Shown piece after piece: positions 1-64,000 of a DNA stretch of 64,000 nucleotides (positions are counted from its first letter, which is position 1; each line of letters starts with the position of its first letter). A program made the translations under genes and the position numbers. Source of the stretch: Candidatus Magasanikbacteria bacterium RIFCSPHIGHO2_01_FULL_41_23 (GTDB taxonomy: Bacteria > Patescibacteriota > Patescibacteriia > Magasanikbacterales > UBA922). The stretch spans positions 10,546-74,545 of the forward strand of contig MFPT01000021.1 of assembly GCA_001782805.1 (NCBI GenBank). Reading direction: 5' to 3'. Below the pieces are notes generated by a model. The model saw only the letters and a list, made by a program, of their open reading frames with translations, was not told where the DNA came from and made no database searches.

Positions 1-32
1 GGGTAGAATTTTACCAGTTAAACTATCGGCCC
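1..32 (-). tRNA. Partial tRNA gene (5' acceptor strand, D-arm and start of anticodon stem); the rest lies beyond the window start
   Basis: Reverse complement reads GGGCCGA-TA-GTTT-AACTGGTA-AAAT-T-CTACC-C, a tRNA 5' half. Anticodon-stem 5' strand CTACC and C32 are identical to the tRNA at 36090-36166. The flank at 33-110 is ~80% identical to the flank of that tRNA (36167-36250). Confidence 0.3.
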
Positions 33-192
33 ATAATCCACCATCTATAACCATAACACAAACAACCTTAAGAAAGTCTTAAATTTTAAAAGTTATTCAC
101 AAATTATCCCCAATATTTTGAAACATTTATAAAGAGCTGTTTTTTGTCTTCATCTGTGTTATAATAATTTCATAAAGAATTTACTGATTTAC

Positions 193-3100
193 ATGAACTC
201 GCATCTCCGCTCCATGCTCGGACGACTGCAGTTATTGGCACAGAAAATTTGTCCCGCGTCGGGATCATCTTGGCGCACTCCGTGGATGGTATTTTTTGGT
301 ATATTGTTTTTGGGATTTTTTCTTTTAACCATTTCTCCGGCCAATGCTCAGTTCGAAACTGTAACCAATATTTTTATTATCGGCGCGGCGCATATTATGA
401 TTGTCGTCGCCAATATTGCCATTGGTTTAACTATTTTCTTTTTGCGTTTTTTCATCATGCTGGCCAGTTACAACAATTATATTGATGTTGACGTGGTGCA
501 ATTGGGCTGGATAATGGTGCGGGATGTGGCCAATATGTTTTTTGTCGTCGCGCTGTTGGTCATAGCCTTTGGCACTATTTTGGGTTTGGAAGAATATGAA
601 TGGAAAAAGAATTTGGTTAAACTTATTCTCGCCGCGATTTTAATTAATTTCAGCAATTTGATTTGCCAGCTGCTTATAGATGTTTCCCATGTTTTTAGCA
701 TTACTTTTTTGAATGCCATTTCGGCTACGGCCGGAGGCAATCTGATTAACATGTTCAAATTGGATCAAATAACGGCTTTGGCCGGTGCGGATGATACATC
801 GGGGATTGATATTGAATTGTTGGCCGCGGCTATACCGGCCATGATGTTCGCGCTTATGGCCGCGGCCGCGCTGGGATCATACGTGTATGTTATGGCGGCG
901 CGAGTGGTGGCATTGTGGGCTTTGATTATTTTTTCCCCGCTCGCTTTTATTTTTGGCGTTTTGCCCAAGACCAAAGGATATGCGGAAAAATGGTGGACTG
1001 AATTTAACAATAACATAATTGTCGTGCCGATAATGGTGTTTTTTTTGTGGCTGTCGTTTGCCACGTTGGGTTTGGGTAATATTGCGGAACAAATTCAAAC
1101 TGGTTTGCCCGCGGGTGTCCAGATAGATGGAGCGCAACAAGGTAAAACTGAATATAAGAAGACATCGTTATCATTATCCAAAGTAACCAGTTGGGAAAAT
1201 ATGGCCAGTTTTTTGGTTGCTTTTGCGTTTTTGATGCGCGGCATTCAAGAAACCGAACAAACCGGAGTTACTGGAGCCGGAGCCATCGGCTCGGCCGTGG
1301 ATTTTGCCAAAAAAGTCGGTACCATTGCCAGTGGGTATGCGGCGGGGAGATGGTTGGCGGGGAAGACGAGGGATGGAGTAGTTGGTGGATCCAAATGGGT
1401 GGGCAAAGAACTTGGTGTACATCTGGCCAAACGGGCCGGAGTTTACGATGTTCCCGAGCGAGTCGGTAATTGGTGGAAAGCCAGAGGCGTGGCATTTGAT
1501 AAACGAAGAAGCGAAGGTCCGCTTAGTGGTGTTGTCGATTCAAAAGAAGTAGGAGAAGGTGATCAAACTAAAGATGAAACGAAAAAATTGACCGATGAAC
1601 AAGTTAAGGCTGGTTGGTCAATGAGGTTTGATAGAGAAAAAAATAAAACTGTTGCCGAACAATGGGGTGTATTGAAAGATAAGGATGGAAATCCCAAATA
1701 CAAAAGTGGTTATCAAAAATTTCTCTCTCGTCGTCACGAAAAAATAATCGCTTCTCGCAAGACTTTGGAAAAAACCGAAGGAGAATTTAAAGATAATGAA
1801 GAATTAATGGGGAAGCGTACTGAGGCTCAGTCGTTTGTTACCGGTGCAGAAAGGAGAGAGAATAGAAAATTAGAAAAAGAAGGTTTTGTTGTCAAAGACT
1901 ATGATCGTGTCAAGCGTGGTATGCTTGAAATTGAAGAAGAACGGGCATCAGCAAAAACAGCCGAGTTTAAGAATAGAGGTAAAATGATTGCTCTTGGTAG
2001 CCAACGTCTAAAGGCAGAAGGAGGAAAACCTCTTGGTTTTCAAGAAGGCGGGACAGTTGCCGAGCAAATTGCGGGTCACAAAACCCGAGCGGAATTCTTT
2101 GAATCACGAGTTAACCAAATTCTCAAAACCGCAGAAAGTAAATATAAAGGCAGTGCAGCCGGTAAACGATTTTTGGAAGGAAAAATTCAAGCCGATTTGG
2201 AAATAAAGGCTCAAGAAGCAAAGACTAAAGAATTACAAGCAGGCGCCACGACGAGAATAGCTTTGACCGATACCACTGATGTTTTAGCGCGTACAATAGA
2301 GGCGGAAAAAGCCGCGCATTTAGAAGAACAAAGATTGGCAAGAGTCCAAAAAGCCGAAGAAAGAGAATTTTACAAAGGCGATCATGGCCAAGAAGAATTG
2401 CGTGAAGAAGCGGTTTTGAAAGAACAAATCGCGGCCAGTGAAGCGGGAATAAAAAAAGAAGAGGCTGAAGCCAAACGCGAAGTTGCTGAAGGTACAGGCA
2501 GTGGAGACGAAGCGAAAGAGCGAGAACACCTCTTTAAAGTAGCTCAAGACGAGAAAATCGCGGCGACAAAACAAGCAGGTGTTCGGGAATCTTTAGCGAC
2601 CAGTGTTGAAAAAAAGGCTGAATTGGTCTATGAGACATCAGACCCAGGTAAAGAAGAAAAAGAAAAAGAATTAACTGCCAAAGAAACCATTGCCGCCACC
2701 GAAGGAAAAATAAAGAAAGAAGAGGCTACTAGAAAAGCCGTACTTGCCACAGAAGACAGTAATGAATACAAGTTACAAATGGCGGAGAGGATTGCGGCGG
2801 AAAAAGGCGCAAAGTTGGAAGAGGGGAAGGTCGCGCTTGCAGAAAAAGAGGCCACCAAAGCGTATGTTTCTGGTACAGGTGCAGATACAATTACCCAAAC
2901 CAAAGAAGTTGAATTAAAAACAAAAGCCGAAGACGCGGAAATTAAACAACGTGAAGCCGAGGCAGACAGACAAGCGGCCAATAATTTAAAAGAAGTGTTT
3001 GCTAGAATCAATTTTTCGGAACAAGCAACAAAAGCGGCTGAAGATTTTGTAAAAAATATTAAAGAAGAAGACCTGAGAGATAAATTTAAATCAGCTTCTG

Positions 3101-5001
3101 AGCAAATGAAGGGATGGATGAAATTAGACGCCACGGCTTTGGCCACGGAAATTGAAAAATTTAAGACTGCCGGTCATACTCAAGGAATTGACGCGTATGT
3201 AGTGGCGTTGGGTCAAGCTCAATTGTTAAAAGTAACTACGAGTGATTCCGGTATTCGCCATAAACAAGCCGAGGATGCGGCGTCTGACGGTTTTGTGAAT
3301 AAATCTCGGTATGGAACCACTACTGCCTCAACTGCCTATTCTGATTTTTCCGATACCAAATTAAAGGATTATAAAAAACTGGAACGCACCGCCGCCATGA
3401 AAAAAGCCACCGATGTCCATGCTTTTTTAATGCACCAAAAAGAAAATTTGCCAGCGGGTCAAGAACTTGATCTTGATCAAACAGCGGAATTATATGCTGC
3501 CAGTTCTTATTTACAATCAGAAGCATGGAATGATGATCAGGCGGCGTATACATACTCTATGTTTGAAAAATTACAAAGACATCAAGCCGAAGTAGCGAAT
3601 AAAGGAAGTTCAACTGTCATGAAAACTGATGAAGCAGCACAGTGGACCACTATGGCGAAACAATATACTAGGTTGGGCTGGCTTGATAACAATGTTATTG
3701 ATGCTGGTGGTAATTTTGTATTGGATAATGAGAAAAAAGCAGATGGTACTGATGTCATTGATAAAACAAATGGAAAAGTAGTCAAAAAGGGGAAAGCCAT
3801 TGCCAAAAAATATACACGACAAAAAGCCGCGGATATGCAGAATTTAGCTGTTACAGGCGGTGATGTAAATTTAGTGGTTGCCCATCACCAAATTTCTGAA
3901 GCGGTTGATGCCAATGCTCGGGATGTTGAAAATGCTAAGCTTGAAGCAAGAAGTAGGATTATTGCGGATAAGAAAAGTGCTAATACAACATTAACAGACG
4001 AAACGGCCGCTGCATCGGCGGAAAAAGAAATTGAATCCGCAATGGCAGCTGCGGGTAAAGCTACAGCAAAAAATTATTGGGAATTGGCGGATGTTATTTT
4101 GAAATTAGGAACTAACACAACAGGCATCGTCGATGCTGCTGCTTTGAAAGTACGTTATGAAGAACATTCTGATTTGCTTCAAGACGCCACCAAATCATAC
4201 AAAGGTTTTGCACATGCCACCGGCCATGAAAAATTAGGTGGAAACCAAGGATTTGATGAAGAGGCTGATTCCTATCGTTTTATGACGGTAAGAGAGGGTC
4301 AGGCAGAAGTTCGGGCTGATCGGGTAAAAATGAAAACTCGCCAAATCTTAAATGGAGATCAGTATCATAGTAATGGTGGTGAATTAGATTTGGATACAGG
4401 GATAATTGATAATTTCTTGGAAGACACGCTTAATCTTACTATTGGTAAAATTACCCGATACCTTGATATGGTTGATATGCCTGAACGTTCTTTGAAAGGC
4501 GCGTTCTATTTACATAAAAATGAACAAGCAAAAGTAGTGCAAGGTACGGAAGGTGCTTTAAAAGATAAAAAAGTTGCGGTGTTGGGTGGAAATAAAGCCA
4601 TGCAAAAATTTGAAGCCGATGGTGATGTTGATGAAGAAAGTAAGACAAAGCATATGATGACACGTGGTGTTGTACCGGCTTTAATGTCAGGTCATAGAGG
4701 TTGGGCAGTCGCAGCCAGTAAATTATATGGCGGTCATGTTGTGGAGGCCGACGCTCAAAAAGGGACAATAAATATGCGGGTCGGTAATAAAGAATTTGCA
4801 ACTACGAAGAATGCGGCTGAACATGTTATTACTAATTTGGAATCAGATAAAGATTACTTTAAGGGTAGCGATCTTTATGGTCAAGAAAAAAGAATATTAG
4901 AGGCCATGAATCAGATTATCGCGGATTTTAATTCTGCACCTGCACCTGCATCTGCTGTTGATACTGCTGCTGCTGGTGAAGATGATACTCCTCCTACTTA
5001 A
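193..5001 (+). CDS. Giant polytopic membrane protein: N-terminal TrbL/VirB6-like multi-TM domain (~400 aa) plus a ~1200-aa K/E/A-rich low-complexity or coiled-coil C-terminal extension
   Basis: Uninterrupted 1602-codon ORF. The first ~330 aa carry 6-7 hydrophobic helices in a VirB6/TrbL-like layout. The rest is strongly biased to K, E, A, T and Q with EAK/KEE-type periodicity. It lies in one cluster with the PrgI-like and VirB4-like genes. Confidence 0.55.
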   Translation: MNSHLRSMLGRLQLLAQKICPASGSSWRTPWMVFFGILFLGFFLLTISPANAQFETVTNIFIIGAAHIMIVVANIAIGLTIFFLRFFIMLASYNNYIDVDVVQLGWIMVRDVANMFFVVALLVIAFGTILGLEEYEWKKNLVKLILAAILINFSNLICQLLIDVSHVFSITFLNAISATAGGNLINMFKLDQITALAGADDTSGIDIELLAAAIPAMMFALMAAAALGSYVYVMAARVVALWALIIFSPLAFIFGVLPKTKGYAEKWWTEFNNNIIVVPIMVFFLWLSFATLGLGNIAEQIQTGLPAGVQIDGAQQGKTEYKKTSLSLSKVTSWENMASFLVAFAFLMRGIQETEQTGVTGAGAIGSAVDFAKKVGTIASGYAAGRWLAGKTRDGVVGGSKWVGKELGVHLAKRAGVYDVPERVGNWWKARGVAFDKRRSEGPLSGVVDSKEVGEGDQTKDETKKLTDEQVKAGWSMRFDREKNKTVAEQWGVLKDKDGNPKYKSGYQKFLSRRHEKIIASRKTLEKTEGEFKDNEELMGKRTEAQSFVTGAERRENRKLEKEGFVVKDYDRVKRGMLEIEEERASAKTAEFKNRGKMIALGSQRLKAEGGKPLGFQEGGTVAEQIAGHKTRAEFFESRVNQILKTAESKYKGSAAGKRFLEGKIQADLEIKAQEAKTKELQAGATTRIALTDTTDVLARTIEAEKAAHLEEQRLARVQKAEEREFYKGDHGQEELREEAVLKEQIAASEAGIKKEEAEAKREVAEGTGSGDEAKEREHLFKVAQDEKIAATKQAGVRESLATSVEKKAELVYETSDPGKEEKEKELTAKETIAATEGKIKKEEATRKAVLATEDSNEYKLQMAERIAAEKGAKLEEGKVALAEKEATKAYVSGTGADTITQTKEVELKTKAEDAEIKQREAEADRQAANNLKEVFARINFSEQATKAAEDFVKNIKEEDLRDKFKSASEQMKGWMKLDATALATEIEKFKTAGHTQGIDAYVVALGQAQLLKVTTSDSGIRHKQAEDAASDGFVNKSRYGTTTASTAYSDFSDTKLKDYKKLERTAAMKKATDVHAFLMHQKENLPAGQELDLDQTAELYAASSYLQSEAWNDDQAAYTYSMFEKLQRHQAEVANKGSSTVMKTDEAAQWTTMAKQYTRLGWLDNNVIDAGGNFVLDNEKKADGTDVIDKTNGKVVKKGKAIAKKYTRQKAADMQNLAVTGGDVNLVVAHHQISEAVDANARDVENAKLEARSRIIADKKSANTTLTDETAAASAEKEIESAMAAAGKATAKNYWELADVILKLGTNTTGIVDAAALKVRYEEHSDLLQDATKSYKGFAHATGHEKLGGNQGFDEEADSYRFMTVREGQAEVRADRVKMKTRQILNGDQYHSNGGELDLDTGIIDNFLEDTLNLTIGKITRYLDMVDMPERSLKGAFYLHKNEQAKVVQGTEGALKDKKVAVLGGNKAMQKFEADGDVDEESKTKHMMTRGVVPALMSGHRGWAVAASKLYGGHVVEADAQKGTINMRVGNKEFATTKNAAEHVITNLESDKDYFKGSDLYGQEKRILEAMNQIIADFNSAPAPASAVDTAAAGEDDTPPT

Positions 5002-5022
5002 CAAATAATCTAGACTAATTTT

Positions 5023-6276
5023 ATGGATACTACACCATTAAAGAATCTGATTGATTGGTATAAAAAATATTCTCTAAGACAGGGAGAGACTTTTATATTG
5101 GAATTTTTTGAAAAATCAAAAAATAAGTCTGACTCTCCAGTGAATAATTTAGAAAAAATTATTCGTAGTCTGGTTGAATTTGTCACTGAATCAAAAAAAA
5201 ATCCGGAAGAATTCTTTTTATTTCCAAATGACAAAATCATTATTAGTAGTCTTGCGACCGTTGACAAAGATTATATCCATTCTGTTGTGCCAGTTATGTG
5301 GTATGGTCTTGGTTTGCAAACCGGAGATTATGATTTGTGGGAACCGGAACAGATTATCAAAGAATGTGAAGAGGTTTTTTCCGGCGCGGTTGATAATGTT
5401 CCGGTTCTTATACGCAACATCCGCGAAGTCGGAAAGAACGAGGATGCTATAAATTTTTGCCAGAAATTTATTAACCAGTTTATTCTGCTTGATAAATGCA
5501 CAATAATCACAGAATTAAATTGGCATAATTCTTTGATAATAGCGATTGCGCTTAATACGGTATATGAACGACTATATCAGCTTTCCGAAGACGAGCAAAA
5601 AATTATTCTTCAACACAGTCTTTATGTCGCTTTGTGCGCGGGCATCAATGTGCAAACGAGTCTGCAGGCTGTCTTGTATCACACCAAAACTATTTTTAGT
5701 TTTATTGCCACGTATGAACGACTGACACAGATTTTAGAAGAAAGTAATGAAACGGTGATTCAAATTAATGAAAATTCTATTCAAACTCTGGGGAGTTTGT
5801 GGAATGATTATTGTGAAAAAAATAAAAATGATTGGTCGGATATAAAAAAATTAAAATTTTTTTCTGACAGTCTGACAACCAATGAATTTCAGAAAGAAAA
5901 AATATTTGCAGGTTTTAAGATACTCCTTGATCTTAAGACAGCGGTTTTGCAACAAAAAAATTACAGTGATGATTATAATGAATCCGAAGAGTTTCGCAAT
6001 GATGTCATTAAATTAATTTTTTGGTTTGGAATCGGTGACGCCGGTTACGATGATCTAAAAAAATATTTTCAACAGACAGAAAAAAAAGTTTCTATTACTG
6101 CTTTTGTAAAAAGGCTAGTTGAAATTATTGGTCTACAAGATATGGAACAAATTGAAAATGTACTTCTTTTTTCTGGATTACTTCGCGAATTAAACTGGAT
6201 GCCGGAAGATGACAACTTAATCAGTTTCCACGAATCCACCTCCCAATTCCATTGGAATCAAGAATTATTATCCTAA
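5023..6276 (+). CDS. Hypothetical protein, paralog of the next gene
   Basis: 417-aa ORF. Segment EQKIILQHSLYVALCAGINVQTSLQAVLY aligns with EQQFILQHYFYYAIIMGVPVQSWLNVAF of the downstream ORF. A second shared block is WFGIGDAGYDD vs WYGNDAQGNQY. No recognisable family. Confidence 0.6.
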   Translation: MDTTPLKNLIDWYKKYSLRQGETFILEFFEKSKNKSDSPVNNLEKIIRSLVEFVTESKKNPEEFFLFPNDKIIISSLATVDKDYIHSVVPVMWYGLGLQTGDYDLWEPEQIIKECEEVFSGAVDNVPVLIRNIREVGKNEDAINFCQKFINQFILLDKCTIITELNWHNSLIIAIALNTVYERLYQLSEDEQKIILQHSLYVALCAGINVQTSLQAVLYHTKTIFSFIATYERLTQILEESNETVIQINENSIQTLGSLWNDYCEKNKNDWSDIKKLKFFSDSLTTNEFQKEKIFAGFKILLDLKTAVLQQKNYSDDYNESEEFRNDVIKLIFWFGIGDAGYDDLKKYFQQTEKKVSITAFVKRLVEIIGLQDMEQIENVLLFSGLLRELNWMPEDDNLISFHESTSQFHWNQELLS

Positions 6277-6277
6277 T

Positions 6278-7222
6278 ATGCCCGCTCCATTATTTTCCTA
6301 TTGCCAAAATAATCCGCTCAAAAATGTCTCTGCTTTGGAGCGGCTTATTATGGCAGTTGAGCCTAGTGCGATTACGGATACCGCGCTTAGTGGTGTCGTG
6401 GAATACGCGGCTTTGATTCTTTCCGGTTTGCGCGATTTGGAACCGCGCGGATTGGCCGACAGTTATGTTACGCAAGTTTTGGGATTTATTGACACAAAAC
6501 TTGTGGAGCAAGTGGCGACTGATCCAGCCAAATCCGCGAGTAATGATCTCAATGAATTGGCAGTGGAATTGCTCCACTCTGCGGCCGCGATTGGCGTGGT
6601 GGAAGAAATTACGCCGTATACGGTTGAAGAATTGACCGAGATTATCAACAGTTCTGACGTTGATTTTAATCATGCTATTTTGGCCTTCACTATTGGCTAC
6701 GCGATTGTGAGTGGAGAAAAAGATTATGGATCTCTATTAATGCACATTCTCATGAATCATAAAGATGAAGAATTGCAAACGCCATACGAATGGATGGATG
6801 CGTTTTTGCTCGGTTTATTAATTCATAGTGCGTGGAGTTATTTTCCCGATGCCACGGATCGTGAACAGCAATTCATACTCCAACATTATTTTTATTATGC
6901 CATTATCATGGGCGTGCCGGTACAAAGTTGGTTGAATGTGGCGTTTGCTGCCAATCCCAAATTATTGCCGCATATATTGATGCAAAAATTAAGCAGTTCG
7001 CAAGAAGTGATTCCGGAGAATTCCGGATTAAGCAGTAGTGCGGATTTTGCCAATGTCATACGCGATTATATGTCTGCAGTCAATCAAAATTCCATTCCCA
7101 CTTTGGCCGCGGAAAAATTTTTGGGCAAATGGTATGGCAATGACGCGCAGGGAAATCAATATCGTCTATGGTTGCGCGCCGCGCTTGGTACTGCCTATCG
7201 TTTGCAAACGCGGAATTTGTAA
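6278..7222 (+). CDS. Hypothetical protein, tandem paralog of 5023..6276
   Basis: 314-aa ORF starting 2 nt after the previous stop. Shares a ~60-aa conserved core with the upstream gene. Confidence 0.6.
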   Translation: MPAPLFSYCQNNPLKNVSALERLIMAVEPSAITDTALSGVVEYAALILSGLRDLEPRGLADSYVTQVLGFIDTKLVEQVATDPAKSASNDLNELAVELLHSAAAIGVVEEITPYTVEELTEIINSSDVDFNHAILAFTIGYAIVSGEKDYGSLLMHILMNHKDEELQTPYEWMDAFLLGLLIHSAWSYFPDATDREQQFILQHYFYYAIIMGVPVQSWLNVAFAANPKLLPHILMQKLSSSQEVIPENSGLSSSADFANVIRDYMSAVNQNSIPTLAAEKFLGKWYGNDAQGNQYRLWLRAALGTAYRLQTRNL

Positions 7223-7273
7223 TGCGATTTTTTTGTGATATACTTCAATTAATTTAATTTTAAAAGGAGGGAT

Positions 7274-7777
7274 ATGAATTACAATCAAAATAATTTTGCT
7301 TTTATTGACAGCCAAAATTTACATTTTGGAATTTTGGAACAAGGTTGGAAGATTGATTATCGAAAATTTCGTAATTATTTAAGGAATAAATACGATATTA
7401 CAAAAGTTTTTATGTTTATGGGGTATTTACCCTCAGAACAAGCTTTATATACATTTCTTAGACAATCAGGGTTTACGTTAATCTTCAAACATGTGTCTAA
7501 GTTACTTGACGGTTCGGTAAAAGGTAATTGCGACGGTGAGATGATTTTACAAGCTATGATAGAGTATCCGAATTATCACCAAGCTTTGCTCATTACAGGG
7601 GATGGGGATTTTGTATGTTTGATAAAATATTTACAAAAACAGAATAAATTGTTGCAAGTAATTGCTCCAACATTAGAAAATTGTTCTAAATTTATTCGTG
7701 AAGTTGCCGGTAAAAAATTATTGTTTTTTAACGATTTACAATCAAAATTGTCATATAAAGACAAAAAGACCCTATAA
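7274..7777 (+). CDS. NYN-domain (LabA-like / DUF88) putative RNase
   Basis: Motifs FIDSQNL near the N-terminus, GNCDGEMI and ITGDGDF match the PIN-like NYN domain acidic residues. AGGAGG RBS 6 nt upstream of the ATG. Confidence 0.65.
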   Translation: MNYNQNNFAFIDSQNLHFGILEQGWKIDYRKFRNYLRNKYDITKVFMFMGYLPSEQALYTFLRQSGFTLIFKHVSKLLDGSVKGNCDGEMILQAMIEYPNYHQALLITGDGDFVCLIKYLQKQNKLLQVIAPTLENCSKFIREVAGKKLLFFNDLQSKLSYKDKKTL

Positions 7778-7887
7778 AGACAAAACAGTATAGGGGCATT
7801 CTTGCTGGGAAGGACCATACAAAGACAAAACAGTGTACAGGATATTCCCTCATGATTACTTTCTAAAGTATACAACACTACAAATAG

Positions 7888-8922
7888 TTGTCAAGCCAAG
7901 TTATGCCCAATCAACCCACAATTCTCGTAAAAAAATCCGACGGAACGACAATCCGGATGACTCTTGACGAAGTCAAAAAAATGAAGGCGGAGAAAAAAGC
8001 AGATAATCCTTTGTTGCCACAAGAATTAGAGACAGCACCAGAAACAGTGATCAAAAAAGCTGTGGAAATGTTAAAAACTCCGGAATTGGAACCGGCACCA
8101 GTGGAATTTTTATTAAAAGCCAGCGCCGAGCCACATCTTTTGCATGAAGAAATAGAATCGCACGAAGTTACCAGACCGGAATTAGTGACCGCGGTTTCGT
8201 ACGATCGCACGGTTGACGCCGTGCTTAAAAATGCTCGCTTAACTCCGAGTCCGGAACTAATGCCGCGATTTCAGTCACTCATTATGTCGCTTATAAAAGG
8301 CGTGCGTACTGTGGCGCAAGTAATGGAATACGCGAGCGCGCCGCTTCTGCGCGGAGGTTTGGCACTTTCGATCGCCGAGGCAGAACGTCTTGCCACGGCT
8401 TTGAACACACAAACCGGTTTGCCCAATAACCGATCGATTATTATTCCCAAACCCATGACTGCGCCTGCCTCCACGCCCTCAAACATTCAGGGATCAGTCA
8501 AAAATAATCCAACTTCAAATCGTCCTCACAACACAGGCGCGGCTTTTGTCCAAATGCATGATGTGCAAGCGCCGCAGTCCGCGCCAAGCACAAGCAATAA
8601 AGCAGTCATGGGTCCTATAGAAGAAATGAAAATTTTTTCTCTCCTTGATTGGCGTCGTCTCGCGGCTACGCCGGATAAAGCCAAAGAAATAATTTTAAGT
8701 AAATTTTCCGGCTGGAAAGATGAATCATTTTTTTTGTATCGTGATACCAGATTGGCCTGGTTGGAATCGCCATTGGTGCGCGAATATCAAGAAAAAGTTA
8801 TCACTGCCATCAATCAAAGTACGCGTTTGTCTGATATGGCTTCCGGATTTGCGGTGAAAAAAACCCTGACACCGGCTGACATTGCCGCGCTCGTTGAAGT
8901 GAATAGGGTACTTGCGGTATAA
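7888..8922 (+). CDS. Hypothetical Pro/Ser/Ala-rich protein
   Basis: 344-aa ORF in the same orientation inside the T4SS-like cluster. No recognisable motifs. Confidence 0.5.
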   Translation: MSSQVMPNQPTILVKKSDGTTIRMTLDEVKKMKAEKKADNPLLPQELETAPETVIKKAVEMLKTPELEPAPVEFLLKASAEPHLLHEEIESHEVTRPELVTAVSYDRTVDAVLKNARLTPSPELMPRFQSLIMSLIKGVRTVAQVMEYASAPLLRGGLALSIAEAERLATALNTQTGLPNNRSIIIPKPMTAPASTPSNIQGSVKNNPTSNRPHNTGAAFVQMHDVQAPQSAPSTSNKAVMGPIEEMKIFSLLDWRRLAATPDKAKEIILSKFSGWKDESFFLYRDTRLAWLESPLVREYQEKVITAINQSTRLSDMASGFAVKKTLTPADIAALVEVNRVLAV

Positions 8923-8956
8923 TACTCCTACGGCCATGTAATCAAATTTTTACCGC

Positions 8957-9385
8957 ATGCAACAATTTGTTGTTCCACAATTTATTGAAGTGGAAGATAA
9001 AATTTTCGGGCCGATTACGACTCGGCAATTTTTAATTTTATTGGCCGCGGGCACAGCCATATTTTTGTCGTATCGGTTTGGCGATTTGGCTTTATTTATT
9101 TTTACGGTTGTTTTTGTCGGCGGTTTTTCCGCGATTTTGGCTTTTGTAAAAGTGAATGGTCAAAATTTTCATTATTTTTTGCTGAATATTATACAAACCA
9201 TGCGCAAACCATCATTGCGCATTTGGCAAAAAAGTTACAATAAAGAAGAACTGAATTATTTGCGCAAGCGCGATGCCGATATTAAAATAGAGCCGCTCAT
9301 CGTGGTCACAGCAGTAAAAAAAGATCGGATTCGCGACTTGGCTCTGTTGGTTAATACGGGCGGTTTTTACAAGCCCGAGGAATAG
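8957..9385 (+). CDS. PrgI-family (VirB3-like) small membrane protein of Gram-positive-type conjugation / T4SS systems
   Basis: The N-terminus VPQFIEVEDKIFGPITTRQFLILLAAG matches the PrgI-family signature (VPK..ee.KIFG.T.RQ followed by two TM helices). It lies immediately upstream of the VirB4-like ATPase, as PrgI lies upstream of PrgJ. Confidence 0.65.
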   Translation: MQQFVVPQFIEVEDKIFGPITTRQFLILLAAGTAIFLSYRFGDLALFIFTVVFVGGFSAILAFVKVNGQNFHYFLLNIIQTMRKPSLRIWQKSYNKEELNYLRKRDADIKIEPLIVVTAVKKDRIRDLALLVNTGGFYKPEE

Positions 9386-9403
9386 CGCGCGTTCACCATA
9401 AAT

Positions 9404-10093
9404 ATGTCTGACGAAAAAATGAGAAAAAAAACCAAAAAACGGCCTTCATCACAGGCTCATTTGCCCATCGCGGAAATCAAAGACAGCGTGGTGATTTTAA
9501 AAGACGGCACATTGCGCGCGGTTATTTTGGTTTCCAGTTTGAATTTTGCTCTAAAATCCGAAGATGAACAAAATGCGATTATTTCCGCGTACGTTGGTTT
9601 TCTTAATTCACTGGATTTTCCAATTCAAATTGTAGTCCAATCGCGCAAATTGCAAATCAAACCCTATTTGGAAAAATTGCAGGGGATTGAACGGACACAA
9701 ACCAATGAATTGTTGCGCATCCAAACCGCGGATTATCGCGCGTTTGTGGAAGAGTTGGTGGAGATCGGGCAGATTATGACCAAACGTTATTATGTCATTG
9801 TGCCCTATGATCCGCTGAATAATCGGCGCAAGAATTTTTGGGCACGATTTAAAGAAGCGCTTAAACCGGGAATTACCATTCGTTTGCGTGAAGAGCGATT
9901 TCAGACACGCAAAAGTGAAATTGATTTGCGTTTGCGTCACATTATTGGCGGACTGTCCGGCATGGGACTCACCACAGTTCAGCTGGATACGCAATCTTTG
10001 ATTGAATTATATTATTCCACTTACAATCCGGATATCGCTTTTGCCGAAACATTGGGCACGATTGGCGATCTCCAAATTGAAGATATTTCATAA
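9404..10093 (+). CDS. VirB4/TraC-type ATPase, N-terminal domain (separate ORF; frame differs from the ATPase domain ORF)
   Basis: IKDSVVILKDGTLRAVILVSSLNF resembles the conserved N-terminal 'IxDGiixtkdGslxrvievepin' region of VirB4/TrbE/PrgJ. The stop at 10093 is followed 2 nt later by the ATG of the ATPase-domain ORF in another frame. Confidence 0.55.
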   Translation: MSDEKMRKKTKKRPSSQAHLPIAEIKDSVVILKDGTLRAVILVSSLNFALKSEDEQNAIISAYVGFLNSLDFPIQIVVQSRKLQIKPYLEKLQGIERTQTNELLRIQTADYRAFVEELVEIGQIMTKRYYVIVPYDPLNNRRKNFWARFKEALKPGITIRLREERFQTRKSEIDLRLRHIIGGLSGMGLTTVQLDTQSLIELYYSTYNPDIAFAETLGTIGDLQIEDIS

Positions 10094-10095
10094 GT

Positions 10096-11955
10096 ATGCC
10101 ATTTAAACCCATTGCCACCAATAAAAAAGGAATCAGTTCGGCAGCGCCGGACATTGAGAAAAAAAAACTGCAAAAAGAATTGATTACTTTGGAAGAAGAA
10201 CGGGTGTATCGCGAAGGCACGGTGGCCATTCGCGATTTGGTCGCGCCGTCCGCACTATCGGTTCAGTCCAATTTTGTGCAATTGGGCACGACTTTTTTGC
10301 GTACGATTTTTGTGATTACGTATCCGCGTTATATGTCAGTCGGCTGGAGTTCGCCGATTTTAAATTTAAATTTGACCATGGATTTGGCTATGTTTTTTTA
10401 TCCGGTCAATTCGGAAATTATTTTAAAACAGCTCAAGAAAAAAGTTGGCGCGCTGGAAGCGCAATTGTCCGGTGACGCGGAAAAAGGCGCGGCGCGTGAT
10501 CCGTTGCGCGAAACTGCTTTGCGCGATATTGAACAACTGCGCGATGATTTAACGCAAGGCGTGGAACATTTTTTTCAATTTGCTTTTTACGTTACGCTTT
10601 ACAGCCAAGACAAAAAAGAATTGGATAAAGTTACGGAAGACATTCAGAATATTTTTGGTTCCAAATTAATTTACAGCAAAAATGTTTTGTATCAGGCCGA
10701 ACAAGGTTTTACTTCAACGTTGCCGCTGGGGATTGATGAGTTGACGATTTCTTTTAACATGAATTCCTCGCCGATCGCGGCCTCGTTTCCGTTTATTTCC
10801 TCGGAATTAAGCAGTGATGATGGAATTTTGTATGGCATCAATCGCCATAATAACAGTTTAATTTTGTTTGATCGTTTTTCTTTGCAAAATGCCAATATGG
10901 TGGTTTTTGCCACTTCCGGAGCGGGAAAATCTTATGCTATTAAATTGGAAGTTTTGCGTAGTTTAATGATGGGAACTGACGTGATTGTGATTGATCCGGA
11001 AATGGAATATGAGCATTTGGCCGAGGCGGTTGGCGGAACTTATATCAGTATTTCTTTGGCTTCGGAAAGCAAAGTCAATCCGTTTGATTTGCCGCGTCCG
11101 GTTGGTCAGCAAATTTCCACCGAAGATATTATTCGCAGCGCAGTAATTACGATGAAAGGTTTGTTGCGGATTATGTTTGGCACACTGACGCCGCAGGAAG
11201 ATTCAATTTTGGATCGCGCGCTTTTGGAAACGTACGCGAAAAAAGACATTACAGCTACAGTTGATCTGACCACAGTCGAGCCGCCGATTATGCAGGATTT
11301 GCTGGATATTTTGGAAGGCATGACGGGCGCGGAAGTATTGGTTTTAAAATTGCGCAAATATACCGAAGGCACGTTTGCCGGATTATTCAATTCTCCGACC
11401 AATGTGAATGTGACCAATCAATTGGTTATTTTTAGCGTGCGTGATTTGGAAGATGAATTGCGGCCAATGGCGATTTATACGTTGGTGAATTATATTTGGA
11501 ATTTAGTTCGTTCCGAACAAAAACGGAGAATTTTGATTATTGATGAAGCGTGGTGGCTTATGAGTCACGAGGATTCGGCCAAATTCATTTACGCGCTCGT
11601 GAAGCGTTGTCGCAAATATTATTTGGGTGTGACGACCATTACCCAGGATGTGAATGATTTTTTACGTTCGCCATACGGACAGGCGATTGTAACCAATTCG
11701 GCTTTGCAACTTTTGCTCCGTCAATCACCCGCGGCCGTGGATATGATTCAACGCGTGTTTATGTTGACCGAAGGAGAAAAATATTTGCTTTTGGAAGGCG
11801 CGGTCGGTGAAGGCATATTTTTTGCCGGCAATAAACACGCGGCCATCAAAGTCGTGGCGTCTTATACCGAAGATCAACTCATCACGTCTGATCCCAAACA
11901 ATTATTGGAAATTGAAAAAGCCAAAAAAGAATTTGAAGAACAAATGGGAAAATAA
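10096..11955 (+). CDS. virB4: VirB4/TrbE/PrgJ-like T4SS ATPase, central and C-terminal ATPase domains
   Basis: Walker A VVFATSGAGKSYAIK and Walker B ILIIDEAWWLM. The architecture resembles VirB4/CagE/TraC. Together with the upstream ORF it gives ~848 aa, a typical VirB4 length. Confidence 0.75.
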   Translation: MPFKPIATNKKGISSAAPDIEKKKLQKELITLEEERVYREGTVAIRDLVAPSALSVQSNFVQLGTTFLRTIFVITYPRYMSVGWSSPILNLNLTMDLAMFFYPVNSEIILKQLKKKVGALEAQLSGDAEKGAARDPLRETALRDIEQLRDDLTQGVEHFFQFAFYVTLYSQDKKELDKVTEDIQNIFGSKLIYSKNVLYQAEQGFTSTLPLGIDELTISFNMNSSPIAASFPFISSELSSDDGILYGINRHNNSLILFDRFSLQNANMVVFATSGAGKSYAIKLEVLRSLMMGTDVIVIDPEMEYEHLAEAVGGTYISISLASESKVNPFDLPRPVGQQISTEDIIRSAVITMKGLLRIMFGTLTPQEDSILDRALLETYAKKDITATVDLTTVEPPIMQDLLDILEGMTGAEVLVLKLRKYTEGTFAGLFNSPTNVNVTNQLVIFSVRDLEDELRPMAIYTLVNYIWNLVRSEQKRRILIIDEAWWLMSHEDSAKFIYALVKRCRKYYLGVTTITQDVNDFLRSPYGQAIVTNSALQLLLRQSPAAVDMIQRVFMLTEGEKYLLLEGAVGEGIFFAGNKHAAIKVVASYTEDQLITSDPKQLLEIEKAKKEFEEQMGK

Positions 11956-11956
11956 T

Positions 11957-12150
11957 CCAATGCAACACCAAAACATCCACTATACCAATAAGCAAAATGG
12001 AGACGAATATACTTTTGCTGAAAGCTGAGTATATTGACTTGTTGAGAATGCATAATCCGTCAGACTATCAGTTGAACAAAAGGATATCGTTGAATTTTGC
12101 TTAAGACTTAGAATAAATAAAGTTTGATTAAGACTTAGAAAATGGAGTTT
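11957..12150 (+). repeat. Copy 1 of a ~200-nt dispersed intergenic repeat (second copy at 35643..35900)
   Basis: Near-identical blocks: AATGCAACACC..AATAAGCAAA.TGGAG.., GAAAGCTGAGTATA.TGACTTGTT.AGAATGCATAATCCGT.AGACTATCAGTTGAACAAAAGGATATCGT.GAATTTTG.TTAAGACTTAGAA..AATGGAGTTTG. There is an internal direct repeat TTAAGACTTAGAA. Confidence 0.7.
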
Positions 12151-12177
12151 GATTACGAGGGAATAAGATGCTATACT
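12149..12177 (+). promoter_or_regulatory. Putative sigma70-type promoter (TTGATT-17-TATACT) with the -10 only 8 nt from the ATG of the next gene (leaderless-like)
   Basis: Hexamers read directly from the sequence. Spacing 17 nt. ATG at 12186. Confidence 0.3.
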
Positions 12178-12185
12178 AAATACAT

Positions 12186-12788
12186 ATGATGACTCTCCGC
12201 AAACGCATTTTTATCATTAACATTATCGTTACGGCCATAATTTTGGCAATTTTTTTGTATTTGGTATATGGTCGCGAATCTGACACTAGTATAATAACTT
12301 CTGACAGCGAATCCGAAACATCGCCTACAGCGCCAAAAACCATTACCAATCAAGATAAAACCAACATAACAAAACCAGCCATCGCCAAACCGATTTTAGC
12401 TTTGCCGGCGTATTCCGAAGAATTATACGTCCGTCAACTAGCCAAAATTTTTGTGGAACGTTTTGCCAGTTATTCCACGCAAAATGATAATAATAATATC
12501 ACTGATTCACTTGATTTGGCGACAGTTAGTATGCAAACTTGGATGAAAACACAGCTAAAGCCGGGAAGTCGAGATTATGAAGGCGTGGTAACTCAAGTTC
12601 TGGCTTCTTCGGTTAAAGAAAAAACCGCTTCCAGCGCCACTGTTGACTTGCAAATTCAACAAAATTTTGAACAAAAAACCGCCACAGCCGTTGGCGCTAC
12701 GCAAAAAGAAATGCGTCAAAAAAAAGGAACGGTTAAATTGCTTAAAATTGGCGATCAATGGAAAATTGATGGTCTGTATTGGGAATAA
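12186..12788 (+). CDS. Hypothetical membrane-anchored protein (N-terminal TM helix; possible NTF2-like / VirB8-like periplasmic domain)
   Basis: 200-aa ORF. The N-terminus RKRIFIINIIVTAIILAIFLYLVY is a single TM helix. The remainder is soluble and ends in a beta-rich region. Size and topology resemble VirB8-type proteins, but there is no sequence-level proof. Confidence 0.45.
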   Translation: MMTLRKRIFIINIIVTAIILAIFLYLVYGRESDTSIITSDSESETSPTAPKTITNQDKTNITKPAIAKPILALPAYSEELYVRQLAKIFVERFASYSTQNDNNNITDSLDLATVSMQTWMKTQLKPGSRDYEGVVTQVLASSVKEKTASSATVDLQIQQNFEQKTATAVGATQKEMRQKKGTVKLLKIGDQWKIDGLYWE

Positions 12789-12804
12789 TAGTATGAAGGA
12801 GGGG

Positions 12805-13467
12805 ATGAAAAAACTAACTGATTTTTTACTGGATTGCGTATTTCCTTATTTTTGTTTACAATGCGGCGCATCTGATGTTTATTTTTGCTTTCTTTGTCGA
12901 CAAGCCGATTGGTTTAAAAATCCGACGGGAATTTTTGTGCATGGCAACGAGATTGATTCTTCCTTAACTCGAATCATCAGTTTGACTAAATATAATTCGG
13001 AAGTTGACGCGGCACGACTGATTGAGGATTTTAAATATGGTTTTATAAATCAGGCCAGTACGGAAATTAACGTCTGGCTAAAAAATACCGCGTGGTTAAA
13101 TAAAGAAATCGCAGATTGTGATTTAATAATTCCCGTGCCACTGCATCGCCGTCGTTTTGCCGAACGAGGATTTAATCAAGCGGAAATTATTGCCGGTTTT
13201 ATGAGTACGATTATACATCGTCCGATTGATTTTTTGTCTTTAATTCGTGCTAAATCAACCAAACAACAAGCCAAACTGGGTCGCGAAAAACGACTGAAGA
13301 ATGTGATTGACGCCTTTGTCTGCAAAAATAAAGAAAAAATTGTCGGCCAAAATATTTTGTTGGTTGACGATGTGTACACCACCGGCGCTACATTGGAGGA
13401 ATGCGCTAAAGTTTTATTGGCGACGGGCGCGAAAAATGTTTCCAGTTTTACTTTGGCTCACGGCTAA
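12805..13467 (+). CDS. comFC: ComF-family protein (ComFC-like phosphoribosyltransferase, competence-associated)
   Basis: N-terminal Cys-rich zinc-finger-like region (CLQCG..CFLCRQ). PRTase motif ILLVDDVYTTGATL near the C-terminus. GGAGG RBS 5 nt upstream of the ATG at 12805. The ORF track extends the frame upstream to 12643, which overlaps the previous gene. Confidence 0.7.
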   Translation: MKKLTDFLLDCVFPYFCLQCGASDVYFCFLCRQADWFKNPTGIFVHGNEIDSSLTRIISLTKYNSEVDAARLIEDFKYGFINQASTEINVWLKNTAWLNKEIADCDLIIPVPLHRRRFAERGFNQAEIIAGFMSTIIHRPIDFLSLIRAKSTKQQAKLGREKRLKNVIDAFVCKNKEKIVGQNILLVDDVYTTGATLEECAKVLLATGAKNVSSFTLAHG

Positions 13468-13485
13468 TAATTCCAGAAATAATAT

Positions 13486-14244
13486 TTAATTATATTGTGC
13501 CTCAACACTGCAATGTTTGCCATTGCCGATTATCACATGATCGATCAAATGAATTCCCATTATTTTGCCGGCGGCAATCAGTTGTTCGGTTATTTCTATA
13601 TCAGCCGCGCTGGGAGTAACAATTCCCGATGGATGATTGTGTACCAAAATTACAGCCGCGGCTCCGTATTCCACGGCTGGTTTAAATACTTCGCGCGGAT
13701 GGATCAAATTGGCATTGATTGTGCCAATCGATAAAACTTCATCATGAATTACGCGATAATGAGAATTTAAATAAATGCCGCGCAGATGTTCTTTGGGCAA
13801 GCGTTCCATATCGCGCGCATAATTAAATACATCTTTGGCTGTGCGCACCATTGTCAATCCGCTTTTATTTTTTTGGAAAAAGCGTCGACCAAGTTCACCA
13901 CATGCTACGATCTGCGCGGCTTTGTGAATGGGAATTTCCAAGTCTGTTGCCAGCGTGGCCGGATTGGTTTGGGCGGACAATGCTCGCTCGCCATATTCCT
14001 TGACTACGCGCGCTGACATCGCCAATACATCTTCTTTTGTAGAGCCGGTGTTAATAATTACTGCCAAAAGTTCTTGTACGGTCAAATTGCTTGGACCATA
14101 TTTGAGCAATTTTTCGCGCGGTTTGTCTTCGCTGGGCATGTCTTTGATGCGCAAAAAATACGTACGACCACTGGACAAAGCATCGGCTTCCAGCAAAATC
14201 AAACCGGTTTCGGGAATTGTATACGTATTCGTTTGAATATTCAT
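13486..14244 (-). CDS. radC: RadC-family (JAB/MPN domain) DNA repair protein
   Basis: HhH-type N-terminal region. JAMM-like motif VHNHPSG. C-terminus AADIEITEQL. Typical UPF0758/RadC architecture. Confidence 0.8.
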   Translation of the reverse strand: MNIQTNTYTIPETGLILLEADALSSGRTYFLRIKDMPSEDKPREKLLKYGPSNLTVQELLAVIINTGSTKEDVLAMSARVVKEYGERALSAQTNPATLATDLEIPIHKAAQIVACGELGRRFFQKNKSGLTMVRTAKDVFNYARDMERLPKEHLRGIYLNSHYRVIHDEVLSIGTINANLIHPREVFKPAVEYGAAAVILVHNHPSGIVTPSAADIEITEQLIAAGKIMGIHLIDHVIIGNGKHCSVEAQYN

Positions 14245-14378
14245 AAGGAAAAATTAAACATTACCAATGTAATCCTCAGTATCATATCACGAAAAAAAAT
14301 CTCCAGCAATGTGGTTTACCCTGAGCTTGTCGAAGGGAATTGTCCACATTTTTGGGGATAAATATCATTTTTCCATTA

Positions 14379-14408
14379 TTGACAAGAGTGATTTTTAATT
14401 ATAAAATA
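14379..14408 (+). promoter_or_regulatory. Putative sigma70-type promoter TTGACA-17-TAAAAT upstream of the 14417 ORF, in a divergent intergenic region with radC
   Basis: Perfect -35 TTGACA at 14379, 17-nt spacer, TAAAAT -10. ATG at 14417. Confidence 0.4.
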
Positions 14409-14416
14409 AAAATACT

Positions 14417-14722
14417 ATGAAACAAATTTGGGATAAATTAAAAGAACATGACAAGCGATTTGACCAGATTGATGGTCAAATTGATTTTTTGGCCATTAAA
14501 GTGTTGGAACATGACGATAGGTTGCAAAGAATTGAAGAAAATATGGCAACCAAAGCCGATTTGCGGACAATTTCCGATACTCTTGATAAATTAGTCGGAT
14601 TAGCCCTCAAAAAAGATCAGGAAGTAACTTTTTTGACCCATAGTGTAAAAGGGTTATGGAATAAATTTGAAGAGTATGATCTAGATATAAAGCAAATGAA
14701 ATTATTGTTAGAATTAGGTTAA
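14417..14722 (+). CDS. Hypothetical small coiled-coil protein
   Basis: 101-aa ORF with heptad-like charged/hydrophobic periodicity. No known motif. Confidence 0.4.
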   Translation: MKQIWDKLKEHDKRFDQIDGQIDFLAIKVLEHDDRLQRIEENMATKADLRTISDTLDKLVGLALKKDQEVTFLTHSVKGLWNKFEEYDLDIKQMKLLLELG

Positions 14723-14783
14723 GAGAAATAAAAAAATAATAGGTTAAATAAATTAACACCTTGGATGGTGTTAATTTTATGGC

Positions 14784-14873
14784 TGGCGGAGAGGGAGGGA
14801 TTCGAACCCTCGAGGGATTTGACTCCCTGCAGCTTTAGCAAAGCTGTACGATCGGCCACTCTGACACCTCTCC
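14784..14873 (-). tRNA. tRNA-Ser (anticodon GCU), class II long variable arm, CCA encoded
   Basis: The reverse complement folds as GGAGAGG..T-arm GGTTCGAATCC..CCTCTCC-G-CCA. Anticodon loop UUGCUAA. Long variable arm and G73 discriminator. Confidence 0.8.
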
Positions 14874-14930
14874 ATTTTTTATTTTTTTTGCTTGCTCTGA
14901 GCGATCCCGACATAGTCGGGAGAGTCGAAG

Positions 14931-15019
14931 GGCGGAGAGATAGAGATTCGAACTCTAGAGGCTCTTGCGAGCCCGGCAGTTTAGTAAACTGCTGCCTTAA
15001 ACCACTCGGCCATCTCTCC
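14931..15019 (-). tRNA. Class II (Ser-type) tRNA with atypical anticodon loop UUACUAA (apparent anticodon ACU); CCA not encoded
   Basis: GGAGAGA-U-GGCCGAGUGGUUUAAGGC-A-GCAGU-UUACUAA-ACUGC-long arm-UAGAG-UUCGAAU-CUCUA-UCUCUCC-G. The body closely parallels the adjacent tRNA-Ser(UGA). Its loop differs from the tRNA-Ser(GCU) loop only by A at position 34. Confidence 0.55.
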
Positions 15020-15094
15020 ATAAATTCTGATATTGTGGGCTTGCCCTGAGCGAGCGACTTGTGGTGAGCGGAGTCGAAACCAAGCGAGTCGAAG

Positions 15095-15183
15095 GGCGGA
15101 GAGAGTGAGATTCGAACTCACGGAGGACTTGCATCCTCAACAGTTTTCAAGACTGTCGCCTTAAACCACTCAGCCATCTCTCC
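15095..15183 (-). tRNA. tRNA-Ser (anticodon UGA), class II
   Basis: GGAGAGA-U-GGCUGAGUGGUUUAAGGC-G-ACAGU-CUUGAAA-ACUGU-long arm-GUGAG-UUCGAAU-CUCAC-UCUCUCC-G. Confidence 0.8.
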
Positions 15184-15282
15184 AGAACTTTATCCTATAA
15201 ACAGAAAAACTATAGCAAAATTAAGTATTTTTCGCAAGTGTATTGTGCCGTGATTTTTGCCATGATATACTCAAGTTGAACT

Positions 15283-15735
15283 ATGGCTCAACACATAAAA
15301 AAAAGTTATTTGCTTCCATTAGTTAAAAATTTTGTTGAACCTGATTATAGCTTGGCTCAAACCTGGCCATTTGGTGATGAACATTGGAGCACGGCGGAAA
15401 CCGAAGGTAAATTGGCAGTTGACGTAATTGAAACCGAAACATCCATCATTGTAATTACCACTATTGCCGGAGCCCGCTTGGAAGCAATCGAAGTTTTTGC
15501 CCACAATGATATAATTACTATTCGTGGTCGTCGTGATGCTCCTATTGCAGTCGAAGACGGAGTTGAATTTATTCATACTGAATGTTTTTGGGGACCGTTT
15601 TCCCGAACCATTGTTTTGCCCGCGGAAATTAAAGCCGAACAAGCGCGCGCTGAATATAAAAATGGCGTGTTGACAATTCGCATTCCCAAGCGTAAAGTTG
15701 ATACCAAGATTTCCGTAAAAATTATTGAGGAATAA
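15283..15735 (+). CDS. Hsp20 / alpha-crystallin family small heat-shock protein
   Basis: Alpha-crystallin domain pattern: KLAVDVIETETSIIVITTIAGARLEAIEVFAHNDIITIRGRR ... NGVLTIRIPK. Confidence 0.8.
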   Translation: MAQHIKKSYLLPLVKNFVEPDYSLAQTWPFGDEHWSTAETEGKLAVDVIETETSIIVITTIAGARLEAIEVFAHNDIITIRGRRDAPIAVEDGVEFIHTECFWGPFSRTIVLPAEIKAEQARAEYKNGVLTIRIPKRKVDTKISVKIIEE

Positions 15736-15769
15736 AGTGGGAGTTTTATGTGGCGAGAGTATAAAAATT

Positions 15770-17701
15770 ATGCGTGGATTTAGAATAATCTTGATAACAT
15801 CCACTTTTTTATTATTGGCCGGTCTGGGAACAGTGGCTAGTTTTGCTTTTTTTTATCAAGATAGAATTTTGCCTTCTCTCTCCATTGGATCGGTTGATGT
15901 CGGTGGTAAAACAGAATCGGAAGTGCGTCGCATTATTCAAGAACATTATAATAAAACGATTAAATCCGGAATTAATGTTTTGTATGACAAAGGTCAAGGC
16001 AATGAGGAAATAGTGGTTGTCGTACCAGTGCAGTTTGATCTTGACGCGGCCGCGCGCGCTGTGATGCGTTATGGAAAAGAGGGGAATTATTTAAATCGCG
16101 GTTTTCAGGTTATTTTAAGTTATTTCGGTCAAGCCAGCATCGTCTTGCCCGGCTTGTCAGTCACACAGACTGATATTGAGTCAGCCATTCGGACAAAACT
16201 CTCACCATTTGAACAACTCGCGCGCAATGCTGAATTGAAGATTACCAATCTTGATCCTTTAAAATATACTATTTCAGCCTCAAATCCCGGAGTGGTTTTT
16301 AATTATAATGAAATTGGTGCCGGAGTTTTGCGCAATTGGAAACAATTATTGCCGGCTCGTGTTCAACTTTCATCTCAAATTGATTATCCAAATCTGACAG
16401 AAATTGAAATCGCGAGTGTGGCTTCAAATATGGCGGTAATTTTTTCCACGCCAATCAACTTAACTTATTATGACGCGCACACGAAACGTTCATATCAATG
16501 GTCAATAAAGCGTCAGCAAATTGTCGATTGGATTAATCCTATCAAGAATGAAAATAATTTGATTCAATTGACTTTGGCAACTGATCCGTTGACAGCGTTT
16601 ATTTCGAGTACGATTAAAGCGGTCGTGGATGTGCCAGCTCTTGACGCGGTTTTCAAACTAAATACTTCCACCACAAAAGTCATTCAATTTGTCGGTGCTC
16701 GTCCAGGTGTCACTGTCGATGTTCCCGCTACACAGCGTGGCGTGGCCTTGCTTTTTAATAAACGTCAAAACGGAGAAACAGTCACTTCCACTCCGCTCAT
16801 AATTTCCAAAGTCGAGCCAAAAATAAAAACCGAAGACACAAATAATTTGGGAATTAAAGAAATTTTAGGCGTTGGTTTTTCCAATTTTTCCGGCAGTCCG
16901 AAGAATCGAATTTTAAATATCAAAAACGCGGTCATGAATAAATTGAATGGCACATTGGTTGCGCCCGACACTGAATTTTCATTGGTCAAGACATTAAGTC
17001 CATTTACGTTAGAAGCCGGATATTTACCTGAATTGGTTATTAAAGGCGATCGCATAACTCCGGAAATCGCTGGCGGACTGTGTCAAGTTGGCACGACGAT
17101 GTTTAGGAGTACGATGAATTCCGGTTTACCCGTTACTGCACGGACGAATCATGGTTTGGTGGTTTCTTACTATAATGATCCGGCCAATGGAAATCCGGGA
17201 ACAGACGCCACGATTTATGATCCATCGCCTGATTTTCGTTTCAAAAATGATACTGGCCGCCATCTTTTGATTACCACTGACATGAAAACTAAAACCGGTG
17301 AACTGACATTTACGATTTGGGGGACAAATGATGGTCGGAAAGGCTATTATACGCCGCCAAAAGTTTTGTCTCGGATTCCGGCGCCTGAGTTTCAAACTAT
17401 TGAAACCGATGATTTGCCTCCGGGTAAAAAAGAATGTCAAAGCGTTCATCCCGGAGCAGTTGCTACGTTTAATTATATTCGTGAATTGGCCAGTGGTGAA
17501 CGTGAAGTTCGTGAATTTAAAAGCGTGTATCGCGCTGTTTCGGCTCGCTGTTTTGTAGGGAAAGATCCCAATAAACCAACTTGTCCTGAAGGCGAACCAA
17601 ATTGCGCACCTCCCCCGACAATCGGGGAACAAACTTCGCCAACGGTTGACACTGAAAAACCACTGGCCGATGTTTCTCCTCCAATCCCAATTGCTGAATA
17701 A
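15770..17701 (+). CDS. VanW-family protein (membrane-anchored, C-terminal VanW domain)
   Basis: N-terminal TM helix. C-terminal GGLCQVGTTMFRSTMNSGLPVTARTNHG matches the VanW core. An in-frame GTG at 15737 with an upstream GAGGA is an alternative start. Confidence 0.7.
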   Translation: MRGFRIILITSTFLLLAGLGTVASFAFFYQDRILPSLSIGSVDVGGKTESEVRRIIQEHYNKTIKSGINVLYDKGQGNEEIVVVVPVQFDLDAAARAVMRYGKEGNYLNRGFQVILSYFGQASIVLPGLSVTQTDIESAIRTKLSPFEQLARNAELKITNLDPLKYTISASNPGVVFNYNEIGAGVLRNWKQLLPARVQLSSQIDYPNLTEIEIASVASNMAVIFSTPINLTYYDAHTKRSYQWSIKRQQIVDWINPIKNENNLIQLTLATDPLTAFISSTIKAVVDVPALDAVFKLNTSTTKVIQFVGARPGVTVDVPATQRGVALLFNKRQNGETVTSTPLIISKVEPKIKTEDTNNLGIKEILGVGFSNFSGSPKNRILNIKNAVMNKLNGTLVAPDTEFSLVKTLSPFTLEAGYLPELVIKGDRITPEIAGGLCQVGTTMFRSTMNSGLPVTARTNHGLVVSYYNDPANGNPGTDATIYDPSPDFRFKNDTGRHLLITTDMKTKTGELTFTIWGTNDGRKGYYTPPKVLSRIPAPEFQTIETDDLPPGKKECQSVHPGAVATFNYIRELASGEREVREFKSVYRAVSARCFVGKDPNKPTCPEGEPNCAPPPTIGEQTSPTVDTEKPLADVSPPIPIAE

Positions 17702-17733
17702 ATTTTTCTTCTTAACTTAAAAAATTTAGGTAT

Positions 17734-19047
17734 ATGTTAAAACTTTTAAGCAAGATGGTTTTATTTGTATTTATAGTCTTACTATTTTCTCTATCTTTTA
17801 CATCTTTCACACTTGCTATTTCGGTTTCAGAGTCTAATATCGACACTACGTACATGGTGGAGGATATGGTCGTGGATAGTTCGGGCAATATTCATACTGT
17901 TGTTATCCAATCAGTCAGCCAAACGGCGAATAATTTAGTATACAAAAAATATAATGGATCAAGTTGGAGTGCGACAACTGTTAGTAGCACGGTGAATATA
18001 TCTTACTATGCCAGTATAAAACTGGATTCCAGTGGTAATCCGGGGATTGCTTTTGCTGAATGGAATAGTGGTGTTGGAACACGAGCACTTTATTATAAGA
18101 AATATAATGGCAGTACTTGGGGAACAACAGTTGAAGTCGAAACAGGAATGGACAATGCTTCCGGAAGACCGGCATTGGAATTTTACAAAGAAGACGTGGA
18201 TGCAAACTATCCCACGATTTTCACTTGTCACGGATCTACGTATATTGTAGAAGAACATAAAGCGACTGGCAGCGGAACAGAACCAACTTTTGCCGCTCCC
18301 GCGAGTGTTTCCAATAACAATGACCATGATTGTTCGTCAATTGATGCGCATATTTCCGCGACAGATTATAGAGAAATTGTTATATCCCCAAAAGGTAGTC
18401 CCGGCACGACTGCATACGCTTTAAGTAATGATGGAAGTGGCTGGAATGCTAGCACTCTTTTTACCAGTGTTGATGTTATAAATGGCAGTGTGATTTTTTT
18501 GGATTATGATGGCAGTGAATATCATGCGGTAATAATAGATGATGCTTCGGCCAGCACTACGGATAATATTCTATATAGTAAAATGTCAGGCGGAAGCTGG
18601 TCGGCACAAGAAACAGTCGTTTCCGGAGCGCGACTTGGTCAAAATTATGTTGATATAGTTGCTGATACGGACAATTCTATTCCGTATGTTCTTTATTTTG
18701 ACAATGCCAACAATCTGCTTAAATATTCCTACAAACAAAATGGAAGCTGGACAGCCGGTACAATTGACAGTGGATTTAGCTTGGGGACAATGCAAGGAGA
18801 TTATAATAATTTTGTCGCCGGAGATTATTATTCCGGAGGATCAAAATTGATTGTTTTGGGTACACAATATTTGTCTGGTCCACCCAAATCATTTGAATTC
18901 AATAAATACGATTTAACCGGTCTCCCCACTCAAAGTCAAGAGGGTTCGGGAGTGCCGGAATTTAGCACCTATATGTATACTCTAATTCTTATTATGGGAT
19001 TTGGTTTTTTATACAGACGTTTTGGAGGAGAATTTTCTTTAAGATAA
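17734..19047 (+). CDS. Secreted repeat protein (YNGSxW beta-propeller-like repeats) with a C-terminal PEF/PEP-CTERM-like sorting signal
   Basis: N-terminal signal/TM segment. Repeated blocks KKYNGSSWSATTV and KKYNGSTWGTTV. The C-terminus is GSGVPEFSTYMYTLILIMGFGFLYRRFGG: a VPEF motif, a hydrophobic helix and an RR basic patch. Confidence 0.55.
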   Translation: MLKLLSKMVLFVFIVLLFSLSFTSFTLAISVSESNIDTTYMVEDMVVDSSGNIHTVVIQSVSQTANNLVYKKYNGSSWSATTVSSTVNISYYASIKLDSSGNPGIAFAEWNSGVGTRALYYKKYNGSTWGTTVEVETGMDNASGRPALEFYKEDVDANYPTIFTCHGSTYIVEEHKATGSGTEPTFAAPASVSNNNDHDCSSIDAHISATDYREIVISPKGSPGTTAYALSNDGSGWNASTLFTSVDVINGSVIFLDYDGSEYHAVIIDDASASTTDNILYSKMSGGSWSAQETVVSGARLGQNYVDIVADTDNSIPYVLYFDNANNLLKYSYKQNGSWTAGTIDSGFSLGTMQGDYNNFVAGDYYSGGSKLIVLGTQYLSGPPKSFEFNKYDLTGLPTQSQEGSGVPEFSTYMYTLILIMGFGFLYRRFGGEFSLR

Positions 19048-19342
19048 ATTTGAATCAATGGAAAGGGGTGGCCACTAAGGCTATCCCCAGACAGAACTTG
19101 ACAAAAGTTCTGGGTTTTGGTATTGTTCTGCGTTACATTGTAATCTTGTGTCCACTATCTCGACTTAGTCGGGACGAGCGAGGATATAGGGTATGTGCGT
19201 GTTTCTTCCTTAAGTAGGATAGCAAATAAGTATTACCCTGTATCCACGACAAGCATGGAGGTGTGAAGTAGGGAAGAGCAGGCTCACGCTCGCCTTTACC
19301 TATGTCACACCTTCTTGGATACGGGTAGGTTTATCCTATATA

Positions 19343-19394
19343 AAAAAAGCCTTCTTCGACACGGGTTTATCCCGAGCTTGTCGAGGGAGGCTTT
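19343..19394 (-). terminator. Rho-independent terminator downstream of clpP (minus strand)
   Basis: On the minus strand: AAAAGCCTCCCTCGACAAGCTCGGGATAAACCCGTGTCGAAGAAGGC followed by TTTTTTT. The hairpin contains a copy of the dispersed GTTTA.CC.GAGCTTGTCGA.GG motif. Confidence 0.45.
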
Positions 19395-19397
19395 TGT

Positions 19398-20012
19398 TTA
19401 TATGACTTTATCCGCCAAACCATAGGCCACGGCTTCGGTTGGATCCATAAAATGATCGCGATCAGTGTCTTGTTCTATGCGACTGATTGGTTGTCCGGTA
19501 TGATCAGCCAAGATTTGATTGAGTCGGTCTTTAATTTTTAAAATGCGTTCGGCGTGAATTTTGATATCACTGGCTTGGCCTTGCGCGCCGCCCAATACTT
19601 GATGAATCATAATTTCGCTGTTGGGCAAACAAAAACGTTTGCCTTTTTGACCGGCGGCCAAAAGCACTGATGCCATGCTCGCGGCCAAACCAATACAAAT
19701 GGTGGAAACATCGGATTTTATATATTTCATGGTGTCATAAATCGCCATGCCGGCTGTGACCGATCCACCCGGGGAATTGATGTACAATTTGATATCTTTT
19801 TCCGGATCTTGGTTTTCCAAAAATAAAAGTTGCGCAATCACAATATTGGCCACATGATCATCAATTTCCGTGCCCAAAAAAATGATCCGGTCTTTGAGCA
19901 GGCGCGAATAAATATCATACGCGCGCTCGCCGGACGATGTTTTTTCAATGACAGTGGGGATGAGATATTGGGCGGTGGGCGCAATGGTATTTTTAATACT
20001 GGTATTATTCAT
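19398..20012 (-). CDS. clpP: ATP-dependent Clp protease proteolytic subunit
   Basis: Full-length ClpP pattern: [24 protein letters not shown], catalytic Ser region [14 protein letters not shown], and the His/Asp region. Confidence 0.9.
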
Positions 20013-20265
20013 ATATATCGTGATTTCCTATATGTATAAAAATTACTTCGTTATTATTTCTGAATTGAAATATTATACGTAGTTTGTATGTTAAACGAAA
20101 AGACCATAAATCCAACAGATGTCCCTTTAGTTTGTGAGTTTGCAATGTATTGTCAAATGGATTTATGCAAAATATTTTTTCTTTTTCTTTAGCAGTTGCC
20201 TTTGTTTCATCGGTACATTTTTTATACTCCCGAATAAAAGATTTTGCATAATAAATATATAGCAT
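20005..20265 (-). CDS. Type II toxin-antitoxin system toxin, RelE/YafQ family
   Basis: 86 aa. The C-terminus [41 protein letters not shown] fits the RelE/StbE/YafQ signature. Paralog of 48482..48739. G-rich RBS 8 nt upstream of the ATG. Confidence 0.7.
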
Positions 20266-20283
20266 ACCCCCCCTTTTTTTATT

Positions 20284-20481
20284 TTAATTATCCAAATCTT
20301 TTAGTGAAGACAGATGATAAATTCTACCTTTTTTTATATCGCGCATTGACGGCCATAATTTCCACAACAAAATATATGGACTAATGGCGTGACGGAATCG
20401 AAAATATAACCCACTACGATTGGGGATTTTATTTTTCCGTGTATCGAGATTACACTGTAGAGTCGCAGTTATTTGTTCCAT
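20284..20481 (-). CDS. Putative cognate antitoxin-like small protein (member of a 3-copy paralog family; RelB/DinJ-like by position only)
   Basis: 65-aa ORF ending 18 nt before the toxin start. The C-terminus DIKKGRIYHLSSLKDLDN aligns with the C-termini of 48757..49023 (EREFRAGKGKILHSFADLDKD) and 49554..49784 (QRQFKAGKAIKLNSLADLD). Confidence 0.4.
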   Translation of the reverse strand: MEQITATLQCNLDTRKNKIPNRSGLYFRFRHAISPYILLWKLWPSMRDIKKGRIYHLSSLKDLDN

Positions 20482-20514
20482 ATATTCATATCATACGGTA
20501 AAAAAATTCATTCG

Positions 20515-22734
20515 TCAAACGGTCGTTGCCATTTCTTTTTTAAATCCACAGCCCTTGGTCGCACACTTAACCGTTCCTTTGGCGCCAAAGATAAGCGGAG
20601 CATAACACTGTGGACACATTTCTCCGGTTGGTTTGGTTGGTAAAATATTTTTGCATTCCGGATACTGATTGCAACTGTAAAAAATTCCACGTTTGCCTTT
20701 TTTCCCCACAAATTCTCCGACTTTACAAAGATTGCACATCACACCGGTTTTATTTTCTTTCTTTTTAATGTTTTTGCATTCGGGATATCCACTGCAACCA
20801 AGGAATGAACCAAAACGACCACGTTTGAGCGCCATTGGTTTGCCGCATTTTTCACAAACTTCTTTGATTTCATTGGCGAGCTCGGCCGCTTCTGCACTTC
20901 CTGGAATTGGTTTGGTGCTTTTGCACGTGGGATAATTAGTGCAGGCAATGAATTTTCCAAATCGGCCGATTTTTATGACCATGGCACTTTGGCATTTCGG
21001 ACAAATTTCATCGGTTTTTTCCTCGGTAATATCTTTTTTAACCAATGTTTCGGTTTTTTCAACAAGATTTTTGTGGAAAGGTTCATAAAATGTGGCGATA
21101 ATCGGTTGCCAATCTTTGGTGCCTTCGGCAATCGCGTCCAAATTTTCTTCCATTTTGGCGGTAAATTGATAATCCACAATATCGCCGAAATGTTCAACCA
21201 ACAAATCATTGACCACGAGCGCGATGTCAGTGGGTTTAAAGCGTTTATGTTCATCGCGTTCCACATAATTGCGATCTTCAATTGTGGCAATCGTTGGCGC
21301 GTACGTTGATGGCCGGCCGATGCCATATTCTTCCAAGGCTTTGACTAAAGTAGCGTCCGAATAACGCGCGGCTGGTTCGGTAAAATGTTGTTCTTTTTTT
21401 AATTCTGTGCAGGGAATAATCGCGTTGATTTTTAAATCCGGCAAAATCGTTTCCGTGCCAGTGTCGGGCATAATCGCCAGCCAGCCGGGAAAAAGAAGGG
21501 TTTGGCCGGTGGCGCGGAAAATATACGGATTACTGGCAATATCCACGCTTACTCGATTGAGTTTGGCCGCAGTCATTTGCGTGGCAACTGCGCGTTGCCA
21601 AATTAAACTGTACAATCTTAATTGATCGTTGCTCAAGTATTGTTTAATTGATTCCGGCGATAATCCGGCTTCGGTCGGGCGAATCGCTTCGTGCGCTTCT
21701 TGTGCGTTTTTGGATTTGGTGGCATAACGACGTGGTTTTTCCAGTGCGTAATCAGAACCGAATTTTTGCATTACAAATTCACGCGCGTCAGTCGTGAATT
21801 TTTCCGACATATTAAGCGAATCCGTACGCATGTAAGTGATAAGACCGGTATGTCCGGCCGCGCCCAATTCCACGCCTTCATATAATTGTTGCGCCAAACG
21901 CATAGTATTTTTGGCGGAATATCCCAAACGTTGATTCGCGGTTTGTTGCAGTGTGGACGTAGTAAATGGTGGTGGCGGAACACGCGCGGCTTCTTTTTTT
22001 ATAACGTCTTTAATGGTAAATGTCTTACCGACTAATTCGCTGATTATTTTTTGCGCTTCAATTTCAGTTTCAATACTCAATTTATGTAATTTTTTGTCTC
22101 CTATCGCAATGAGTGTTGCCGGAAATTCGTGCGGATGCGCATTAAAAATTCCAATAATACTCCAATATTCTTGGGTTTTAAAGGCTTGAATTTCTCGTTC
22201 TCGCTCCACCACCAAACGTACGGCCACTGATTGCACGCGTCCGGCGGATAATCCACGCGTTACTTTTTTCCACAAAAATGGGGATAATTCATAGCCAACC
22301 AAACGATCAAGTACGCGACGCGCTTGTTGTGCGTCTACTAATTTTTGATCAATGTGGCGCGGATTGGCAATCGCCGTATCCAGCGCGTGTTTGGTAATTT
22401 CATGAAATACTATTCGCTCGGCAGTTTCAACCGGAATGTTGCAGACGTGAGCCAAGTGCCAGGAAATGGCTTCTCCTTCCCGATCTTCATCAGTCGCGAA
22501 TATAATGCGGTCGCTTTTTTTTGCCAAGTCTTTTAATTTTTTTACTTGCGCGGCTTTTTCTTTGGGAATTATATATGTTGGCAAAAAAGTTCCGCCCTCA
22601 ATGTCAATGCCGATTTTGCTTTTGGGCAAATCACGAATATGACCGAAAGATGACTCGACTGTGTAGCCGCGTCCCAGAAATTTAGTAATAGTTTTGGCTT
22701 TGGCCGGAGATTCAACGATAACCAATGTTTTCAT
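20515..22734 (-). CDS. topA: DNA topoisomerase I with C-terminal C4 zinc-ribbon repeats
   Basis: Toprim N-terminus MKTLVIVESPAKAKTITKFLG. Active-site region around LITYMRTDS. Four CxxC..CxxC zinc-ribbon modules at the C-terminus. Confidence 0.9.
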   Translation of the reverse strand: MKTLVIVESPAKAKTITKFLGRGYTVESSFGHIRDLPKSKIGIDIEGGTFLPTYIIPKEKAAQVKKLKDLAKKSDRIIFATDEDREGEAISWHLAHVCNIPVETAERIVFHEITKHALDTAIANPRHIDQKLVDAQQARRVLDRLVGYELSPFLWKKVTRGLSAGRVQSVAVRLVVEREREIQAFKTQEYWSIIGIFNAHPHEFPATLIAIGDKKLHKLSIETEIEAQKIISELVGKTFTIKDVIKKEAARVPPPPFTTSTLQQTANQRLGYSAKNTMRLAQQLYEGVELGAAGHTGLITYMRTDSLNMSEKFTTDAREFVMQKFGSDYALEKPRRYATKSKNAQEAHEAIRPTEAGLSPESIKQYLSNDQLRLYSLIWQRAVATQMTAAKLNRVSVDIASNPYIFRATGQTLLFPGWLAIMPDTGTETILPDLKINAIIPCTELKKEQHFTEPAARYSDATLVKALEEYGIGRPSTYAPTIATIEDRNYVERDEHKRFKPTDIALVVNDLLVEHFGDIVDYQFTAKMEENLDAIAEGTKDWQPIIATFYEPFHKNLVEKTETLVKKDITEEKTDEICPKCQSAMVIKIGRFGKFIACTNYPTCKSTKPIPGSAEAAELANEIKEVCEKCGKPMALKRGRFGSFLGCSGYPECKNIKKKENKTGVMCNLCKVGEFVGKKGKRGIFYSCNQYPECKNILPTKPTGEMCPQCYAPLIFGAKGTVKCATKGCGFKKEMATTV

Positions 22735-22795
22735 ATTTCGGTTGACTCAATATAAATATCGCGTAGAGCATAGTGGATATTTAGCTGATTGTCAA

Positions 22796-24160
22796 TTAAG
22801 CTATTTTTTTTGTATTGTTATTTTTGATTAATGTCGGTCGCAATTCTCCGCTTAGATAAATTGACCCAGTGACAAGAATAATACCTTTAGTTTCAGCTTG
22901 TTTTTTTGACCAAGCCACGGCTTCGATTGGATCAAGAAAAATTTCAGTTTTTATTTCCGGAGAATATTTTTTTACGATTTTTTGCATGGCATCAAGATTC
23001 AGCGTTTTTCTGAATACATTCGTGATATTTTTAGTGCAGGCTACGGACGTTGGTTTAAGAGTTAGGAGTTTTTTAATCATGATATTTGTTTTTTTGTCGC
23101 CGGAAAATCCCATGACCAAATGAATTGGTTTATCGCCCAAAACCAGTCGTAATTTTTTTATTGTTTCAATCGTAGCGGAAATTTTTTGCGGATTATGCGC
23201 GCCGTCTAAAATGATATGCGGATTATTTTGTATGATTTCAAATCTAATCGGCTGGACGGTTTTTTTTAGTCCGGTTTTGATGGCGGTTTGATTAATGCCA
23301 AAATGCTTGGCAACTGTAATGGCCAATGCCGCGTTTCGTGCCTGATGCATGCCAAGAGCTTTAATTTCATAATTATTTCCGCGGTATGTAAAATTCGTGC
23401 TTATTTCAGAAATGGAAATTGATTTTTTTTCAGCCGAGGATAAATGAGAATGTATGACTATGGCTTTTTTATGATCCGCGGCTTTTTTTATGATTTTTAA
23501 AACAGCGCTACTTTCACTCATCGTAAAAACCGGCGCGTTGGTGGTAATGATGCCGGCTTTTTCGGCGGCAATTTGAGAAATAGTCGTGCCCAAATGTTTG
23601 GTGTGATCCAACCCAATGTCAGTAATAATGGCGGCATCTTTTCGTGGTATTATATTTGTGGAATCAATTCGTCCGCCCATCCCAACTTCCAGTACCGCAC
23701 AATCGACTTTTTTTCTAGCAAAATAATGCAGAGCCATAACCGTATAAATTTCAAACAATGATGGCACGTCATATGGACTCGTGCGGATGTATGTTTCCAA
23801 TGCTGTTTTAATTTCTTGCACTAAAATAATAAATTCGGTTTTTGATATTGGTTTATTATTAATTTGCCAGCGTTCTCGAATATCACTGATATAGGGAGAT
23901 AAAAATAAGCCGGTTTTGCGTCCGGCACATTGCCAAATTGAACTTAAATACGCGCAAACCGAACCTTTACCACTGGTTCCCGCCACATGCAAATAATGAG
24001 GAATTTTTTTCTCCGGATTATGCAATATATCCAGCAAAAATTGCGTTCGTTTAAAAAAATGATTATCCGAGTCATTATTTTTGTTCGCGCTATCCGAATA
24101 TTCCCGTCGATTGATGGTTTTGAAAGAATCAAGTAATTGGATGGCATTCTGATAATTCAT
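22796..24160 (-). CDS. folC: Folylpolyglutamate synthase / dihydrofolate synthase (Mur ligase family)
   Basis: P-loop HVAGTSGKGSVCAY. Mur-ligase middle and C-terminal domains. Confidence 0.8.
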   Translation of the reverse strand: MNYQNAIQLLDSFKTINRREYSDSANKNNDSDNHFFKRTQFLLDILHNPEKKIPHYLHVAGTSGKGSVCAYLSSIWQCAGRKTGLFLSPYISDIRERWQINNKPISKTEFIILVQEIKTALETYIRTSPYDVPSLFEIYTVMALHYFARKKVDCAVLEVGMGGRIDSTNIIPRKDAAIITDIGLDHTKHLGTTISQIAAEKAGIITTNAPVFTMSESSAVLKIIKKAADHKKAIVIHSHLSSAEKKSISISEISTNFTYRGNNYEIKALGMHQARNAALAITVAKHFGINQTAIKTGLKKTVQPIRFEIIQNNPHIILDGAHNPQKISATIETIKKLRLVLGDKPIHLVMGFSGDKKTNIMIKKLLTLKPTSVACTKNITNVFRKTLNLDAMQKIVKKYSPEIKTEIFLDPIEAVAWSKKQAETKGIILVTGSIYLSGELRPTLIKNNNTKKIA

Positions 24161-24205
24161 AAGAAGAGACGCGTTGACTGATTTTTTAATTCATCATTTT
24201 TTATT

Positions 24206-25273
24206 TTAAGAGCATATATATCGATTTCCCAGAATGGCCTGTATCATCCCTTTAATTTCCATTTCCGTCAAGAGGACAGCCACATGATGGGCGGGCAGAT
24301 TAAGTTTTTGGACAATCGCATCACCAGTTTGCGGTTCGTTTGCCAGAAACGCCATAATTATATTTTCGATTGGGTTTGAGGAAATAGGTACTGTACTCTG
24401 CGATTTCTTTTTTTGATTAAGATTAAAAACCGCACGCAAATCATTGACGCTGGTAATTATGGTGGCACCGTCTTTAATTAAATTATTCGGACCAACACCA
24501 ACAAGTGAAAAAATAGAATGAGGAACTGCCAATACTTCGCGGCCTTGCTCCAGTGCGCAGCTGGCAGTGATGAGTGCGCCGGATTTAATTCCGGCTTCAA
24601 TAACGAGTGTCGCTTTGGCTAAACCGGAAATAATCCGGTTACGTTTGGGAAAAGTATAATTGGTTGAAGCAGTGCCTGGGGGATATTCAGTAATTACGGC
24701 TCCGCCTGAAGCAATAATTTGTTCACTGATTTTTTTTCGCTCCGCGAATAATTCATTGCTATCAAATCCCGCGCCCAAAACTGCGATGGTGTAAGCATTA
24801 ACATTGAGAGCGGCTTGATGAGCAAAACTGTCTATGCCATAGGCCAAACCGGAAACAATGCCGATTTCCTTGGCAAACGGCTCGACAATTTTTTCGATAA
24901 TTTGTTTTCCAACAAAAGTATTTTGGCGTGTGCCGACCACGGCTAAGAGCGGTTGATTGTTTTTTAATTGTCCTTGAACAAACAATGTGTATGGCGGATC
25001 AAAAATTGCCGCGAGTAATGGCGGATAATCAGGATCGACAATGGTAATAATTCGCGCGTTGGCTTTTTTTAGATCATTTTCGCATTTTTGTTCATCAAGA
25101 CTGTCTCGCCAGACAATAAATTTATCAAGTGTTTCTTTTGGCCACTTTAATTTTTGTAAATCAGATTTTTGCGTTTGCCAAAAATTATCAAGCGAACCAA
25201 ATAGCGCGATGATAGTTTTGTAACGCGGCACACTGATGTGCAGCCAAAAAGCCAGAAGTCCCTCCTTGGTCAT
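24206..25273 (-). CDS. dprA: DNA processing protein A (Smf/DprA family), competence/recombination mediator
   Basis: Rossmann-like DprA core GLAYGIDSFAHQAALN ... AVLGAGFD. C-terminal winged-helix-like extension. Confidence 0.8.
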   Translation of the reverse strand: MTKEGLLAFWLHISVPRYKTIIALFGSLDNFWQTQKSDLQKLKWPKETLDKFIVWRDSLDEQKCENDLKKANARIITIVDPDYPPLLAAIFDPPYTLFVQGQLKNNQPLLAVVGTRQNTFVGKQIIEKIVEPFAKEIGIVSGLAYGIDSFAHQAALNVNAYTIAVLGAGFDSNELFAERKKISEQIIASGGAVITEYPPGTASTNYTFPKRNRIISGLAKATLVIEAGIKSGALITASCALEQGREVLAVPHSIFSLVGVGPNNLIKDGATIITSVNDLRAVFNLNQKKKSQSTVPISSNPIENIIMAFLANEPQTGDAIVQKLNLPAHHVAVLLTEMEIKGMIQAILGNRYICS

Positions 25274-25276
25274 AAT

Positions 25277-25822
25277 TTATATAATTTTTTTAAGAGCCGC
25301 GACCGCTTTTTCAATTGATTGATGAGCAGTTCGTCGTTCCAATAAACTGAATTTTTTTAAAACAAAATGCGCCATATCAGACATTTTTTTAGGATCGGTG
25401 CTGGCAATTCCCACGCGGAGTCGGGTAAAATTTTGCGTGCCCAGTTCAGCTACAATGGAAATTACGCCGTTATGTCCGGCTGAGCCGCGATTAGTTTGAA
25501 TTTTCATTTCTCCCAAAACAATATCTTTATCATCGTGCACGACGATAATTGATTCGGGATCAATTTTATAAAAGCTGGTCGCTAGTTGCACGGCAATGCC
25601 GGACGCGTTCATGTACGTAAGCGGTTTCAGCAGAATAACTGTTTCCGTGCCAATCGTCCCTTTACAGATCTCCGCGTTGCATTTTTTGCTGATTTCCCAG
25701 CCTGACCATTGGGCTTCGTTCGCAGTGAATTTTTTTAATTCATCCAATATTATAAACCCAACATTGTGTCGAGTTTTTTGATATTGTTTGCCTGGATTGC
25801 CAAGACCGACGACCAGTTTCAT
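25277..25822 (-). CDS. pth: Peptidyl-tRNA hydrolase
   Basis: MKLVVGLGNPG..YQKTRHNVGF N-terminus and HNGVISI motifs. The ORF track allows an upstream start at 25861, but the conserved Pth N-terminus begins at MKLVVGLGNPG. Confidence 0.85.
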   Translation of the reverse strand: MKLVVGLGNPGKQYQKTRHNVGFIILDELKKFTANEAQWSGWEISKKCNAEICKGTIGTETVILLKPLTYMNASGIAVQLATSFYKIDPESIIVVHDDKDIVLGEMKIQTNRGSAGHNGVISIVAELGTQNFTRLRVGIASTDPKKMSDMAHFVLKKFSLLERRTAHQSIEKAVAALKKII

Positions 25823-25869
25823 ATTTCGATAGTTCAGCGAGTTCACTACAAGTAAACTCAATATAAATA

Positions 25870-27288
25870 TTATCGTTTCATTTTGGTTAATTTAATCACA
25901 ATGGGCGCGCCGATAAAATTAAACTGTTCACGCAATTTATTTTCAATAAAATGAACGTAGGACAAATGGAGCGATGTCTGATATTTGATAAACAATTCAA
26001 AAATCGGCGGTGCCGCATTTATTTGACTAAGGCCAAGTAATCCCGGTTGACGCGTCCCTTTGCCTTTGGCCGGTTTGTGCAATCGTTTGATCGTGCGGAA
26101 AAATTCATCCAGCTCCTTGGAATCAATGATGGTTTTGCGCGCTGCGTTTACTTCCAATAGTAATGGAAAAATTTGATGGACGCGATAACCGGTTTTGCCG
26201 CTCACCATTACAATCGGCGCGAATTTAAGATGAGGGAAATGCTGATAAATTTTTTCTTTTACGTCTTGACGATGCGCATCAGAAACATCATCGGTCAGAT
26301 CCCATTTGTTCAGCACGATAATAACACTGCGACTGTGCCGTTCCAACAGTCCGCCAAGTTGTAAATCTTGGCTTGATAATGCTTCATTCGCATCAAGCAC
26401 CAAAAGAACAATATCTGATCGTTCAATTGATTCCAGACTTTTGTGCACTCCTTGATTTTCCAATCCGCCTTCCACTCGTGATTTGCGACGAATACCGGCC
26501 GTGTCAACAAAGGTAATGTGATGTTTTATTTTGTCTGCTTCATAGACAAGAGTCGTATCAAATGATTCACGCGTCGTGTGTGCGATGGGACTGACAATTA
26601 CTTTTTCTTCGCCGATTAATTTATTGAAGAGAGATGATTTTCCCACGTTTGGTTTGCCGATTAAGGCTACACGCAGGGGATTTTTTGGCTCCACGAGAGA
26701 TAAAATTTTTGGTCGCTTATTTTTTTTACCAAGAGCGGTGTACAATACATCCAAAAAATCACCTACGCCTCGACCACTGGCGGCAGAAACAGCCAAAGGT
26801 GAACCAAGACCAAGACCAAGCCATTCTTGATTGTAAATTTCCAATTCATATTTGGGTTTATCGCATTTGTTGGCAACGAAAATAATCGGAATATTTTTGC
26901 CTAGAAAGCGTTGGCGGATTTTTTTTATCAGTTCTAGTTCTTGGGGCAAAATACCCACTTGTGTGTCAGCGACAAATACAATCGCGTCAGCCAACTGGAG
27001 CGCGCTGTCTGCTTGCGCCAAAATTTCTTCGGCAAAAAATTCATTTTCCGCTGTATCTTGTCCGCCCGTGTCAATGATTTTGATGTTTTTACCGCGCCAC
27101 AAAACTTCGCCTTCATTATTGGTACGCGTGGTTCCGGCAACATTGGAAACCAAGGCTTTGCTATCTTCGATTACGCGATTGAACAAGCTGGATTTACCGA
27201 CGTTGGCTCGACCGATAATCACGGCGATTGGTAAATTGCGTGTTGGTTTGGTTGTTGGAGTTGCCATATAATTAATCAATAAAATCAT
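25870..27288 (-). CDS. der: Ribosome-associated GTPase Der/EngA (tandem GTPase domains plus KH-like domain)
   Basis: Two G1 motifs, GRANVGKSS and GKPNVGKSS. DTGG/DTAG G3 motifs. NKxD motifs NKCD and NKWD. Confidence 0.9.
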   Translation of the reverse strand: MILLINYMATPTTKPTRNLPIAVIIGRANVGKSSLFNRVIEDSKALVSNVAGTTRTNNEGEVLWRGKNIKIIDTGGQDTAENEFFAEEILAQADSALQLADAIVFVADTQVGILPQELELIKKIRQRFLGKNIPIIFVANKCDKPKYELEIYNQEWLGLGLGSPLAVSAASGRGVGDFLDVLYTALGKKNKRPKILSLVEPKNPLRVALIGKPNVGKSSLFNKLIGEEKVIVSPIAHTTRESFDTTLVYEADKIKHHITFVDTAGIRRKSRVEGGLENQGVHKSLESIERSDIVLLVLDANEALSSQDLQLGGLLERHSRSVIIVLNKWDLTDDVSDAHRQDVKEKIYQHFPHLKFAPIVMVSGKTGYRVHQIFPLLLEVNAARKTIIDSKELDEFFRTIKRLHKPAKGKGTRQPGLLGLSQINAAPPIFELFIKYQTSLHLSYVHFIENKLREQFNFIGAPIVIKLTKMKR

Positions 27289-28801
27289 CGCCGAGCATAA
27301 TTAAAATATCGGTCGAAGTGGATGGATGAATGGTCGAAGGAATATTTTGGGTGGTGGAAATTTTTAATTCATCAACCAATATATCCAGTATTGTTGACGG
27401 CGTATTTTTTTGCAAGACATATATTTTGCTTTGGCTGATTGGTTTTTCTTGAGTATTGTTGACGGTAGTAATTGCAATGGATCGAAATTCCAAACGCCGA
27501 CGGACTCTCGCGGCCAATCCCGCGTTCCATGTGCCGTTTTGAATTTCCAAAATCGGTTCTACGGTTTTTGGCGCAAAAGTTTCAACCGGATTTTTTTCTT
27601 TATTTTTAATATCCGCGTTGAAAAAAGGATTTTCCGCTGACGCGTTCGTGAGGGCAATTGCTTTGTTTGGATCACCATTAAAAATTAATTTAATGGAGTC
27701 ATTGATGGCGTTAAAATTATCGGTTTTGGGATACAAGATGTATGCGCCGCTTGAGGTAAATGTGCTTTTCAGAAAGCCATCGGGATTGGAATCCAAAACT
27801 AGAGAAATGATGCGGCCGGTATCAAGTGTTTGGCCTGTTTTTGCCAAAGAAACCAATTCGTCAAATTCCATGTTGGTCGTCAAATGCGATTCAAGTGAAT
27901 TCATAATATTGTTCGCGCGAAGGGGATTGAGGTATGTTCCAATGTCAGATAATTTTTGCTTAAGAGCCAAAAGAATTTTTTGTTGTCGTCGAGCCCGTGC
28001 AAAATCCGATCCCTCGTTGTTATTGCCATGTCGGGAGCGTGCGAATGTGAGGGCAGTTTGTCCATCCATGGTTTGCTCTCCAGCGGTAAATGACACTGTT
28101 TGGTATTCGTCATAGGGCGCCGGAAACATGGGATCGGTAAAACTGCGATCCACGGTTACCGTTACCCCATCCAGTTCATTAATTATTTCCGCAAAGGCTT
28201 TGAAATCCAATCGAATGTAGTAGGGAATGTCAATGTTGAATGTTTGGGAAATGAGTTCTGTGGCCGCGGCCGCGCCCCAATTGGGTTTTTTTAACTCGCC
28301 ATAGGCATTGACATGATTGATTTTTTGGTAACCATAACCGGGAATATCCACGCCCAAATCGCGAGGAATGGAAATTAAAGCCACTTGTTTGGTGGATGGT
28401 TTGATGCTGGCAATCATTATCGTGTCAGTTAGGAATGGTCCATCGTGACCTGGCCCGCCCATTCCCAAAAGCAAAATATTTATCCGATCAGTTTTGGCTC
28501 CAGCCAGATTTGAATTTCCTGTTTCACTGTTACCAAAGGCGATGTAACTTATTTTTTTCAATAAACTTTTTGGTTTTTTGGGTTCTAGAGTTACTCCGGC
28601 ACGGATTGTATCTGTTGTAACAGTTAAACTATTATACCACCACATGCTTCCAGCCAGCAAAAATATCGCCAGCAACAAAAAAAGCGCTTTCTTGCGGCGT
28701 CCTTTTCCCTCTTTAGCCAATTCATTCGGTTCAAAATCGCGAGGCGGATGATTTGACGGTTCTTCAACCTCGCTCATAAAATTAATCGCATGTGGCACCA
28801 T
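27272..28801 (-). CDS. LytR-CpsA-Psr (LCP) family cell-envelope phosphotransferase, membrane anchored
   Basis: N-terminal TM helix. LCP core NILLLGMGGPGHDGPFLTDTIMIASIKP ... ALISIPRDL. Confidence 0.75.
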   Translation of the reverse strand: MVPHAINFMSEVEEPSNHPPRDFEPNELAKEGKGRRKKALFLLLAIFLLAGSMWWYNSLTVTTDTIRAGVTLEPKKPKSLLKKISYIAFGNSETGNSNLAGAKTDRINILLLGMGGPGHDGPFLTDTIMIASIKPSTKQVALISIPRDLGVDIPGYGYQKINHVNAYGELKKPNWGAAAATELISQTFNIDIPYYIRLDFKAFAEIINELDGVTVTVDRSFTDPMFPAPYDEYQTVSFTAGEQTMDGQTALTFARSRHGNNNEGSDFARARRQQKILLALKQKLSDIGTYLNPLRANNIMNSLESHLTTNMEFDELVSLAKTGQTLDTGRIISLVLDSNPDGFLKSTFTSSGAYILYPKTDNFNAINDSIKLIFNGDPNKAIALTNASAENPFFNADIKNKEKNPVETFAPKTVEPILEIQNGTWNAGLAARVRRRLEFRSIAITTVNNTQEKPISQSKIYVLQKNTPSTILDILVDELKISTTQNIPSTIHPSTSTDILIMLGDDFID

Positions 28802-28925
28802 AGCTTTAACACTATAACGGATTTTTTTGGTTTTGGCAAGGGATTTTTAGGAGAGTTATTATCCTGATTTGACACACAAAACAAGATGTGGAATAATTCT
28901 TTCATAATTTATTAACTAAAATTCT

Positions 28926-29378
28926 ATGTCAGGTCCAGAAGGATCAGGAGAATCATGTCCACAATGTAACCAACCAAAGTTTGCTTGTAAATGTCCCAAG
29001 ACTACGGCAGAAGCACAGGGAGGTCAAGCACCAGAAATTTCGGCAAATTTACAGGATCAAGATACTGCATCAAATGAAAAATATCCAAGACCTGGTTCTC
29101 CTGAAGCACAAGAACTTCATCGTTTACACGAAGAATTTTATAGAAATAATGGAGGACCTACCCCAAGAGAAGCTGGGTTAGAACAGTTACAATATAATTG
29201 GCAACAAGAAGAAATATTGGGTGTACCGCGTGATCAAAGAGGGAAGGAACAATATGAAAATCCAAATAGTAGACAGAATCTTACTGATAAAGCGTTTTTT
29301 CAGACACCAGAGGCCGTAGCAGAATTCGAAAAGAATGGATGGACTCTACCAAAAAGTGGAGTTGATGAGAATAAATAA
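28926..29378 (+). CDS. Hypothetical protein with N-terminal CxxC..CxC zinc-ribbon-like motif
   Basis: 150-aa hydrophilic ORF beginning SCPQCNQPKFACKCP. Confidence 0.4.
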   Translation: MSGPEGSGESCPQCNQPKFACKCPKTTAEAQGGQAPEISANLQDQDTASNEKYPRPGSPEAQELHRLHEEFYRNNGGPTPREAGLEQLQYNWQQEEILGVPRDQRGKEQYENPNSRQNLTDKAFFQTPEAVAEFEKNGWTLPKSGVDENK

Positions 29379-29394
29379 TAAAAGAAAGATTTTT

Positions 29395-29427
29395 AACCGG
29401 TTATTTCTACATAGCCGGTTTTTTTAT
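29395..29427 (+). terminator. Rho-independent terminator
   Basis: AACCGGTTATTTCTACATAGCCGGTT hairpin followed by TTTTTTT. Confidence 0.5.
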
Positions 29428-29543
29428 ATCGTTGACAAAAAGAATAATTTGGAGAATAATTAAAACATAAGAGGCCACATCTTCGCCGAATTTTTTGATT
29501 CGACGAGGTTTTTTATTTTACAAAAGAAAATTTTAAAATTAAT

Positions 29544-29858
29544 ATGGAGGTTCAGTTTTTTGATAAAAAAATAGAAGAATTTATTGATCATTTAGATAAT
29601 ATTGTTAATCCGAAAGTATTTCGGGTAATTGCTCTTTTGGAAGAATTTGGACCAAGTCTAGGAATGCCGCAAAGTAAGAAAATTGGTCAGCGACTGTTTG
29701 AGCTCAGGATACTTGGTAAACAGCATATTCGTATTATATATACTTTTCATCGAGATTCGGCGATCTTGTTGCATGGATTTATTAAAAAATCAGAAAAAAT
29801 TCCTCTGAAAGAAATTTGCCTTGCCAAAGCTAAATTATCGGTTCTTGACAGAAGATAA
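29544..29858 (+). CDS. higB: Type II TA toxin, HigB-like (RelE/ParE superfamily, Gp49/DUF891-type)
   Basis: 104 aa. The pattern LFELRILGKQHIRIIYTFHRDSAILLHGFIKKSEKIPLKEI matches the HigB/Gp49 C-terminal signature. It precedes an HTH antitoxin, which is the HigBA gene order. Confidence 0.7.
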   Translation: MEVQFFDKKIEEFIDHLDNIVNPKVFRVIALLEEFGPSLGMPQSKKIGQRLFELRILGKQHIRIIYTFHRDSAILLHGFIKKSEKIPLKEICLAKAKLSVLDRR

Positions 29859-29880
29859 CATATACGTTATATTAATCTAT

Positions 29881-30156
29881 ATGAAAAACTTTTCAACTTT
29901 TAGGGAGGAACAGTTCAAAAAAAAACCAGGTCTTCGGGAGGCCTATGAAGCCCTTGGGCCGGAATATGAGTTAATTGCTCAGCTTATTCGGAAGCGTCTT
30001 AATAAAGGCCTAACTCAATCAGCCTTGGCCAAAAAAATTGGAACAAAACAGTCGGCGATTGCTCGTTTGGAGTCAGGAAACTATAACGCTTCGATTGCTT
30101 TCTTGGAAAAAGTTGCCAAGGCGCTGGATGCAAAGCTGGTCGTTTCAATTTTATAG
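29881..30156 (+). CDS. higA: HTH XRE-family antitoxin (HigA-like)
   Basis: Helix-turn-helix LTQSALAKKIGTKQSAIARLESGNYNASIAFLEKVAKAL. The ORF track extends the frame upstream to 29821, overlapping the toxin. The ATG at 29881 follows the toxin stop. Confidence 0.7.
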   Translation: MKNFSTFREEQFKKKPGLREAYEALGPEYELIAQLIRKRLNKGLTQSALAKKIGTKQSAIARLESGNYNASIAFLEKVAKALDAKLVVSIL

Positions 30157-30173
30157 ATTTTATTTTTACAAAA

Positions 30174-30725
30174 TTGTGGTATACTTCTCATTATCGTAAA
30201 GATACGACCACTATGCCGCAAATAATTGGAAAAGAAGGAAGTACTGTTTTAACCGGCCAAATTTTGCATACTTGGGAAGTTTCCGAGTATGAACAGCATG
30301 ATCGGCCGATGCGCTGGTATCTCATTATGTTGGTGCTTGGTCTATTTTTGGTTGGTTACGGCCTGTTTACCAATAATTTTTTGTTTGCGCTGATTGTTAT
30401 ATTGTTTTCCATTATTATTTTTTTGCAATCGCATCAGATTCCGCATCGTGTGCCGTTTAGCATCACTGATCTTGGTGTTCTCGTCAACAATCGCTTTTAT
30501 ATGTATTCCGAGTTTATGGATTTTTATATAATTTATAATCCACCGCAGGTAAAAACATTATTTTTGGAACCGGAAAGTACTTTTCGTCCGCGCTTGCGTG
30601 TGTTGCTTGGAGAAGAGGATCCCAATGAAATTAAATTTACGCTTCGCCAGTTTTTGTCGGAAAATGTGACCAAAGAAGAAGAGCCGTTATCGGACAAGAT
30701 GGCGCGGGAATGGATGATACATTGA
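30174..30725 (+). CDS. Hypothetical membrane protein (two TM helices)
   Basis: 183-aa ORF. Hydrophobic helices YLIMLVLGLFLVGYGLF and FLFALIVILFSIIIFL. Alternative start at 30213. Confidence 0.5.
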   Translation: MWYTSHYRKDTTTMPQIIGKEGSTVLTGQILHTWEVSEYEQHDRPMRWYLIMLVLGLFLVGYGLFTNNFLFALIVILFSIIIFLQSHQIPHRVPFSITDLGVLVNNRFYMYSEFMDFYIIYNPPQVKTLFLEPESTFRPRLRVLLGEEDPNEIKFTLRQFLSENVTKEEEPLSDKMAREWMIH

Positions 30726-30784
30726 CGGGTTGGAAATTTTTTGCTATAGTCACTGCGTTTTACCGCGTCTAAAATACGCAAAAC

Positions 30785-30856
30785 GCACCCGTCGTTCAAT
30801 GGATAGGACAAGAGTTTGCGGAACTCTAGATCTAAGTTCGATTCTTAGCGGGTGCA
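30785..30856 (+). tRNA. tRNA-Arg (apparent anticodon GCG)
   Basis: GCACCCG-UC-GUUC-AAUGGAUA-GGAC-A-AGAGU-UUGCGGA-ACUCU-AGAU-CUAAG-UUCGAUU-CUUAG-CGGGUGC-A. A20 in the D-loop. Preceded by the hairpin GCGTTTTACCGCG..CGCAAAACGC. Confidence 0.6.
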
Positions 30857-30901
30857 CCGATTATTATTGATTTGTTCTGACGTATTCAAGAAGTTCGCAC
30901 A

Positions 30902-32962
30902 ATGAATCTCCAAACTCCCATTACACAATTGAATAAAGTGGGGGATGTGTTGAGCTCTCGTTTGAAACGTCTGGGAATTTTTTGCGTACAGGATTTATTA
31001 TATTATTTTCCGTTTCGGTACGAAGACTTTAGTGAATTGGCCAAAATTGCGGATTTGGTTGAAGGAAAACAAGTAACAGTGCAGGCGAAAATTGAATTGA
31101 TTATGACGCGACGAAGTCCGCGCAAGCGAACAGTGTTAACTGAAGCCATGGTCTCGGATGAAAGTGGTCAGCTTCGCATTATTTGGTTTGGTCAGCCCTT
31201 TATTGCTCAAAATTTGCACGTTGGAGATGAAATTTATTTTTCCGGAAAAGTAACGCGCGATCGGTTGGGGTTACAAATGATTAGTCCGGAATACGAAAAA
31301 GTAAAAATTGAGACTGCGCATACAGCGCGAATTGTGCCTTTGTATCCTTTAACTGAAGGCATAACGCATAAACAGATGCGGTATTGGTTGAGGCAAGTAA
31401 TTCATTTGGCCGAAACAATAGAGGATTGGTTGCCACTGGAAATTTTAAAAAAAGCGAGTTTACCTGGACTTGGGAAAGCCATGCGCGGCATTCATTTTCC
31501 GGAAAATGAAGAAGATTTGAAAATAAGCACAGCGCGACTTAAGTTTGATGAGTTGTATATTTTGCAATTGCGAGCGGAAATGATGCGGCAATTATTGGCG
31601 CGATCCGTTGCGCCCCGCATAAAATTTGTGACCGAGCCAATTAAAAAATTTGTGGCTGATTTGCCATTCACTTTAACCAATGATCAAAAAGTCGCGGCGT
31701 GGGAAATTTTTAAAGATTTGGAACGCGCGACACCAATGAATAGATTGTTGGAAGGAGATGTGGGTTCGGGAAAAACTGTGGTCGCGGCGCTGGCAATGTA
31801 TTTGGCGATTGAAAATGGTTATCAATGTGCGCTCATGGCGCCGACGGAAATTTTGGCTACGCAACATTATGCGACAATTACAAAATTATTGGATAAAAAA
31901 ATTACTTCGATTGGTTTGTTGACGGGCAGTACTAAACCAAAAGAAAAAATCACGATTGGCGCGCGATTGGAGGCGGGAGAAATTTCAATTATTATCGGCA
32001 CGCATGCGTTGTTGTCTGAAAGCGTGCAATTTAAAAATTTGGGCTTGGTGATTGTGGATGAACAACATCGGTTTGGTGTGGATCAACGCCGGAAAATGCG
32101 CGCACATAATAATGACGATACAGCGCCGCATTTTTTGAGCATGACTGCCACGCCGATTCCGCGTTCTTTTGCACTGACGTTATTTGGCGATTTGGATGTG
32201 TCCATTATTAAACAAATGCCGGTCGGTCGCAAACCAATAAAAACACGCGTGGTCGCGCCGCATAATCGCGAGAAAGCGTACGCGTTTATTCGCGAGGAAA
32301 TAAAAAAAGGCAGACAGTGTTTTGTGATTTGTCCGTTGATTCAAGAAGATACTACTTCTGTTCCAACTCAGTCAAAATTATTGCGTGGCGAACAAAAAAC
32401 AGTTTTAAAAGAATATGAACATTTGTCCAAAGAAATTTTTCCGAATTTACGCGTGGGATTTTTGCATGGCAAAATGAAGGCGAAAGAAAAAAATACGACA
32501 ATGCAAAAATTTGCTAATGGCGAAACCGATATTTTAGTTGCGACTTCGGTTGTGGAAGTTGGTGTCAATATTCCCAATGCCAGCGTGATGATGATTGAAG
32601 GCGCGGAACGATTTGGTTTGGCGCAATTGCATCAATTTCGCGGACGCGTGGGAAGAGCGGAACATCAATCATATTGTTTTTTATTTACTGACAATGACAC
32701 ACAAAAAGTCACGGAGCGTTTGGCTTTATTTGAAAAAACTTTGGATGGTTTTGCCCTCGCTGAATATGATTTGGAAACGCGCGGGCCGGGCGAAGTATAC
32801 GGCACTGCTCAAAGTGGTATGATGAATCTGCGTTTGGCCACGATGCGTGACATTGGTCTGATAAAACTGGCACGCGAACTGGCGCGCGGGACAAATTTTA
32901 CGAAATTTTTACAATTAAAAGAAAAAGTAAAAGAATGGGAAGAAAGGACGCATTTGGAATAA
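30902..32962 (+). CDS. recG: ATP-dependent DNA helicase RecG
   Basis: N-terminal wedge/OB region. Helicase motifs GDVGSGKT (Walker A), DEQH (motif II) and QFRGRVGR (motif VI). Confidence 0.9.
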   Translation: MNLQTPITQLNKVGDVLSSRLKRLGIFCVQDLLYYFPFRYEDFSELAKIADLVEGKQVTVQAKIELIMTRRSPRKRTVLTEAMVSDESGQLRIIWFGQPFIAQNLHVGDEIYFSGKVTRDRLGLQMISPEYEKVKIETAHTARIVPLYPLTEGITHKQMRYWLRQVIHLAETIEDWLPLEILKKASLPGLGKAMRGIHFPENEEDLKISTARLKFDELYILQLRAEMMRQLLARSVAPRIKFVTEPIKKFVADLPFTLTNDQKVAAWEIFKDLERATPMNRLLEGDVGSGKTVVAALAMYLAIENGYQCALMAPTEILATQHYATITKLLDKKITSIGLLTGSTKPKEKITIGARLEAGEISIIIGTHALLSESVQFKNLGLVIVDEQHRFGVDQRRKMRAHNNDDTAPHFLSMTATPIPRSFALTLFGDLDVSIIKQMPVGRKPIKTRVVAPHNREKAYAFIREEIKKGRQCFVICPLIQEDTTSVPTQSKLLRGEQKTVLKEYEHLSKEIFPNLRVGFLHGKMKAKEKNTTMQKFANGETDILVATSVVEVGVNIPNASVMMIEGAERFGLAQLHQFRGRVGRAEHQSYCFLFTDNDTQKVTERLALFEKTLDGFALAEYDLETRGPGEVYGTAQSGMMNLRLATMRDIGLIKLARELARGTNFTKFLQLKEKVKEWEERTHLE

Positions 32963-33030
32963 GGTATATTTGCTCATATATCTTCCGTTTGATACACTAA
33001 GTAACGGTTTTATTTTTGGTTTAGTTTTTT

Positions 33031-34464
33031 ATGAATTCCATTCCGATCGCTTTAACCTACGATGATGTTTTAATTGTGCCGCGACGTTCCGGTCTTAATT
33101 CACGCAGTGAAGCCGTGACAACAACGCGGTTAACCAAGAAAATAAATTTGCATATTCCATTGGTCAGCGCGAATATGGACACGGTGACTGAATCGCAAAT
33201 GGCGATTGCGTTGGCGCGATTGGGCGGGATTGGAATTTTGCATCGCTTTATGACGATTGAAGAAAATATCGAAGAAGTAAAACGAGTTAAGCGCGCGCAA
33301 AATTTTGTGGTTCGCGATCCATACAGCATTGATCCGAATAAAACAATTGGTCAAGCCAAAGAATTTATTGCCAAATGCGGTGTAACGGGTTTGGTAGTGG
33401 CGAATGATGATGGACGTTTGCACGGGATTCTTTCGCGTCGAGATATGATGTTTGCGGAAAATGACCACGCACTTGTTTCGGAAATTATGACGCCGCGTGC
33501 CAAATTAATTGTGGGTGTTCCATCAACCACATTTGAAGAAGCCAAAAATATTTTTGCGCAAAATAAAATAGAAAAATTGCCGCTTGTGGATGAAGACAAT
33601 AAAATTATTGGTTTAATTACCAGTGATGATATTCGGTTGAGGATTGATTATCCATTGGCTAATACTGATGAGAAAGGCAATCTTTTGGTGGGCGCTTCAA
33701 TTGGCGTGAAAGGGGATTATATTGAGCGCGCGCAAGAATTAATTAAAGCCGGAGTGGATGTGCTGGTGATTGATATTGCGCACGGACACTCGGATTTAAT
33801 GTTTGACGCGATTAAAAATGTTCGCGCGGCTTGCACAGATGTGCAATTGATTGCAGGTAATATCGCGACAAGCGGAGCGGCGCAAGAATTATGTGAAGCC
33901 GGAGTTGATGGTTTAAAAGTGGGAGTGGGTCCGGGAACAATTTGCATTACTCGTTTGGTGACCGGATGTGGCGTGCCGCAATTATCCGCGGTGATGAATG
34001 TGGCCGCGACCGCACAAAAATATAATGTTCCGGTAATTGCGGACGGAGGAATTCAAAAATCCGGTGATATTGTAAAAGCGATTGGTGCGGGTGCGGATAC
34101 GGTTATGCTGGGCGGATCTTTGGCTGGAACACATGAAAGTCCCGGTCTGATAATTAATCGCGATGGCAAGAAATATAAAGTTTGCCGCGGTAGCGCCAGT
34201 TTTGCGATTGCTGAACGTAGGCAAAAAGTGGGGCAAGAAAAAAAGGAAATGAATGAAGTTACGCCAGAAGGCGTGGAAGCAGTTGTGCCGTATAAAGGGT
34301 ATTTGGCGGAAATTGTCGGTCAATTTATTGGTGGTTTAAAATCAGGGATGAGCTATACCAATTCGCGAACGATTGGTGAATTGCAAAAAAATTGTGATTT
34401 TGTGCGGATTACGAACGCGGGTTTGCGCGAAAGCGGGCCGCATGATTTGCAGGATGTGCGCTAG
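33031..34464 (+). CDS. guaB: Inosine-5'-monophosphate dehydrogenase (IMPDH) with CBS pair
   Basis: TIM-barrel IMPDH motifs IDIAHGHS and GVGPGTICITRLVTGCGVPQLSAV (catalytic Cys loop). Two CBS domains in the middle. Confidence 0.9.
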   Translation: MNSIPIALTYDDVLIVPRRSGLNSRSEAVTTTRLTKKINLHIPLVSANMDTVTESQMAIALARLGGIGILHRFMTIEENIEEVKRVKRAQNFVVRDPYSIDPNKTIGQAKEFIAKCGVTGLVVANDDGRLHGILSRRDMMFAENDHALVSEIMTPRAKLIVGVPSTTFEEAKNIFAQNKIEKLPLVDEDNKIIGLITSDDIRLRIDYPLANTDEKGNLLVGASIGVKGDYIERAQELIKAGVDVLVIDIAHGHSDLMFDAIKNVRAACTDVQLIAGNIATSGAAQELCEAGVDGLKVGVGPGTICITRLVTGCGVPQLSAVMNVAATAQKYNVPVIADGGIQKSGDIVKAIGAGADTVMLGGSLAGTHESPGLIINRDGKKYKVCRGSASFAIAERRQKVGQEKKEMNEVTPEGVEAVVPYKGYLAEIVGQFIGGLKSGMSYTNSRTIGELQKNCDFVRITNAGLRESGPHDLQDVR

Positions 34465-34527
34465 AACTTGAATAAACTAGAAGCTGAATAACTATTTAAG
34501 ACTAAAAACAATTAATTTTTTTGGTGA

Positions 34528-34561
34528 GGGGGCTCCGACTTCATGTCGGAGCCCCCTTTTT
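34528..34561 (+). terminator. Strong rho-independent terminator after guaB (12-bp GC stem plus T5)
   Basis: GGGGGCTCCGAC-TTCAT-GTCGGAGCCCCC followed by TTTTT. Confidence 0.7.
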
Positions 34562-34580
34562 GTTCTTCCTCCTTTCTTCG

Positions 34581-34820
34581 CTAGGCGAAGTTCCCGTAGT
34601 AGCTCATGACGTGACCGAAGCCTCCGCGTGGCGAAGCGCGTCGGTGATGCTCGTTGTCGTCAGATCCCCCCTTCTTCTTAGGGGGATCCACGATCGGCGA
34701 CCGGTTTGTGGACAGGCTCCGCGGCGGACGGTAGGGGGTTCCATCGGCCGAGGGGATGTCCTCGGCACGTCGGAGGGGGTTTCCCTTGTCATCCAGCGTC
34801 GCGGCACGAAATCTTTCCAT
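34581..34820 (-). CDS. Hypothetical small basic protein encoded in the GC-rich island
   Basis: 80-aa ORF on the minus strand (MERFRAATLDDKGNPLRR...KKKGGSDDNEHHRRASPRGGFGHVMSYYGNFA). GC content far above the genome background. The coding call is uncertain. Confidence 0.25.
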   Translation of the reverse strand: MERFRAATLDDKGNPLRRAEDIPSADGTPYRPPRSLSTNRSPIVDPPKKKGGSDDNEHHRRASPRGGFGHVMSYYGNFA

Positions 34821-35033
34821 GGTCAATGATCCTTGTGTCCCGACTTCGTCGGGACGGTTTGAGATGAAGAAGATTATAAATAATTGTGATGCTTTTGTCA
34901 ATAATTTTAGGCTAAAAAATTTTAAAAAAATGTTCGGTTTGACTTTTTTGCTTTTTTATTTTATTCTTTGAACAGATTGTTTTAATTTGGCTGAACAATG
35001 AGGGGTTGTTTGGTCAACTAAGGGGTTTTTTCA

Positions 35034-35231
35034 ATGAAGGTTTTGATGGTCACCCTGACTACCAAGAACAGCCGTGGAGAGGACATCCATTTCTCGATCT
35101 CGAAGGAGGGCGCGCGGGAGGCCGGAATCCTCCCTGATTCTCGATCCTGGGATCGTGCCCAGGGTGTCTCGGCGGGAAACCGCCAGTACATGAAGCGCCT
35201 CGTTCGTCGACTCGACGAGATCGGATCGTAA
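35034..35231 (+). CDS. Hypothetical small protein in the second GC-rich segment
   Basis: 65-aa ORF (MKVLMVTLTTKNSRGEDIHF...). GC-rich. A terminator follows at 35378-35405. The coding call is uncertain. Confidence 0.25.
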   Translation: MKVLMVTLTTKNSRGEDIHFSISKEGAREAGILPDSRSWDRAQGVSAGNRQYMKRLVRRLDEIGS

Positions 35232-35377
35232 GCGATCCGAACCAACGCCGTTGATTCGCCGCCACTCGCGGATCCGGCACGATCGTTCTTCATCAAGTAG
35301 CCCACCAGTTTCTGTCCCACCTTTGTTCCTTCCTCGGGCTCAGACTTCACGTCCGAGCCCTCCCACCAAAATTAAAA

Positions 35378-35405
35378 CTCTCCGAGATTGTCGGAGGGTT
35401 TTTTT
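35378..35405 (+). terminator. Rho-independent terminator
   Basis: CTCTCCGA-GATTG-TCGGAGGG hairpin followed by TTTTTTT. Confidence 0.55.
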
Positions 35406-35642
35406 ATGACAATAAATACATCAAGGAAATCAATTTAAATCGAATCAATTTAAGTCGACTTAAAATAAATCAAATCAACATGAATTTCAGTAATAGGTAA
35501 TTTTCTTTTCAGTAAAACTCGCTATTCTTCTCCTCTCCTCGTCTCTATCCTTATTGATATATTAAATCTACTTTAACCAAGTAAGCGGAAAGAAAGCTCG
35601 TACACATTACTAAAAAGAAAATTACCTACTACTGAAATTACC

Positions 35643-35900
35643 CCAATGCAACACCGAAAAATTTAATATACCTAATAAGCAAACTGGAGTGAGATCTTTT
35701 TCTCGATGCCCGAGCCTGTTTACCCTGAGCTTGTCGAAGGGTCGAGGGTCGAGAAAAACGGTCTCACGAAGTTTGCTTAAGACTTAGAAAGCTGAGTATA
35801 ATGACTTGTTAAGAATGCATAATCCGTTAGACTATCAGTTGAACAAAAGGATATCGTCGAATTTTGTTTAAGACTTAGAAAATGGAGTTTGCTTATGAGC
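35643..35900 (+). repeat. Copy 2 of the ~200-nt dispersed repeat (see 11957..12150), carrying a ~65-nt internal insertion of the short GC-rich repeat family
   Basis: Blocks align with copy 1 at ~85-90% identity. Extra segment ..GCCCGAGCCTGTTTACCCTGAGCTTGTCGAAGGGTCGAGGGTCGAG.. is inserted between the first two blocks. Confidence 0.7.
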
Positions 35901-36089
35901 AAACAAAGCATGAATTTTGATTACAATTTGGCATATAAAAAATATAAAAGTCCAGTGTTTACCGGACTTTTATATGACACGTAGAAGTTTTGCCAATGAA
36001 GCACTGGCTCACTACCCTTTAATGTAAATTATATCAAGATTTATTATTTTGTCAAATAAAAAACACAACGAGAAGTTGTGATTTTTAGG

Positions 36090-36166
36090 TGGTGGACCTG
36101 ACGGGAATCGAACCCGTTCTACTACGTGTCAAGGGTAGTGTGCTCAACCAGATACACCACAGGCCC
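36090..36166 (-). tRNA. tRNA with short variable arm, CCA encoded, anticodon loop CUUGACA (apparent anticodon UGA); isotype uncertain
   Basis: GGGCCUG-UG-GUGU-AUCUGGUUGA-GCAC-A-CUACC-CUUGACA-CGUAG-UAGA-ACGGG-UUCGAUU-CCCGU-CAGGUCC-A-CCA. The stem has a C31.C39 mismatch, position 37 is C, and there is one acceptor-stem G.U pair. Confidence 0.55.
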
Positions 36167-36255
36167 TAGGTCCACCATGTACTACCATAACATAAACCAC
36201 ATTAAGAAAGTCTTAAGTTTTTGTAGTTATCCACAAAGTATGCACAAAAACAATA

Positions 36256-36285
36256 AAACTCCTTTTTGAGGAGCTTTATTGTACG
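36256..36285 (-). terminator. Rho-independent terminator downstream of radA (minus strand)
   Basis: On the minus strand: AAAGCTCCTCAAAAAGGAGTTTTATTGTTTTTG. Confidence 0.45.
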
Positions 36286-36357
36286 AATATAGAATTGTTA
36301 CTGTAGTGCAGGTTGATAATATCCTTATAAACTATAATATAGTAAGAAAATTATTTG

Positions 36358-37743
36358 TCAAGTATGTGTAATCAACTCCGCGATATTTTTTACGCCGATT
36401 ATTTTTAATCCCGATTTATCGTAATTTTTCCCTTCTGATAATTTGGGATTGGGATTTATTTCGACAGTCGTGGAATTTTTAGTAGAACTCGCGGCCGTAA
36501 TCACGCGACGCATCCCAAGATTGGCGGATTCTTTAATTCTTTTTTCCGCTTGGGAAACTCTGCGCACTTCGCCGCCCAAACCAACTTCACCAAAAACTAC
36601 CAGATCCGCGCCCAATGCCTTATCTTTATATGAACTCGCAATTGCCAAACAAACCGTCAAATCCGCGGCCGGCTCGCCGGCATTAATTCCCCCGACAACA
36701 TTAATGTGAATGTCATATTGTCCGAGCGACAAACCCGCGCGTTTTTCCAGAACCGCAACCAAAACGTGAAGTCGATTCAAATCAAAACCACTGGCTTTGC
36801 GCACGGGATAGCCAAAGACAGTTTTGTTGACGAGCGCTTGAATTTCCACGAGCATGGGACGTGTTCCTTCCATTAAACAAGTCAAAATACTGCCGGACAC
36901 GGCTTCACCCCGATCCGCAATAAACGCGGCCGAGGAGTTTTTTACTTCCACCAAACCATGTTCTTGCATAGCAAAAATCCCCACTTCATCCGTGGCGCCA
37001 AACCGATTTTTTACCGTGCGCAATAAACGATAACTGTGATGGCGTTCACCTTCCAAATAAAGAACCGTGTCCACCAAATGTTCCAAAGTTTTGGGTCCGG
37101 CCACAGTGCCTTCTTTGGTGACATGCCCAATAATAACAATCGCAGTATTCGTTGATTTGGCAGTTTCCAAAAGTTTTACAGTCGCGGCGCGGACTTGATT
37201 GGGATTGCCGGCTTCGCCGAGCACATCATGGGAAGTAATTGTTTGGATAGAATCAATAACTGCGAGGGTTGGTTTTTCCGCGGTTATGGTCGCGCAGATT
37301 GTTTCCACGTTGGTTTCATTGCCTAAACGAAAATTTATTTTTTTTGTAAACAAACGATCCGCGCGCAATTTTATTTGTCCGACTGATTCTTCGCCGGATA
37401 AATATAAAGTAGGGGAGATGAGTGTGGCGAGTTGTAATGCCAGTGTTGATTTGCCAATTCCCGGTTCGCCACCAAGCAAAATTAAACTGCCCGGCACAAT
37501 TCCACCGCCGAGTACGCGGTCAAGTTCAGACAGGCCAGTCGCGATACGCGGCGTATTTTCGCCTTTAATTTCATCCAGAGAAACAGTTTTTGCAGCCGCG
37601 GTTTTATTTTTTTCTGTTTCAGATTTTTTGACCGCGGATTCGCTAATCGTTCCCCATTGCCCGCATTCCAAACAGCGCCCAATCCATTTTTGGTATTGCG
37701 CGTCGCAGTGGGAACAGAGGAAGATGGTGGTGGATTTGGGCAT
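36358..37743 (-). CDS. radA: DNA repair protein RadA/Sms
   Basis: N-terminal C4 zinc finger CSHCDAQYQKWIGRCLECGQW. Walker A GGEPGIGKSTL. KNRFG motif. C-terminal Lon-protease-like domain. The ORF track starts at 37797, but the conserved N-terminus begins at MPKSTTIF (37743). Confidence 0.85.
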   Translation of the reverse strand: MPKSTTIFLCSHCDAQYQKWIGRCLECGQWGTISESAVKKSETEKNKTAAAKTVSLDEIKGENTPRIATGLSELDRVLGGGIVPGSLILLGGEPGIGKSTLALQLATLISPTLYLSGEESVGQIKLRADRLFTKKINFRLGNETNVETICATITAEKPTLAVIDSIQTITSHDVLGEAGNPNQVRAATVKLLETAKSTNTAIVIIGHVTKEGTVAGPKTLEHLVDTVLYLEGERHHSYRLLRTVKNRFGATDEVGIFAMQEHGLVEVKNSSAAFIADRGEAVSGSILTCLMEGTRPMLVEIQALVNKTVFGYPVRKASGFDLNRLHVLVAVLEKRAGLSLGQYDIHINVVGGINAGEPAADLTVCLAIASSYKDKALGADLVVFGEVGLGGEVRRVSQAEKRIKESANLGMRRVITAASSTKNSTTVEINPNPKLSEGKNYDKSGLKIIGVKNIAELITHT

Positions 37744-37765
37744 ACCTACTAAGATGTTAGAAATA

Positions 37766-40063
37766 TCAGCCTGATCCTCCATGATCCTCGGTCGCAATTT
37801 TGTCCTCTTCTTCTGTCAGTTGTTTTCCATGTTCCAAAGGGCATATTTTATAATACCACAAAGCCCGAGCCATGGCAGGATCACTGACGCGGTTGCATTT
37901 AAAGGCTTCGGTAATAGTGGGTTTATTAATACATTTACCTGTGCCTCCACTAGTTATCAATCGAACTCCAGCCTCAAGTCCCGTGTCAGGATTTAGTAAA
38001 TCAGTGACCGTATACCAACGATCGTACATATTAACCGCCCACTCAGAACCAAGTGGACCATTTATCTTTTTTGCTTCAAAACCACCCCCTTCTGGGAAAA
38101 TAGTAATGCCCATAAAAAAACCATGAGAAAATCTCCAATCAATGTCATAGTCTGGTGGATTGCTAAAATCGTTTCCTGTTTTGCCACCATGGTAATGCAA
38201 GTCATCATTTGATTGTCCTCCACCGGTTTTTTTTGGACTGGCAGGGTAATTGTTCCAATATTTTTTTCCACCTAAATCGTACTGAGATTCGTTCATTGGT
38301 GTAAAAGCGACACCTTTATATGTTACACCGGACATTAAAAATTTTTTTCTAGCAAGGACAGGTTTGTTATTATTTTGATAACCCTCATCGCCTCCGAGTA
38401 TTAAAGTTGACGCACCACCCTTTTCATTTCCCGATTCTTTATTGGCCCAAGCCCAGGCGTAACAGGCGTCTATCTTTAATTTTTCGGCAAGGTCAGCGAT
38501 ATTTTGGTTTGTAATTTTTCCGCTTGCCTTAGCTGGAATACTGTTGTGATGAAAATTAGTATCGCTCACCAAAGTACCATTAGAATTCATTTGATTTATA
38601 TATTGCGTAAAATCGGCTTGACGCGCATATAAAACTTTTAAGTTTCTAAATTGAACAAGTTCCGGATTAATGGTAAAGAGAATAACATAAGAAGTTGAGC
38701 TGATTAATAATCCGGTAACTGCTTGCACAATCATATTTTTGCCCGATGACTTGCTGTTTCCACTCGTATCGGGAATCGTAAATAAAAATCCGCCAATTAT
38801 AATCCGAACAAGACAAAAAATTCCGGCAATAACCACTAAATATTTGTAGACTGCGGCCAGATATTCTCCCAGAAAAGGAATATTCAAATAAGTGTTTCCC
38901 AAATCATCGCCACTTAATTCTCCCTCAATAGTTATATCAGAAAAATTAAGGCCGGGGATTTTTATTTTTGGTTGAGGTTTTTGTAATAATTGCCGAAGTT
39001 CATCCTCGGATAATGATGTATTTTTAATGGCGTGCGCAACATCACTTGATGCGGTCGCATCGGTGGCCGGCGCGGTTTTATCAGCCTCGATACTTATGGG
39101 GTATTTTGTTCCTTGTACAGAGCCAACACAAAAATGAAGGGCGTGAGCATCATCAATTCCACCATCATTTTTACATTCCCATGTTTCGTCGGCTGTGGAT
39201 TTGCCATAAGCGTTTTCACAATCAACATTTTTATTACACACGCAAATATTAGCATTTGCTCCATCGAGATCACTGTCTTCACAATCCAATTTATTTGGAC
39301 AATCAGAGTTGCTAACCCAATTTTTACATTGTTTTCCAATTCCATATTCGAGGGCTTTGGGATCAGTAGTTACAACAGGATTGTTTTTTGGAGCAGACGC
39401 AGGCAGAGGTACATCCTTGCCATACGCCGCGCTCATTACCGCTTTGAAAAGTAAAGCATGGCCAGCGTCATTGGTGTGTAGAGCATTATTACCCAAACCA
39501 GTATCAATCGCATCATCGCCGTTTTTGTCAATAAGAGCAGCATAATCAATATAAATATCAACTTTAGTTTTGAACCACGCATTATTTTTTTTGAGATTTT
39601 CACTCCACAGAGGAGTCCATGCGCCCCAACCTTTGAAAGGTTGGGCGCCGACACCAATTATACGCATGCCTTCTTTTTTTGCCTCAGTAATAATCTTATC
39701 TAGATCCGCTTGATTTTTGACTGTAGTATTTTCCAAACCATTTAATCCCGCGTATAATATAAGTTCTTTAAAACCATTATTAGCAACTCCTCCTTGCATG
39801 GTAAATTGTTCTAAAAAATAAGTGGAATTTGTACTAAGTTTGGCGAAACAAGTAAAATTGTAATCAGGCAAAGCTTTCTTAAGTTGCATGACAAAACCAT
39901 TCGTCACATTATTTTTTTCAGGTTTTGAACCAATACAACCATCATCGAACGTTGATGAACCAACAACCGCTACATTAGTTTTGGCCAAGGCTGTTAAAGG
40001 AAAAAAAATAAAAGCAAAAGTAAGAATGATAATTTGTAATGCTCTATACTTCATATTTAACAT
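37766..40063 (-). CDS. Large secreted/membrane protein: N-terminal SGNH/GDSL-hydrolase-like domain, Cys-rich region, two internal TM helices, C-terminal unknown domain
   Basis: Signal peptide MKYRALQIIILTFAFIFFPLTALA. SGNH blocks VAVVGSSTF (Ser), GxND-like and NDAGHAL (DxxH). About 20 Cys in 120 aa. A TM hairpin YLVVIAGIFCLVRIIIGGFLF..NMIVQAVTGLLISSTSYVILFTI. Located next to a DsbA-like gene. Confidence 0.55.
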   Translation of the reverse strand: MLNMKYRALQIIILTFAFIFFPLTALAKTNVAVVGSSTFDDGCIGSKPEKNNVTNGFVMQLKKALPDYNFTCFAKLSTNSTYFLEQFTMQGGVANNGFKELILYAGLNGLENTTVKNQADLDKIITEAKKEGMRIIGVGAQPFKGWGAWTPLWSENLKKNNAWFKTKVDIYIDYAALIDKNGDDAIDTGLGNNALHTNDAGHALLFKAVMSAAYGKDVPLPASAPKNNPVVTTDPKALEYGIGKQCKNWVSNSDCPNKLDCEDSDLDGANANICVCNKNVDCENAYGKSTADETWECKNDGGIDDAHALHFCVGSVQGTKYPISIEADKTAPATDATASSDVAHAIKNTSLSEDELRQLLQKPQPKIKIPGLNFSDITIEGELSGDDLGNTYLNIPFLGEYLAAVYKYLVVIAGIFCLVRIIIGGFLFTIPDTSGNSKSSGKNMIVQAVTGLLISSTSYVILFTINPELVQFRNLKVLYARQADFTQYINQMNSNGTLVSDTNFHHNSIPAKASGKITNQNIADLAEKLKIDACYAWAWANKESGNEKGGASTLILGGDEGYQNNNKPVLARKKFLMSGVTYKGVAFTPMNESQYDLGGKKYWNNYPASPKKTGGGQSNDDLHYHGGKTGNDFSNPPDYDIDWRFSHGFFMGITIFPEGGGFEAKKINGPLGSEWAVNMYDRWYTVTDLLNPDTGLEAGVRLITSGGTGKCINKPTITEAFKCNRVSDPAMARALWYYKICPLEHGKQLTEEEDKIATEDHGGSG

Positions 40064-40068
40064 TCAAA

Positions 40069-40725
40069 TTAATTACTTTTGATGGCCAATATATCCGCCC
40101 ATCCCTCCACTGTCTCCGCCTCTTCAACTTGTTTATTATCCACAAAAAAAGTCGGTACGGCTTGAATGTTTAATTGCAAGGCCAGATTTTTGTTTTGAAA
40201 AATATAATTTTCGGTTGCAGGCGCGGCCAGACATTTTTCCAAATCAGTCGAATCCAAAGCAATATCAACCGCGATTTTTTTTAAAGTTGCGTCTGATAAT
40301 TGATCGTTTAAAATAAATGCCTGATTTTTAAATTCAGTGAATTTTTTTTGACTATGCGCGCAAAAACCATATTTCAAAGCTAATTCACTGGGATAAGGAA
40401 AACGCGTTACGGGTAATCCTTTCCAAATAATTTTTATGGCATTGGGATGCTTGGCCACCAATTGCGTGAGGATTTCATCATACTGTTTACAGCGATGACA
40501 ACCAAAATCTTCAAACGCGACAATTGTTTTGCCCGCGCGTTTTTGGCCGATAATAGGATCAGTGATGGAAAATGGAATGGAAAATTCCGGTGGTTTTTCT
40601 CCATCAGACGACGAGGTATTTTTTTTGGGAAAAAGTGGTTCGTAACGGAGAACTTGGATAAAGAGAGCAAAACCAACAACTAAAAGAGCGGGAATAAAAA
40701 TCAATATCATTTTTTTTATACTCAT
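40069..40725 (-). CDS. DsbA-family thiol:disulfide oxidoreductase (membrane-anchored thioredoxin fold)
   Basis: N-terminal TM helix. CxxC active site FGCHRCKQYD. DsbA-like helical insertion. Confidence 0.75.
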   Translation of the reverse strand: MSIKKMILIFIPALLVVGFALFIQVLRYEPLFPKKNTSSSDGEKPPEFSIPFSITDPIIGQKRAGKTIVAFEDFGCHRCKQYDEILTQLVAKHPNAIKIIWKGLPVTRFPYPSELALKYGFCAHSQKKFTEFKNQAFILNDQLSDATLKKIAVDIALDSTDLEKCLAAPATENYIFQNKNLALQLNIQAVPTFFVDNKQVEEAETVEGWADILAIKSN

Positions 40726-41972
40726 ATTGTCGTTACTTTAAACGCTCCGGATTTATTTTTATCAGTTATATAGAGTGATTGTCCATCTTCGCTCACGGAA
40801 ATAGTGTCTACGGTAAAATTATTTTCCGTGGGAATTTCGGTTTTTATGCCCGTAACCGTGTCAATTTTATACAAGATGTCGGGTGTTTGGTTGGCAATGG
40901 CTGGCGCAAATCCCGCACCAGTATCCAGTTGTTCGGGGACTCCGCAATAAATAAATCGTTCATCGCCCATAGCGCATTTGCTGGCCCAAGTTTGGACGTT
41001 TAACAGTTTACGATTTCCCCCCACTGAATCCGGCTTAGCATCCACAATCCATAATTCCGGTTTGAAATCACTGTTCGCGCTGTATACGCTATGCAAAAGT
41101 TTGGTTCCTTCTTTTGACCATTTGGTTTGGAGTCCACGACCTTCCACCACCAATCCGCGAAAATTTTCTTTGTTTAATCCTACCAATAAAATTTGTTGGC
41201 GATCATCGCCCAGCGGTTCGCCCGTGCGAGACAAGGCCACCACTTGCCGGTTCGGTGACCAATCCATAATTACTTTATCTTGATTTGTGCCCATTGGTTC
41301 AATCAAACGGACACTACTGCCATCGGGCGCGGCCGTAATGATCCAGCGATTTTCCGGCGCAATCCCAATACTTTTGGCCGCGATTTGGTCGCCTTGCGGT
41401 GAAAAAGAAAATTCATCCCAATGTTTGGGCAAAGTAACTTGTTTTTTTGTTTCAAAATTATAGTAAATGTTTGCGCCGTCAGGATACTGGATAATGCTTT
41501 CGTTATTTTTTGGTGACCATGCCACGTCTTTGACATTATAAAATACTTGGTCATCCAAAGTTACAACAGTTCCGTTGGAATCGATTTTATAAAATTTTCC
41601 ATCTTCGGAATTGTAAAATTTGGTTGTTCCGCCGACTGTGGTAACACTGCGCACGGGAGTTTCCACAACTGTGCTGACGCGATCAAAGGTATAATTGGTT
41701 GTTATTTTTTTCGGAGTTTCGATAATTTCCTCAGAAACAAAAGTAGGTTGATTGGTTTGGCTGGTTGGCAAATTGGCCGGAGCAGTGTCAGGCGTGATTG
41801 GTTTTCCTTCGCCGGCAGTGGGAAAGGCGTTTTGTCCGACAGTGGGTTTTTTTCCGATTGGCGCGGTGGACAGTGGCGTGGTTTTGCGAAAAAAAACAAA
41901 ATAAATGGCGTAGGCCATGAGTGCGGAAACAAGGAGAAAAAGAATAATTAATAAAATGCGTTTTTTGTCCAT
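40722..41972 (-). CDS. Membrane-anchored beta-propeller protein (PD40/TolB-like repeats)
   Basis: N-terminal TM helix, Pro-rich linker, then repeated ..W(S/A)P..G..ia/..sG...lw.. beta-propeller-like blocks. The family assignment is tentative. Confidence 0.45.
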   Translation of the reverse strand: MDKKRILLIILFLLVSALMAYAIYFVFFRKTTPLSTAPIGKKPTVGQNAFPTAGEGKPITPDTAPANLPTSQTNQPTFVSEEIIETPKKITTNYTFDRVSTVVETPVRSVTTVGGTTKFYNSEDGKFYKIDSNGTVVTLDDQVFYNVKDVAWSPKNNESIIQYPDGANIYYNFETKKQVTLPKHWDEFSFSPQGDQIAAKSIGIAPENRWIITAAPDGSSVRLIEPMGTNQDKVIMDWSPNRQVVALSRTGEPLGDDRQQILLVGLNKENFRGLVVEGRGLQTKWSKEGTKLLHSVYSANSDFKPELWIVDAKPDSVGGNRKLLNVQTWASKCAMGDERFIYCGVPEQLDTGAGFAPAIANQTPDILYKIDTVTGIKTEIPTENNFTVDTISVSEDGQSLYITDKNKSGAFKVTTI

Positions 41973-41989
41973 AGTTGTACTCCCTAAAG

Positions 41990-43726
41990 TTAGACGGCGG
42001 ATTGTTGTTTAGAACGTTGTTGTTTTAATGTAGTCAGCAGTGATTGATTTATTATTCTAAACCGTTGTTGAGCCAATTTGGCAATTTGCTGGCTGATATT
42101 TTTTAATTTTTTTCGTTTTTCATCACGTTCTTTTTTCTTTTTTTCCATTTTTTTATCAAGATCTGCAATTTTTAGGTCTACGGCTTTCCTGAGAACTTGG
42201 GGGATATTGGAAGCAGTCCAAACCATGGGCGCAATCGGGACAATGAAGAGAAAAATAATCGTCGCGGCCAGAATTGCGGCTAAAACTTTTATGAGAATTT
42301 CAATTGCCAATAATGTCCAGCTGGCAATGGTTAATGCTTTGTGTTCTCGTTCCAAGGGCTTAAGAAATTCATCGATGGTTTTGATTTCTTTTTGTAATTT
42401 TTTTTTGTCTTGGTTAAGTTGTTCGGCTTTTTTGTCTATCTCAGCGATTAACTGTTTGTTCCGTCGTTCATTAAACTTTTGCATTAGTATACCACGTTGT
42501 TGGAGATTTTGTCCGCTCGTTTGTTGTTGAGTCGCATTTTGGTTTGGATCTGTTGTAGTTTGGTTTTGTGGCTGGCCTGATTGGGAATTTTGATTTTGTC
42601 CCGACGCGTTGGGATTAGTTTGTCCTGATGCTTGTTCTTGATTCTGTCCATTTTGTCCGCGTGGTTGGGGATGGCCGGCATCATCTGTCTTAACCAGTGG
42701 TTCGCCAAGCGAAGCTTGATCGTCTTGGTTGGCAGTCATGGGATTTTTTTCCGGTTCCGGTGGTTTTTCTTCGGGAGTTGGTTCTTCCGGCTTTTTTTCT
42801 CCCTCCGATTCTCTTTCTTTTGCTTTTTCCGGCGCGTCTTCTTTTGATTTGGCGTCGTCCTCTTCTTTTTTTCTCTCTTCATCAGCTGACGGATTTGATT
42901 TGTCTGATTCAGTTTTTCCACCTTCAGGAGTTGGTGCTCCTTGTTTTGTTTTTTCCTGTTCTCTTTCTGGTTGTTTTTCTTCCGGTGTTTCTCCAGGATT
43001 TTCTGCATTAGTTGGAGTTTCAGTCGGAGAAGGAGTTGCTTCCTCTTCTGGTTTTGTTTCGGCTTGTTCAGAATTTGGTGTTGATTCGGCATTTTTATTC
43101 GCGGAACGATTATCGGCTGCTTTATCCGCGCCTTGTTGCATTCGATCTTTTTTTTGTGGAGCCCCTCGACTTCCCTCGACTCCGCTCGGGACAAGTTGCT
43201 CGGGGTAAACTGGTTCGGCTTGATCCGGTTCAACATCAGAATCATCAGGTATTTCTTGGTCATCATTGGCCGCTTCATCTGTTGACAGTGAGTCTGCCGA
43301 ATCTGTTGGATCAGCGCCAAAAGAATTAATTGCATCCGTTGGATTTATGCCACTATCAGGCATTTCCACATTATCATTGGCCGCGCTGTTTATGTTAAAT
43401 TCATCAGCCAATAATTCTTCTGCTTCTTTTTCCGCAATTGTTTCCGCAACCGCATTTGCCACTTCTTGATCCAGCATTTCTTTGGTTTCCATTTCTAAAT
43501 TAGTGTTTGCCGCCACTTGATCCACCATTTGTCGGCCAATTTGGGCAATCAAATCAGTTACTTTAGTCAGTCCTGATCCGCGTATTTCACTGGAGCTGAC
43601 GGTTTTTTTTAAAATATTTTCCGCTTGATTATTTTGGCCGCTCAAATAATCGCCGACTCCTTGGGAAATTGGATCGGGTTTTGCTGGATCTGGTTTACGT
43701 TGGGGTAAAGCCACAGCCGAATTCAA
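41990..43726 (-). CDS. Hypothetical acidic low-complexity protein with C-terminal coiled-coil and TM helix
   Basis: 578-aa ORF with long E/K/P/T/Q-rich disordered stretches. TM helix LAIEILIKVLAAILAATIIFLFIV near the C-terminus. Carries an in-frame copy of the short GC-rich repeat (peptide ..LVPSGVEGSRG..). Confidence 0.5.
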   Translation of the reverse strand: MNSAVALPQRKPDPAKPDPISQGVGDYLSGQNNQAENILKKTVSSSEIRGSGLTKVTDLIAQIGRQMVDQVAANTNLEMETKEMLDQEVANAVAETIAEKEAEELLADEFNINSAANDNVEMPDSGINPTDAINSFGADPTDSADSLSTDEAANDDQEIPDDSDVEPDQAEPVYPEQLVPSGVEGSRGAPQKKDRMQQGADKAADNRSANKNAESTPNSEQAETKPEEEATPSPTETPTNAENPGETPEEKQPEREQEKTKQGAPTPEGGKTESDKSNPSADEERKKEEDDAKSKEDAPEKAKERESEGEKKPEEPTPEEKPPEPEKNPMTANQDDQASLGEPLVKTDDAGHPQPRGQNGQNQEQASGQTNPNASGQNQNSQSGQPQNQTTTDPNQNATQQQTSGQNLQQRGILMQKFNERRNKQLIAEIDKKAEQLNQDKKKLQKEIKTIDEFLKPLEREHKALTIASWTLLAIEILIKVLAAILAATIIFLFIVPIAPMVWTASNIPQVLRKAVDLKIADLDKKMEKKKKERDEKRKKLKNISQQIAKLAQQRFRIINQSLLTTLKQQRSKQQSAV

Positions 43727-43730
43727 AAAT

Positions 43731-44078
43731 TTATAATGCGCTCACTGCGCGCAAAAGTTTGGCGCAATCGCGGTAATAATGCGTGATGAGTTCTTTGGTT
43801 CTCATGTCTTCGGTCGCGCTTTTTTGATTATGTAAATCCACGATAAAAATTGTTGTCTGCTCCGCGCGCAATTTAATAAGACGATCCGTGATTTGATTTC
43901 TGTTTTCGATTGGCGCGGCCAAAAGTCGTTGTTTCCAATAACTTAATTCTTCATCAATATGTTTTAATCGTTGTTCTTTTTTCAAACCACGAGTTTGTTG
44001 ATGGCGATTTTTGGCAAATTGATGCGCGCGCGCTTGATCGGTCGTGGGCACTATATTATTTAAGTACATAGGCCTCAT
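43731..44078 (-). CDS. Hypothetical protein overlapping the 3' end of clpC
   Basis: 115-aa ORF with a 23-nt overlap with clpC, suggesting co-transcription. No motif recognised. Confidence 0.35.
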   Translation of the reverse strand: MRPMYLNNIVPTTDQARAHQFAKNRHQQTRGLKKEQRLKHIDEELSYWKQRLLAAPIENRNQITDRLIKLRAEQTTIFIVDLHNQKSATEDMRTKELITHYYRDCAKLLRAVSAL

Positions 44079-46593
44079 GCTCTTGAGTCAACGTATAATG
44101 AGATTTGCGTCCTCGAGTTTTCGTTTGTTTTTTTAATAATTCAATTATCAGTTCAGGCACAATGCGTTCAATTAAATTCTGCACGGGTCGCGCTCCCAGA
44201 TCCGGGTGATATGACTCTTTAGCCAATGCCGCCAGTACGGTTTGATCAGCCGAAATGCTTAAACTTTTGGCAGTCATAAGTTCACGACTGAGCTGGGCAA
44301 TTTGCTGGGCGATTATTTGTTCAATCGTATCTTTATTGAGTGGCGCGAAAATACAGAGTTTATCCAAGCGACTCATAATAGCCGCTCCCAATTCTTCTTT
44401 GACCGCGGCAGTGATTTTTTTGTCTGTATCCGTGCCATAGATTGCGCCAATTGCGCTTTCGCCAAAACCAAAGCCATTGGTTTTGAAAATTTCCGCACCA
44501 ATGTTCGCGGTCATAATTATAATCGCGTGATTAAAATGGACTTTTTTGCCGCCCGCGTCAGTAAGTTCACCTTCGTCTAAAATTTGCAATAATAGCCGAC
44601 GCACATCAGCATGCGCTTTGTCTATTTCATCGAGTAAAATAATTGAATATGGCCGACGACGTAATTCATCGAATAAGCGATTGCGATCTTTGTACCCGAC
44701 ATAGCCGGCGGGTGAGCCCAAAATTTTGGCCACGCTGTGCGGCTCGGCAAATTCGCTCATGTCTAATTTTATCAGTGCTTTTTCATCATGGTATAAACCT
44801 TCGGCCAATAATTTGGCCAGTTCGGTTTTGCCTACGCCGCTCGGACCAACAAACAAAAATGAGGCAAATGGTTTTCCTTTGCGACCCAAACCCAAGTAAC
44901 GTTCCTTCAGTGTGCGCACAATGTTGTCAATGACCATGTCTTGACCAACTAATAGTTTTTTAAGCATATCTTTGGCCTGATCAAGCATATCCCATTCACT
45001 GCTTTCCAATACCGCACGATCAACTCCCAAACGATCAGCCAACGTTGACACAATATCTGCCGGCGAAACTACTATGGGATTTTTTATATTTTTTTTAACC
45101 GTGAACTGACGAATTTTGACCGCGAGTTTTTTCATTTCGTTCTGTAATTTGCTTAAGGTTTTTTTGTATGTTTTGGCGCCATTGATATTTTTTGCTTCCA
45201 ACGCCGCGGTTTTTTGTTTTTCTATTTCCGTGATTTTTCGTTCCAATTGAACTAATTTTTGACTCTCTGAATTTTTATATTTTTTAACTTTTACCGCGGC
45301 CGAGGCTTCGTCCAGCAAATCAATCGCTTTATCCGGCTGATACGCATCATGCAGATATTTGCCACTCAAAGCCACTGCAGTTTCAATCGCGGCCGGAGTA
45401 ATGGTCAAATGATGAAATTCCTCATAATATTTTTTGACGCCGTTTAAAATAGCAATTGTCTGTGTTGTAGTTGGTTCAGCCACAAAGACCGGCTGAAAAC
45501 GACGTTCCAAGGCCGGATCAGCCGCCACATATTTTTTATACTCATCGTACGTAGTCGCGCCAATGCAGTGTAATTGACCGCGAGCCAGAGCCGGCTTGAG
45601 AATATTCGCGGCATCAAGCGTTCCTTGATTGGAACCGGCTCCGATAATAGTATGCAGTTCATCAATAAACAAAATACTATGTTCGCTTCGTGACAACTCG
45701 TCAATCACTTGTTTTAAACGCGATTCAAATTCACCGCGATAAATTGTGCCCGCGATCATCAGCGTTAAATCAAGTGACAGAATTTTTTTGCGGCGCAAAA
45801 TATCCGGCACATCATCGGCACAAATCCGTTTGGCCAAGCCTTCCACAATCGCGGTTTTGCCCACGCCCGGCTCGCCAATAAGAATAGGATTATTTTTGGT
45901 GCGTCGACAAAGAATATTTATCACTCGATTGATTTCTGTGTCGCGTCCAATCACCGGATCCAATTTTTTTTCTACTGCCTTGTCGGTTAAATTTACGGTA
46001 AAATATTGAACTGCGCTTTGTTCCGCTTTTTTCTTTTTACTTCCGCGCAAGGTATTTTCCGCCGCGTCATTTTGTTCATCAGCTTTATGAGTCAAAGAAT
46101 CCATGGTTTCAATCATGTCATCAATCGTCGTGCTTTGGCCGCTGGTTTCCAACGCGGTTCTGACAAGTTTTGCCAATTCACCACGTTCAGTTTTGGCCTT
46201 GGAAAAAATAGTAGTTAATTCTTTGTCATCGTTTTCCAACAACGCCAGCAATAAATGTTCAGTGCCAATATAGCTGTGTCCGCGTTCAAACGCGATGAGG
46301 AGCGATTTTTCAATTGTCCGACTGGCTCCTTGGCTTAAATCAGGCAATGACGGTCGTCCGTCTTCGGTTTTTTCAATTGGCCGTCGTTCAGCGCTGTGCC
46401 GAATTTCTTCTACGGGAAAATTGGCTTTTTTTAAAATTTCCACAGCTACCGAACCCGGCTCTTCCATCAGGCCGATAAATAAGTGATATGGTTCCACTTG
46501 AGCCAAGTGGGCATTGTGCGCCAGAGAAATCGCACGCGCGATGACATTTTTGAGATGAGTGGAAAAATTGTCCAGCAGTTTTTGGGGGGTCAT
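44056..46593 (-). CDS. clpC: Clp/Hsp100 AAA+ chaperone ATPase, ClpC-type (two AAA domains, Clp-N repeats, middle linker)
   Basis: Clp_N repeats at the N-terminus. AAA-1 Walker A GEPGVGKTAIVEGLA. AAA-2 Walker A VGPSGVGKTELAKLLA. Sensor-2 and Clp D2-small domain. 845 aa is ClpC-like. Confidence 0.85.
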   Translation of the reverse strand: MTPQKLLDNFSTHLKNVIARAISLAHNAHLAQVEPYHLFIGLMEEPGSVAVEILKKANFPVEEIRHSAERRPIEKTEDGRPSLPDLSQGASRTIEKSLLIAFERGHSYIGTEHLLLALLENDDKELTTIFSKAKTERGELAKLVRTALETSGQSTTIDDMIETMDSLTHKADEQNDAAENTLRGSKKKKAEQSAVQYFTVNLTDKAVEKKLDPVIGRDTEINRVINILCRRTKNNPILIGEPGVGKTAIVEGLAKRICADDVPDILRRKKILSLDLTLMIAGTIYRGEFESRLKQVIDELSRSEHSILFIDELHTIIGAGSNQGTLDAANILKPALARGQLHCIGATTYDEYKKYVAADPALERRFQPVFVAEPTTTQTIAILNGVKKYYEEFHHLTITPAAIETAVALSGKYLHDAYQPDKAIDLLDEASAAVKVKKYKNSESQKLVQLERKITEIEKQKTAALEAKNINGAKTYKKTLSKLQNEMKKLAVKIRQFTVKKNIKNPIVVSPADIVSTLADRLGVDRAVLESSEWDMLDQAKDMLKKLLVGQDMVIDNIVRTLKERYLGLGRKGKPFASFLFVGPSGVGKTELAKLLAEGLYHDEKALIKLDMSEFAEPHSVAKILGSPAGYVGYKDRNRLFDELRRRPYSIILLDEIDKAHADVRRLLLQILDEGELTDAGGKKVHFNHAIIIMTANIGAEIFKTNGFGFGESAIGAIYGTDTDKKITAAVKEELGAAIMSRLDKLCIFAPLNKDTIEQIIAQQIAQLSRELMTAKSLSISADQTVLAALAKESYHPDLGARPVQNLIERIVPELIIELLKKQTKTRGRKSHYTLTQEHEAYVLK

Positions 46594-46643
46594 AATTTTG
46601 ACTTTTAGGCGTTAGCTTTATACAATAACTATACTTTATTTAA

Positions 46644-48476
46644 ATGAAAATTTCCAGCCCTTATAATATTGAAAGTATGAGAGAAGGTCTAAGTACTATA
46701 TTGGCTCAAATCAAGGATAAAAAGGTTTTGTCCCCAGAGGCTCTTGTTAATCTCACGATTTGGCTCACCCGAGAAGATATGGCGGAATTTCGTGTCGAGA
46801 TTTTTGACTTATTAAACCAGGGAAATTATGAACACTTAGAAGATGCTTTTTATACGCGAATTAAAGTTGGTACGGGAGGAATTAGGGGTATTATTGGTGT
46901 TGGATCAAATCGAATTAATCGTCGTACCATTGCTGAAGCCGCTCAAGCTTTGGCTGATTTTATTGCTGATTTTGGTGGAATCGCCAAACAGCATAGTGTA
47001 GTGATTGGATATGAAGCTCGAACCAATGCCAAAGAATTTGCTGAAATGTGTGCCGAAGTATTTGCGGCCAACGACATTAAATCATACATTTTTGATGGAC
47101 TACGCGCCACGCCTGAAATTTCTTTTGCTGTCCGTTTTTTGGGAGCAACTGCGGGTGTGCAAATTACCGCTTCGCATAATCCTCGCACGGACAATGGTTT
47201 TAAATTTTATTGGTCAGATGGTGGGCAGGTGGTACCGCCATTGGATTTAAAGTTTATGGAGTTGGTACAAAAAGTTGATCGCATACAATACCTAAAGTTT
47301 AGTGACGGGTTAAGAAAAAATTTAATTACCTTTATTGGTAAGGAGATTGACGAGGTATATTATCAAGCGATTCACGGTTTATCGCTTTCTCAAAGTCGTT
47401 CAGCCACGATTGTATTTAGTCCGATTCATGGTGCGGGAATCATGAACGTTTTACCCGTACTGCGTAATGCAGGGTATATGGTTGAGGTTGTTCCGGAACA
47501 AGCTGTGCCTGATGCACAATTTCCAACGGCAAAAGGCGATTTGATAAATCCTGAATATGAGGAAGTCATGGAATTGCCTATAAAATTGGCGGAAAAATTA
47601 GAGTATGACTTGGCAATTAATTCTGATCCTGATGCCGATCGGATCGGTGTTGCCGCTAAGAAAAAAATGAACGAAAGTACTGTCCAATTTTTGACCGGTA
47701 ATGAAATCGGCATTGCACTTGCTCACTTTATATTATCAGCCAGACAAGCGAAAGGAGAGTTAACTAGCCATCATTTGCTTGTGGAAACATATGTCACCAC
47801 GTCGCTCATCGGTGACATTGCTCGGCGTTTCGGTATCACAGTTAAAGATGATTTATTGGTGGGATTTAAATTTATTGGTGAAGTGATTGAAAAATTAAGC
47901 GATAAAAAAGATTTTGTATTCGCGGCCGAAGAAAGTTTGGGATATCTAGCTGGTACGTTTGTCCGTGACAAAGATGCTGCGATTGCCGCTCTTTTATTGG
48001 CGGAGCTGGTATCCGAATGTAAAGATAAAGGCCAAACTTTAGTTGGTTATCTTGATGATATTTATCGTGTCTACGGTTATTACAAAAATCGTTTGCACAT
48101 GGCCGAATTTCCCGGCAAAAAAGGTTTTCAAAATATTCGTCGTATTATGATTGGTTTTCGTCAGAAACCTCCGACTGATTTGGCTGGCATTCCGATTTTG
48201 AAAGTGCTTGATCGTTTACCAGAAGCACAGCGTTCCGCTGAAACTTACAAAGTAGGTGCAACGGGGGATCAATTGACATTTATTTTTTCCGCTGATGAAA
48301 AAACTCGGGTTACAGTTCGCCCATCGGGTACAGAACCAAAGGTAAAATTTTATATACAAGACCGTTCCGATGTTGTCGGTGATTTGGAGGAAACGCGTTT
48401 GCATACAGACGCACGGGTTAATCTGTTGACGTTTGATATCATTGAATATAGCCGGCAATTTGTGCGAGAAGATTAA
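46644..48476 (+). CDS. Alpha-D-phosphohexomutase family (phosphoglucomutase/phosphomannomutase)
   Basis: Active-site Ser loop GVQITASHNP. Metal-binding loop DPDADR. Sugar-binding GEESLG-like EESLG. Four-domain PGM/PMM architecture. Confidence 0.85.
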   Translation: MKISSPYNIESMREGLSTILAQIKDKKVLSPEALVNLTIWLTREDMAEFRVEIFDLLNQGNYEHLEDAFYTRIKVGTGGIRGIIGVGSNRINRRTIAEAAQALADFIADFGGIAKQHSVVIGYEARTNAKEFAEMCAEVFAANDIKSYIFDGLRATPEISFAVRFLGATAGVQITASHNPRTDNGFKFYWSDGGQVVPPLDLKFMELVQKVDRIQYLKFSDGLRKNLITFIGKEIDEVYYQAIHGLSLSQSRSATIVFSPIHGAGIMNVLPVLRNAGYMVEVVPEQAVPDAQFPTAKGDLINPEYEEVMELPIKLAEKLEYDLAINSDPDADRIGVAAKKKMNESTVQFLTGNEIGIALAHFILSARQAKGELTSHHLLVETYVTTSLIGDIARRFGITVKDDLLVGFKFIGEVIEKLSDKKDFVFAAEESLGYLAGTFVRDKDAAIAALLLAELVSECKDKGQTLVGYLDDIYRVYGYYKNRLHMAEFPGKKGFQNIRRIMIGFRQKPPTDLAGIPILKVLDRLPEAQRSAETYKVGATGDQLTFIFSADEKTRVTVRPSGTEPKVKFYIQDRSDVVGDLEETRLHTDARVNLLTFDIIEYSRQFVRED

Positions 48477-48481
48477 AATTT

Positions 48482-48739
48482 TTAATGGTAAATACTGTGT
48501 CGGCCGATTTTATAAAAAATATATTTATTTTCTTTTTCAATTTTAAAAATTACTCGGTAGTCTCTGGTGATGGAAAAAGACCAATGTTCATTCCACGATC
48601 CGTTTAACTTATGAGTCTTTAGGCTAGAATTGAAAGGATCTACACGAAAAATATCCTCCCTTTCTTTGAATGATTGCTGTATATTTTTTGGACATTTTTT
48701 GTAAAGTCGACAAAAAATAGGTAAATAAATAATTTCCAT
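48482..48739 (-). CDS. Type II TA toxin, RelE/YafQ family (paralog of 20005..20265)
   Basis: 85 aa. KTHKLNGSWNEHWSFSITRDYRVIFKIEKENKYIFYKIGRHSIYH aligns with the other toxin copy and with the RelE/StbE signature. Confidence 0.7.
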   Translation of the reverse strand: MEIIYLPIFCRLYKKCPKNIQQSFKEREDIFRVDPFNSSLKTHKLNGSWNEHWSFSITRDYRVIFKIEKENKYIFYKIGRHSIYH

Positions 48740-48756
48740 ACCCTCCTTAAAATAAT

Positions 48757-48963
48757 TTAATCTTTATCTAAGTCAGCAAACGAATGAAGAATTTTACCTT
48801 TTCCGGCACGGAATTCTCGTTCGGCTAATTTGATATGTATTATATCCCACAGATAATACCAAAAATATTTTATCCGGTGCTGTAACAAAGCAAAACCCCT
48901 TAATTTTTTTGGTTTTATGTCAAACTGTGCTGATTGAAGAATTGATTGATTACTATAATTCAT
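48757..48963 (-). CDS. Putative antitoxin-like small protein (paralog family member), upstream of the RelE/YafQ-like toxin
   Basis: Conserved core IKPKKLRGFALLQHRIKYFWYYLWDIIHIKLAEREFRAGKGKILHSFADLDKD. The ORF track start at 49023 overlaps the SDR fragment. An internal Met at 48963 avoids the overlap. Confidence 0.4.
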   Translation of the reverse strand: MNYSNQSILQSAQFDIKPKKLRGFALLQHRIKYFWYYLWDIIHIKLAEREFRAGKGKILHSFADLDKD

Positions 48964-48974
48964 AAAAAAGTAGG

Positions 48975-49520
48975 CTACAATAATATATTTCGCATTATCT
49001 TTGTTGTCAAAGCTCTCGGACAAACGCGCAATAATTGAATAATTATTTTATGGCGCCAACTGGGAATGATAATTCTTTTATTTTTCATTAAACCAGCATA
49101 GGCGATTTCCGCCACAGAGCGCGCATTCATTACTCCGTTGTTTTTAAAAATTTCTGTTTTGTCAGCTCCGGCTCTATTTTGAAATGAAGTTTTTGTCGGT
49201 CCGGGACAAAGCGCGGAAACAGTCACGCCAGTGTGGCGAGTTTCTTCACTCAATGCTTCGGAAAGTGACAAGACGTATGCTTTGGTGGCAAAATATACGG
49301 CCATAAATGGCCCGGGCTGAAAGGCCGCGGTTGAAGCCACGTTTAAAATTTTACCGGACTTTCTCGCCATCATTTCCGGAAGAAATAAACGGCACAGCGA
49401 CGTCAGCGCAGTTATATTCAATTGAATCATTTCAATATTTTTTTGGTCATTGGTTTCGGCAAATTCACCATAATCGCCAAAGCCTGCGTTGTTGACTAAA
49501 ATTAAGGGAAAATGCGCACT
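48975..49520 (-). pseudogene. 5'-truncated short-chain dehydrogenase/reductase (SDR) gene fragment
   Basis: Encodes ..LILVNNAGFGDYGEFAE.. (NNAG motif) and the YxxxK active site (AVYFATKAY). The N-terminal Rossmann TGxxxGIG region is absent. The frame is closed by a TAA just upstream, adjacent to the orphan antitoxin-like gene. Confidence 0.55.
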
Positions 49521-49553
49521 GATCTTTTAATTTTCCGTCCTTTTTAAATAGTA

Positions 49554-49784
49554 TTAATCCAAATCCGCAAGTGAATTGAGTTTTATTGCTTTCCCAGCTT
49601 TAAATTGTCGTTGGCTTATTTTTACGTTAATGTAATCTCTGGTATCGTACCAATGAAATTGCATACGATGCCATATATGAAGAAAAAACCCGACTTTTTT
49701 ACGGTGAGTAATTGGTTTGGAAACGACCTGATTCACAATAACTAAATTCATAATATGAGAAAATATATTTTTACTATACCACAA
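49554..49784 (-). CDS. Orphan antitoxin-like small protein (third paralog), inserted upstream of the truncated SDR
   Basis: ITHRKKVGFFLHIWHRMQFHWYDTRDYINVKISQRQFKAGKAIKLNSLADLD aligns along ~55 aa with 48757..48963. No adjacent toxin. Confidence 0.4.
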   Translation of the reverse strand: MWYSKNIFSHIMNLVIVNQVVSKPITHRKKVGFFLHIWHRMQFHWYDTRDYINVKISQRQFKAGKAIKLNSLADLD

Positions 49785-49830
49785 ATAATATATTAGTCAA
49801 CCTGAAATTGTGAGGAAAAAATCGTTTTTG

Positions 49831-50703
49831 TTAAACCATCTCGCGTAATTGTTTGATCCGCTCAATAATCGGCGGATGCGTGGAAAAAAGATTGGTTAGA
49901 TTTTTTCCTTTAAAAGGATTGGAAATAAATAAATGAGCCGTGGCCGTGGATGCGGTTTCCAGCGGTTGATTGGAAGCCGAAATTTTTTCCAGTGCCCGCG
50001 CCAAGCCTTCGGGATAACGGGTCAAAAGCGAACCAGAAGCATCTGCTAAAAATTCGCGTTTGCGCGACACTGCCAATTTGATGAGCTCGGCAATAATCGG
50101 TGACAAAAGAATTAAGACAAGGCCGGCAATCGCCAAAATCCCGCCGCTTTTATTGTCATTATCCGATGATCGTCGCCAATTGGAGTGTAAAAACCAATTA
50201 GCCATAAGGGAAATGGCGCCAACCAACACAATGACAATCGTCATGACGCGGATATCATAATTTTTGACATGCGATAATTCGTGCGCGATCACGCCTTCCA
50301 ATTCTTCATTTTCCAACGCCTGAATAATTCCCGTAGTAAACGCAATTGATGAATGTTTGGGATCGCGTCCGGTGGCAAAGGCATTTAAAGCCGGGCTGTT
50401 AATGATATAAATTTTAGGCACGGGCAAGCCGGCAGTAATACACAAATTTTCCACTAAATTATACAAATAAGGATTGTCTTTTTTGGCGATGTGTCGCGCG
50501 CTAGTTGAACGCAAGGCAACTTTGTCACCATGATAATAACTGAATAATGTCATGACGAGTGAAATGAAAACAGCCAAAACAATCGCTTCCGATCCATAAC
50601 CAAACCAGGTTTTCAAAACCCAACCAAGCCCGGTGATAAACGAGATGAAAATCAAAATTAAAATAATGGTGCGATGTTTGTTGGCGTCGATTTGGGAATA
50701 CAT
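49831..50703 (-). CDS. htpX: Zinc metalloprotease HtpX (M48 family)
   Basis: HEXXH motif AHELSHV. Four TM helices. Typical HtpX length. Confidence 0.85.
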   Translation of the reverse strand: MYSQIDANKHRTIILILIFISFITGLGWVLKTWFGYGSEAIVLAVFISLVMTLFSYYHGDKVALRSTSARHIAKKDNPYLYNLVENLCITAGLPVPKIYIINSPALNAFATGRDPKHSSIAFTTGIIQALENEELEGVIAHELSHVKNYDIRVMTIVIVLVGAISLMANWFLHSNWRRSSDNDNKSGGILAIAGLVLILLSPIIAELIKLAVSRKREFLADASGSLLTRYPEGLARALEKISASNQPLETASTATAHLFISNPFKGKNLTNLFSTHPPIIERIKQLREMV

Positions 50704-50704
50704 A

Positions 50705-51268
50705 TTAAAATTTAACCGTTACATTTTCTCGTTCAGTCGCATCGGCAATTTCAAAGAAATCAAATTTCACAAACTTAAGCGTGTTGCCAATCAGATTCGT
50801 GGGAAATACTTCCAGTTTAGTATTAAAGTCCCGTGTTTGGCCATTGTAAAAGCGGCGGGCGGCCATAATTTTATTTTCCGTGTCAGATAATTCATCCATG
50901 AGTTGCGCCACGTTCGTATTAGCTTTAAGATCAGGATAGGCTTCCATGCTAACGCGCAGATTGCCCAATAAATTACCAAGCATACTTTCAGCTTTGGCCA
51001 GATCAGTGTGCGAGCCGGATTTTTGCGCTTCCATGGCTTGCGAACGGGATTTGGTAATGTTTTCCAATAATCCGCGTTCGTGACTTAAGTATCCTTTGAC
51101 ACTTTCCAACAAATTGGGAATTAAATCATGTCGGCGTTTGAGTTGAACATCAATATCACTCCACGCTTCTTTGGTGCGATTGCGCGCGGTAACTAAACCA
51201 TTGAATGTTACCACGAGCCAAATAACAAAAACCGCCAATATAATAAGTAAAATCATTGACATTTCCAT
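50705..51268 (-). CDS. lemA: LemA-family membrane protein
   Basis: N-terminal TM helix followed by ..AWSDIDVQLKRRHDLIPNL.. of the LemA family. Forms the common lemA-htpX pair. Confidence 0.8.
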   Translation of the reverse strand: MEMSMILLIILAVFVIWLVVTFNGLVTARNRTKEAWSDIDVQLKRRHDLIPNLLESVKGYLSHERGLLENITKSRSQAMEAQKSGSHTDLAKAESMLGNLLGNLRVSMEAYPDLKANTNVAQLMDELSDTENKIMAARRFYNGQTRDFNTKLEVFPTNLIGNTLKFVKFDFFEIADATERENVTVKF

Positions 51269-51343
51269 ATAGTTTTATTAGTGGCTTGAACTCAAGCCTT
51301 AATTATGTAATAATCCTTATTATTCTAACTCGCTTACTTTCAA

Positions 51344-52519
51344 TTGTCAATTATGTTTACCTTTATTATTTTTCTTTTGGTCTTAAGTTTGGTTGTTTTG
51401 GTGCATGAATTCGGACATTTTTTTGTGGCGCGGTTAAGTGGCATGAAAGTTTTTGAATTTGGCTGGGGATTTCCGCCGCGGGCGATTGGTTTTTATCGTG
51501 ATCCTCTTACCAAAAAAATTGTTTGGGTTTGGAAAAGTCGAGCGAATGATTTGGCGGAAACTGTTGGTGGCGTGCCGAGAGAACAACAATTTCCCGCGAC
51601 ATTATATTCAATAAATTGGCTGCCATTGGGTGGTTTTGTCAAAATTAAAGGAGAAAACGGGGACACAGAAGACGAAGATAGTTTTAGCGCCAAAAAATTT
51701 GGTCCTAAATTAGCGACACTTTTGGCCGGAGTAGTGATGAATTTTATTTTAGCCGCAATTTTGTTGGGCGTTGGTTTTATGATTGGTTTGCCCACTGATT
51801 TATCCAACTTGGGCGATGAACGAGCCATTATAGTGAAATCGGCCGAAGTAATGATCCAACATGTGGAAAAAGATTCGCCCGCGGCCATTGCCGGATTAAA
51901 AACCGGTGATGTGATTAGAACAGTGAATGGAACTGCGGTGCAAAATACGAGCGTTTTGATTAACTTATTTCGTGAATCAGAAAAAAAGGTTTTAAATTTG
52001 GAAATTAAACGTGACGAATTAATTTTTAATCAGGCGGTTACTCCTGTTTACATTGAAAAAGATGGCGTTCCTCGGCTGGGAGTTGGTTTGGCCGATGCGG
52101 GAGTAATTCGTTTTCCTTGGTATTTGGCGTTTTATAAAGGATTTGTTGCGGCCGGAATGGGTTTTTTGAATGTTTTTGTGGCTTTTTATATTTTGGTGCG
52201 CGAGCTTATTTTGGGTAATGGTTTGGCCTTTGGCGTGAGTGGTCCGGTGGGAATTGCTGTCGCGGTCGGTGAAAGCGCGCGCTTAGGCTTTAGTTATTTG
52301 TTAAATGTAACGGCTATGATTTCGTTGAGTTTGGCCGCGTTGAATGTTTTGCCCATTCCCGCGCTGGATGGTGGACGGGCATTGTTTGTGATTATTGAAA
52401 AATTATTTCGGCGCAAAATTCCCATTAAAGTGGAACAAATCACGCATACGGTGGGTTTTGTGGCTTTGTTATTTTTGATTGTGGTTATCACGTGGCGTGA
52501 TATTAGCGCGTTATTCTAA
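51344..52519 (+). CDS. rseP: RIP site-2 protease RseP (M50 family) with PDZ domain
   Basis: HEXXH VHEFGHFF in the first TM helix. PDZ domain GLKTGDVIRTVNG. LDG motif ..ALDGGRALF.. in the C-terminal TM region. Confidence 0.85.
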   Translation: MSIMFTFIIFLLVLSLVVLVHEFGHFFVARLSGMKVFEFGWGFPPRAIGFYRDPLTKKIVWVWKSRANDLAETVGGVPREQQFPATLYSINWLPLGGFVKIKGENGDTEDEDSFSAKKFGPKLATLLAGVVMNFILAAILLGVGFMIGLPTDLSNLGDERAIIVKSAEVMIQHVEKDSPAAIAGLKTGDVIRTVNGTAVQNTSVLINLFRESEKKVLNLEIKRDELIFNQAVTPVYIEKDGVPRLGVGLADAGVIRFPWYLAFYKGFVAAGMGFLNVFVAFYILVRELILGNGLAFGVSGPVGIAVAVGESARLGFSYLLNVTAMISLSLAALNVLPIPALDGGRALFVIIEKLFRRKIPIKVEQITHTVGFVALLFLIVVITWRDISALF

Positions 52520-52555
52520 AATATGGATGCATCTTTTGTATGAAAATAAATTAAT

Positions 52556-53614
52556 ATGTCCAAAGATTTACAAAAATTACATAATGAGAGTTTGGTGCAC
52601 ATTGCGACTGCGCTTGATTTGGCACAATTGGAAGCGGTTGAATTATCGTTATTTTCGCGCCAAAACGGTCGACTGACTATGCTCATGAAAGAAATAGCTA
52701 CTGTTTTGCCGGCGGAAAAAAAAGCGTATGGTGAATCTTGCAACACAGTAAAAGAAGAATTAATCGGTTCGATTGCCAAGCGTCGTGAAGAATTGACGAA
52801 TGTGCGCTGGAAAACAATTGCCAATGATGAGCGGATTGATCCCTCGGCTCCGCTCGGGACAAGTTCTTCGTCCATGACAAGAGCACAAAAAAAGAATTAC
52901 GGTTCGCTTCATCCCATAAGTCGCGTGCAATACGATTTGGAGGATTTGTTTACTTCCATGGGGTTTATGGTGCTGGATGGTCCGGAATTGGAAAGCGATT
53001 ATTATAATTTTGAAGCGCTTAATATTCCGGCCGATCATCCGGCGCGCGACATGCATGATACTTTTTATCTTAAAAATAATCCGAGTTGGGTAATGCGCAC
53101 GCATACCTCGCCGGTTCAAGTCAGAGCTATGGAAAAATATGGTGCGCCTTTACGCGCGATTGTTCCCGGACGTTGTTTCCGGAATGAAGCAACTGATCCG
53201 CGCCACGAGCATACGCTATATCAATTGGAAGGATTGGTGATTGATCGCGGTATTAATTTTGCGCATTTGAAAGGCATTATTGCCACAGTGGCCAAACATT
53301 TGTATGGAGGGGAAACCAAAGTTCGATTTCTGCCAAAATTTTATCCTTTTGTTGAGCCGGGAGTGCGCGGCGAAGTTACGTGTTTTTTGTGTCATGGCAC
53401 TGGCTGTCGCGTGTGCAAAAATACGGGTTGGCTGGAAATTTTTGGCGCGGGCATGATGCATCCGAATGTTCTCCGTGCTGGGAAAATTGATCCGGAAAAA
53501 TATTCCGGCTTGGCGTTTGGACTTGGTTTGTCGCGTTTGGTAATGCTTAAATACGCGATTCCGGATGCGCGCTATGCACTGGGCGGAGATTTGCGATTTT
53601 TAAATCAGTTTTAA
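52556..53614 (+). CDS. pheS: Phenylalanine--tRNA ligase alpha subunit
   Basis: Class II aaRS motifs: motif 2 ..FRNEATDPRHEHTLYQLEG.. and motif 3 ..GLAFGLGLSRLVML... Contains an in-frame copy of the short GC-rich repeat (peptide DPSAPLGTSSS). Confidence 0.9.
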   Translation: MSKDLQKLHNESLVHIATALDLAQLEAVELSLFSRQNGRLTMLMKEIATVLPAEKKAYGESCNTVKEELIGSIAKRREELTNVRWKTIANDERIDPSAPLGTSSSSMTRAQKKNYGSLHPISRVQYDLEDLFTSMGFMVLDGPELESDYYNFEALNIPADHPARDMHDTFYLKNNPSWVMRTHTSPVQVRAMEKYGAPLRAIVPGRCFRNEATDPRHEHTLYQLEGLVIDRGINFAHLKGIIATVAKHLYGGETKVRFLPKFYPFVEPGVRGEVTCFLCHGTGCRVCKNTGWLEIFGAGMMHPNVLRAGKIDPEKYSGLAFGLGLSRLVMLKYAIPDARYALGGDLRFLNQF

Positions 53615-53671
53615 TGTATGTTTACAAAATAAAAATCTTATTTTGTTACTAATCCGGTTAAATTATTTTGT

Positions 53672-56125
53672 ATGTTGATTTCAAAAAATTGGCTCCGCGA
53701 TTTTGTTTTTTTGCCTGATGCGTTTGATGCGCTGGATTTGGCGCGGCGATTGTCATTGTCAACGGTTGAAGTGGAAAATGTGACTGAACAAAGCGCGGCA
53801 TTTGCTGGTTTGGTTGTCGGAAAAATTATGGCGATTGAATCACATTCGGACGCGCAAAAATTAAAAGTCTGTGAAGTTGATGTGGGCGATAAAACTTTGT
53901 CCATTGTGTGCGGAGGAGCAAATCTTTCGGTGGGAATGAAAGTGGTAGTGGCGAAAATTGGTGCTCGTGTGCGTTGGCATGGAGAAGGGGAATCTATTGT
54001 TTTGGAATCAGCGACGATTCGCGGCGTAAAATCATTTGGCATGATTTGCGCGAGCGATGAAATTGGTTTATTGGATCGTTTTCCGAAAAGCGTGGCCAAT
54101 GAAATTATTGATTTAAGTAAGCATAAAGCTCGGTCGGGAACTGCTTTGTCCGAAGCTCTGGGCTTGGATGATGTGATTTTTGAAATTGATAATAAATCAA
54201 TGACGAATCGACCGGATTTGTGGAGCCATTATGGCGTCGCGCGTGAGATTGCGGCTTTGACCGGAAAAAAATTTAAAACGATTAAACCGCCAATGATACT
54301 TGAAGGTAATACAATAAAGATATCGGTTAAAAATGGAGCAAAAGATTTGTGTTCGCGGTATATGGCGGTGGCGATGAATGATGTGTCGCCGATTGCGTCG
54401 CCGGAATGGTTGCGCGCGCGTTTGGAAGCGATTGGTCAGCGATCCATAAATGCAATTGTGGATTTGACTAATTATGTGATGTTTGAACTTGGTCAGCCTT
54501 TGCACGCGTTTGATGCCGATAAAATCGGGAATCATAACGGTGAAGTGGCTTTGACCGTACGTTTGGCCAATGCGGGAGAAAATTTTATTACACTTGATGC
54601 CAAAAAGTTGACATTAACAAATACTACGTTGGCGATTGCCAATGATACGGAAATATTGGCGCTCGCAGGAATTAAGGGCGGAGAAAATAGCGGAGTTGAT
54701 ACCAAAACCACTCGCGTTATATTTGAAGCGGCCACGTTTAATGCCGGTTCAGTGCGTAAAACTTCCACGGCTTTGGGAATTCGTACTGATTCTTCGGCTC
54801 GATTTGAAAAAAGTTTGGATCCACATTTGCCCGCAGTTGCTTTGCGTCGCGTAGTTGAATTGGCACAGAAGATTTGGCCTATGGCAACAGTCGCGAGTAT
54901 AGTTGTTGATATCACTAATTTTTCTTCGACTCCTATTATCGTTAATTTAACCTGCTCTTTTATCAATGAGCGTTTGGGAGTTCAGATAGAAGAAAAAAAA
55001 ATCGTGAATATTTTGGAACGATTGGGTTTTGCAGTTGTTAGAAAAAAGGATGCTTTGGCAGTTACCGTACCAAGCTGGCGTGCAACCAAAGACATTTCGA
55101 TCAAAGAAGATATTGTGGAAGAAGTGGTGCGATTGTATGGTTATGAAAATATTCCGGCCGAATTTCCTCTGTGCCAGATTGCTCCGGCCGCGCCCAATGA
55201 ATTGCGTAATTTGGAACGAGAAATCAAAGAAATTTTAGCGCGCGAATGTGGTTTTACTGAAGTGTATAATTATTCTTTTGCGTCGTCTGAATGGCTCGCT
55301 CGTTTAGGATTATCAACCGAAAATTTTTTGGCGTTGGATAATCCAATCGCCAAGGATCGGCCATTATTGCGTCGCGATCTTATTCCCGGACTTTTGGAAA
55401 ATATTGAATATAATGCTCATCGTTTTGACAATGTTAGTTTATTTGAAATCGGCCGAGTGTATCGCTCGGATACAGCGGGAGAGCGGGCTCGACAAAATTC
55501 CGGCGAATTATTGCCTGATCAGCCATTAATGCTTGGTTTGGCTGTGCTGGAAAAAAATAATAATCAGCCATTTTTTATTTTGGCTGACGCGATTCGGAAT
55601 ATTGGCGAGCGGCTGGGATATTTTTTTTCTTTTTCCGAAATGGAAAATTCCTTGCCACTTTTTCATCCTGGCCGGATAGCACACATTATGTGCGGGGAAA
55701 TTGAGTTAGGTAAAATTGCGGAAATTCATCCGGAGAAACAATTAAAGTTAGGCATTGATGCTCGTGTTGCCGTGGCGGAATTTTCTTTATCCGCGTTGCT
55801 ATTATTGGCATCGACGCCGCGTCGCTATGTTTCCATCCCTAATTTTCCCGAAGTTGAACGCGACATTGCAATTATTGTTGACAAAAAGAAATCACATTCT
55901 GAAATAGAAACAATTATGCTTGGCGCTCATTCTCTTTTGCAGCGCGTAGAATTGTTTGATATATATGAAGATACACAGATTGGGCCAGATAAAAAAAGTA
56001 TAGCATATCATGTGACGTATGCCTCAGACGATCATACTCTTGCCACGGCGGAAATTGATGCGGCACAGGCCGTAATTTTGAAAATTCTTACCAAAAAATG
56101 CGGCGCAATGTTGCGTGGTGAATAG
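53672..56125 (+). CDS. pheT: Phenylalanine--tRNA ligase beta subunit
   Basis: N-terminal tRNA-binding OB-fold domain, B3/B4 domain, B5 domain and C-terminal FDX anticodon-binding domain. 817 aa. Confidence 0.9.
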   Translation: MLISKNWLRDFVFLPDAFDALDLARRLSLSTVEVENVTEQSAAFAGLVVGKIMAIESHSDAQKLKVCEVDVGDKTLSIVCGGANLSVGMKVVVAKIGARVRWHGEGESIVLESATIRGVKSFGMICASDEIGLLDRFPKSVANEIIDLSKHKARSGTALSEALGLDDVIFEIDNKSMTNRPDLWSHYGVAREIAALTGKKFKTIKPPMILEGNTIKISVKNGAKDLCSRYMAVAMNDVSPIASPEWLRARLEAIGQRSINAIVDLTNYVMFELGQPLHAFDADKIGNHNGEVALTVRLANAGENFITLDAKKLTLTNTTLAIANDTEILALAGIKGGENSGVDTKTTRVIFEAATFNAGSVRKTSTALGIRTDSSARFEKSLDPHLPAVALRRVVELAQKIWPMATVASIVVDITNFSSTPIIVNLTCSFINERLGVQIEEKKIVNILERLGFAVVRKKDALAVTVPSWRATKDISIKEDIVEEVVRLYGYENIPAEFPLCQIAPAAPNELRNLEREIKEILARECGFTEVYNYSFASSEWLARLGLSTENFLALDNPIAKDRPLLRRDLIPGLLENIEYNAHRFDNVSLFEIGRVYRSDTAGERARQNSGELLPDQPLMLGLAVLEKNNNQPFFILADAIRNIGERLGYFFSFSEMENSLPLFHPGRIAHIMCGEIELGKIAEIHPEKQLKLGIDARVAVAEFSLSALLLLASTPRRYVSIPNFPEVERDIAIIVDKKKSHSEIETIMLGAHSLLQRVELFDIYEDTQIGPDKKSIAYHVTYASDDHTLATAEIDAAQAVILKILTKKCGAMLRGE

Positions 56126-56196
56126 TGCTGTGGTATACTTTATTTAATTAAAAAACCTGATAAAGTTTTTTAAACTTTCATTTTTAAATTTTAAGT

Positions 56197-56529
56197 ATGC
56201 CTGTCACGTCTACTCAAGATTTTTTGTTTATTGTTTTATCGTTATGTGTTTTGTGGTTTACGGTTTTTTTATGTTGGCTGTTGTACCAAGCGGGCCGAGT
56301 TCTGCGCAACGCCAACAGAATTATTGAAGGCTTGACCAACAAATTGGAATTGATTTCCGAAGCAGTGGAATTTATCAAGAAAAAAGTTGATGGTTTATCC
56401 AGCAATATGGGAATTGTCAGTTCACTCGCGAGTGGAGTGATGGAACGATTTGTCGTGGGCAAAATCGCCAAAAAATTTGAAGAACGGGTGGAAGAGAACA
56501 AAAAGAAAAAAGTAGGGAAGAGAAGATAA
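56197..56529 (+). CDS. Hypothetical membrane protein (N-terminal TM helix plus coiled-coil, DUF948-like)
   Basis: 110-aa ORF. TM helix FLFIVLSLCVLWFTVFLCWLL followed by a charged helical region. Confidence 0.45.
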   Translation: MPVTSTQDFLFIVLSLCVLWFTVFLCWLLYQAGRVLRNANRIIEGLTNKLELISEAVEFIKKKVDGLSSNMGIVSSLASGVMERFVVGKIAKKFEERVEENKKKKVGKRR

Positions 56530-56542
56530 TAATCGAATATAA

Positions 56543-56570
56543 AAAAATCCCCTTAACGAAGGGGATTTTT
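56543..56570. terminator. Bidirectional rho-independent terminator between convergent genes
   Basis: AAAAATCCCCTT-AACG-AAGGGGATTTTT, with T/A runs on both sides. Confidence 0.6.
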
Positions 56571-56582
56571 AATGTTATAAAT

Positions 56583-57422
56583 TTATTCCACTACCAAAGT
56601 TCCTTTCATGGATTTGTGTCCGGAACCGCAGAAAACACTGCAGGTGAATGGGAATGAGCCGGATTTATCCGCAACAAATTCTACGTTTACCGTTTCTCCG
56701 GCTTTAAATTTTTTGTTTACATTAAATTCAGGCAAAGCAAAACCATGTTCAACATCAGTACTAGTAATCGTTAATTTTACCGTATCGCCTTTTTTGACGC
56801 TTATTGTTGAGGGAGAAAATTCCCAGTTTTTCGCAGTCAATGTGAATGATTTTACCGCTGATTTGAGATCAACTTTAACTTCTGTTTTTGTTTCAGTTTT
56901 TAATTCTGGTTTTACTTCTACGGTAATTTTAGCGTTGGTGTTGGCTGAGGTTTTTGTATCGGTTTCTCCAGCTGATTTGGTTACTTGAAATGAACCGGAC
57001 ACTCCTACATTGTTGACGGTTACAGGGACATCATCTCCGGGAAATTCAAAAATTCCTTTTTTATTAAGATCAACATGGAGCATCACATGCACAATTGGCG
57101 TGACTTTTTTCGCGTCAACTGTAACTTTTACATCCGTATGTTCTCCGGTTAAAACAGCTGTTTGACCAATTATTTCGCTTGGCACACCGTCTTTATCCGC
57201 ATGAACCACGACCCAGCCATCAGTGGTCAATATAACTTTTGGCACATAAACGGTTGAATTGACGAGTGTTTGGTTTGCAACGTTAACTGAGGCAGTCACA
57301 AGTTCTTTGTACGCAGTGGTAGACAAATCACTCTCGATTTTCGTTTTTTGGCCGCAACCGCCACCAATTAATAACAAAGCAGTCAAAGCGAGTCCAAGCG
57401 ATAGAGTGGTTTGTGTGCGCAT
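56583..57422 (-). CDS. Lipoprotein with C-terminal CuA-type cupredoxin domain (cytochrome oxidase subunit II-like fold)
   Basis: Lipobox LLIGGGCGQ. C-terminal ..VEHGFALPEF...FTCSVFCGSGHKSMKG.. carries the H..C-x3-C..H..M ligand pattern of CuA/cupredoxin domains. Confidence 0.6.
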   Translation of the reverse strand: MRTQTTLSLGLALTALLLIGGGCGQKTKIESDLSTTAYKELVTASVNVANQTLVNSTVYVPKVILTTDGWVVVHADKDGVPSEIIGQTAVLTGEHTDVKVTVDAKKVTPIVHVMLHVDLNKKGIFEFPGDDVPVTVNNVGVSGSFQVTKSAGETDTKTSANTNAKITVEVKPELKTETKTEVKVDLKSAVKSFTLTAKNWEFSPSTISVKKGDTVKLTITSTDVEHGFALPEFNVNKKFKAGETVNVEFVADKSGSFPFTCSVFCGSGHKSMKGTLVVE

Positions 57423-57545
57423 AGTATTAAATTAAGAATTATTTTTTAAGTATAAGCCGTGTAAAAATTGTCGTCAACCCCACTTTACACTCTCTCCAAA
57501 AAACCGTACAATCCACTTTACTAGTTCGACAGGCTCACTATAAAT

Positions 57546-60500
57546 ATGACTGATTTTGTCCATCTTCATGTCCACTCGCATTATTCGCTCTTGAATGGCT
57601 TAACCAAAATAAAAGCCTTGGTTAAGGCGGCGAAAGCGCGGGGATTTTCCGCTTTAGCATTGACTGATTATGGATCAATGTATGGCGCTATTGAATTTTA
57701 TCAAGCGTGTTTGGCCGAAGGAATTAAACCGATTATTGGATTTGAAGCATACATTGCTCCACGAAGTAGACTTGATAAAGATCCGGCGCATGATTCGACA
57801 TTGTATCATTTAATATTACTCGCGGAAAATTATAATGGCTATAAAAATTTAATGAAGCTGTCGTCGTTTGGCCATTTGGAAGGATTTTTTAATGGGAAAC
57901 CACGCATTGATAAAGAATTGTTGCGGAAATATCATGAAAATATAATTGTTTTGTCCGGACCGATTGAAGGCGAAATTCCCACATTAATAAAAAATGGTGA
58001 GATTGCCAAAGCCAAAGCAGTGGCGCGGGAATATCAAGAAATGTTCAGTTCGACTTCGCTCACCGCGAGTGGATCGGATTATTTTTATTTGGAATTGGAA
58101 GATCATCCGGCAATCTCCGGCCAAATTGAAGTGAATACTAAATTAATTGAATTGGGAAAAGAATTGGGAATTCCGTTGGTGGTAACGCGTGATGTACATT
58201 ATTTAAATCCGGATGATGATGAGGCGCAAGATATTTTGCGTTGTATTGCCGAAGGTTGGCGCGTGGATCAGCCGAATAGAATTGATTATCGCGGCGTTGA
58301 TCGGTCGTTCGCGACTGGCGATGATATTGCCGCGCGTTTTCGGCATGTTCCGGAAGCAATTGCCAATACGATAAAAATTGCGGAGCGTGTGAACATTCAA
58401 ATAGAATTAAACAAATGGCATTTTGCGCCAGTGGAATTACCTCCGGGCAAAACTGCGGACGATGTTTTGGCCGAAGAAGCACATAATCGCGTTACGATTT
58501 ATTTTAAAGAAAAAACGGCTGAACTTACTGAACGTTTGAATTATGAATTGGAAATTATTAAAACAAAAAAATATTCGCCGTATTTTTTGTGCGTGGCGGA
58601 TTTTGTGCGTTATGCCAAAGATCATGGGATTGTGGAATCAACGCGTGGTTCAGCCGCTGGTTCATTGGTGTCGTATGTTATGGGAATTACGACTGTGGAT
58701 CCGATGCGATTTAATTTGCCGTTTGAACGATTTTTAAATCCGTTTCGTCCCAGTCCACCGGATGTGGATACGGATTTTGCCGATGATCGTCGCGATGAAA
58801 TGATTGAATATGTCACGAAAAAATATGGCGCGGATAAAGTGGCGCAAATTATTACGTTTGGAACTATGGCCGCGCGCGCCAGTGTGCGCGATGTTGGTCG
58901 TGCTTTGGGATTCGCGTATTCTTTTTGCGATCAAGTGGCCAAATTAATTCCGCAAGGCGCGCAAGGTTTTCCCATGACGATTGGTCGCGCACTGACGGAA
59001 GAACCGGATTTGAAAAAATTATATGAACAAAACGCGGATGTAAAACGTTTGTTGGATTTGGCGCGAAAAGTTGAAGGCTGTGCGCGGCATACTTCCATTC
59101 ATGCGGCCGGAGTGGTGATTGCGCCGACCGCGCTGATGGATTTTTCGCCCGTGCAATATGAAACCGGTGGCACGCGGATTACCACGCAATATGAAATGAA
59201 ATCCGTGGAAGCGGCCGGAGTTTTAAAAAATGATTTTTTGGGAATTCGCAATTTGGCGATTTTGGGAAACGCGGTGGAATTCGTGAAAAAAACCACGGGT
59301 CAAGAAATTGATATTTATAATTTACCGTTGGACGATGCCAAAGTTTATGAAATGTTGGCGCGCGGAGAAACGATGGGTGTTTTTCAGCTTGGTGGTTCGG
59401 GTATGACGCGCTGGCTAAAAGAACTGAAACCAAACCGGATTGAAGATATTATGGCCATGGTGGCGCTGTATCGTCCTGGACCAATGGAATCTATTCCCGA
59501 ATATATTCGCCGCAAATATAATCCTGAGGCGGTAAAATTTTTTGATTCGCGGTTGGAAAAAATTCTCGGCGCTTCGTATGGATTGTTGGTATATCAAGAC
59601 GATGTGATGTTGACTGCGATCGCACTCGCTGGTTATGATTGGATGGAAGCGGATAAGTTTCGCAAAGCCATGGGCAAAAAAATTCCCGAAGAAATGGCCA
59701 AACAAAAAGAACAATTTTATAAAGGTTGTCAGGAAATAGGCAAAGTAAAAAAAGATATTGTTGATGAAATTTGGCATGCGATTGAACCGTTTGCCGCGTA
59801 TGGGTTTAATAAATGTTTGGTAGGAGAGACTGAAATTGTGGACGCGGCAACCGGAGCAATAAGAACCATCAAGGAAATGTACGAGCAAAAATCGAGGATG
59901 TCGGTATTAAGTTTGTCGGGCTATAAGAAATTAATTAAAAGAAAAATAATTGATATCTATAAAAACGGGAAGAAGCCAGTGTGGGAAATTACTATTCGCA
60001 GTGGCCGGAAAATTACTGCCACGGGCAATCATCCCTTTTTAAAATTTGGCGGCTGGTTCAATTTAGAAAAATTATGTGTCGGTGATTTGATCGCCGTACC
60101 AAGAAAAATTGACTATCGGCCGAGTGCTGATTTAGATTCTAAAAAATTAAAAGTATTGGGCTATTTGTTATCAGAAGGAAATCTCTGTCATCCTTACGGC
60201 GTTTATTTTTATTCTTCAGTCGAGGTAGAAATCCAAGATTTTATTACCGCTGTAAAATCATTTTCTAATTCTAATGTTACGATTAATAGAAGTAAAAGCG
60301 CAGCAGCTGTCTATGTGGGGCAAATCAATCCCAAATTTAGGAACAATTTAATGTTGTGGCTTAAAGAGCTGGGTTTGTATAACAAAAAAGCCACGGAAAA
60401 ATTTATTCCCGAATTTATTTTCAAATTATCACCGGAAAAAATCGCAGTGTTGGTTGGATCGATGTGGCAGGGCGATGGCTGTGTACATGATGACAAAAAT

Positions 60501-62366
60501 GGGCAAATATATTACGCGACCAGTTCAGAAAAGTTAGCTCAGCAAATGCAACACTTACTTTTGCGGTTGGATATTTTGAGTACGATTTATACCAAAAAAT
60601 TTACTTATAGGAATGGCCTAAAAATTGGTTATACGATTAATATCAGCCGTTATAATAACTTGGCCAATTTTGCGCACACGGTGGGTCAACATTTATTGCC
60701 AAACAAAAAAATCATCTTGAATAATATTATTAAAAAAAATAAAATTCTGAATGGCACACTACACACTGGCGTGGCTCGAGGCAGTAAAGATGTTGTGCCG
60801 GCACAAATTTTGGAGTTGATAAGAAAAGAGTTGGGGCAGAAAGGAATAACCATAAAGACAATATCCCAAGAATTGAAAATAGCTGAAAGATTATTTTATC
60901 AAGATACAAAACGGAAAGGCTATTTGCGGGAGACAGTTGGGAAAATCGGCATCTATTTGAAAAGCACTAAATTGTTACAGGAAGCGCGTTCAGAATTGTA
61001 TTGGGACGAAATTGTTTCGATAAAGTCGCGGGGCATGCAAGAAACCTATGATTTGACTGTCCTAGGCGAACATAATTTTGTCGCCAATGATTTCGTGGTG
61101 CATAATTCGCATGCCGCCAGTTATGGCATTGTCGCTTATCAAACCGCGTATCTCAAAGCGCATTATCCGGTGCAGTTTATGACCGCCATTTTGCAAGCCG
61201 AAGCCAGTGATTTGGAAAAAGTGGCGGCCATTGTGTATGAGTGCGGACGCATGGGCATTGAAGTTTTGCCGCCGGACATCAATGAAAGTTTTAAAAGTTT
61301 TGCGATGGTTTCCAAACCCGGACTCCTCGACCCTGCTCAGGGTAAACCCGGTCGGATTCGGTTTGGTTTAAATGCGATTAAAAATGTCGGCGAACATATT
61401 TGTGAAGTTATTTATCGCGAACGCAAAGAACATGGCGCGTATCAATCTCTGGAAAATTTTTTGGAGCGAATTACGGATAAAGATTTGAATAAAAAATCAT
61501 TGGAAAGTTTAGTCGTGGCCGGAGCGCTGGATTGTTTTGGATTTGATCGCAACGTACTTTTTGCCAACAGCGAAAATATGTTATTTTTTTACCGACAAGC
61601 GCGCGACAGGGAATTGACCAAACAAGATTCATTGTTTGCGGCCACGGATATTAGTTTGGATTCCAAAGTAATGCTTAAGCCAGCGCCGAACGCGACGATG
61701 GAACAGAAATTAACTTGGGAAAAAGATTTGTTGGGATTATATTTGTCCGCGCATCCGTTGCATCCATTCGTGGATGCGTTAAAAGGTGTGGTGATTCCTT
61801 TAGCCGAAGTGGAATCTGCGCCGCGCGACAGTTGGGTCGTATGTTTTGGTGTGGTGGAATCCATCAAGAAAAAAATTACTAAAAAAGGCGATATGATGTT
61901 GTTTGTGGTAATTCAGGATTTGTCCGCCACAATGGAACTGTTGGTTTTTCCCAAGACGTACGCGCGCACCAAAGATCTGTGGTTGGAACGCGCGCTGATT
62001 TGTATTGTGGGGAAAACGCCGCGCGAAGAAGGAGAAAATAAAATTTTTGTGGAAAATGCCTATGAATTGCGGCGTGAAACTATTTCCGACTTGGCGCGGC
62101 AACTGGCATTATCCGTAGGGCAGAAATTAAATTCCGACGTTGGTGCCGTGCCCGAAAAATATCTGCGCATTATTTTGTCCGCGGATGAATTACAAACATC
62201 AGCCGAACCAATTAAAACCATTTTGGCCACGCATCCAGGAGATACGACGGTTTATTTGCAAGTAGGAACAGGTACGATTAAAGTGGGAACTAAAGTGAAT
62301 GCGAGCGAAGAACTTTTGTCCGAGTTGATTAAAATTTTAGGAGATGCAAAAGTTGAAATGTTTTGA
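57546..62366 (+). CDS. dnaE: DNA polymerase III alpha subunit (DnaE) interrupted by a full-length intein
   Basis: PHP domain HLHVHSHYSLL. Pol IIIalpha core motif FAAYGFNK / SHAASYGIVAYQTAYLKAHYP is split by the intein. OB-fold at the C-terminus. Carries an in-frame short GC-rich repeat (peptide KPGLLDPAQGKPG). Confidence 0.9.
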   Translation: MTDFVHLHVHSHYSLLNGLTKIKALVKAAKARGFSALALTDYGSMYGAIEFYQACLAEGIKPIIGFEAYIAPRSRLDKDPAHDSTLYHLILLAENYNGYKNLMKLSSFGHLEGFFNGKPRIDKELLRKYHENIIVLSGPIEGEIPTLIKNGEIAKAKAVAREYQEMFSSTSLTASGSDYFYLELEDHPAISGQIEVNTKLIELGKELGIPLVVTRDVHYLNPDDDEAQDILRCIAEGWRVDQPNRIDYRGVDRSFATGDDIAARFRHVPEAIANTIKIAERVNIQIELNKWHFAPVELPPGKTADDVLAEEAHNRVTIYFKEKTAELTERLNYELEIIKTKKYSPYFLCVADFVRYAKDHGIVESTRGSAAGSLVSYVMGITTVDPMRFNLPFERFLNPFRPSPPDVDTDFADDRRDEMIEYVTKKYGADKVAQIITFGTMAARASVRDVGRALGFAYSFCDQVAKLIPQGAQGFPMTIGRALTEEPDLKKLYEQNADVKRLLDLARKVEGCARHTSIHAAGVVIAPTALMDFSPVQYETGGTRITTQYEMKSVEAAGVLKNDFLGIRNLAILGNAVEFVKKTTGQEIDIYNLPLDDAKVYEMLARGETMGVFQLGGSGMTRWLKELKPNRIEDIMAMVALYRPGPMESIPEYIRRKYNPEAVKFFDSRLEKILGASYGLLVYQDDVMLTAIALAGYDWMEADKFRKAMGKKIPEEMAKQKEQFYKGCQEIGKVKKDIVDEIWHAIEPFAAYGFNKCLVGETEIVDAATGAIRTIKEMYEQKSRMSVLSLSGYKKLIKRKIIDIYKNGKKPVWEITIRSGRKITATGNHPFLKFGGWFNLEKLCVGDLIAVPRKIDYRPSADLDSKKLKVLGYLLSEGNLCHPYGVYFYSSVEVEIQDFITAVKSFSNSNVTINRSKSAAAVYVGQINPKFRNNLMLWLKELGLYNKKATEKFIPEFIFKLSPEKIAVLVGSMWQGDGCVHDDKNGQIYYATSSEKLAQQMQHLLLRLDILSTIYTKKFTYRNGLKIGYTINISRYNNLANFAHTVGQHLLPNKKIILNNIIKKNKILNGTLHTGVARGSKDVVPAQILELIRKELGQKGITIKTISQELKIAERLFYQDTKRKGYLRETVGKIGIYLKSTKLLQEARSELYWDEIVSIKSRGMQETYDLTVLGEHNFVANDFVVHNSHAASYGIVAYQTAYLKAHYPVQFMTAILQAEASDLEKVAAIVYECGRMGIEVLPPDINESFKSFAMVSKPGLLDPAQGKPGRIRFGLNAIKNVGEHICEVIYRERKEHGAYQSLENFLERITDKDLNKKSLESLVVAGALDCFGFDRNVLFANSENMLFFYRQARDRELTKQDSLFAATDISLDSKVMLKPAPNATMEQKLTWEKDLLGLYLSAHPLHPFVDALKGVVIPLAEVESAPRDSWVVCFGVVESIKKKITKKGDMMLFVVIQDLSATMELLVFPKTYARTKDLWLERALICIVGKTPREEGENKIFVENAYELRRETISDLARQLALSVGQKLNSDVGAVPEKYLRIILSADELQTSAEPIKTILATHPGDTTVYLQVGTGTIKVGTKVNASEELLSELIKILGDAKVEMF
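59814..61106 (+). mobile_element. Intein (431 aa) with LAGLIDADG/DOD homing-endonuclease domain, inserted in the conserved GFNK|SHAA motif of DnaE
   Basis: Starts with Cys (CLVGETEIVD), ends with ..VVHN, and is followed by Ser (+1). LAGLIDADG-like blocks LKVLGYLLSEGNL and IAVLVGSMWQGDG. The extein junction reconstitutes GYGFNKSHAASY. Confidence 0.85.
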
Positions 62367-62399
62367 CTTTTTGCCTAAATTATCCTAAACTATCAGTGT

Positions 62400-62606
62400 A
62401 TGTACAATTGGACAGTAGATATTAAAGAATTAAAAAAAGATAAAAAGCAGTATGCCATTTGGAAACTGGAACAGATGGTTAATTTTGGTTTGAACGGTAA
62501 AAAATTAAACAAAGCCGATTTGAAAAAGTACTGGTTACAGTTGAATTTAGATCCTAAAAAGAAAAAGTATCTGTCACTTATTTTATGGCCGGCAAAACAA
62601 TCTTAA
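62400..62606 (+). CDS. Hypothetical small lysine-rich protein upstream of the AbiEii-like gene (possible partner)
   Basis: 68-aa ORF overlapping the start of the next gene by 22 nt. No motif. Confidence 0.3.
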   Translation: MYNWTVDIKELKKDKKQYAIWKLEQMVNFGLNGKKLNKADLKKYWLQLNLDPKKKKYLSLILWPAKQS

Positions 62607-63250
62607 GTGAAAATCAACGAAAATTATTAAAAATAATCGGTAATAATAAAAATATCTGCCAATATTTTTATTTGACCGGGGGCACGGCTTTGGCGGAATT
62701 TTATTTGCACCATCGTCTTTCGGAAGACTTGGATTTTTTTTCCGAAGAAGAAATTGATTCTCAAATCGTATTTGCGTTTCTGAAATCAATTCAAAAATCA
62801 GCCGGAATAAAAAAAATCGATGCCCAACAAAGTTTTAATCGCAATTTATTCTTTTTACATTTGCCAGACGGCGATGTTATTAAAACTGAGTTTACTTACT
62901 TTCCTTTCCCCAGAATTGAAAAGAAAAATAAAATTGACAATTTGTTGGTAGATAGTGTGCTTGATATCGCAGTTAATAAAATTTTTACTATTTATCAAAA
63001 GCCGCGGGCGCGCGATTTCATTGATTTATATTTAATTCTTCAAATAAAAAAATGGGGAATAGCTGATTTAGTTAAAAAAGCCAAAGTAAAATTTGATTGG
63101 CATATTGATCTTCTGCAATTGGCAAGTCAGTTTTTGCAAGCCCGAGAAGTGAAGGATTATCCCAAAATGATTGATCCTTTGAAACCGGAAGTGTGGCAAA
63201 AGTTTTTTGAAGAAGAAGCAAAGAAATTAAAAAATCAAATAGTACAATAA
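62585..63250 (+). CDS. Nucleotidyltransferase of the AbiEii/AbiGii (DUF1814) type IV toxin family
   Basis: YLTGGTALAEFYLHHRLSEDLDFFS matches the AbiEii N-terminal GGTAL..R.SEDIDL nucleotidyltransferase signature. Confidence 0.6.
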   Translation: MAGKTILSENQRKLLKIIGNNKNICQYFYLTGGTALAEFYLHHRLSEDLDFFSEEEIDSQIVFAFLKSIQKSAGIKKIDAQQSFNRNLFFLHLPDGDVIKTEFTYFPFPRIEKKNKIDNLLVDSVLDIAVNKIFTIYQKPRARDFIDLYLILQIKKWGIADLVKKAKVKFDWHIDLLQLASQFLQAREVKDYPKMIDPLKPEVWQKFFEEEAKKLKNQIVQ

Positions 63251-63261
63251 TTTTTCCTAAT

Positions 63262-64000
63262 ATGCCCGAACATCAACTTAATCCGGAAATAATAACGACC
63301 ACTCCAGAATCTGAACCAAACTCCGTTCCACCGGAAATTGTACAGCTCCTGAATTTGCTTGATTTGCAGGAAAAGTTGGTGTATTGGAATAGGCATAATA
63401 TCCACGATTTGGCACTTGTTCTGGAAACAGATGAAGACTCTCCGCGTCTCAAAAAAGACGAAGCCAAAGCCATTGCCGAACGAACCGAAGAATTAACAAC
63501 GGCGATTGAAGCCACATTGGCTACATTGACTACGGCAATTGCGGTTAGTATTCAATCAGAAGAAATGCAGAAAACCTGGCAAACACTGATACCTGGAGAA
63601 CATTTTGCGACACCGGATGAAGCGCAACATTTTGCACAGGAACTCTTGGGATCTTTTTATATTCAATACACACGGCGTCTGAGAAAATTATCATCTTCGG
63701 TTAACCATGATGACAAGACTGTTGATCCGATCAATGCTGAGGAACAGGCGATTGATGTGGCATGGGAATTAACCGGCGTTGCTCAGCCCATTGAGTCGAC
63801 TGGAGATCCGGCGACACTGGCTGAAAAACGTGCTACACAAGCAGAAGCATGGGATGAGCTTATTCAAACTCTTTCAGTATTGCCTGGACCGCATCATCCG
63901 GCTTTGCAGGCGTATTTGAAAGACAAAAATGCCACTTCCGCGCGCGCCTTAGTTTTGTCATATAAAAAGTTTACTAATATTGATAAAAATCAGCGACGTA
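63262..64000 (+). CDS. Hypothetical protein, 3' end beyond the window (not in the supplied ORF track)
   Basis: Reading from the ATG at 63262 (MPEHQLNPEIITTTPESEP...) I find no stop codon through position 64000 (at least 246 codons). Acidic and helical. No motif. Confidence 0.4.
   Translation, partial: MPEHQLNPEIITTTPESEPNSVPPEIVQLLNLLDLQEKLVYWNRHNIHDLALVLETDEDSPRLKKDEAKAIAERTEELTTAIEATLATLTTAIAVSIQSEEMQKTWQTLIPGEHFATPDEAQHFAQELLGSFYIQYTRRLRKLSSSVNHDDKTVDPINAEEQAIDVAWELTGVAQPIESTGDPATLAEKRATQAEAWDELIQTLSVLPGPHHPALQAYLKDKNATSARALVLSYKKFTNIDKNQRR

Follow-up and report, generated by a model that had tools for sequence, protein, structure and literature searches.

In this Candidatus Magasanikbacteria genome (Patescibacteria/CPR), the VirB4 motor of a chromosomal type IV secretion system (T4SS) is encoded by two adjacent genes and is very probably normal and functional, a reading to which we assign a probability of roughly 0.9. 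The upstream gene, ORF1, corresponds to the initial ~200 residues of the N-terminal domain of VirB4, and the downstream gene, ORF2, to the remainder of this domain together with the P-loop ATPase domain. The two-gene VirB4 arrangement is conserved in Patescibacteria and is already known from the literature (PMC12102498). Positions refer to the window, i.e., the whole 64,000-nt stretch of DNA that was analysed.

Organization of the two-gene locus

The original prediction described a 229-aa frame ending with TAA at 10093 and a second frame opening with ATG at 10096 in a different frame, and assigned both pieces to a VirB4 of about 848 aa. These coordinates are confirmed and the identification is correct (Table 1); 229 and 619 residues add up to 848, compared with 796 for the fused VirB4 of E. 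faecalis. The sequence across the junction is TAAGTATG. The frame offset from ORF1 to ORF2, (10096-9404) mod 3, is 2, which puts ORF2 in the -1 frame relative to ORF1. A TGA with its last base at 10080 closes the ORF2 frame 15 nt before the ORF2 ATG. Beyond its own TAA, the ORF1 frame meets the next stop after 30 codons. A promoter and terminator scan of 7200..13600 returned signals at or near chance levels, and nothing at the ORF1/ORF2 junction.

Table 1 Features of the split virB4 locus and its surroundings in the window
Feature	Position	Strand	Description
1602-aa protein	193..5001	+	About seven N-terminal hydrophobic segments (hydropathy scan); outside the 4-kb flanks of the synteny survey
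344-aa protein	7888..8922	+	No family match; homologue upstream of PrgI in 76/80 loci, median 30% identity
PrgI-family (VirB3-like) protein	8957..9385	+	Small membrane protein, 142 aa; PF12666, 41.2 bits (cut-off 27); 18 nt upstream of ORF1
ORF1	9404..10093	+	TrsD-like stand-alone protein, 229 aa; counterpart of VirB4 N-terminal-domain residues 1 to ~200
LIELYYSTYNP	9998..10030	+	Last conserved ORF1 helix, where the folded part stops ahead of the cut; L202, Y207 and N208 nearly invariant (alignment A1)
Gene junction TAA-GT-ATG	10091..10098	+	ORF1 stop (TAA, 10091-10093), 2-nt spacer, ORF2 start (ATG, 10096) in another frame
ORF2	10096..11955	+	VirB4-type ATPase, 619 aa, TrsE-like, without the first ~200 residues
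DLVAPSA	10234..10254	+	First conserved ORF2 element after a variable leader of ~46 residues; VirB4 homology resumes
Walker A, GAGKS	10918..10932	+	ORF2 residues 275-279; invariant (alignment A3, 58 homologues)
Walker B region, LIIDEAW	11533..11553	+	ORF2 residues 480-486; D483, E484, A485 and W486 invariant (A3, 58 homologues)
200-aa bitopic protein	12186..12788	+	N-terminal TM segment (hydrophobic residues 2-32); downstream of ORF2 in 69/80 loci

ORF2 is a VirB4-type ATPase with a truncated N-terminal domain

The best curated model for ORF2 is that of the monoderm CD1110 VirB4-like family (NCBIfam NF045971), which it matches with 342.1 bits, above the cut-off of 325, over model positions 174-730 of 752. 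The Pfam domains P-loop_TraG (102.7 bits) and AAA_10 are present, and the VirB4 C-terminal domain of PDB entry 4AG5 aligns from ORF2 residue 238 onwards (E 3e-45). Its 120 closest homologues range from 600 to 634 aa in length, and all named ones among them are from Magasanikbacteria or Patescibacteria. An AlphaFold2 model of ORF2, built from a shallow alignment (at least 81% identity), was unusable (pLDDT 46.7, pTM 0.31) and was kept out of the fold search.

Alignment of ORF2 with the fused E. faecalis VirB4 by hhalign covers residues 227-773 of 796, and DLVAPSA is aligned with FIVPSK at residue 227; the corresponding elements are DLIAPDA in Pontibacillus and DLLAPSS in C. perfringens. ORF2 thus lacks a complete N-terminal domain, starting at about position 174-240 in full-length models and at about 180-227 in the fused 796-aa protein, and the missing part is supplied by ORF1. 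The ATPase domain had been predicted to begin at 10096, with the gene junction as the boundary between the two domains. The ORF2 ATG does lie at this position; however, residues ~48-240 of ORF2 are still VirB4 N-terminal-domain sequence, i.e., the cut falls within the N-terminal domain, and the alignment with the crystallised C-terminal domain (4AG5) opens only at residue 238.

ORF1 is a distant relative of TrsD and of the VirB4 N terminus

As judged from sequence comparison, ORF1 is distantly homologous both to staphylococcal TrsD and to VirB4 over its initial ~200 residues. It scores 23.1 bits (E 5.2e-5) against the NCBIfam TrsD/TraD model NF041427, for which the cut-off is 200 bits and authentic S. 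aureus TrsD reaches 227.7 bits; since 23 bits compare with 200, ORF1 is a distant relative outside the narrow NCBIfam TrsD subfamily. By the broad usage of PMC12102498 it is TrsD-like, with homology to both TrsD and the VirB4 N terminus that is detectable over the full length, a size of 229 aa where ~200-230 aa are expected, and a position 2 nt upstream of ORF2. Against VirB4_CagE (TIGR00929, cut-off 643 bits), ORF1 and ORF2 score 23.8 and 114.3 bits, respectively; both are homologous to VirB4_CagE, but lie outside the proteobacterial subfamily.

ORF1 belongs to a recognised family of TrsD-like proteins, probably Pfam PF26593 'TraC-like', which has already been reported for the phylum. A precomputed PF26593 match exists for the protein of identical sequence and for each of the 120 closest ORF1 homologues, and a local Pfam-A scan at E<=10 gave none. 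These 120 homologues are 222-245 aa long; the 150 best representatives of the family at 50% clustering are likewise short separate proteins, of 124-443 aa, with full-length matches at 36-53% identity. The last conserved helix, LIELYYSTYNP, has counterparts in Pontibacillus (EVLELFYTSYNK), in S. aureus TrsD (YLNQFYALYDY) and at approximately residues 193-203 of the fused E. faecalis VirB4 (ERLSLFSYFL).

It is very improbable that ORF1 is instead an unrelated accessory protein, e.g., a chaperone-like one, placed upstream of an N-terminally short VirB4, rather than a detached piece of VirB4. On the side against the VirB4 reading, the profile of ORF1 runs colinearly with the N terminus of the fused E. 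faecalis VirB4 at a level that is not significant (E 0.14), and the AlphaFold2 model of ORF1 is of only moderate quality (pLDDT 63, pTM 0.50). A PDB sequence search with an 83-sequence ORF1 profile gave a chance match only (E 0.72).

The split is conserved and both genes are under purifying selection

Comparison with orthologous loci had been proposed as a check of the split, and 72 analysable loci from distinct Magasanikbacteria species were compared at the junction. In every one of them the ORF1 homologue stops at the equivalent protein position and the ORF2 homologue opens with a conserved M-[A/P]-F-x-P, for which ATG is the start codon in 71. The split is thus conserved, and its spacing and frame are variable: the spacers range from 1 to 287 nt (median 14.5) and exceed 60 nt in 20 of the 72 loci, frame offsets 0, 1 and 2 occur 27, 26 and 19 times, and the ORF1 homologue ends with TAA, TAG or TGA in 43, 25 and 4 cases, respectively. 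With 20 spacers beyond 60 nt, tight translational coupling is not a conserved requirement, and the junction geometry across some 70 species shows that ORF1 and ORF2 are independent translation units. The pair is kept in 78 of 80 related loci; the contigs of the other two end before ORF2. The substitution pattern (pN 0.10-0.12 for ORF1 and 0.06-0.08 for ORF2, pS ~0.7 and saturated; dN/dS ~0.03-0.06 in both) indicates strong purifying selection on both genes. The original prediction had left three options, i.e., two genuine genes, an inactivating frameshift of recent date or a sequencing indel, and these data strongly support the first.

The 2-nt distance between the frames and the location of ORF2 in the -1 frame could be read as programmed ribosomal frameshifting or stop-codon bypass that fuses the two products into a full-length VirB4. 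We consider such recoding very improbable, since only 15 nt of open ORF2 frame precede the ATG and no canonical slippery heptamer occurs in 10081-10090; furthermore, the three frame offsets are similarly frequent among orthologues and the spacers reach 287 nt, conditions under which conservation of any one recoding mechanism is not possible.

A frameshift or nonsense mutation that recently split an intact virB4, leaving a pseudogene and an inactivated secretion system, has in its favor the bare observation of two VirB4-like frames that differ in phase and lie 2 nt apart. Its probability is close to nil, and it is refuted by the presence of the split in all 72 loci, with varied spacers, frames and stop codons, and by the low dN/dS; in addition, neither the 120 closest homologues nor the 150 best-matching cluster representatives include a fused protein, both Walker motifs are intact, ORF2 begins with an ATG and a conserved N-terminal motif of its own, and the sequence divergence of the related loci excludes one assembly error common to them. 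Equally negligible is a sequencing or assembly indel near 10085-10100 that broke one long frame: homopolymer errors can occur in a metagenome-assembled genome such as this one, however, at least 24 contigs encode the identical 229-aa product, four independent assemblies from different samples match the window without a difference over 70 nt of the junction (two from ENA, Logan SRR2090155 and JGI 3300002529), the split is conserved across species, and the stops flanking the junction in either frame defeat a one-base repair.

Gene neighbourhood

A synteny survey of the 80 related loci with 4-kb flanks recovers the PrgI gene upstream of ORF1 in 80 of 80, and the order 344-aa protein, PrgI, ORF1, ORF2, 200-aa protein and ComF in 68-80 of 80 loci, the ComF-family gene lying just downstream of the T4SS core in 68 of these Magasanikbacteria loci. 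VirB3-like, TrsD-like and VirB4 genes stand together on the chromosome (8957..11955), as in the Patescibacteria-clade T4SS, and the same window also encodes TopA, RecG, IMPDH, PheT and DnaE. Neither a relaxase nor a coupling protein was detected among the scanned ORFs, a subset of those in the window.

PrgI has one strongly hydrophobic segment (residues 34-54). No significant Pfam or NCBIfam match was obtained for the 1602-, 417-, 314-, 344- and 200-aa proteins; for the last of these, the family scan gave only an insignificant DUF4878 match (E 0.074). The topology of the 200-aa protein resembles that of VirB8, a label that is a guess, and the 1602-aa protein might, by a similar guess from topology, be a candidate VirB6-like channel subunit. 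The 1602-aa protein was also considered as a paralogue of a 1606-aa protein, which was rejected, the latter being DnaE.

Comparison with known systems

In the survey by Quinonero-Coronel et al. (2025, PMC12102498), 2,272 TrsD homologues are reported from a set of 2,221 Patescibacteria assemblies; 1,664 of these homologues adjoin virB4, and TrsD homologues next to virB4 are the most abundant T4SS component of the phylum. There, TrsD is treated as a separate component with remote homology to the VirB4 N terminus, the VirB4 proteins of Patescibacteria form a monophyletic clade nested in MPF-FATA, and VirB3 is fused to VirB4 in some systems, the reverse of a split. The word TrsD is absent from the main text of Guglielmini et al. 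(2014, PMC4027160), and the TrsD-VirB4 homology is therefore cited from PMC12102498. The same paper describes the TrsD homologue as essential in Ca. Southlakia epibionticum, and the essential TrsD and virB4 locus of this organism is that of Wang et al. (2023, PMC10633639). A TrsD-like gene directly upstream of virB4, next to a PrgI/VirB3-like gene and on a chromosome among housekeeping genes, is common to the Patescibacteria-clade T4SS and to the present locus; the closest ORF1 and ORF2 homologues are all from Patescibacteria, no difference was found, and the locus represents the Magasanikbacteria instance. The cut point and the junction geometry are mapped here, and not in the accessible part of PMC12102498.

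The staphylococcal trsD/trsE pair (traD/traE; pGO1/pSK41 type, here pV030-8, NC_010279.1) has the same order of VirB3-like protein, TrsD and VirB4-like ATPase, with 227 and 670 aa compared with 229 and 619 aa, and the cut is at an equivalent position, i.e., ORF2 residue 47 pairs with TrsE residue ~34, and the alignment of the ORF1 profile spans TrsD residues 31-217. Sequence identity is very low, however, and in staphylococci the system is a conjugative one that resides on plasmids and includes a relaxase, whereas those of Patescibacteria are described in PMC12102498 as chromosomal and generally devoid of a relaxase. The order PrgI, hypothetical protein and VirB4 (CD1110 family) also occurs on Bacillota megaplasmids, i.e., Pontibacillus NZ_CP062975.1 and C. 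perfringens pJFP838A (NZ_CP013615.1), whose N-terminal proteins are the closest relatives of ORF1 found outside the CPR (~30% identity, E down to 1e-21), and their ATPases have a DL[IL]AP motif near the N terminus that matches DLVAPSA of ORF2. They differ in having longer N-terminal proteins (274-312 aa) and clear Shine-Dalgarno sequences, and the Pontibacillus gene pair has an 11-nt overlap. Compared with single-chain VirB4 proteins (TrwK of R388, PDB codes 7O41 and 7O42; the PrgJ-like 796-aa E. faecalis protein; the T. pseudethanolicus C-terminal domain, 4AG5), one polypeptide is replaced by two, which together cover the whole length, and the ATPase fold and motifs are conserved.

Implications for the secretion motor

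We propose that prgI, ORF1 and ORF2, with spacers of 18 and 2 nt, are co-transcribed, and that the two VirB4 products would reassemble non-covalently into a VirB4-like protomer. The cut coincides with the short linker of fused VirB4 between the LIELYYSTYNP helix and the DLVAPSA strand, and the same cut in S. aureus trsD/trsE and the Bacillota megaplasmids suggests an old, inherited gene architecture. By analogy with the R388 structure, in which VirB3 wraps the N-terminal domain of VirB4, the TrsD-like piece may form a membrane-proximal module that the VirB3-like PrgI surrounds, and an ORF2 hexamer would hydrolyze ATP for assembly and secretion.

That the fission is more than neutral, and allows the N-terminal module to serve as an adaptor with a dosage or regulation of its own, is a tentative and rather unlikely proposition. 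Among the 150 diverse ORF1-family representatives, 43 (at least 290 aa) have long disordered P/Q/T-rich extensions, and the longer members carry such tails only and no ATPase; most of those inspected have the extension at the free C terminus created by the cut, and a few at the N terminus. In a fused protein, such a C-terminal tail would be impossible. The almost invariant extreme N terminus of ORF2, M-[A/P]-F-x-P, might be a docking peptide. Both observations fit an adaptor without proving it. Separately, the ComF synteny would be compatible with a DNA-related role for this apparently relaxase-less machine.

For annotation, flags such as pseudogene or assembly error would be wrong for this locus, and the 229-aa gene should be named TrsD-like or VirB4 N-terminal-domain protein and not "hypothetical". 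The locus is a further instance of the Patescibacteria T4SS, which published work describes as widespread and chromosomal and, in the single cultured system that has been tested, as essential for epibiotic growth. The small addition made here is the exact point of the cut, inside the N-terminal domain, a position common to staphylococcal trsD/trsE and the Bacillota megaplasmids.

Identity of the two VirB4 genes

A VirB4-type ATPase encoded between 9404 and 11955 as two ORFs in different frames had been proposed in the original prediction, and this is borne out by the sequence itself and by its ORFs in all six frames, with a TrsD-like gene (ORF1) followed by the ATPase gene (ORF2). At their junction, TAAGTATG, the frame offset is 2. 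The ORF2 frame is closed upstream by a TGA ending at 10080, and the ORF1 frame reaches another stop 30 codons beyond its TAA; therefore, a single long ORF could not be restored by any single-base change.

Features of the type IV secretion (T4SS) gene row and of other loci in the window
Feature	Position	Strand	Remarks
1602-aa protein	193..5001	+	~7 N-terminal hydrophobic segments; rest long, charged, repeat-poor
NYN-domain gene (predicted RNase)	7274..7777	+	Within the T4SS gene row
PrgI-family, VirB3-like protein	8957..9385	+	Directly upstream of ORF1
ORF1	9404..10093	+	229 aa; TAA stop 10091-10093
ORF2	10096..11955	+	619 aa; ATG at 10096
Walker A, GAGKS	ORF2 residues 275-279		Intact, invariant among homologues
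Walker B, LIIDEAW	ORF2 residues 480-486		Intact, invariant among homologues
ComF-family gene (ComFC/GntX-like phosphoribosyltransferase)	12793..13467	+	Just 3' of T4SS core; syntenic in 68/80 loci
Three tandem tRNA-Ser genes	14784..15184	-	
tRNA, 77 nt	36090..36166	-	Rfam 49.9 bits; ARAGORN label Ser(tga), yet without long variable arm
DnaE, DNA polymerase III alpha subunit	57546..62366	+	1606 aa; intein with LAGLIDADG homing endonuclease

With 342 bits, ORF2 lies above the curated cut-off (325 bits) of the NCBIfam model "VirB4-like conjugal transfer ATPase, CD1110 family"; it spans only model positions 174-730 of 752 and has Pfam matches to P-loop_TraG and AAA_10. The crystallised VirB4 C-terminal domain (4AG5) aligns with ORF2 from residue 238 on (E 3e-45). 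ORF1 matches three VirB4 models at their N-terminus, namely VirB4_plasma (91-234/894, E 6.6e-10), TIGR00929 (3-181/792) and CD1110 (11-107/752); these matches are weak, yet consistent and colinear. The TrsD/TraD family is also matched, and a profile built from 83 diverse homologues of ORF1 aligns end to end to S. aureus TrsD (E 3.8e-6, 180 columns). A hydropathy scan found no TM segment in ORF1.

Position of the cut

In a fused 796-aa VirB4 encoded on an E. faecalis plasmid, residues 227-773 align to ORF2 residues 48-579. LIELYYSTYNP (residues 199-209), the last helix conserved in ORF1, has its counterpart in ERLSLFSYFL of the fused protein (~residues 193-203), just ahead of the FIVPSK strand, which aligns to DLVAPSA of ORF2 (residues 47-53). 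Together, these correspondences place the cut in a short linker within the VirB4 N-terminal domain. The assignment of the ORFs as two VirB4 pieces holds, but not the proposed border between N-terminal and ATPase domains, since homology to the fused protein resumes inside the N-terminal domain. The two products tile a full VirB4, the only extra parts being a low-confidence ORF1 tail and a variable 46-residue ORF2 leader.

Conservation of the split

A genuine two-gene arrangement, a recent frameshift and a sequencing indel had all been considered. Scanning one genome for each GTDB species gave 80 loci with 55-84% identity to ORF1, and junction statistics were derived from the 72 where homology allowed both genes to be placed. 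The comparison with orthologous loci put forward in the original prediction shows the first option to be correct: in 72/72 a stop at the equivalent position ends the ORF1 homologue, and in 71 the ORF2 homologue starts with ATG, its N-terminal M-[A/P]-F-x-P being conserved. Spacer lengths span 1-287 nt, with a median of 14.5 and 20 loci above 60 nt, frame offsets 0, 1 and 2 occur in 27, 26 and 19 loci, and all three stop codons are in use. This variation also excludes a conserved recoding mechanism joining the two genes.

A recent frameshift is excluded by the split in all 72 loci, by the stand-alone lengths of the homologues (222-245 aa for ORF1 and 600-634 aa for ORF2 among the 120 closest) and by dN/dS of ~0.03-0.06. 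Non-synonymous divergence from three orthologues amounts to 0.10-0.12 in ORF1 and 0.06-0.08 in ORF2, with synonymous sites saturated (pS ~0.7). A sequencing indel is excluded by conservation across species and by a 70-nt junction that is identical in four independent assemblies (two ENA, Logan SRR2090155, JGI 3300002529). At least 24 contigs encode a protein identical to the ORF1 product.

A search of 1.84 billion cluster representatives gave 2,444 matches to ORF1 at E<=1e-3. The 150 best are 124-443 aa long (36-53% identity for full-length matches), and no similarity to ORF2 was found within the longer ones. Forty-three of these 150 distant representatives (among P0122-P0270) reach 290-443 aa through disordered, low-complexity P/Q/T/A-rich extensions on the TrsD-like domain, mostly C-terminal and in a few cases N-terminal.

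One locus, L010 (CAZKXD010000023.1, 866..1551), was left out of the junction statistics; there, alignment of the ORF2 homologue begins only at residue 140, in a different arrangement with a 684-nt gap, which suggests local disruption or an assembly problem of the contig. The title "uncultured Gammaproteobacteria bacterium" is given to many public MAG records with clear Magasanikbacteria-type loci (L002-L076, 58-84% identity to ORF1), and Saccharibacteria to one; these are probably taxonomic mislabels at deposit.

Gene context

The window is chromosomal, holding TopA, RecG, IMPDH, Clp ATPase, PheT and DnaE. The order 344-aa gene, PrgI, ORF1, ORF2, 200-aa gene and ComF is kept in 68-80 of the 80 loci. 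In the window, RadC follows ComF on the opposite strand. The NYN-domain gene was not detected in these loci and may therefore be a local insertion. It is the sole gene of the row with a strong Shine-Dalgarno sequence (aaaggaggg); most cluster genes, including ORF2, have none. The 1602-aa protein, without family match in Pfam or NCBIfam, is possibly an extended VirB6-like subunit.

Elsewhere, the DnaE intein comprises Intein_splicing (Pfam, residues 772-1187) and LAGLIDADG_3 (residues 971-1047). The middle tRNA-Ser (15020..14930) carries TTACTAA as its anticodon loop; the resulting anticodon, ACU with A34, is unusual for tRNA-Ser. Its neighbours are normal Ser(UGA) and Ser(GCU) genes.

Proposed mechanism and relation to other systems

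Spacers of 18 nt (prgI-ORF1) and 2 nt (ORF1-ORF2), and a promoter/terminator scan that found no terminator-like site at the ORF1/ORF2 junction, make co-transcription of prgI, ORF1 and ORF2 probable. The 2-nt spacing would allow termination-reinitiation in the window, which the long spacers in many relatives show is not obligatory. Based on Macé et al., the two products would most likely reassemble non-covalently; ORF2 would form the hexameric motor, and PrgI/VirB3 would contact ORF1 as the module proximal to the membrane.

Plasmid tblastn places ORF1 relatives, with E values as low as 1e-21 and ~30% identity, on Bacillota megaplasmids. Pontibacillus and C. perfringens pJFP838A share the order PrgI, 274-312-aa "hypothetical protein" and 621-641-aa VirB4, the hypothetical proteins matching the same VirB4 N-terminal model positions as ORF1. 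In S. aureus pV030-8, trsD (227 aa) immediately precedes the 670-aa VirB4-like trsE, with an equivalent cut position. These parallels argue that the split architecture is old and common to the monoderm (MPF-FATA) T4SS lineage.

Quinonero-Coronel et al. 2025 (PMC12102498) count 2,272 TrsD homologues, 1,664 of which are associated with virB4, in 2,221 Patescibacteria assemblies, and state that the homologue of Ca. Southlakia epibionticum, whose essential T4SS locus was described by Wang et al. 2023 (PMC10633639), is essential. The two-gene VirB4 of the window is therefore an instance of a published pattern, to which the location of the cut and the statistics on the junctions add modestly.

Follow-up and report, generated by a model that had tools for sequence, protein, structure and literature searches.

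The window, which is the entire stretch of 64,000 nucleotides analysed here, contains two copies of a short repeat that recurs elsewhere within one lineage of Candidatus Magasanikbacteria. We consider it probable that these copies represent a mobile structured repeat: a non-autonomous family of the same kind as the ERIC, Correia, BOX and RPE elements, kept uniform by spread and gene conversion, transcribed together with its neighbours and mobilised in trans. The family is new and previously undescribed; the kind of element, selfish or semi-selfish, is familiar. The element is present in many copies, differs in presence between orthologous sites, forms a hairpin with compensated base changes, shows a strand and orientation bias and is modular in its composition.

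Location of the two copies in the window

With a G + C content of approximately 41%, the window forms a compact genome segment. Its proteins are recorded as those of Candidatus Magasanikbacteria bacterium RIFCSPHIGHO2_01_FULL_41_23, a Candidate Phyla Radiation organism from the Rifle aquifer. A repeat search and a MAFFT alignment placed the repeat pair at positions 11957-12175 and 35643-35905, in agreement with the initial annotation of two look-alike stretches. In the whole-window repeat search, a 94-nt core (12020-12113 versus 35787-35880) was 95% identical, a 39-nt 5' block (11948-11986 versus 35634-35672) 79% and a 47-nt 3' block (12120-12166 versus 35860-35906) 85%. The internal direct repeat reported earlier was found as the 13-mer TTAAGACTTAGAA, twice in each copy (12101-12113 and 12128-12140; 35777-35789 and 35868-35880). 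For the sequence TTAAGACTT, 6 occurrences were counted in the window, where 0.56 would be expected. A covariance-model scan of the 64-kb window with the filters off detected the two copies only.

The boundaries of the copies needed some revision. Copy 1 does start at 11957, but its end is not at 12150; three 27-nt tandem units recognised by TRF carry it to about 12171-12175. What had been described as an insertion of ~65 nt in copy 2 is instead a replacement, in which ~98 nt (35690-35787) substitute for 18 nt of copy 1. The GGAG-N7-ATG after copy 2 was read correctly (GGAG at 35884-35887, ATG at 35895-35897), but the 29-codon ORF that it precedes runs from 35895 to 35984 and not from 35897 to 35986. 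This ORF overlaps a promoter-plus-terminator unit on the opposite strand and lies outside the repeat family.

Copy 1 is located between a gene for a VirB4/TraC-like ATPase (10096-11955) and a gene for a 200-aa membrane protein (12186-12788), both on the + strand, and its 5' block begins 1 nt past the stop codon of the former (11953-11955). Copy 2 is located in a 1.9-kb gene-poor gap, after the IMP dehydrogenase gene and before a minus-strand tRNA gene and radA. It is preceded by a terminator, and no gene on the sense strand follows it.

Copy number and insertion sites

A 22-mer from the core was found at 13 loci in JGI metagenome contigs, 4 of which were on one 198-kb contig. Searches with nhmmer and the covariance model added a diverged copy (L011:2109-2234) and the copy L026:3-123. 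Combining alignment, nhmmer and the covariance model, the element is present in at least 16 distinct gene contexts, on Candidatus Magasanikbacteria contigs from Rifle groundwater. When all copies were aligned with 260 nt of flanking sequence, the likeness ended at the element and the flanking genes differed. This clearly contradicts a simple segmental duplication with identical flanks and no further copies, which the initial annotation had named as the finding that would speak against a dispersed repeat. An MraY-like protein on the 198-kb contig is named Candidatus Magasanikbacteria bacterium RIFCSPHIGHO2_01_..., as are the proteins of the window; on the basis of this common name, at least a good part of the copies should reside in one genome. 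The density is roughly one copy per 30-50 kb. A single population, or a small number of closely related ones, may be the source of all copies. The core 22-mer had no match in the species-representative genome collection, where a further pattern scan gave one chance match, and a search of viral contigs for copies or modules gave nothing or chance matches.

All copies found are intergenic. They are often situated within operons, even between overlapping genes, and at two sites relatives without the element were available for comparison. At the first site, that of copy 1, the distance from the VirB4 stop codon to the gene for the 200-aa protein is 230 nt in the window and 6-11 nt in three relatives (L029, L032 and L034), whereas a fourth (L030) has a spacer of 60 nt; the VirB4-like proteins of these relatives are 84-92% identical. 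In the closer relative ERZ27297570 (VirB4 97% identical) the spacer measures 132 nt. At the second site, the genes for the MraY-like protein and a DUF192 protein overlap by 13-14 nt in relatives, whereas in L026 they are separated by a gap of 434 nt, which holds an AT-rich leader, module A (see below) and the element. These empty orthologous sites indicate that the element was inserted into operons in this lineage. No target-site duplication was visible at copy 1 or in L026, where the empty-site relatives (63-92% protein identity) are too diverged for the junctions to be read base by base. Neither the immediate surroundings of the copies nor the gene tables of the loci fetched (~430 kb of related DNA) contained a transposase or recombinase gene.

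Organisation of the element

From 5' to 3', the element consists of a semi-conserved block of ~32 nt, an imperfect hairpin of 115 nt and 2-4 tandem units of 27 nt. The features of both copies in the window are listed in Table 1.

Table 1. Features of the two copies of the repeat and their surroundings (positions in the window)
Feature	Position	Strand	Basis or remark
Copy 1, 5' block (CCAATGCAACACC...TATACCAA)	11957-11988	+	Semi-conserved in 14/16 copies; nhmmer model position 1 = 11957
Copy 1, 115-nt imperfect hairpin	11989-12103	+	RNAalifold consensus; covariance model 158 bits
Copy 1, helix P0	11989-11998 with 12094-12103	+	Followed by GGA/GA internal loop
Copy 1, helix P1	12002-12017 with 12077-12091	+	Bulged A, A.G mismatch
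Copy 1, helix P2	12023-12028 with 12068-12073	+	
Copy 1, helix P3	12035-12038 with 12059-12062	+	20-nt terminal loop including invariant GAAUGCAUAAUCC
Copy 1, variable patch TATATTGACTTGTTGAG	12030-12046	+	Internal loop, 5' strand of P3, start of terminal loop
Copy 1, three tandem ~27-nt units (GA-AKTTTGMTT-AAGASTTAG-...)	12092-12171	+	TRF
Copy 1, promoter-like TTGATT-N17-TATACT	12149-12177	+	Consensus scan, 9/12 matches, with TG
Copy 2, AT-rich leader (AAGGAAATCAA...AAATCAACATG)	35414-35482	+	BLASTN matches in L003, L026, L027 and L008
Copy 2, module A (157 nt, 33-nt inverted arms)	35483-35639	+	Repeat search
Copy 2, 5' block	35643-35676	+	79% identical to 11948-11986
Copy 2, GC-type hairpin unit	35677-35787	+	-49.9 kcal/mol, z -5.9
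Copy 2, shortened canonical unit	35787-35869	+	95% identical to 12020-12113
Copy 2, 27-nt units, with small hairpin GTTTGCTTATGAGCAAAC at the end (35887-35904)	35859-35905	+	85% identical to 12120-12166

TRF reported a period of 27 with 2.3 copies over 12096-12155 for copy 1, and the units number 2-4 at the other loci as well. The 3' strand of P0 belongs to the first unit, and this 3' half of the hairpin foot recurs in each of the later ones. The foot itself reads AAGCAAAMU-GGA ... GA-AKUUUGCUU, or as DNA AAGCAAAMTGGA...GAAKTTTGCTT, and it encloses one of three distal contents: the common P1-P3, the diverged P1 of L011 or a GC-rich hairpin.

The last of these is the GC-type unit, which in copy 2 forms a complete palindromic hairpin with a foot of its own in the place of the canonical 5' arm. 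It is composed of the foot AAGCAAACT (35677-35685), GGA, a near-perfect GC-rich hairpin, GA, the second foot strand AGTTTGCTT (35770-35778) and a tail (TTAAGACTTAG / AAGACTTAG), and its centre has a 24-nt GC-rich stretch in common with 14314-14337. The unit is also present inside L007 and L009, and alone at L005:6609-6722, where it stands head-to-head with another copy. The canonical unit that follows it in copy 2 retains P2, P3, the loop and the 3' strands of P1 and P0, and lacks the 5' partner strand, as a result of which copy 2 scores only 70.7 bits against the covariance model. As the GC-type unit replaces the 5' arm in three copies (window copy 2, L007 and L009), these have no P0/P1, and they score ~70 bits compared to ~155 bits.

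Two further modules are optional. The arms of module A (35483-35515 and 35607-35639) are 94% complementary. The module is located directly 5' of the element in 5 contexts, in a fixed orientation, and was never encountered without the element in the ~430 kb of related DNA examined. The AT-rich leader precedes it in the same relative place at other loci also. Module B is located upstream of the element in 4 contexts, likewise in a fixed orientation, and was found once with the 5' block but without the hairpin (L010:11342-11522).

Conserved hairpin and folding strand

A covariance and secondary-structure analysis, as proposed in the initial annotation, demonstrated a conserved hairpin. The RNAalifold consensus from 12 copies comprises four stacked helices (P0-P3) with 34 pairs, 8 of which show double changes; the covariance model covers these 34 pairs in 126 positions. 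P0 and P1 together form a long, near-continuous helix of 24 pairs. By pair counting, 99.5% of the cells were paired and none of 500 shuffles was as good, whereas controls in which the partners were slid by 1-3 columns had 32-47% paired cells and no double changes. The covariation comes mainly from a single copy, the diverged L011:2109-2234, which supplies 7 of the 8 double changes. Its ~20 substitutions are all in P0/P1; the bulged A and the internal loop are retained, and the 59-nt interior is identical to that of the common type.

The minimum free energy fold of copy 1 is the consensus fold, with -32.7 kcal/mol (z -4.2) on the + strand versus -25.9 kcal/mol on the - strand. For the GC-type unit the values are -49.9 kcal/mol on the + strand and -39.5 kcal/mol on the other strand. 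In the alignment, G.U pairs are present at 4 columns and A.C at none. Given the G.U pairs without A.C and the better fold energy, the folding strand is the strand shown, and this is the sense strand of the neighbouring genes at most loci. The covariation of an inverted repeat fits RNA, single-stranded DNA and paired transposase-binding sites alike.

Judged from the sequence, the GGA/GA loop could consist of two tandem G.A pairs and one bulged G. Pairing of AUGCA in the 5' block with UGCAU in the loop, as a pseudoknot, was considered and rejected: variants of the 5' block break it uncompensated, while the loop is invariant. The likeness between GUAUAUU and loop B of the hairpin ribozyme was judged coincidental, as the strand arrangement differs and the Rfam model gave no match.

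Variation between copies

Among the common-type copies the stems are almost invariant, and nearly all differences are found in the 17-nt patch TATATTGACTTACTGAG, of which there are eight variants. No unpaired nucleotide of the hairpin interior varies, and this includes the copy with the diverged stems. One identical patch is common to seven copies in different contexts. Contig L023 represents the same locus as window positions 12012-15194, with 3 differences in 3183 nt. All three fall within the variable patch and match the variant found in the paralogous copy of L012. From these sequences, the simplest explanation of the L023 patch would be short-tract gene conversion between copies. Gene conversion would also explain the standard interior of the diverged-stem copy in L011. 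An invariant interior next to a single variable patch of 17 nt is more suggestive of functional constraint, or of strong homogenisation, than of the neutral decay of a selfish element. As a guide for flanking DNA the patch was discarded, the longest matches being ~6.9 nt for cognate and ~7.0 nt for non-cognate flanks.

Proposed spread of the element

The following course of events would account for these results. Small, modular, non-autonomous interspersed repeats would have spread within one Candidatus Magasanikbacteria lineage, and the copies would have entered short spacers between genes, for the most part in the sense orientation. An enzyme acting in trans would recognise the foot of the hairpin, either as single-stranded DNA or as inverted repeats, and recent spread together with gene conversion would uphold the similarity of the copies. 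As neither a promoter nor a terminator is conserved in the element, its transcription most likely takes place within the neighbouring mRNA, in which it would be expected to fold into the long hairpin. An effect on the processing or stability of this mRNA may follow.

Orientation and alternative explanations

A co-oriented start codon was present 7-51 nt downstream in 13 of the 16 copies (one-sided binomial p ~0.01), and a co-oriented gene upstream in 12 of 14. The remaining 3 of the 16 copies were antisense to, or convergent with, their neighbours. The downstream genes encode the 200-aa membrane protein, DnaG, RecJ, GlyA, GalU, acetolactate synthase, a glycosyltransferase, a sugar kinase and a DUF192 protein. 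As their functions are unrelated, a pathway-specific leader or riboswitch is excluded. The orientation bias may stem from the replication strand or from transcription, and the GC skew is mixed in this respect: it is positive on the element strand at most loci (among them L025, with the element antisense to the genes on both sides) and negative in L007 and L009.

The main rival explanation, which is compatible with a mobile repeat, is that the element has been exapted as a cis-acting RNA. It would then be a processing site of the RNase III type, a block to exonucleases that makes the stability of one cistron independent of its neighbour's, or a platform for proteins through the GGA/GA foot and the loop. 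The predominant sense orientation, the G.U pairs and fold energies in favour of the sense strand, and the long helix of P0 and P1 are all consistent with such a role. The same applies to the loop nucleotides, which remained invariant although the stems diverged in one copy, and to the insertions inside operons whose downstream genes still need expression. On the other hand, the antisense or convergent copies and the position of copy 2 behind a terminator do not fit, the three copies without the 5' arm cannot form the hairpin, and close relatives have the same operons without the element. As gene conversion can also account for the invariant interior, we regard a function of this kind as possible but rather unlikely.

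More doubtful is a second proposal, in which the hairpin would be the RNA or single-strand DNA part of an undescribed protein-dependent system of the Candidate Phyla Radiation. The G.A foot and the invariant loop would act as the scaffold, with swappable distal modules, a 17-nt patch that differs even between strains identical in other respects, and alternative half-foot registers, for mobilisation or regulation unlike that of MITE, REP/RAYT or IS200/IS605 elements.

The initial annotation had also suggested a mobile promoter or 5'-UTR cassette, with an outward promoter driving the downstream gene. In favour of this, the distance from the end of most copies to a co-oriented start codon is 7-51 nt, and the promoter-like site of copy 1 ends 9 nt before the ATG. 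In addition, the extra unit in copy 2 creates TTGCTT-N18-TATAAT (35773-35802), and the core hexamer TATNNT varies only at the least critical positions. However, a -35/-10 pair at a conserved position was absent from 15 full copies with 260 nt upstream of each, modules A and B included, and the canonical copies have no -35-like sequence 16-18 nt upstream of TATNNT. Canonical promoters are in use in this organism, as is seen from the 12/12 matches at 36055-36028 and 34901-34873 (opposite strand, copy 2 region), so a real promoter of the element should be recognisable. A sigma-70-type site was present only in copy 1 and in one other copy, with the -10 in the non-conserved tail in both, and we consider the cassette improbable. 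For the site in front of gene 12186, an origin as a junction promoter subsequent to the insertion is possible, its -35 being provided by the last unit.

The annotation had further listed an ncRNA gene as an option, and it was right insofar as the secondary structure is conserved. The copies could be paralogous free-standing sRNA genes, with the 17-nt variable patch, set in an otherwise invariant scaffold, as the seed for target pairing. Against this, the element has no promoter, copy 1 has no intrinsic terminator, one patch is common to seven copies in different contexts, and the complementarity of the patches to their own flanks is no better than to the flanks of other copies. Free-standing sRNA genes are accordingly very unlikely. 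Rfam (release 15) gave only tRNA matches in the whole window at gathering thresholds, and weak chance matches, far below gathering scores, in 11800-12300 and 34400-36400 at E-values up to 10.

There is even less reason to assume a small protein gene, although the frame from ATG (11997) to TAA (12102-12104), which encodes METNILLLKAEYIDLLRMHNPSDYQLNKRISLNFA (35 aa), is open in all canonical copies and has been called as a gene three times in public data. CTG replaces ATG in 4 of the 16 copies, the stop position reads TAA, TAC or TAT so that the C-terminus varies, and the insertion-type copies contain an in-frame TAG. The changes in the patch are mostly non-synonymous (~6 to 3), those in the diverged copy follow base-pairing and not codons, and among 5.8 billion proteins only 3 were found, all of them from known copies of the element.

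Finally, two direct copies 23.7 kb apart with tRNA genes near both could recall the attL/attR repeats of an integrated element, or a simple segmental duplication, but this is almost certainly wrong, because the interval between them holds ordinary housekeeping genes (ComF, RadC, HSP20, ClpP, TopA, MurE-like, DprA, Pth, Der, LytR, RecG and IMPDH) and no integrase, so that the copies bound no island, and at least 14 further copies are found elsewhere with other flanks.

Comparison with known repeats

A MITE had been among the options in the initial annotation, and MITE-like features are evident in the many short, non-coding copies dispersed between unrelated flanks and in the presence/absence polymorphism at orthologous sites. 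Terminal inverted repeats were not found. The inverted repeat of P0 and P1 is internal, with the 32-nt 5' block on one side and the 2-4 units on the other.

ERIC or IRU elements are 127-bp imperfect palindromes of enterobacteria with a TA target. They resemble the Magasanikbacteria repeat in being imperfect palindromes of ~120 nt that are intergenic and without a transposase of their own, with size variants due to internal insertions at fixed sites, orientation-dependent behaviour and possible short open frames. They are usually co-transcribed with the neighbouring genes, as the Magasanikbacteria repeat most likely is. The two do not resemble each other in sequence, and a TA target was not seen in the Magasanikbacteria repeat, which in addition has the 5' block, the 3' tandem units and the optional modules A and B, and whose host is a Candidate Phyla Radiation bacterium of reduced genome size. 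ERIC and IRU elements are the subject of the reviews PMC3184786 and PMC2759123.

In Neisseria, the Correia elements (NEMIS/CREE) are bounded by terminal inverted repeats of 26 bp and show a TA duplication, and their hairpins are substrates of RNase III. They too are small and non-autonomous, lie near gene starts and form a hairpin when co-transcribed. Their junction promoters, formed with flanking DNA, possibly have a counterpart at copy 1. In contrast to these elements, the Magasanikbacteria repeat has an internal inverted repeat, no visible duplication and no conserved outward promoter.

BOX elements of Streptococcus pneumoniae are built as boxA - boxB(n) - boxC. Like the Magasanikbacteria repeat they are intergenic and modular, with a variable number of tandem units and complementary modules that form a stem-loop. 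In BOX, the tandem units are positioned between the complementary modules, whereas those of the Magasanikbacteria repeat come after the hairpin and repeat its 3' foot. The RPEs of Rickettsia are likewise selfish hairpin repeats that spare the neighbouring genes in the small, gene-dense genome of a host-dependent bacterium, but they are often in frame within coding sequences, unlike the intergenic copies found here.

Elements derived from IS200/IS605 and REP/RAYT systems are mobilised as a single strand by HUH transposases. They show a strand bias and have neither terminal inverted repeats nor a target duplication; the Magasanikbacteria repeat likewise has no terminal inverted repeats and no visible duplication, and in both the recognised feature would be an irregular hairpin (bulge, mismatch, fixed foot). 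These elements have a hairpin at each end and a defined target of 4-5 nt, whereas the present element has one central hairpin and its left flanks have no tetranucleotide in common. A Y1 transposase gene was not seen in the fetched loci (~430 kb). The strand bias is suggestive only, the GC skew being opposite in L007 and L009.

Implications for Candidate Phyla Radiation genomes

Genomes of the Candidate Phyla Radiation are ~1 Mb in size and are regarded as streamlined, with little mobile DNA. Small interspersed repeats have hardly been documented in these bacteria. In the open-access literature searched, neither repeats of this kind nor non-coding RNA were found to be reported for Patescibacteria or Magasanikbacteria, and a broader search on repeats returned only general papers on bacterial repeats. 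The family described here shows that a structured repeat can still spread in such genomes, and that overlapping, translationally coupled genes can even be separated by it and remain intact. If the sense-strand hairpin affects mRNA processing, the element would be among the few regulatory RNA elements known in the radiation.

The repeat also has practical consequences. It leads to spurious small ORF calls, and it breaks metagenome assemblies: contigs L023 and L026 both end inside the element. It can be used as a strain-level marker for the Rifle population.

Partial copies of the element and assembly breaks

Two metagenome contigs, L023 (at position 1) and L026 (at position 3), end in the interior of the element. 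Metagenome assemblies are broken by the element, and its copy numbers based on metagenome-assembled genomes will therefore be too low.

In contig L010, the minus strand of positions 11342-11522 carries module B, one of the two recurrent upstream modules, followed by the 5' block of the element, which ends at ...GAATAAGTAAAT. An epimerase gene follows directly; both the hairpin and the 27-nt units are missing. Either this locus arose by deletion, or it is a sign that the hairpin part inserted separately into the 5' block.

Other repeats in the window

A 101-nt repeat (positions 13-113 and 36147-36247, 77% identity) covers the beginnings of two minus-strand tRNA genes together with the DNA upstream of them. 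On the strand of the tRNAs it includes CTTAAGACTTTCTTAA, with the core TTAAGACTT that the 27-nt units of the element also have. This repeat is a unit standing alone, or else a shared site for a protein or a promoter.

The short GC-rich repeat of the initial annotation is probably the one listed at five sites in the table below. It lies in the loop of two different hairpins, at 14305-14350 and in the copy 2 insertion; the occurrences at 43172 and 52840 lie within long predicted ORFs without a Pfam domain.

Features of the window discussed in the text
Feature	Position	Strand	Remark
Short GC-rich repeat	14314-14337, 19360-19395, 35715-35745, 43172-43215 (-), 52840-52870 (-)		roughly GTTTAYCCYGAGCTTGTCGARGG
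Serine tRNA genes	14784-15184	minus	three in tandem, ~150 nt apart
Gp49/HigB-like toxin and HTH (HigA-like) antitoxin genes	29544-30156
Island, left border	34526-34558		IMPDH terminator
Island, unit 1	34901-34873 (promoter)	minus	perfect promoter, then ORF of ~80 codons
Island, unit 2	35034-35231	plus	65-codon ORF
Island, right border	35380-35396	plus	terminator
tRNA-like gene	36090-36166	minus	77 nt; tRNA-Ser(UGA) by ARAGORN

Putative small transcription units around copy 2

Beyond copy 2, the minus strand of 35932-36055 is a candidate small RNA gene. It starts with a perfect sigma-70-type promoter (TTGACA-N16-TATAAT with TG, 36055-36028), and ~85 nt downstream lies a 15-pair hairpin with a T-run (35975-35942). 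The predicted transcript contains two hairpins (computed fold, -29.2 kcal/mol, z -4.6) and has no match in Rfam. The unit overlaps, in antisense, the 29-codon ORF proposed in the initial annotation.

Positions 34560-35400 form a visibly GC-rich island, the genome around it being AT-rich, with two small divergent units inside. It matches neither Pfam nor Rfam, and looks like foreign DNA or structured RNA.

tRNA genes and toxin-antitoxin pair

Despite the ARAGORN call, the tRNA-like gene does not have the long variable arm that serine tRNAs possess. Pairing in its acceptor stem is poor as drawn and improves if the 5' end is moved a few bases upstream; Rfam gave a tRNA match of 49.9 bits and a tmRNA match below threshold. 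ARAGORN assigns to one of the three tandem serine tRNA genes the anticodon ACT, which is unusual among bacteria.

The toxin and antitoxin genes overlap by 38 nt and have housekeeping genes all around.

Follow-up and report, generated by a model that had tools for sequence, protein, structure and literature searches.

Introduction

The serine codons AGU and AGC are read in bacteria, as a standard, by tRNA-Ser(GCU). Anticodons that begin with A (ANN) are nearly absent, above all from the two-codon boxes, and why this should be so is an open question. In tRNA-Arg(ACG) the gene-encoded A34, followed by C35, lies in the loop CUACGAA and is converted by TadA to give ICG, within a four-codon box. Other natural A34 tRNAs of four-codon boxes are the tRNA-Thr(AGU) of Mycoplasma and the Leu(AAG) and Thr(AGU) tRNAs of Lactobacillales, which misread synonymously and replace the GNN gene (PMC8007984; bioRxiv 10.64898/2026.05.15.725136).

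Split-box ANN anticodons, except that of Ile, have been described as ‘universally missing’, with all ANN anticodons missing in archaea (Ehrlich et al. 2021, PMC8007984); a review also states that phages are without the ANN tRNAs that bacteria lack. Seven of the split-box ANN anticodons are listed as ‘universally absent’ by Raval et al. (2026, bioRxiv 10.64898/2026.05.15.725136), and across the 4,047 bacteria of GtRNAdb two-codon-box ANN genes are only sporadic (bioRxiv 10.64898/2026.05.15.725136). ANN tRNAs have been built artificially in E. coli to learn why they are missing (bioRxiv 10.64898/2026.05.15.725136). Engineered E. coli tRNAs with the anticodon ACU proved active and nearly AGU-specific; their authors took a natural counterpart to be absent or only sporadic (PMC11066159; bioRxiv 10.64898/2026.05.15.725136).

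Here we describe a natural gene with this anticodon, in a 64-kb stretch of DNA (64,000 nucleotides, hereafter the window) from Candidatus Magasanikbacteria, one of the ultra-small groundwater bacteria of the CPR. We show that it is a genuine gene, recovered reproducibly, conserved among relatives and under structural constraint. It resembles bacterial tRNA-Ser(GCU) in its class-II body, G73, t6A-type context (U36, A37), UU...AA loop frame and codon box, but has A34 in place of G34, and would read AGU by Watson–Crick pairing and AGC probably not. With tRNA-Arg(ACG) it has in common the encoded A34 and C35, but its box is split and its loop lacks G36. Like the other four-codon-box A34 tRNAs it is bacterial, carries a genomic A34 and has persisted over evolutionary time; in contrast to them, it serves a split Ser/Arg box and coexists with the GNN gene. 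Its form, a tRNA gene in a tRNA operon, is ordinary. What is unusual is the anticodon, and it belongs to a widespread class for which we found no description: none of a natural prokaryotic tRNA-Ser(ACU) in the searchable full-text literature, a scope outside which most subscription journals lie, and no mention of ACU in the text and available supplements of a 2026 tRNA-gene study of 95 complete Patescibacteria genomes. The ACU genes themselves are already present in public records.

Results

The ACU gene lies in the middle of a serine tRNA array

Of the five tRNA genes that ARAGORN calls in the window, three form the array. These three, each on the minus strand, are tRNA-Ser(tga) (15094-15184), tRNA-Ser(act) (14930-15020) and tRNA-Ser(gct) (14784-14873). 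Together with the Rfam tRNA model (RF00005), these calls confirm the original prediction of three class-II tRNA-Ser genes arranged head-to-tail on the minus strand, with GCU and UGA outermost, and the gene-finder check that it had suggested returns tRNA-Ser(act) for the middle gene. Its reading of the middle loop as UUACUAA, with the anticodon ACU, was also correct, the loop being closed by a 5-bp stem GCAGT/ACTGC; the wobble base, however, had been placed at about 14976, and A34 is at 14985. The array comprises the following features.

15209-15237, minus strand: promoter-like TTGCGA, 17-nt spacer, TG-TATAGT (TTGCGA-17-TGnTATAGT), about 25 nt upstream of the UGA gene; consensus scan
15097-15183, minus strand: tRNA-Ser(UGA), first gene of the array; ARAGORN, Rfam 59.3 bits
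15020-15096, minus strand: spacer 1, which starts with CCCTTCGACTC and includes TCGCTCAGGGCAAGC, both common to spacer 2; sequence comparison
14933-15019, minus strand: tRNA-Ser(ACU), middle gene, class II, with a 6-bp variable-arm stem, G73 and the loop UUACUAA; ARAGORN, Rfam 54.5 bits, orthologs, covariation
14983-14985, minus strand: anticodon A34-C35-U36, with A34 at 14985; sequence, the same in five independent assemblies
14874-14932, minus strand: spacer 2, homologous to spacer 1 at both ends; sequence comparison
14787-14873, minus strand: tRNA-Ser(GCU), third gene, with a weak D stem (TCA...CGT); ARAGORN, Rfam 41.7 bits
14784-14786, minus strand: encoded CCA directly 3' of tRNA-Ser(GCU); sequence
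14746-14774, minus strand: hairpin TTAACACC-ATCCAA-GGTGTTAA followed by TTTATTT, likely intrinsic terminator of the array; seen in the sequence

The three genes probably form one transcription unit served by one promoter, as their layout suggests. Because the consensus scan returned no more promoter-like sites than it did in shuffles, it is by position that the site at 15209-15237 is identified; a TATAAT-like box occurs at the matching place upstream of the arrays in relatives L014 and L015. The hairpin at 14746-14774 received no call in the consensus scan. A trailer, GCCCTTCGACTC, had been described after each of the tRNAs. It follows the UGA and ACU genes (two matches, with none expected by chance), whose spacers also share TCGCTCAG(G/A)GCAAGC, whereas the GCU gene is followed by its CCA and the hairpin instead.

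All three genes score above the Rfam gathering score of 29 bits, and the ACU gene, with a full-length match (1-71), outscores its GCU neighbour (54.5 against 41.7 bits). In its 5' part it reads GGAGAGA-TG-GCC-GAGTGGTTTAA-GGC-A-GCAGT-UUACUAA-ACTGC; an 18-nt variable arm follows, and then TAGAG-TTCGAAT-CTCTA-TCTCTCC-G. Its loop of seven nucleotides has U33, A34-C35-U36 and A37, and with U at both positions 32 and 36 it is not of the tRNA-Arg(ACG) type (U33-A34-C35-G36). All stems are intact, and the gene displays none of the marks of a pseudogene (broken stems, a low score, a lack of conservation). The 18-nt variable region forms a 6-bp stem, five pairs of which are 99–100% canonical across the ACU family and the sixth, which closes the loop, 68%.

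The identity set of E. coli SerRS consists of G1-C72, G2-C71, A3-U70, C11-G24, the long variable arm and G73. Each of these four pairs, as well as G73, is present in the ACU gene of the window and is nearly invariant across the family.

The D stem of tRNA-Ser(GCU) is conserved but poorly paired (TCA...CGT, one Watson–Crick pair) in many CPR, for example at loci L015, L025 and L108. Unlike many of these GCU genes, the ACU paralog, a separate and old one in the CPR, always has a canonical D stem, GCY/RGC.

The AGN codons keep their standard meaning

The 40 long ORFs of the window contain 238 AGU, 144 AGC, 77 AGA and 24 AGG codons, AGU being the commonest serine codon. Set against translated relatives, the AGU and AGC codons of these ORFs fall mostly opposite Ser, just like the UCN codons. 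The counterparts of AGA are CGN (71%) or AGR (12%), with Ser codons making up at most 1%; those of AGG are Arg or Lys (60%) and, in 3%, Ser. The meaning of the AGN box is therefore standard in this genome. In invertebrate mitochondria AGR codons specify Ser, and we considered a similar reassignment of AGA and AGG here; the codon alignments rule it out.

The comparison of AGU with AGC that had been suggested at the outset does come out in favour of AGU, but the AGU share of AGY (0.62) is below the U-ending share in the other two-codon boxes (0.74–0.86), so that nothing in the codon usage points to a particular need for AGU.

Predicted decoding by an unmodified A34

From the sequence we consider it probable that the middle gene encodes a functional tRNA-Ser(ACU), acting as an AGU-specific Watson–Crick reader beside GCU, with A34 unmodified. 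A substitution at position 34 carries no penalty in charging by SerRS, an enzyme that leaves the anticodon unread, whereas the synthetases for Asn, Asp, His, Tyr, Phe and Cys do use it; this difference may be the reason why ACU is the two-codon-box ANN anticodon seen here. SerRS would charge the tRNA through its long variable arm, acceptor stem and G73, the anticodon going unread. A34 would then pair with U in Watson–Crick fashion to read AGU, and the neighbouring tRNA-Ser(GCU) would remain necessary for AGC. An orthogonal ACU tRNA in E. coli provides a precedent: AGU was decoded at 9.4% and AGG at 0.36%, with AGC and AGA below detection, and inosine was detected in only three of the 15 A34 tRNAs sequenced, which may or may not include ACU (PMC11066159).

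A34 would most likely stay adenosine, because CPR use tRNA-Arg(GCG) for CGY and reportedly have neither TadA nor inosine, and because the loop is without the UACG motif that TadA recognises. In the window, tRNA-Arg(GCG) at 30785-30858 (plus strand) stands in for the usual bacterial ACG, as it does at the same place in relatives L014, L256 and L257, and ARAGORN found no tRNA-Arg(ACG), either in the window or at any of the listed genome and synteny loci. This fits the published finding that CPR lack tRNA-Arg(ACG) and inosine wobble (Shulgina and Eddy, PMC8629427). The premise that A34 is confined to tRNA-Arg(ACG) thus agrees with the literature but not with this organism. Among the genome and synteny loci listed, tRNA-Ser(ACU) is the sole A34 tRNA, as judged from the ARAGORN tables by eye rather than by formal tally.

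A tRNA in which A34 becomes inosine or is otherwise modified would read AGU and AGC and, with inosine, AGA as well. We regard this as improbable, despite the two-codon-box tRNA-Phe(AAA) of E. coli, which became IAA (bioRxiv 10.64898/2026.05.15.725136), and despite some carriers, such as Planctomycetota and enterobacteria phages, which probably live with TadA. The loop UUACUAA has U36, whereas the natural TadA substrate tRNA-Arg(ACG) has G36. TadA of E. coli was very specific for the anticodon and loop of tRNA-Arg2 (PMC11066159). The window and its relatives use tRNA-Arg(GCG), in line with the reported lack of tRNA-Arg(ACG) in CPR (PMC8629427), and no deaminase domain was found among the ORFs of the 64-kb window. 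Moreover, GCU is kept beside ACU in most of the listed CPR loci (within 8 kb in about 58 of the 85 CPR-type loci), where it would be redundant if I34 read AGC, and AGA is in use, aligned with Arg codons. The misreading of AGA after deamination, against which the original prediction had warned, is unlikely here on the same grounds: CPR without inosine wobble (PMC8629427), no G36, and AGA aligning with Arg.

Conservation at the locus

Relatives of the locus were fetched through the neighbouring VanW protein, with the anticodon no part of the selection. All three loci with DNA (VanW identity 73%, 59% and 56%) carry tRNA-Ser(ACU) beside hsp20, so the variant recurs at the same site in related genomes, a further check that had been proposed. 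One locus (L015) has the full order promoter-ACU-GCU-UGA; in another (L014), as read from the sequence, GCU follows ACU and the contig then ends. All four genomes (the window and the three VanW-syntenic relatives) have the same anticodon arm, GCAGCAGTTTACTAAACTGC, and no part of the ACU gene varies less in relatives not chosen by anticodon; it is only in these three relatives that conservation of the anticodon is tested free of selection bias. The variable arm differs among the four genomes by compensatory changes (GGGCTC/GAGCCT, GTCCT/AGGAC, GTCCGC/GTGGAC and GTCCCC/GGGGAC), and the T stem likewise. Three remoter syntenic Magasanikbacteria loci (VanW identity 42–47%) have GCU and UGA only, with no ACU at the site, and the ACU gene is therefore not universal at this position.

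The constancy of the anticodon arm bears on whether the tRNA, though charged with Ser, might be mainly non-decoding, either as an aminoacylation donor for the cell wall or lipids or as a regulatory RNA. In Gram-positive bacteria, peptidoglycan synthesis is known to involve non-proteinogenic isoacceptors. The neighbouring gene here encodes a VanW/PG-binding protein, and a review has proposed non-canonical roles for ‘missing’ tRNAs (PMC8007984). Such a role is nevertheless improbable, slightly more so than a modified A34. The anticodon arm is the part that varies least; the gene's two companions in the array are ordinary Ser tRNAs that serve decoding; this anticodon also occurs in the tRNA arrays of phages, for which a supplement to decoding is the usual interpretation; and no transferase of the Fem/MprF type was seen in the 64-kb window.

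It is very improbable that the ACU gene is a pseudogene, or a paralog in decay, of one of the Ser tRNA genes beside it. In favour of this reading, a single mismatch separates its first 26 nt from those of the neighbouring UGA gene, and both have trailer sequences in common. Against this, the Rfam score is above that of the GCU gene with all stems intact, the gene is kept in the VanW-syntenic relatives with compensatory changes, its D-loop variant occurs in the ACU genes of many other species, and covariation is strong family-wide, with which the decaying-paralog option of the original prediction falls. Across 82 distinct 87-nt ACU sequences, canonical cloverleaf pairs make up 98.2%, against 37–51% when partners are shifted, and most cloverleaf pairs occur as two to six pair types.

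In CPR-type loci, identity is 78% between ACU genes, 63% between ACU and GCU genes (64% at the same locus) and 69% between ACU and UGA genes, and for all 85 CPR-type ACU genes listed the nearest neighbour in sequence is another ACU gene. ACU genes being closest to one another, the gene is an old paralog, usually located near tRNA-Ser(GCU) in the CPR, and not a recent G-to-A mutation of the local GCU gene. Nor does the described closeness of its body to the UGA copy make it a recent derivative of that gene. A hybrid produced by recombination between UGA and ACU genes was also considered, in view of the near-identical 5' halves, and was dropped because the D loop GAGTGGTTTAAGGC is found in ACU genes of many other species too.

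Three independent assemblies (ENA ERZ4903070, JGI 3300002529 and NCBI GCA_001782895.1) agree base for base over the 601 bp of 14700-15300, the same three Ser tRNA genes recur in two further ENA assemblies, and the anticodon is ACU wherever the array is assembled. A sequencing or assembly error, G34 misread as A, was among the options first put forward; although the array is hard to assemble, the agreement of these five assemblies and the recurrence of the ACU anticodon in hundreds of unrelated genomes reduce it to a negligible prospect. The contigs of several assemblies (L004, L005, L009, L011, L013 and L014) start or end inside the array, from which we take the region to be difficult to assemble; short-read assembly appears to be disrupted by the resemblance of the tRNA genes and by their common trailers.

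Distribution in genomes, metagenomes and phages

tRNA-Ser(ACU) is common in the CPR and in phages. GTDB species genomes and IMG/VR viral contigs were scanned with a pattern made up of a Ser D loop, YTACTAR and a T loop; as ACU and parts of the D and T loops were required, those columns are conserved by construction. In the GTDB species genomes at least 120 loci match, and 119 of the 120 listed hold an ARAGORN tRNA-Ser(act). The listed genome loci, the three VanW-syntenic relatives and the window together yield 103 distinct ACU sequences. By record title, the listed CPR carriers include Magasanik-, Paceibacteria/Parcubacteria, Yanofsky-, Taylor-, Nomura-, Kaiser- and Levyibacteria, Minisyncoccia and the RAAC4_OD1_1 genome. 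The other carriers listed are 20 Planctomycetota, three Verrucomicrobiota, a few Proteobacteria and five MAGs labelled ‘archaeon’. Of the three options first put forward, that of a real isoacceptor is the one supported, but the tRNA is not lineage-specific: it extends over many CPR classes, Planctomycetota, Verrucomicrobiota, ‘archaeon’ MAGs and many phages.

The roughly 20 Planctomycetota listed (L018, L024, L045, L069, L078, L088, L099 and others) are mostly of 50–69% GC. Their tRNA-Ser(ACU) genes fall into two sequence types, with no GCU within 8 kb among the matches listed. Near-identical copies of one of these types recur in MAGs with different labels, pointing to a mobile element or to mislabelled bins. 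The five ‘archaeon’ MAGs (L041, L051, L063, L079 and L081; 29–43% GC, from groundwater) have ACU genes whose acceptor stem, GCAGAGG or GCTGAGG, differs from that of the bacterial genes; the neighbouring proteins on these contigs were examined and do not settle an archaeal origin. Many TPA assemblies labelled ‘uncultured Gammaproteobacteria’ or ‘uncultured Candidatus Saccharibacteria’ (L019, L020, L036, L037, L042, L059, L133 and others) carry Magasanikbacteria-type tRNAs, the ACU gene of L133 being identical to that of the window, and the taxon labels on these loci are probably wrong. A few of the listed hits, for example in Polynucleobacter, have imperfect acceptor stems and may be partial copies. 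tRNA-Ile(UAU) genes are present in several CPR loci (L043, L064, L070, L106, L108, L126 and L134).

At least 120 viral loci of IMG/VR match the pattern. Every one of the 120 listed (L261-L380) has a tRNA-Ser(act), in 104 distinct sequences, usually within a tRNA array (median five tRNAs per locus) and with GCU alongside in a single locus. A BLAST search of cultured phages with the window tRNA gave, among the matches checked, UGA or GCU Ser tRNAs; with a viral ACU sequence as the query, however, we reached a cultured jumbo phage, Salmonella phage 7t3 (L384), whose tRNA-Ser(ACU) at MK773491.1 329274-329364 is annotated only as ‘tRNA-Ser’. The phage tRNAs resemble the window gene in anticodon, loop and class-II body, but differ in being carried in phage arrays, almost always without GCU, and in having hosts that probably possess TadA. 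Their frequency in viral contigs and their occurrence in phage 7t3 stand against the statement in the review that phages are without such ANN tRNAs.

In Pseudomonas phage PhiPA3 (L383) a class-II tRNA at HQ630627.1 294661-294749 is annotated ‘tRNA-Thr, codon recognized ACU’, next to a tRNA-Cys. ARAGORN calls these two tRNAs Ser(tga) and Thr(tgt), and the labels are probably an annotation error.

In metagenomes, a scan that kept the same anticodon stem but left the anticodon free gave ACT in 30 of the 120 Ser tRNAs listed. This pattern is not specific for the paralog (among the matches listed GCT occurred 40 times, TGA 38, ACT 30, CGA 12 and AGA once), so it shows only that ACU is common in metagenomes. 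The single AGA, at L139, belongs to a class-II tRNA-Ser from a metagenome and places A34 in the UCN box.

Implications of a natural split-box ANN tRNA

We lean, with some reserve, towards the broader proposition that tRNA-Ser(ACU) with an unmodified A34 is an ancient, selectively maintained isoacceptor of the CPR, paralleled in ‘archaeon’ MAGs, Planctomycetota and many phages. If this is true, it would provide the first known case of a natural split-box ANN tRNA persisting across whole lineages, and the ‘forbidden’ class would be viable when the synthetase ignores the anticodon and, in the CPR, when there is no A-to-I deaminase. The observations suggest a simple rule, in which the exception open to evolution is ACU, since its synthetase, SerRS, disregards the anticodon and since the CPR are reportedly without the deaminase that would make A34 misread AGA. 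The window gene and hundreds of related genes, including one in a cultured Salmonella phage, are natural cases in which the near-absence of A-initial anticodons can be studied directly.

Other features in the window

A further tRNA, of 77 nt, lies at 36090-36166 on the minus strand. ARAGORN calls it ‘Ser(tga)’, yet its variable arm is short, and its acceptor stem GGGCCTG/CAGGTCC, with G3:U70 and A73, has the alanine identity set. Its anticodon region can be drawn either as a 5-bp stem with a 9-nt loop, CCUUGACAC, or as a 7-nt loop CUUGACA closed by a C31-C39 mismatch and with C at position 37. It matches a tmRNA model below threshold (30.7 bits). Neither RadA synteny nor BLAST revealed a homolog in the fetched loci, and in the relatives the corresponding site is without a tRNA.

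In relatives L256 and L257 RadA lies next to RecG, whereas the window has about 3.4 kb of extra DNA between them (32963-36357), which looks like an insertion. It contains an IMP dehydrogenase-like gene (33031-34464), then about 1.6 kb without a long ORF, and the odd tRNA. The 1.6-kb part has GC-rich patches and small ORFs at 34581-34901 (minus strand, 106 aa) and 35034-35231 (plus strand, 65 aa); similar GC-rich DNA with small ORFs is found in the same RadA-RecG gap of L256.

At 57546-62366 (plus strand) the gene for the DNA polymerase III alpha subunit is split by an intein with a LAGLIDADG endonuclease domain. Near the start of the window, 193-11955 (plus strand) looks like a type-IV-secretion-like cluster: a 1602-aa ORF and the two ORFs after it have no Pfam match, and a NYN-domain protein and a TraG-like ATPase come next. 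In relatives the ORFs preceding the TraG-like ATPase are recorded as PrgI and TraC-like. ComFC-like and RadC genes follow the cluster.

What the first reader, a model, noticed from the sequence alone, without database searches (positions are those of the whole stretch)
18943..19047. PEF/PEP-CTERM-like C-terminal sorting signal on a secreted repeat protein
The 437-aa protein 17734..19047 ends with ..SGVPEFSTYMYTLILIMGFGFLYRRFGG: a VPEF motif, a hydrophobic helix and an Arg-Arg patch. This is the tripartite layout of exosortase/archaeosortase substrates (PEP-CTERM, PEF-CTERM). Such signals imply a dedicated sortase and surface-anchored cargo. Seeing one in a putative CPR genome is unexpected and worth checking.
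Basis: partly seen in the sequence, partly recalled or inferred. Interest (0 to 1): 0.5.

Follow-up and report, generated by a model that had tools for sequence, protein, structure and literature searches.

The report
New exosortase sorting tail in CPR bacteria
A secreted propeller protein of an ultra-small (CPR) bacterium ends in a conserved "VPEF + membrane helix + basic patch" tail that in related CPR genomes lies beside an uncurated type of exosortase, so the tail most likely marks surface proteins for cutting and anchoring, although the enzyme was not found in the 84 kb of this genome I could read.

Summary
ORF 17734..19047 (+), 437 aa, has a Sec-type signal peptide and an all-beta BNR/sialidase-like body. 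It ends ...GSG-VPEF-STYMYTLILIMGFGFLY-RR-FGGEFSLR.

The tail is not chance. A tail-only profile searched against 1.84 billion proteins gave 28 hits with E<=1e-3, all at the extreme C-terminus, on unrelated cargo. In 36 tails P-E-F is invariant.

In Ca. Uhrbacteria and Ca. Peregrinibacteria, a tail-bearing gene ends 2-3 nt from a 313-319 aa exosortase/archaeosortase-family gene. These enzymes pass TIGR04178 and keep the Cys/Arg/His residues. A third genome carries tail and enzyme on one 509-kb contig.

Neither tail nor enzyme reaches any curated subfamily cut-off. The nearest are archaeal PEF-CTERM/ArtC and XrtE/VPEID-CTERM. It is therefore a new variant: a CPR-specific exosortase clade with a "VPEFS[T/D]Y" signal.

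The same genome assembly has a second tail-bearing protein (A2821_02040). Its enzyme was not found in the 84 kb I could read, and the rest of the genome was out of reach. No processing has been shown experimentally.

The parts
17734..19047 (+). Cargo gene: 437-aa secreted BNR/sialidase-like beta-propeller protein with a C-terminal sorting tail (NCBI A2821_02345, annotated too short at 397 aa)
   Evidence: ORF and translation. The exact protein occurs on 24 contigs. Homologues P0002-P0005. All-beta model. Weak BNR_4 similarity.
17734..17817 (+). Predicted Sec signal peptide (aa 1-28, MLKLLSKMVLFVFIVLLFSLSFTSFTLA, likely cleavage after TLA)
   Evidence: Read from the sequence. It aligns with the N-terminal hydrophobic leaders ending A-x-A in P0002, P0004 and P0005. 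It is modelled as a helix, residues 2-26. The cleavage site is inferred and was not computed with a dedicated predictor.
17836..18918 (+). Propeller-like body (about aa 35-395) with recurring '[YF]-x-G-[ST]-W' blade motifs
   Evidence: Alignment A2 has invariant W78, W129, W289 and W339. DSSP shows runs of four strands. UniRef names the paralogue P0016 'Sialidase domain-containing protein'.
18922..18951 (+). Linker before the motif (LPTQSQEGSG); Gly-rich in most family members
   Evidence: In the 36-tail table, positions -8..-2 are dominated by Gly (up to 28/36).
18952..18978 (+). Signature motif VPEFSTYMY (aa 407-415). The presumed exosortase recognition/cleavage site; it abuts the helix with no spacer
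   Evidence: P, E and F invariant in 36/36 tails; V-1 34/36, S+3 31/36, Y+5 34/36, Y+7 32/36. All 28 profile hits are C-terminal.
18964..19014 (+). Hydrophobic transmembrane segment (aa 411-427, STYMYTLILIMGFGFLY) with conserved in-helix positions (T+10, F+15, G+16, Y+19 in the family)
   Evidence: Position table. Modelled as helix 410-430. Invariant L419 and G424 in alignment A2.
19015..19044 (+). Cytoplasmic basic patch and short extension (RR FGGEFSLR)
   Evidence: Sequence. In the family, positions +20/+21 are K/R in 22/36 and 19/36 tails, often followed by P-K.

Best explanation
The last ~40 residues of the 437-aa protein are a C-terminal protein-sorting domain of the exosortase/archaeosortase type. 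It belongs to a previously uncurated family, here called 'VPEF-CTERM': Gly-rich linker, VPEFS[T/D]Y[V/M]Y, about 16 hydrophobic residues, then Y-[K/R]-[K/R]. The named carriers are all CPR bacteria.

Proposed mechanism:
1. The N-terminal signal peptide sends the propeller domain through Sec.
2. The C-terminal helix, with its basic patch on the cytoplasmic side, holds the protein in the membrane.
3. A polytopic CPR-specific exosortase (about 315 aa, Cys/Arg/His catalytic residues) recognises the VPEF motif at the outer face of the membrane. It cuts there and removes the helix and basic patch.
4. By analogy with ArtA/PGF-CTERM, it probably transfers the new C-terminus to a lipid or envelope acceptor, so the cargo stays on the cell surface.

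Shown here: the tail's conservation, its modularity, its strictly C-terminal position, and its genomic linkage to the enzyme clade in relatives. Inferred: cleavage, the cleavage site, the acceptor, and the presence of the enzyme in this genome.
For: 1. Conservation beyond the cargo. Orthologues at 56-62 % identity, and homologues/paralogues at 26-27 % identity, keep GVPEF..Y..Y exactly.

2. Modularity. An exhaustive profile search gave 28 hits with E<=1e-3, all C-terminal. The cargo is unrelated: PPC+FG-GAP, Big_5, beta-helix/NosD, Laminin_G_3, FISUMP+fn3, BNR-like propellers.

3. Enzyme linkage.
- In Ca. Uhrbacteria (L014), the 759-aa VPEF-tailed protein (7826..10105) is followed 2 nt later, on the same strand, by a 313-aa polytopic protein. 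That protein hits TIGR04178 exo_archaeo at 37.3 bits (cut-off 23) and PF09721 at 26.2 bits (GA 25.7).
- In Ca. Peregrinibacteria (L023), two VPEF-tailed FG-GAP genes precede a convergent 319-aa PF09721/TIGR04178 gene. The second cargo gene ends 3 nt from it.
- P0012 (tail) and P0044 (enzyme) lie on the same 508,744-bp contig.

4. The five enzymes form one clade: 29-56 % identity, 345-470 bits to my clade HMM. GP-x-C-[AS]-G, LNI-x-RV and ELFHEY are invariant, that is, the Cys/Arg/His of the family (triad per Haft 2023).

5. The motif abuts the helix without a spacer, and several in-helix positions are conserved. Haft describes both as typical of signals cut by deeply membrane-embedded enzymes, unlike LPXTG.

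6. More than one tail protein per genome. A2821_02345 (this gene) and A2821_02040 (P0016) share a locus-tag prefix. L023 has two.

7. The nearest curated models agree with each other. The tails hit only PEF-CTERM recurrently. The enzymes' best subfamily hits are XrtE (VPEID-CTERM) and ArtC (PEF-CTERM).
Against: - No exosortase homologue in the window or in 10 kb on either side (about 84 kb: tblastn and clade HMM; Pfam labels). None within +-10 kb of the second tail gene either. The rest of the genome could not be searched.
- The word-indexed search with the Uhrbacteria enzyme returned no Magasanikbacteria protein. It returned only 3 hits in all, so it is insensitive.
- The window's own tail matches no curated CTERM model at E<=10.
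- Adjacency was seen in only 2 of about 10 tail loci examined.
- Cleavage and anchoring are entirely inferred. No CPR exosortase has been studied experimentally, as far as the searchable literature shows.
Confidence: 0.72

Rival explanations
1. Plain C-terminal membrane anchor. The helix and basic patch simply tether the exported propeller as a type I membrane protein. VPEF is a conserved juxtamembrane structural feature and nothing is cut.
For: No processing enzyme was found in the 84 kb of this genome that could be read. Most tail genes are not next to an exosortase. Distant archaeal relatives of the cargo (P0007, P0009) end in ordinary TM anchors.
Against: A passive anchor does not explain several findings. 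P-E-F is invariant and the residues at -1, +3, +5 and +7 are nearly so, on unrelated cargo from different CPR lineages. Tail genes directly abut exosortase genes in two independent lineages.
Confidence: 0.15
2. The tail is a substrate of a different sorting enzyme: a sortase (LPXTG-type), a rhombosortase (GlyGly-CTERM type, given the Gly-rich linker), or a CPBP/myxosortase-type protease.
For: The tripartite layout is shared by all these systems. A Gly-rich run precedes the motif. CPR bacteria are monoderm-like and often have sortases (general knowledge, not tested here). The window has intramembrane proteases: M50/RseP at 51344..52519 and M48/HtpX at 49831..50703.
Against: No LPXTG or GlyGly-CTERM model was reported for this tail or its 22 sister tails; only the archaeal-type P0006 tail gave a sub-threshold LPXTG_anchor hit (12.3 bits against 15.9). 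There is no T-G after the proline and no spacer before the helix, unlike LPXTG. There is no invariant Cys, as myxosortase signals require. No sortase, rhomboid or CPBP label appears in any of the neighbourhoods examined, whereas the exosortase does.
Confidence: 0.06
3. The tail is a genuine member of the archaeal PEF-CTERM / archaeosortase C system, acquired from archaea. No new family is needed.
For: TIGR03024 PEF-CTERM is the only sorting model that recurs on the tails (5 of 23, best E 0.0066). ArtC (TIGR03762) is among the best subfamily hits of the enzymes. The propeller cargo family has archaeal relatives, some with IPEF/VPF-type tails (P0006, P0008, P0009).
Against: Every score is below the curated cut-offs. 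The tails reach at most 16.7 bits against 23, and the window's tail gives no hit. The enzymes reach 27-32.5 bits against 100 for ArtC, and score about as well on XrtE. The named carriers are CPR bacteria. The extended signature S-[TD]-Y-[VM]-Y and the in-helix T/F/G/Y pattern are specific to this group.
Confidence: 0.07

Closest known systems
PEF-CTERM sorting domain / archaeosortase C (TIGR03024 / TIGR03762; Haft, Payne & Selengut 2012, cited in PMC5244752)
   Same: A P-E-F signature directly followed by a TM helix and a basic cluster at the extreme C-terminus. The enzyme is in the same Cys/Arg/His polytopic family. It is the only curated signal model that weakly recognises these tails, and ArtC is among the enzymes' best subfamily matches.
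   Different: Scores are below the curated cut-offs (tails <=16.7 against 23; enzymes <=32.5 against 100). The named carriers are CPR bacteria, not methanogens/ANME archaea. The signature is longer and different (G-rich linker, V-PEF-S-[T/D]-Y-[V/M]-Y, conserved T/F/G/Y inside the helix).
VPEID-CTERM / exosortase E (XrtE, TIGR04162)
   Same: The motif begins V-P-E. XrtE is the best or second-best subfamily hit for all five CPR enzymes (21-32.5 bits). P0040, a true XrtE (504 bits), was the only non-clade protein pulled in by the enzyme search.
   Different: XrtE is fused to a CPBP/CAAX-type protease domain (516-position model; P0040 is 536 aa). The CPR enzymes are 313-335 aa with no such domain. 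Scores are far below the cut-off of 150.
PEP-CTERM / exosortase A, B (TIGR02595; XrtA TIGR03109)
   Same: Tripartite signal. The typical PEP-CTERM start (VPEPS...) resembles VPEFS... (this consensus is from my own recollection, not tested). Same enzyme superfamily. Several substrates per one enzyme.
   Different: F replaces the second P. TIGR02595 was not among the families reported for the tails, and only one tail hit the related PEPxxWA-CTERM model, at 13.2 bits against 35. XrtA scores 12-17 bits against 208. Per my own knowledge, PEP-CTERM systems are described from diderm bacteria with EPS loci, whereas CPR cells are thought to lack an outer membrane.
PGF-CTERM / archaeosortase A (Haloferax volcanii S-layer glycoprotein)
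   Same: The best-studied mechanistic model. The enzyme removes the C-terminal helix and a lipid is attached, leaving the protein surface-anchored in a single-membrane cell. This is the mechanism I propose by analogy.
   Different: Different motif (PGF), different enzyme subfamily, and archaeal. No PGF-CTERM model hit.

Membership tests
PEF-CTERM sorting domain (TIGR03024) | Score at or above the curated cut-off (23 bits) of the family HMM | tested here: not met
   The window tail gives no hit at E<=10, whether scanned as the whole protein or as the 40-aa tail. Of 23 sister tails, 5 give sub-threshold hits, the best 16.7 bits.
PEF-CTERM sorting domain (TIGR03024) | P-E-F signature, then TM helix, then basic cluster, at the extreme C-terminus | tested here: met
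   VPEF at aa 407-410, hydrophobic stretch 411-427, RR at 428-429, end at 437. PEF is invariant in 36 tails.
PEF-CTERM sorting domain (TIGR03024) | Cognate enzyme is archaeosortase C (TIGR03762, cut-off 100) | tested here: not met
   Enzymes linked to VPEF tails score 27-32.5 bits on TIGR03762, or give no reported hit.
PEP-CTERM (TIGR02595) / exosortase XrtA-XrtB | HMM match of the tail; P-E-P motif; XrtA/XrtB-type enzyme | tested here: not met
   TIGR02595 is not among the families reported for the window tail or for the 23 tails of A3. The motif is PEF. XrtA scores 12.5-16.8 bits against 208.
Exosortase/archaeosortase-dependent sorting signals (general class) | Short signature motif abutting a TM helix followed by basic residues, at the C-terminus of a protein with an N-terminal signal peptide | tested here: met
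   Criterion as stated by Haft 2023.
Exosortase/archaeosortase-dependent sorting signals (general class) | The same tail on multiple unrelated cargo proteins, and more than one per genome | tested here: met
   28 C-terminal hits on at least 6 cargo architectures. Two proteins with locus-tag prefix A2821. Two in L023.
Exosortase/archaeosortase-dependent sorting signals (general class) | Co-occurrence or neighbourhood with an exosortase/archaeosortase family enzyme (TIGR04178 / PF09721, Cys-Arg-His) | tested here: inconclusive
   Met in relatives: adjacent in L014 and L023, and on the same contig for P0012/P0044. Not found in the 84 kb of this genome that could be read.
Exosortase/archaeosortase-dependent sorting signals (general class) | Proteolytic removal of the C-terminal helix, with or without attachment of an anchor | not testable with these tools
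   Needs proteomics or biochemistry.
Exosortase E / VPEID-CTERM system (TIGR04162) | Enzyme scores >=150 bits and carries a fused CPBP protease domain | tested here: not met
   CPR enzymes score 21-32.5 bits and are 313-335 aa without a CPBP domain. The control P0040 scores 504 bits.
LPXTG / sortase | LPXTG-type motif with a spacer before the helix; LPXTG_anchor HMM; sortase (PF04203) gene | tested here: not met
   No LPXTG model hit on the window tail. There is no T-G and no spacer. No sortase label in any neighbourhood or among the window proteins scanned.
GlyGly-CTERM / rhombosortase | GlyGly-CTERM HMM match; rhomboid-family enzyme | tested here: not met
   No such model hit. No rhomboid label in the neighbourhoods. 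The genome-wide absence of a rhomboid was not tested.

The most novel reading that the evidence does not exclude
CPR bacteria of at least two deep lineages (ABY1-type Parcubacteria such as Magasanikbacteria and Uhrbacteria, and Peregrinibacteria) have their own exosortase subfamily and cognate 'VPEF-CTERM' signal. The system is evolutionarily intermediate between archaeal ArtC/PEF-CTERM and bacterial XrtE/VPEID-CTERM. It covalently anchors a small set of adhesin-like proteins (propellers, FG-GAP, beta-helix, Ig-like) to the surface of these single-membrane, host-dependent cells. The signal would then be a sequence key to the CPR surface proteins that may mediate host contact.
Probability: 0.5. 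Interest if true: 0.7.

Novelty: new variant of a known kind. Interest (0 to 1): 0.6.

Why it matters
CPR/Patescibacteria make up a large share of bacterial diversity. Most are thought to live attached to host cells, yet how they build and decorate their surface is largely unknown.

A dedicated exosortase-type sorting system would have two uses. First, it gives a simple sequence rule (the VPEFS[T/D]Y tail) to pick out surface-displayed proteins in CPR genomes; the cargo found here looks like adhesins and binding modules. Second, it extends exosortase/archaeosortase biology to bacteria without an outer membrane, in a form closest to archaeal systems, which bears on how these systems spread between domains.

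The curated models (NCBIfam release 20, Pfam) name neither the tail nor the enzyme subfamily, and NCBI labels both 'hypothetical protein'. A likely reason is that the published discovery work used RefSeq genomes, which to my knowledge exclude such MAGs.

Tried and rejected
- Curated CTERM models on the whole protein, on the 40-aa tail and on 8 homologues: no hit. Only the per-tail scan of 23 tails revealed sub-threshold PEF-CTERM similarity.
- Word-indexed homology search with the tail profile: 19 candidates and 1 hit, too insensitive. One earlier call failed on a parameter limit.
- Word-indexed search with the Uhrbacteria exosortase: only 3 hits and none from Magasanikbacteria. This says little, because just 8000 word-sharing candidates were scored for a hydrophobic query.
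- Metagenome scan with the enzyme alignment: the derived patterns (A[FL][QE]LFHEY, VF[MI][LF]YLYK) were so narrow that they would not match even the Peregrinibacteria enzyme. It yielded 2 short contigs with no visible tails.
- Genome scan with the tail: 3 loci. The Bdellovibrionota one is a false positive inside the N-terminal TM region of a Bac_transf sugar transferase.
- Search for a sorting enzyme in the window: the membrane and unannotated proteins are M48, M50/RseP, DsbA-like, LemA, a T4SS-pilin-like protein and others. There is no sortase, exosortase, rhomboid or CPBP.
- Extending 10 kb beyond both window ends, and looking around the second tail gene: no enzyme.
- Upstream fragment on L016 as a possible tail: it is not one.
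- Prepilin peptidase next to P0005: judged a coincidence, since it does not recur elsewhere.
- Structure prediction of the cargo: pLDDT 58, too low for a fold search, so none was run.
- The Haft 2012 paper (PMC3256604) is not held. PEF-CTERM/ArtC facts were taken from PMC5244752 and the 2023 preprint.
Full report
**1. The observation**

ORF 17734..19047 on the + strand encodes 437 aa. The C-terminus is ...LPTQSQEGSG-VPEF-STYMYTLILIMGFGFLY-RR-FGGEFSLR*.

The N-terminus (MLKLLSKMVLFVFIVLLFSLSFTSFTLA|ISVSE) has the shape of a Sec signal peptide. It aligns with the leaders of homologues. The public NCBI model (P0001, A2821_02345, 397 aa) starts at an internal Met and loses it.

The body is all-beta in four-strand repeats, with recurrent G-S-W motifs and weak BNR_4 similarity. 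UniRef calls a paralogue 'Sialidase domain-containing protein'. The structure model is poor (pLDDT 58), so I did not run a fold search.

The window maps to Ca. Magasanikbacteria, assembly GCA_001782895.1, contig MFPY01000010.1, at roughly 129.4-193.4 kb of 221.5 kb. This is a member of the Patescibacteria/Parcubacteria group, so the 'putative CPR' guess is right.

**2. Is the tail more than chance?**

Yes, for three reasons.

- Homologues at 56-62 % identity (P0002-P0004) and at 26-27 % identity (P0005, P0016) all keep G-VPEF-[SK]-[TH]-Y, then a hydrophobic stretch, then basic residues.
- A 37-position profile of five tails, searched exhaustively against 1.84 billion representative proteins, gave 28 proteins with E<=1e-3. 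In all 28 the match ends within 3-16 residues of the C-terminus, and the proteins range from 90 to 1237 aa.
- The cargo is heterogeneous: PPC + FG-GAP (P0022), Big_5 (P0023), right-handed beta-helix/NosD (P0031), Laminin_G_3 (P0015), FG-GAP (P0030, P0036), FISUMP + fn3 (L014) and BNR-like propellers.

In 36 collected tails:

| Position | Residue | Count |
|---|---|---|
| -1 | V | 34/36 |
| 0, +1, +2 | P, E, F | 36/36 each |
| +3 | S | 31/36 |
| +4 | T or D | 33/36 |
| +5 | Y | 34/36 |
| +7 | Y | 32/36 |
| +10 (in helix) | T | 27/36 |
| +15 (in helix) | F | 23/36 |
| +16 (in helix) | G | 22/36 |
| +19 (in helix) | Y | 25/36 |
| +20 / +21 | K or R | 22/36 and 19/36 |

Upstream there is a Gly-rich linker. 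PEF lies 22-37 residues (median 31) from the end. The motif abuts the helix with no spacer.

**3. Which enzyme?**

The window itself has no candidate. Its membrane proteins are an M48 peptidase, an M50/RseP peptidase, a DsbA-like protein, LemA and others. tblastn and a clade HMM find nothing.

A scan of 185,579 species-representative genomes with the tail gave only two true loci: Ca. Peribacteria L013 and Ca. Uhrbacteria L014. It also gave one false positive, in a Bdellovibrionota sugar transferase.

*Uhrbacteria (L014).* The tail-bearing 759-aa protein (7826..10105) is followed 2 nt later, on the same strand, by a 313-aa polytopic protein. That protein passes the exosortase/archaeosortase family signature TIGR04178 (37.3 bits, cut-off 23, E 2.6e-9) and PF09721 (26.2 bits against 25.7).

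*Peregrinibacteria (L023).* Two FG-GAP proteins with VPEFQDY and VPEFKDF tails precede a convergent 319-aa PF09721 gene. The second cargo gene ends 3 nt from it.

*A third genome.* The enzyme P0044 and the tail protein P0012 lie on the same 508,744-bp contig.

The five enzymes I collected (L014, P0039, P0042/L023, P0043/L017, P0044/L018) are 29-56 % identical. They share GP-x-C-[AS]-G, LNI-x-RV and ELFHEY. These contain the Cys, Arg and His that define the family's presumed catalytic triad.

At eight other tail loci no enzyme lies within about 10 kb: the window, P0002, P0005, P0012, P0015, P0016, P0030 and L013. Scattered substrates are what I would expect of a system in which one enzyme serves several substrates; this expectation rests on my own knowledge of exosortase systems.

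**4. Mechanism**

I infer the following, by homology to the family and by analogy to ArtA/PGF-CTERM as summarised.

1. Sec export via the N-terminal signal peptide.
2. Transient retention in the membrane by the C-terminal helix, with the basic patch on the cytoplasmic side.
3. Recognition of VPEF, and of the conserved face of the helix, by the polytopic exosortase.
4. Cleavage that removes the helix, probably coupled to transfer onto a lipid or envelope acceptor.

The result would be a surface-displayed propeller. The conserved in-helix residues and the lack of a spacer are what Haft describes for signals cut by deeply membrane-embedded enzymes, as opposed to LPXTG/sortase.

None of these biochemical steps is shown here. 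What is shown is the architecture, the conservation, the modularity and the genomic linkage.

**5. Comparison with known systems**

*The tail.* The window's tail hits no NCBIfam or Pfam model at E<=10. Across 23 tails, the only recurring sorting model is archaeal PEF-CTERM (TIGR03024): 5 tails, best 16.7 bits against a cut-off of 23.

*The enzymes.* No named subfamily cut-off is approached. The best are XrtE/VPEID-CTERM (21-32.5 bits against 150) and archaeosortase C (27-32.5 against 100). A genuine XrtE (P0040) scores 504 bits and carries the fused CPBP domain that the CPR enzymes lack.

So the system works like PEF-CTERM/ArtC and its relatives but is not a member of any curated pair. It is a new subfamily and signal pair.

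The searchable literature holds no paper that connects exosortases or archaeosortases with CPR bacteria. Four term pairs were searched, and the two papers returned by the last pair are by title unrelated. NCBI labels both the tail proteins and the enzyme 'hypothetical protein'. JGI labels one enzyme with the generic family name.

**6. This genome specifically**

- *Other proteins with the tail: met.* P0016 (469 aa, only 26 % identical overall, tail GSSVPEFSTYVYIITFLIGFALIQHK...) carries locus tag A2821_02040, the same prefix as our A2821_02345.
- *An exosortase in the genome: undecided.* I could read only the window plus 10 kb on each side, and the 17 kb around P0016 in a sibling assembly. No enzyme is there.

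The tail's strict conservation between two paralogues at 26 % identity in this genome argues that the recognition partner is present. That is inference.

**7. Verdict**

The best description is a new, CPR-restricted (as far as named carriers show) variant of the exosortase/archaeosortase sorting systems.

I put 0.72 on 'exosortase-processed sorting signal', 0.15 on 'unprocessed anchor', and the remainder on other enzymes or on simple PEF-CTERM membership. Interest is moderate to high (0.6). It is incremental for the sorting-signal field, but it gives a usable handle on the CPR surface proteome.

Noticed in passing
window 19048..19397 (between the cargo gene and convergent clpP at 19398..20012): A 350-nt gene-free stretch folds unusually well: + strand -146.2 kcal/mol, z = -7.5 against shuffles; - strand z = -5.2. 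The last ~50 nt look like a bidirectional terminator hairpin. The remaining ~270 nt match no Rfam family at gathering scores, and only two weak hits appear at E<=1. It may be an unclassified structured RNA.
   Followed up: partly
window 14784..15184 (- strand): Three tandem tRNA-Ser genes. The middle one (14930..15020) has the anticodon loop TTACTAA, that is, anticodon ACT with A34, next to Ser(GCT) and Ser(TGA). To my knowledge A34 is unusual in bacteria outside tRNA-Arg(ACG).
   Followed up: partly
window 17734..17853: The public NCBI gene model (A2821_02345, 397 aa) starts at internal Met41 and so lacks the signal peptide. Homologues support the 437-aa form.
   Followed up: yes
window 57546..62366; also L026 946..5679: The DnaE (DNA polymerase III alpha) gene carries an intein with a LAGLIDADG endonuclease domain. 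The ribonucleotide reductase of the sibling assembly has one too.
   Followed up: no
window 8957..11955: A type IV secretion-like gene set (PrgI-like, TraC-like, VirB4/TraG-type ATPase). A T4SS-pilin-like segment also occurs in the 765-aa protein at 37766..40063.
   Followed up: no
window 193..5001: A 1602-aa protein with about 7 predicted N-terminal TM segments and no Pfam match.
   Followed up: no
P0006, P0008, P0009 (homologues of the cargo): The propeller cargo family has distant relatives in archaea (P0009 is from Bathyarchaeia). Two relatives of unknown origin carry other CTERM-like tails: AIPEFPS... (P0006, which weakly hits GVDTG-CTERM at 18.8 bits against 29) and GVPFTG... (P0008). 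This hints that cargo, signal or both are shared across domains.
   Followed up: partly
L023 10439..13600 and L017 1..261: In the Peregrinibacteria-type loci, the exosortase gene sits directly downstream of isoleucyl-tRNA synthetase. The IleS identity in L017 is judged by eye from the C-terminal fragment. This is a possible conserved synteny marker for finding the enzyme.
   Followed up: no
L028 335..1738 (P0030): One tail variant ends right after the helix (…VPEFSTYVYVFTLMVAFSAINAQ) with no basic cluster, so the basic patch may not be strictly required.
   Followed up: no
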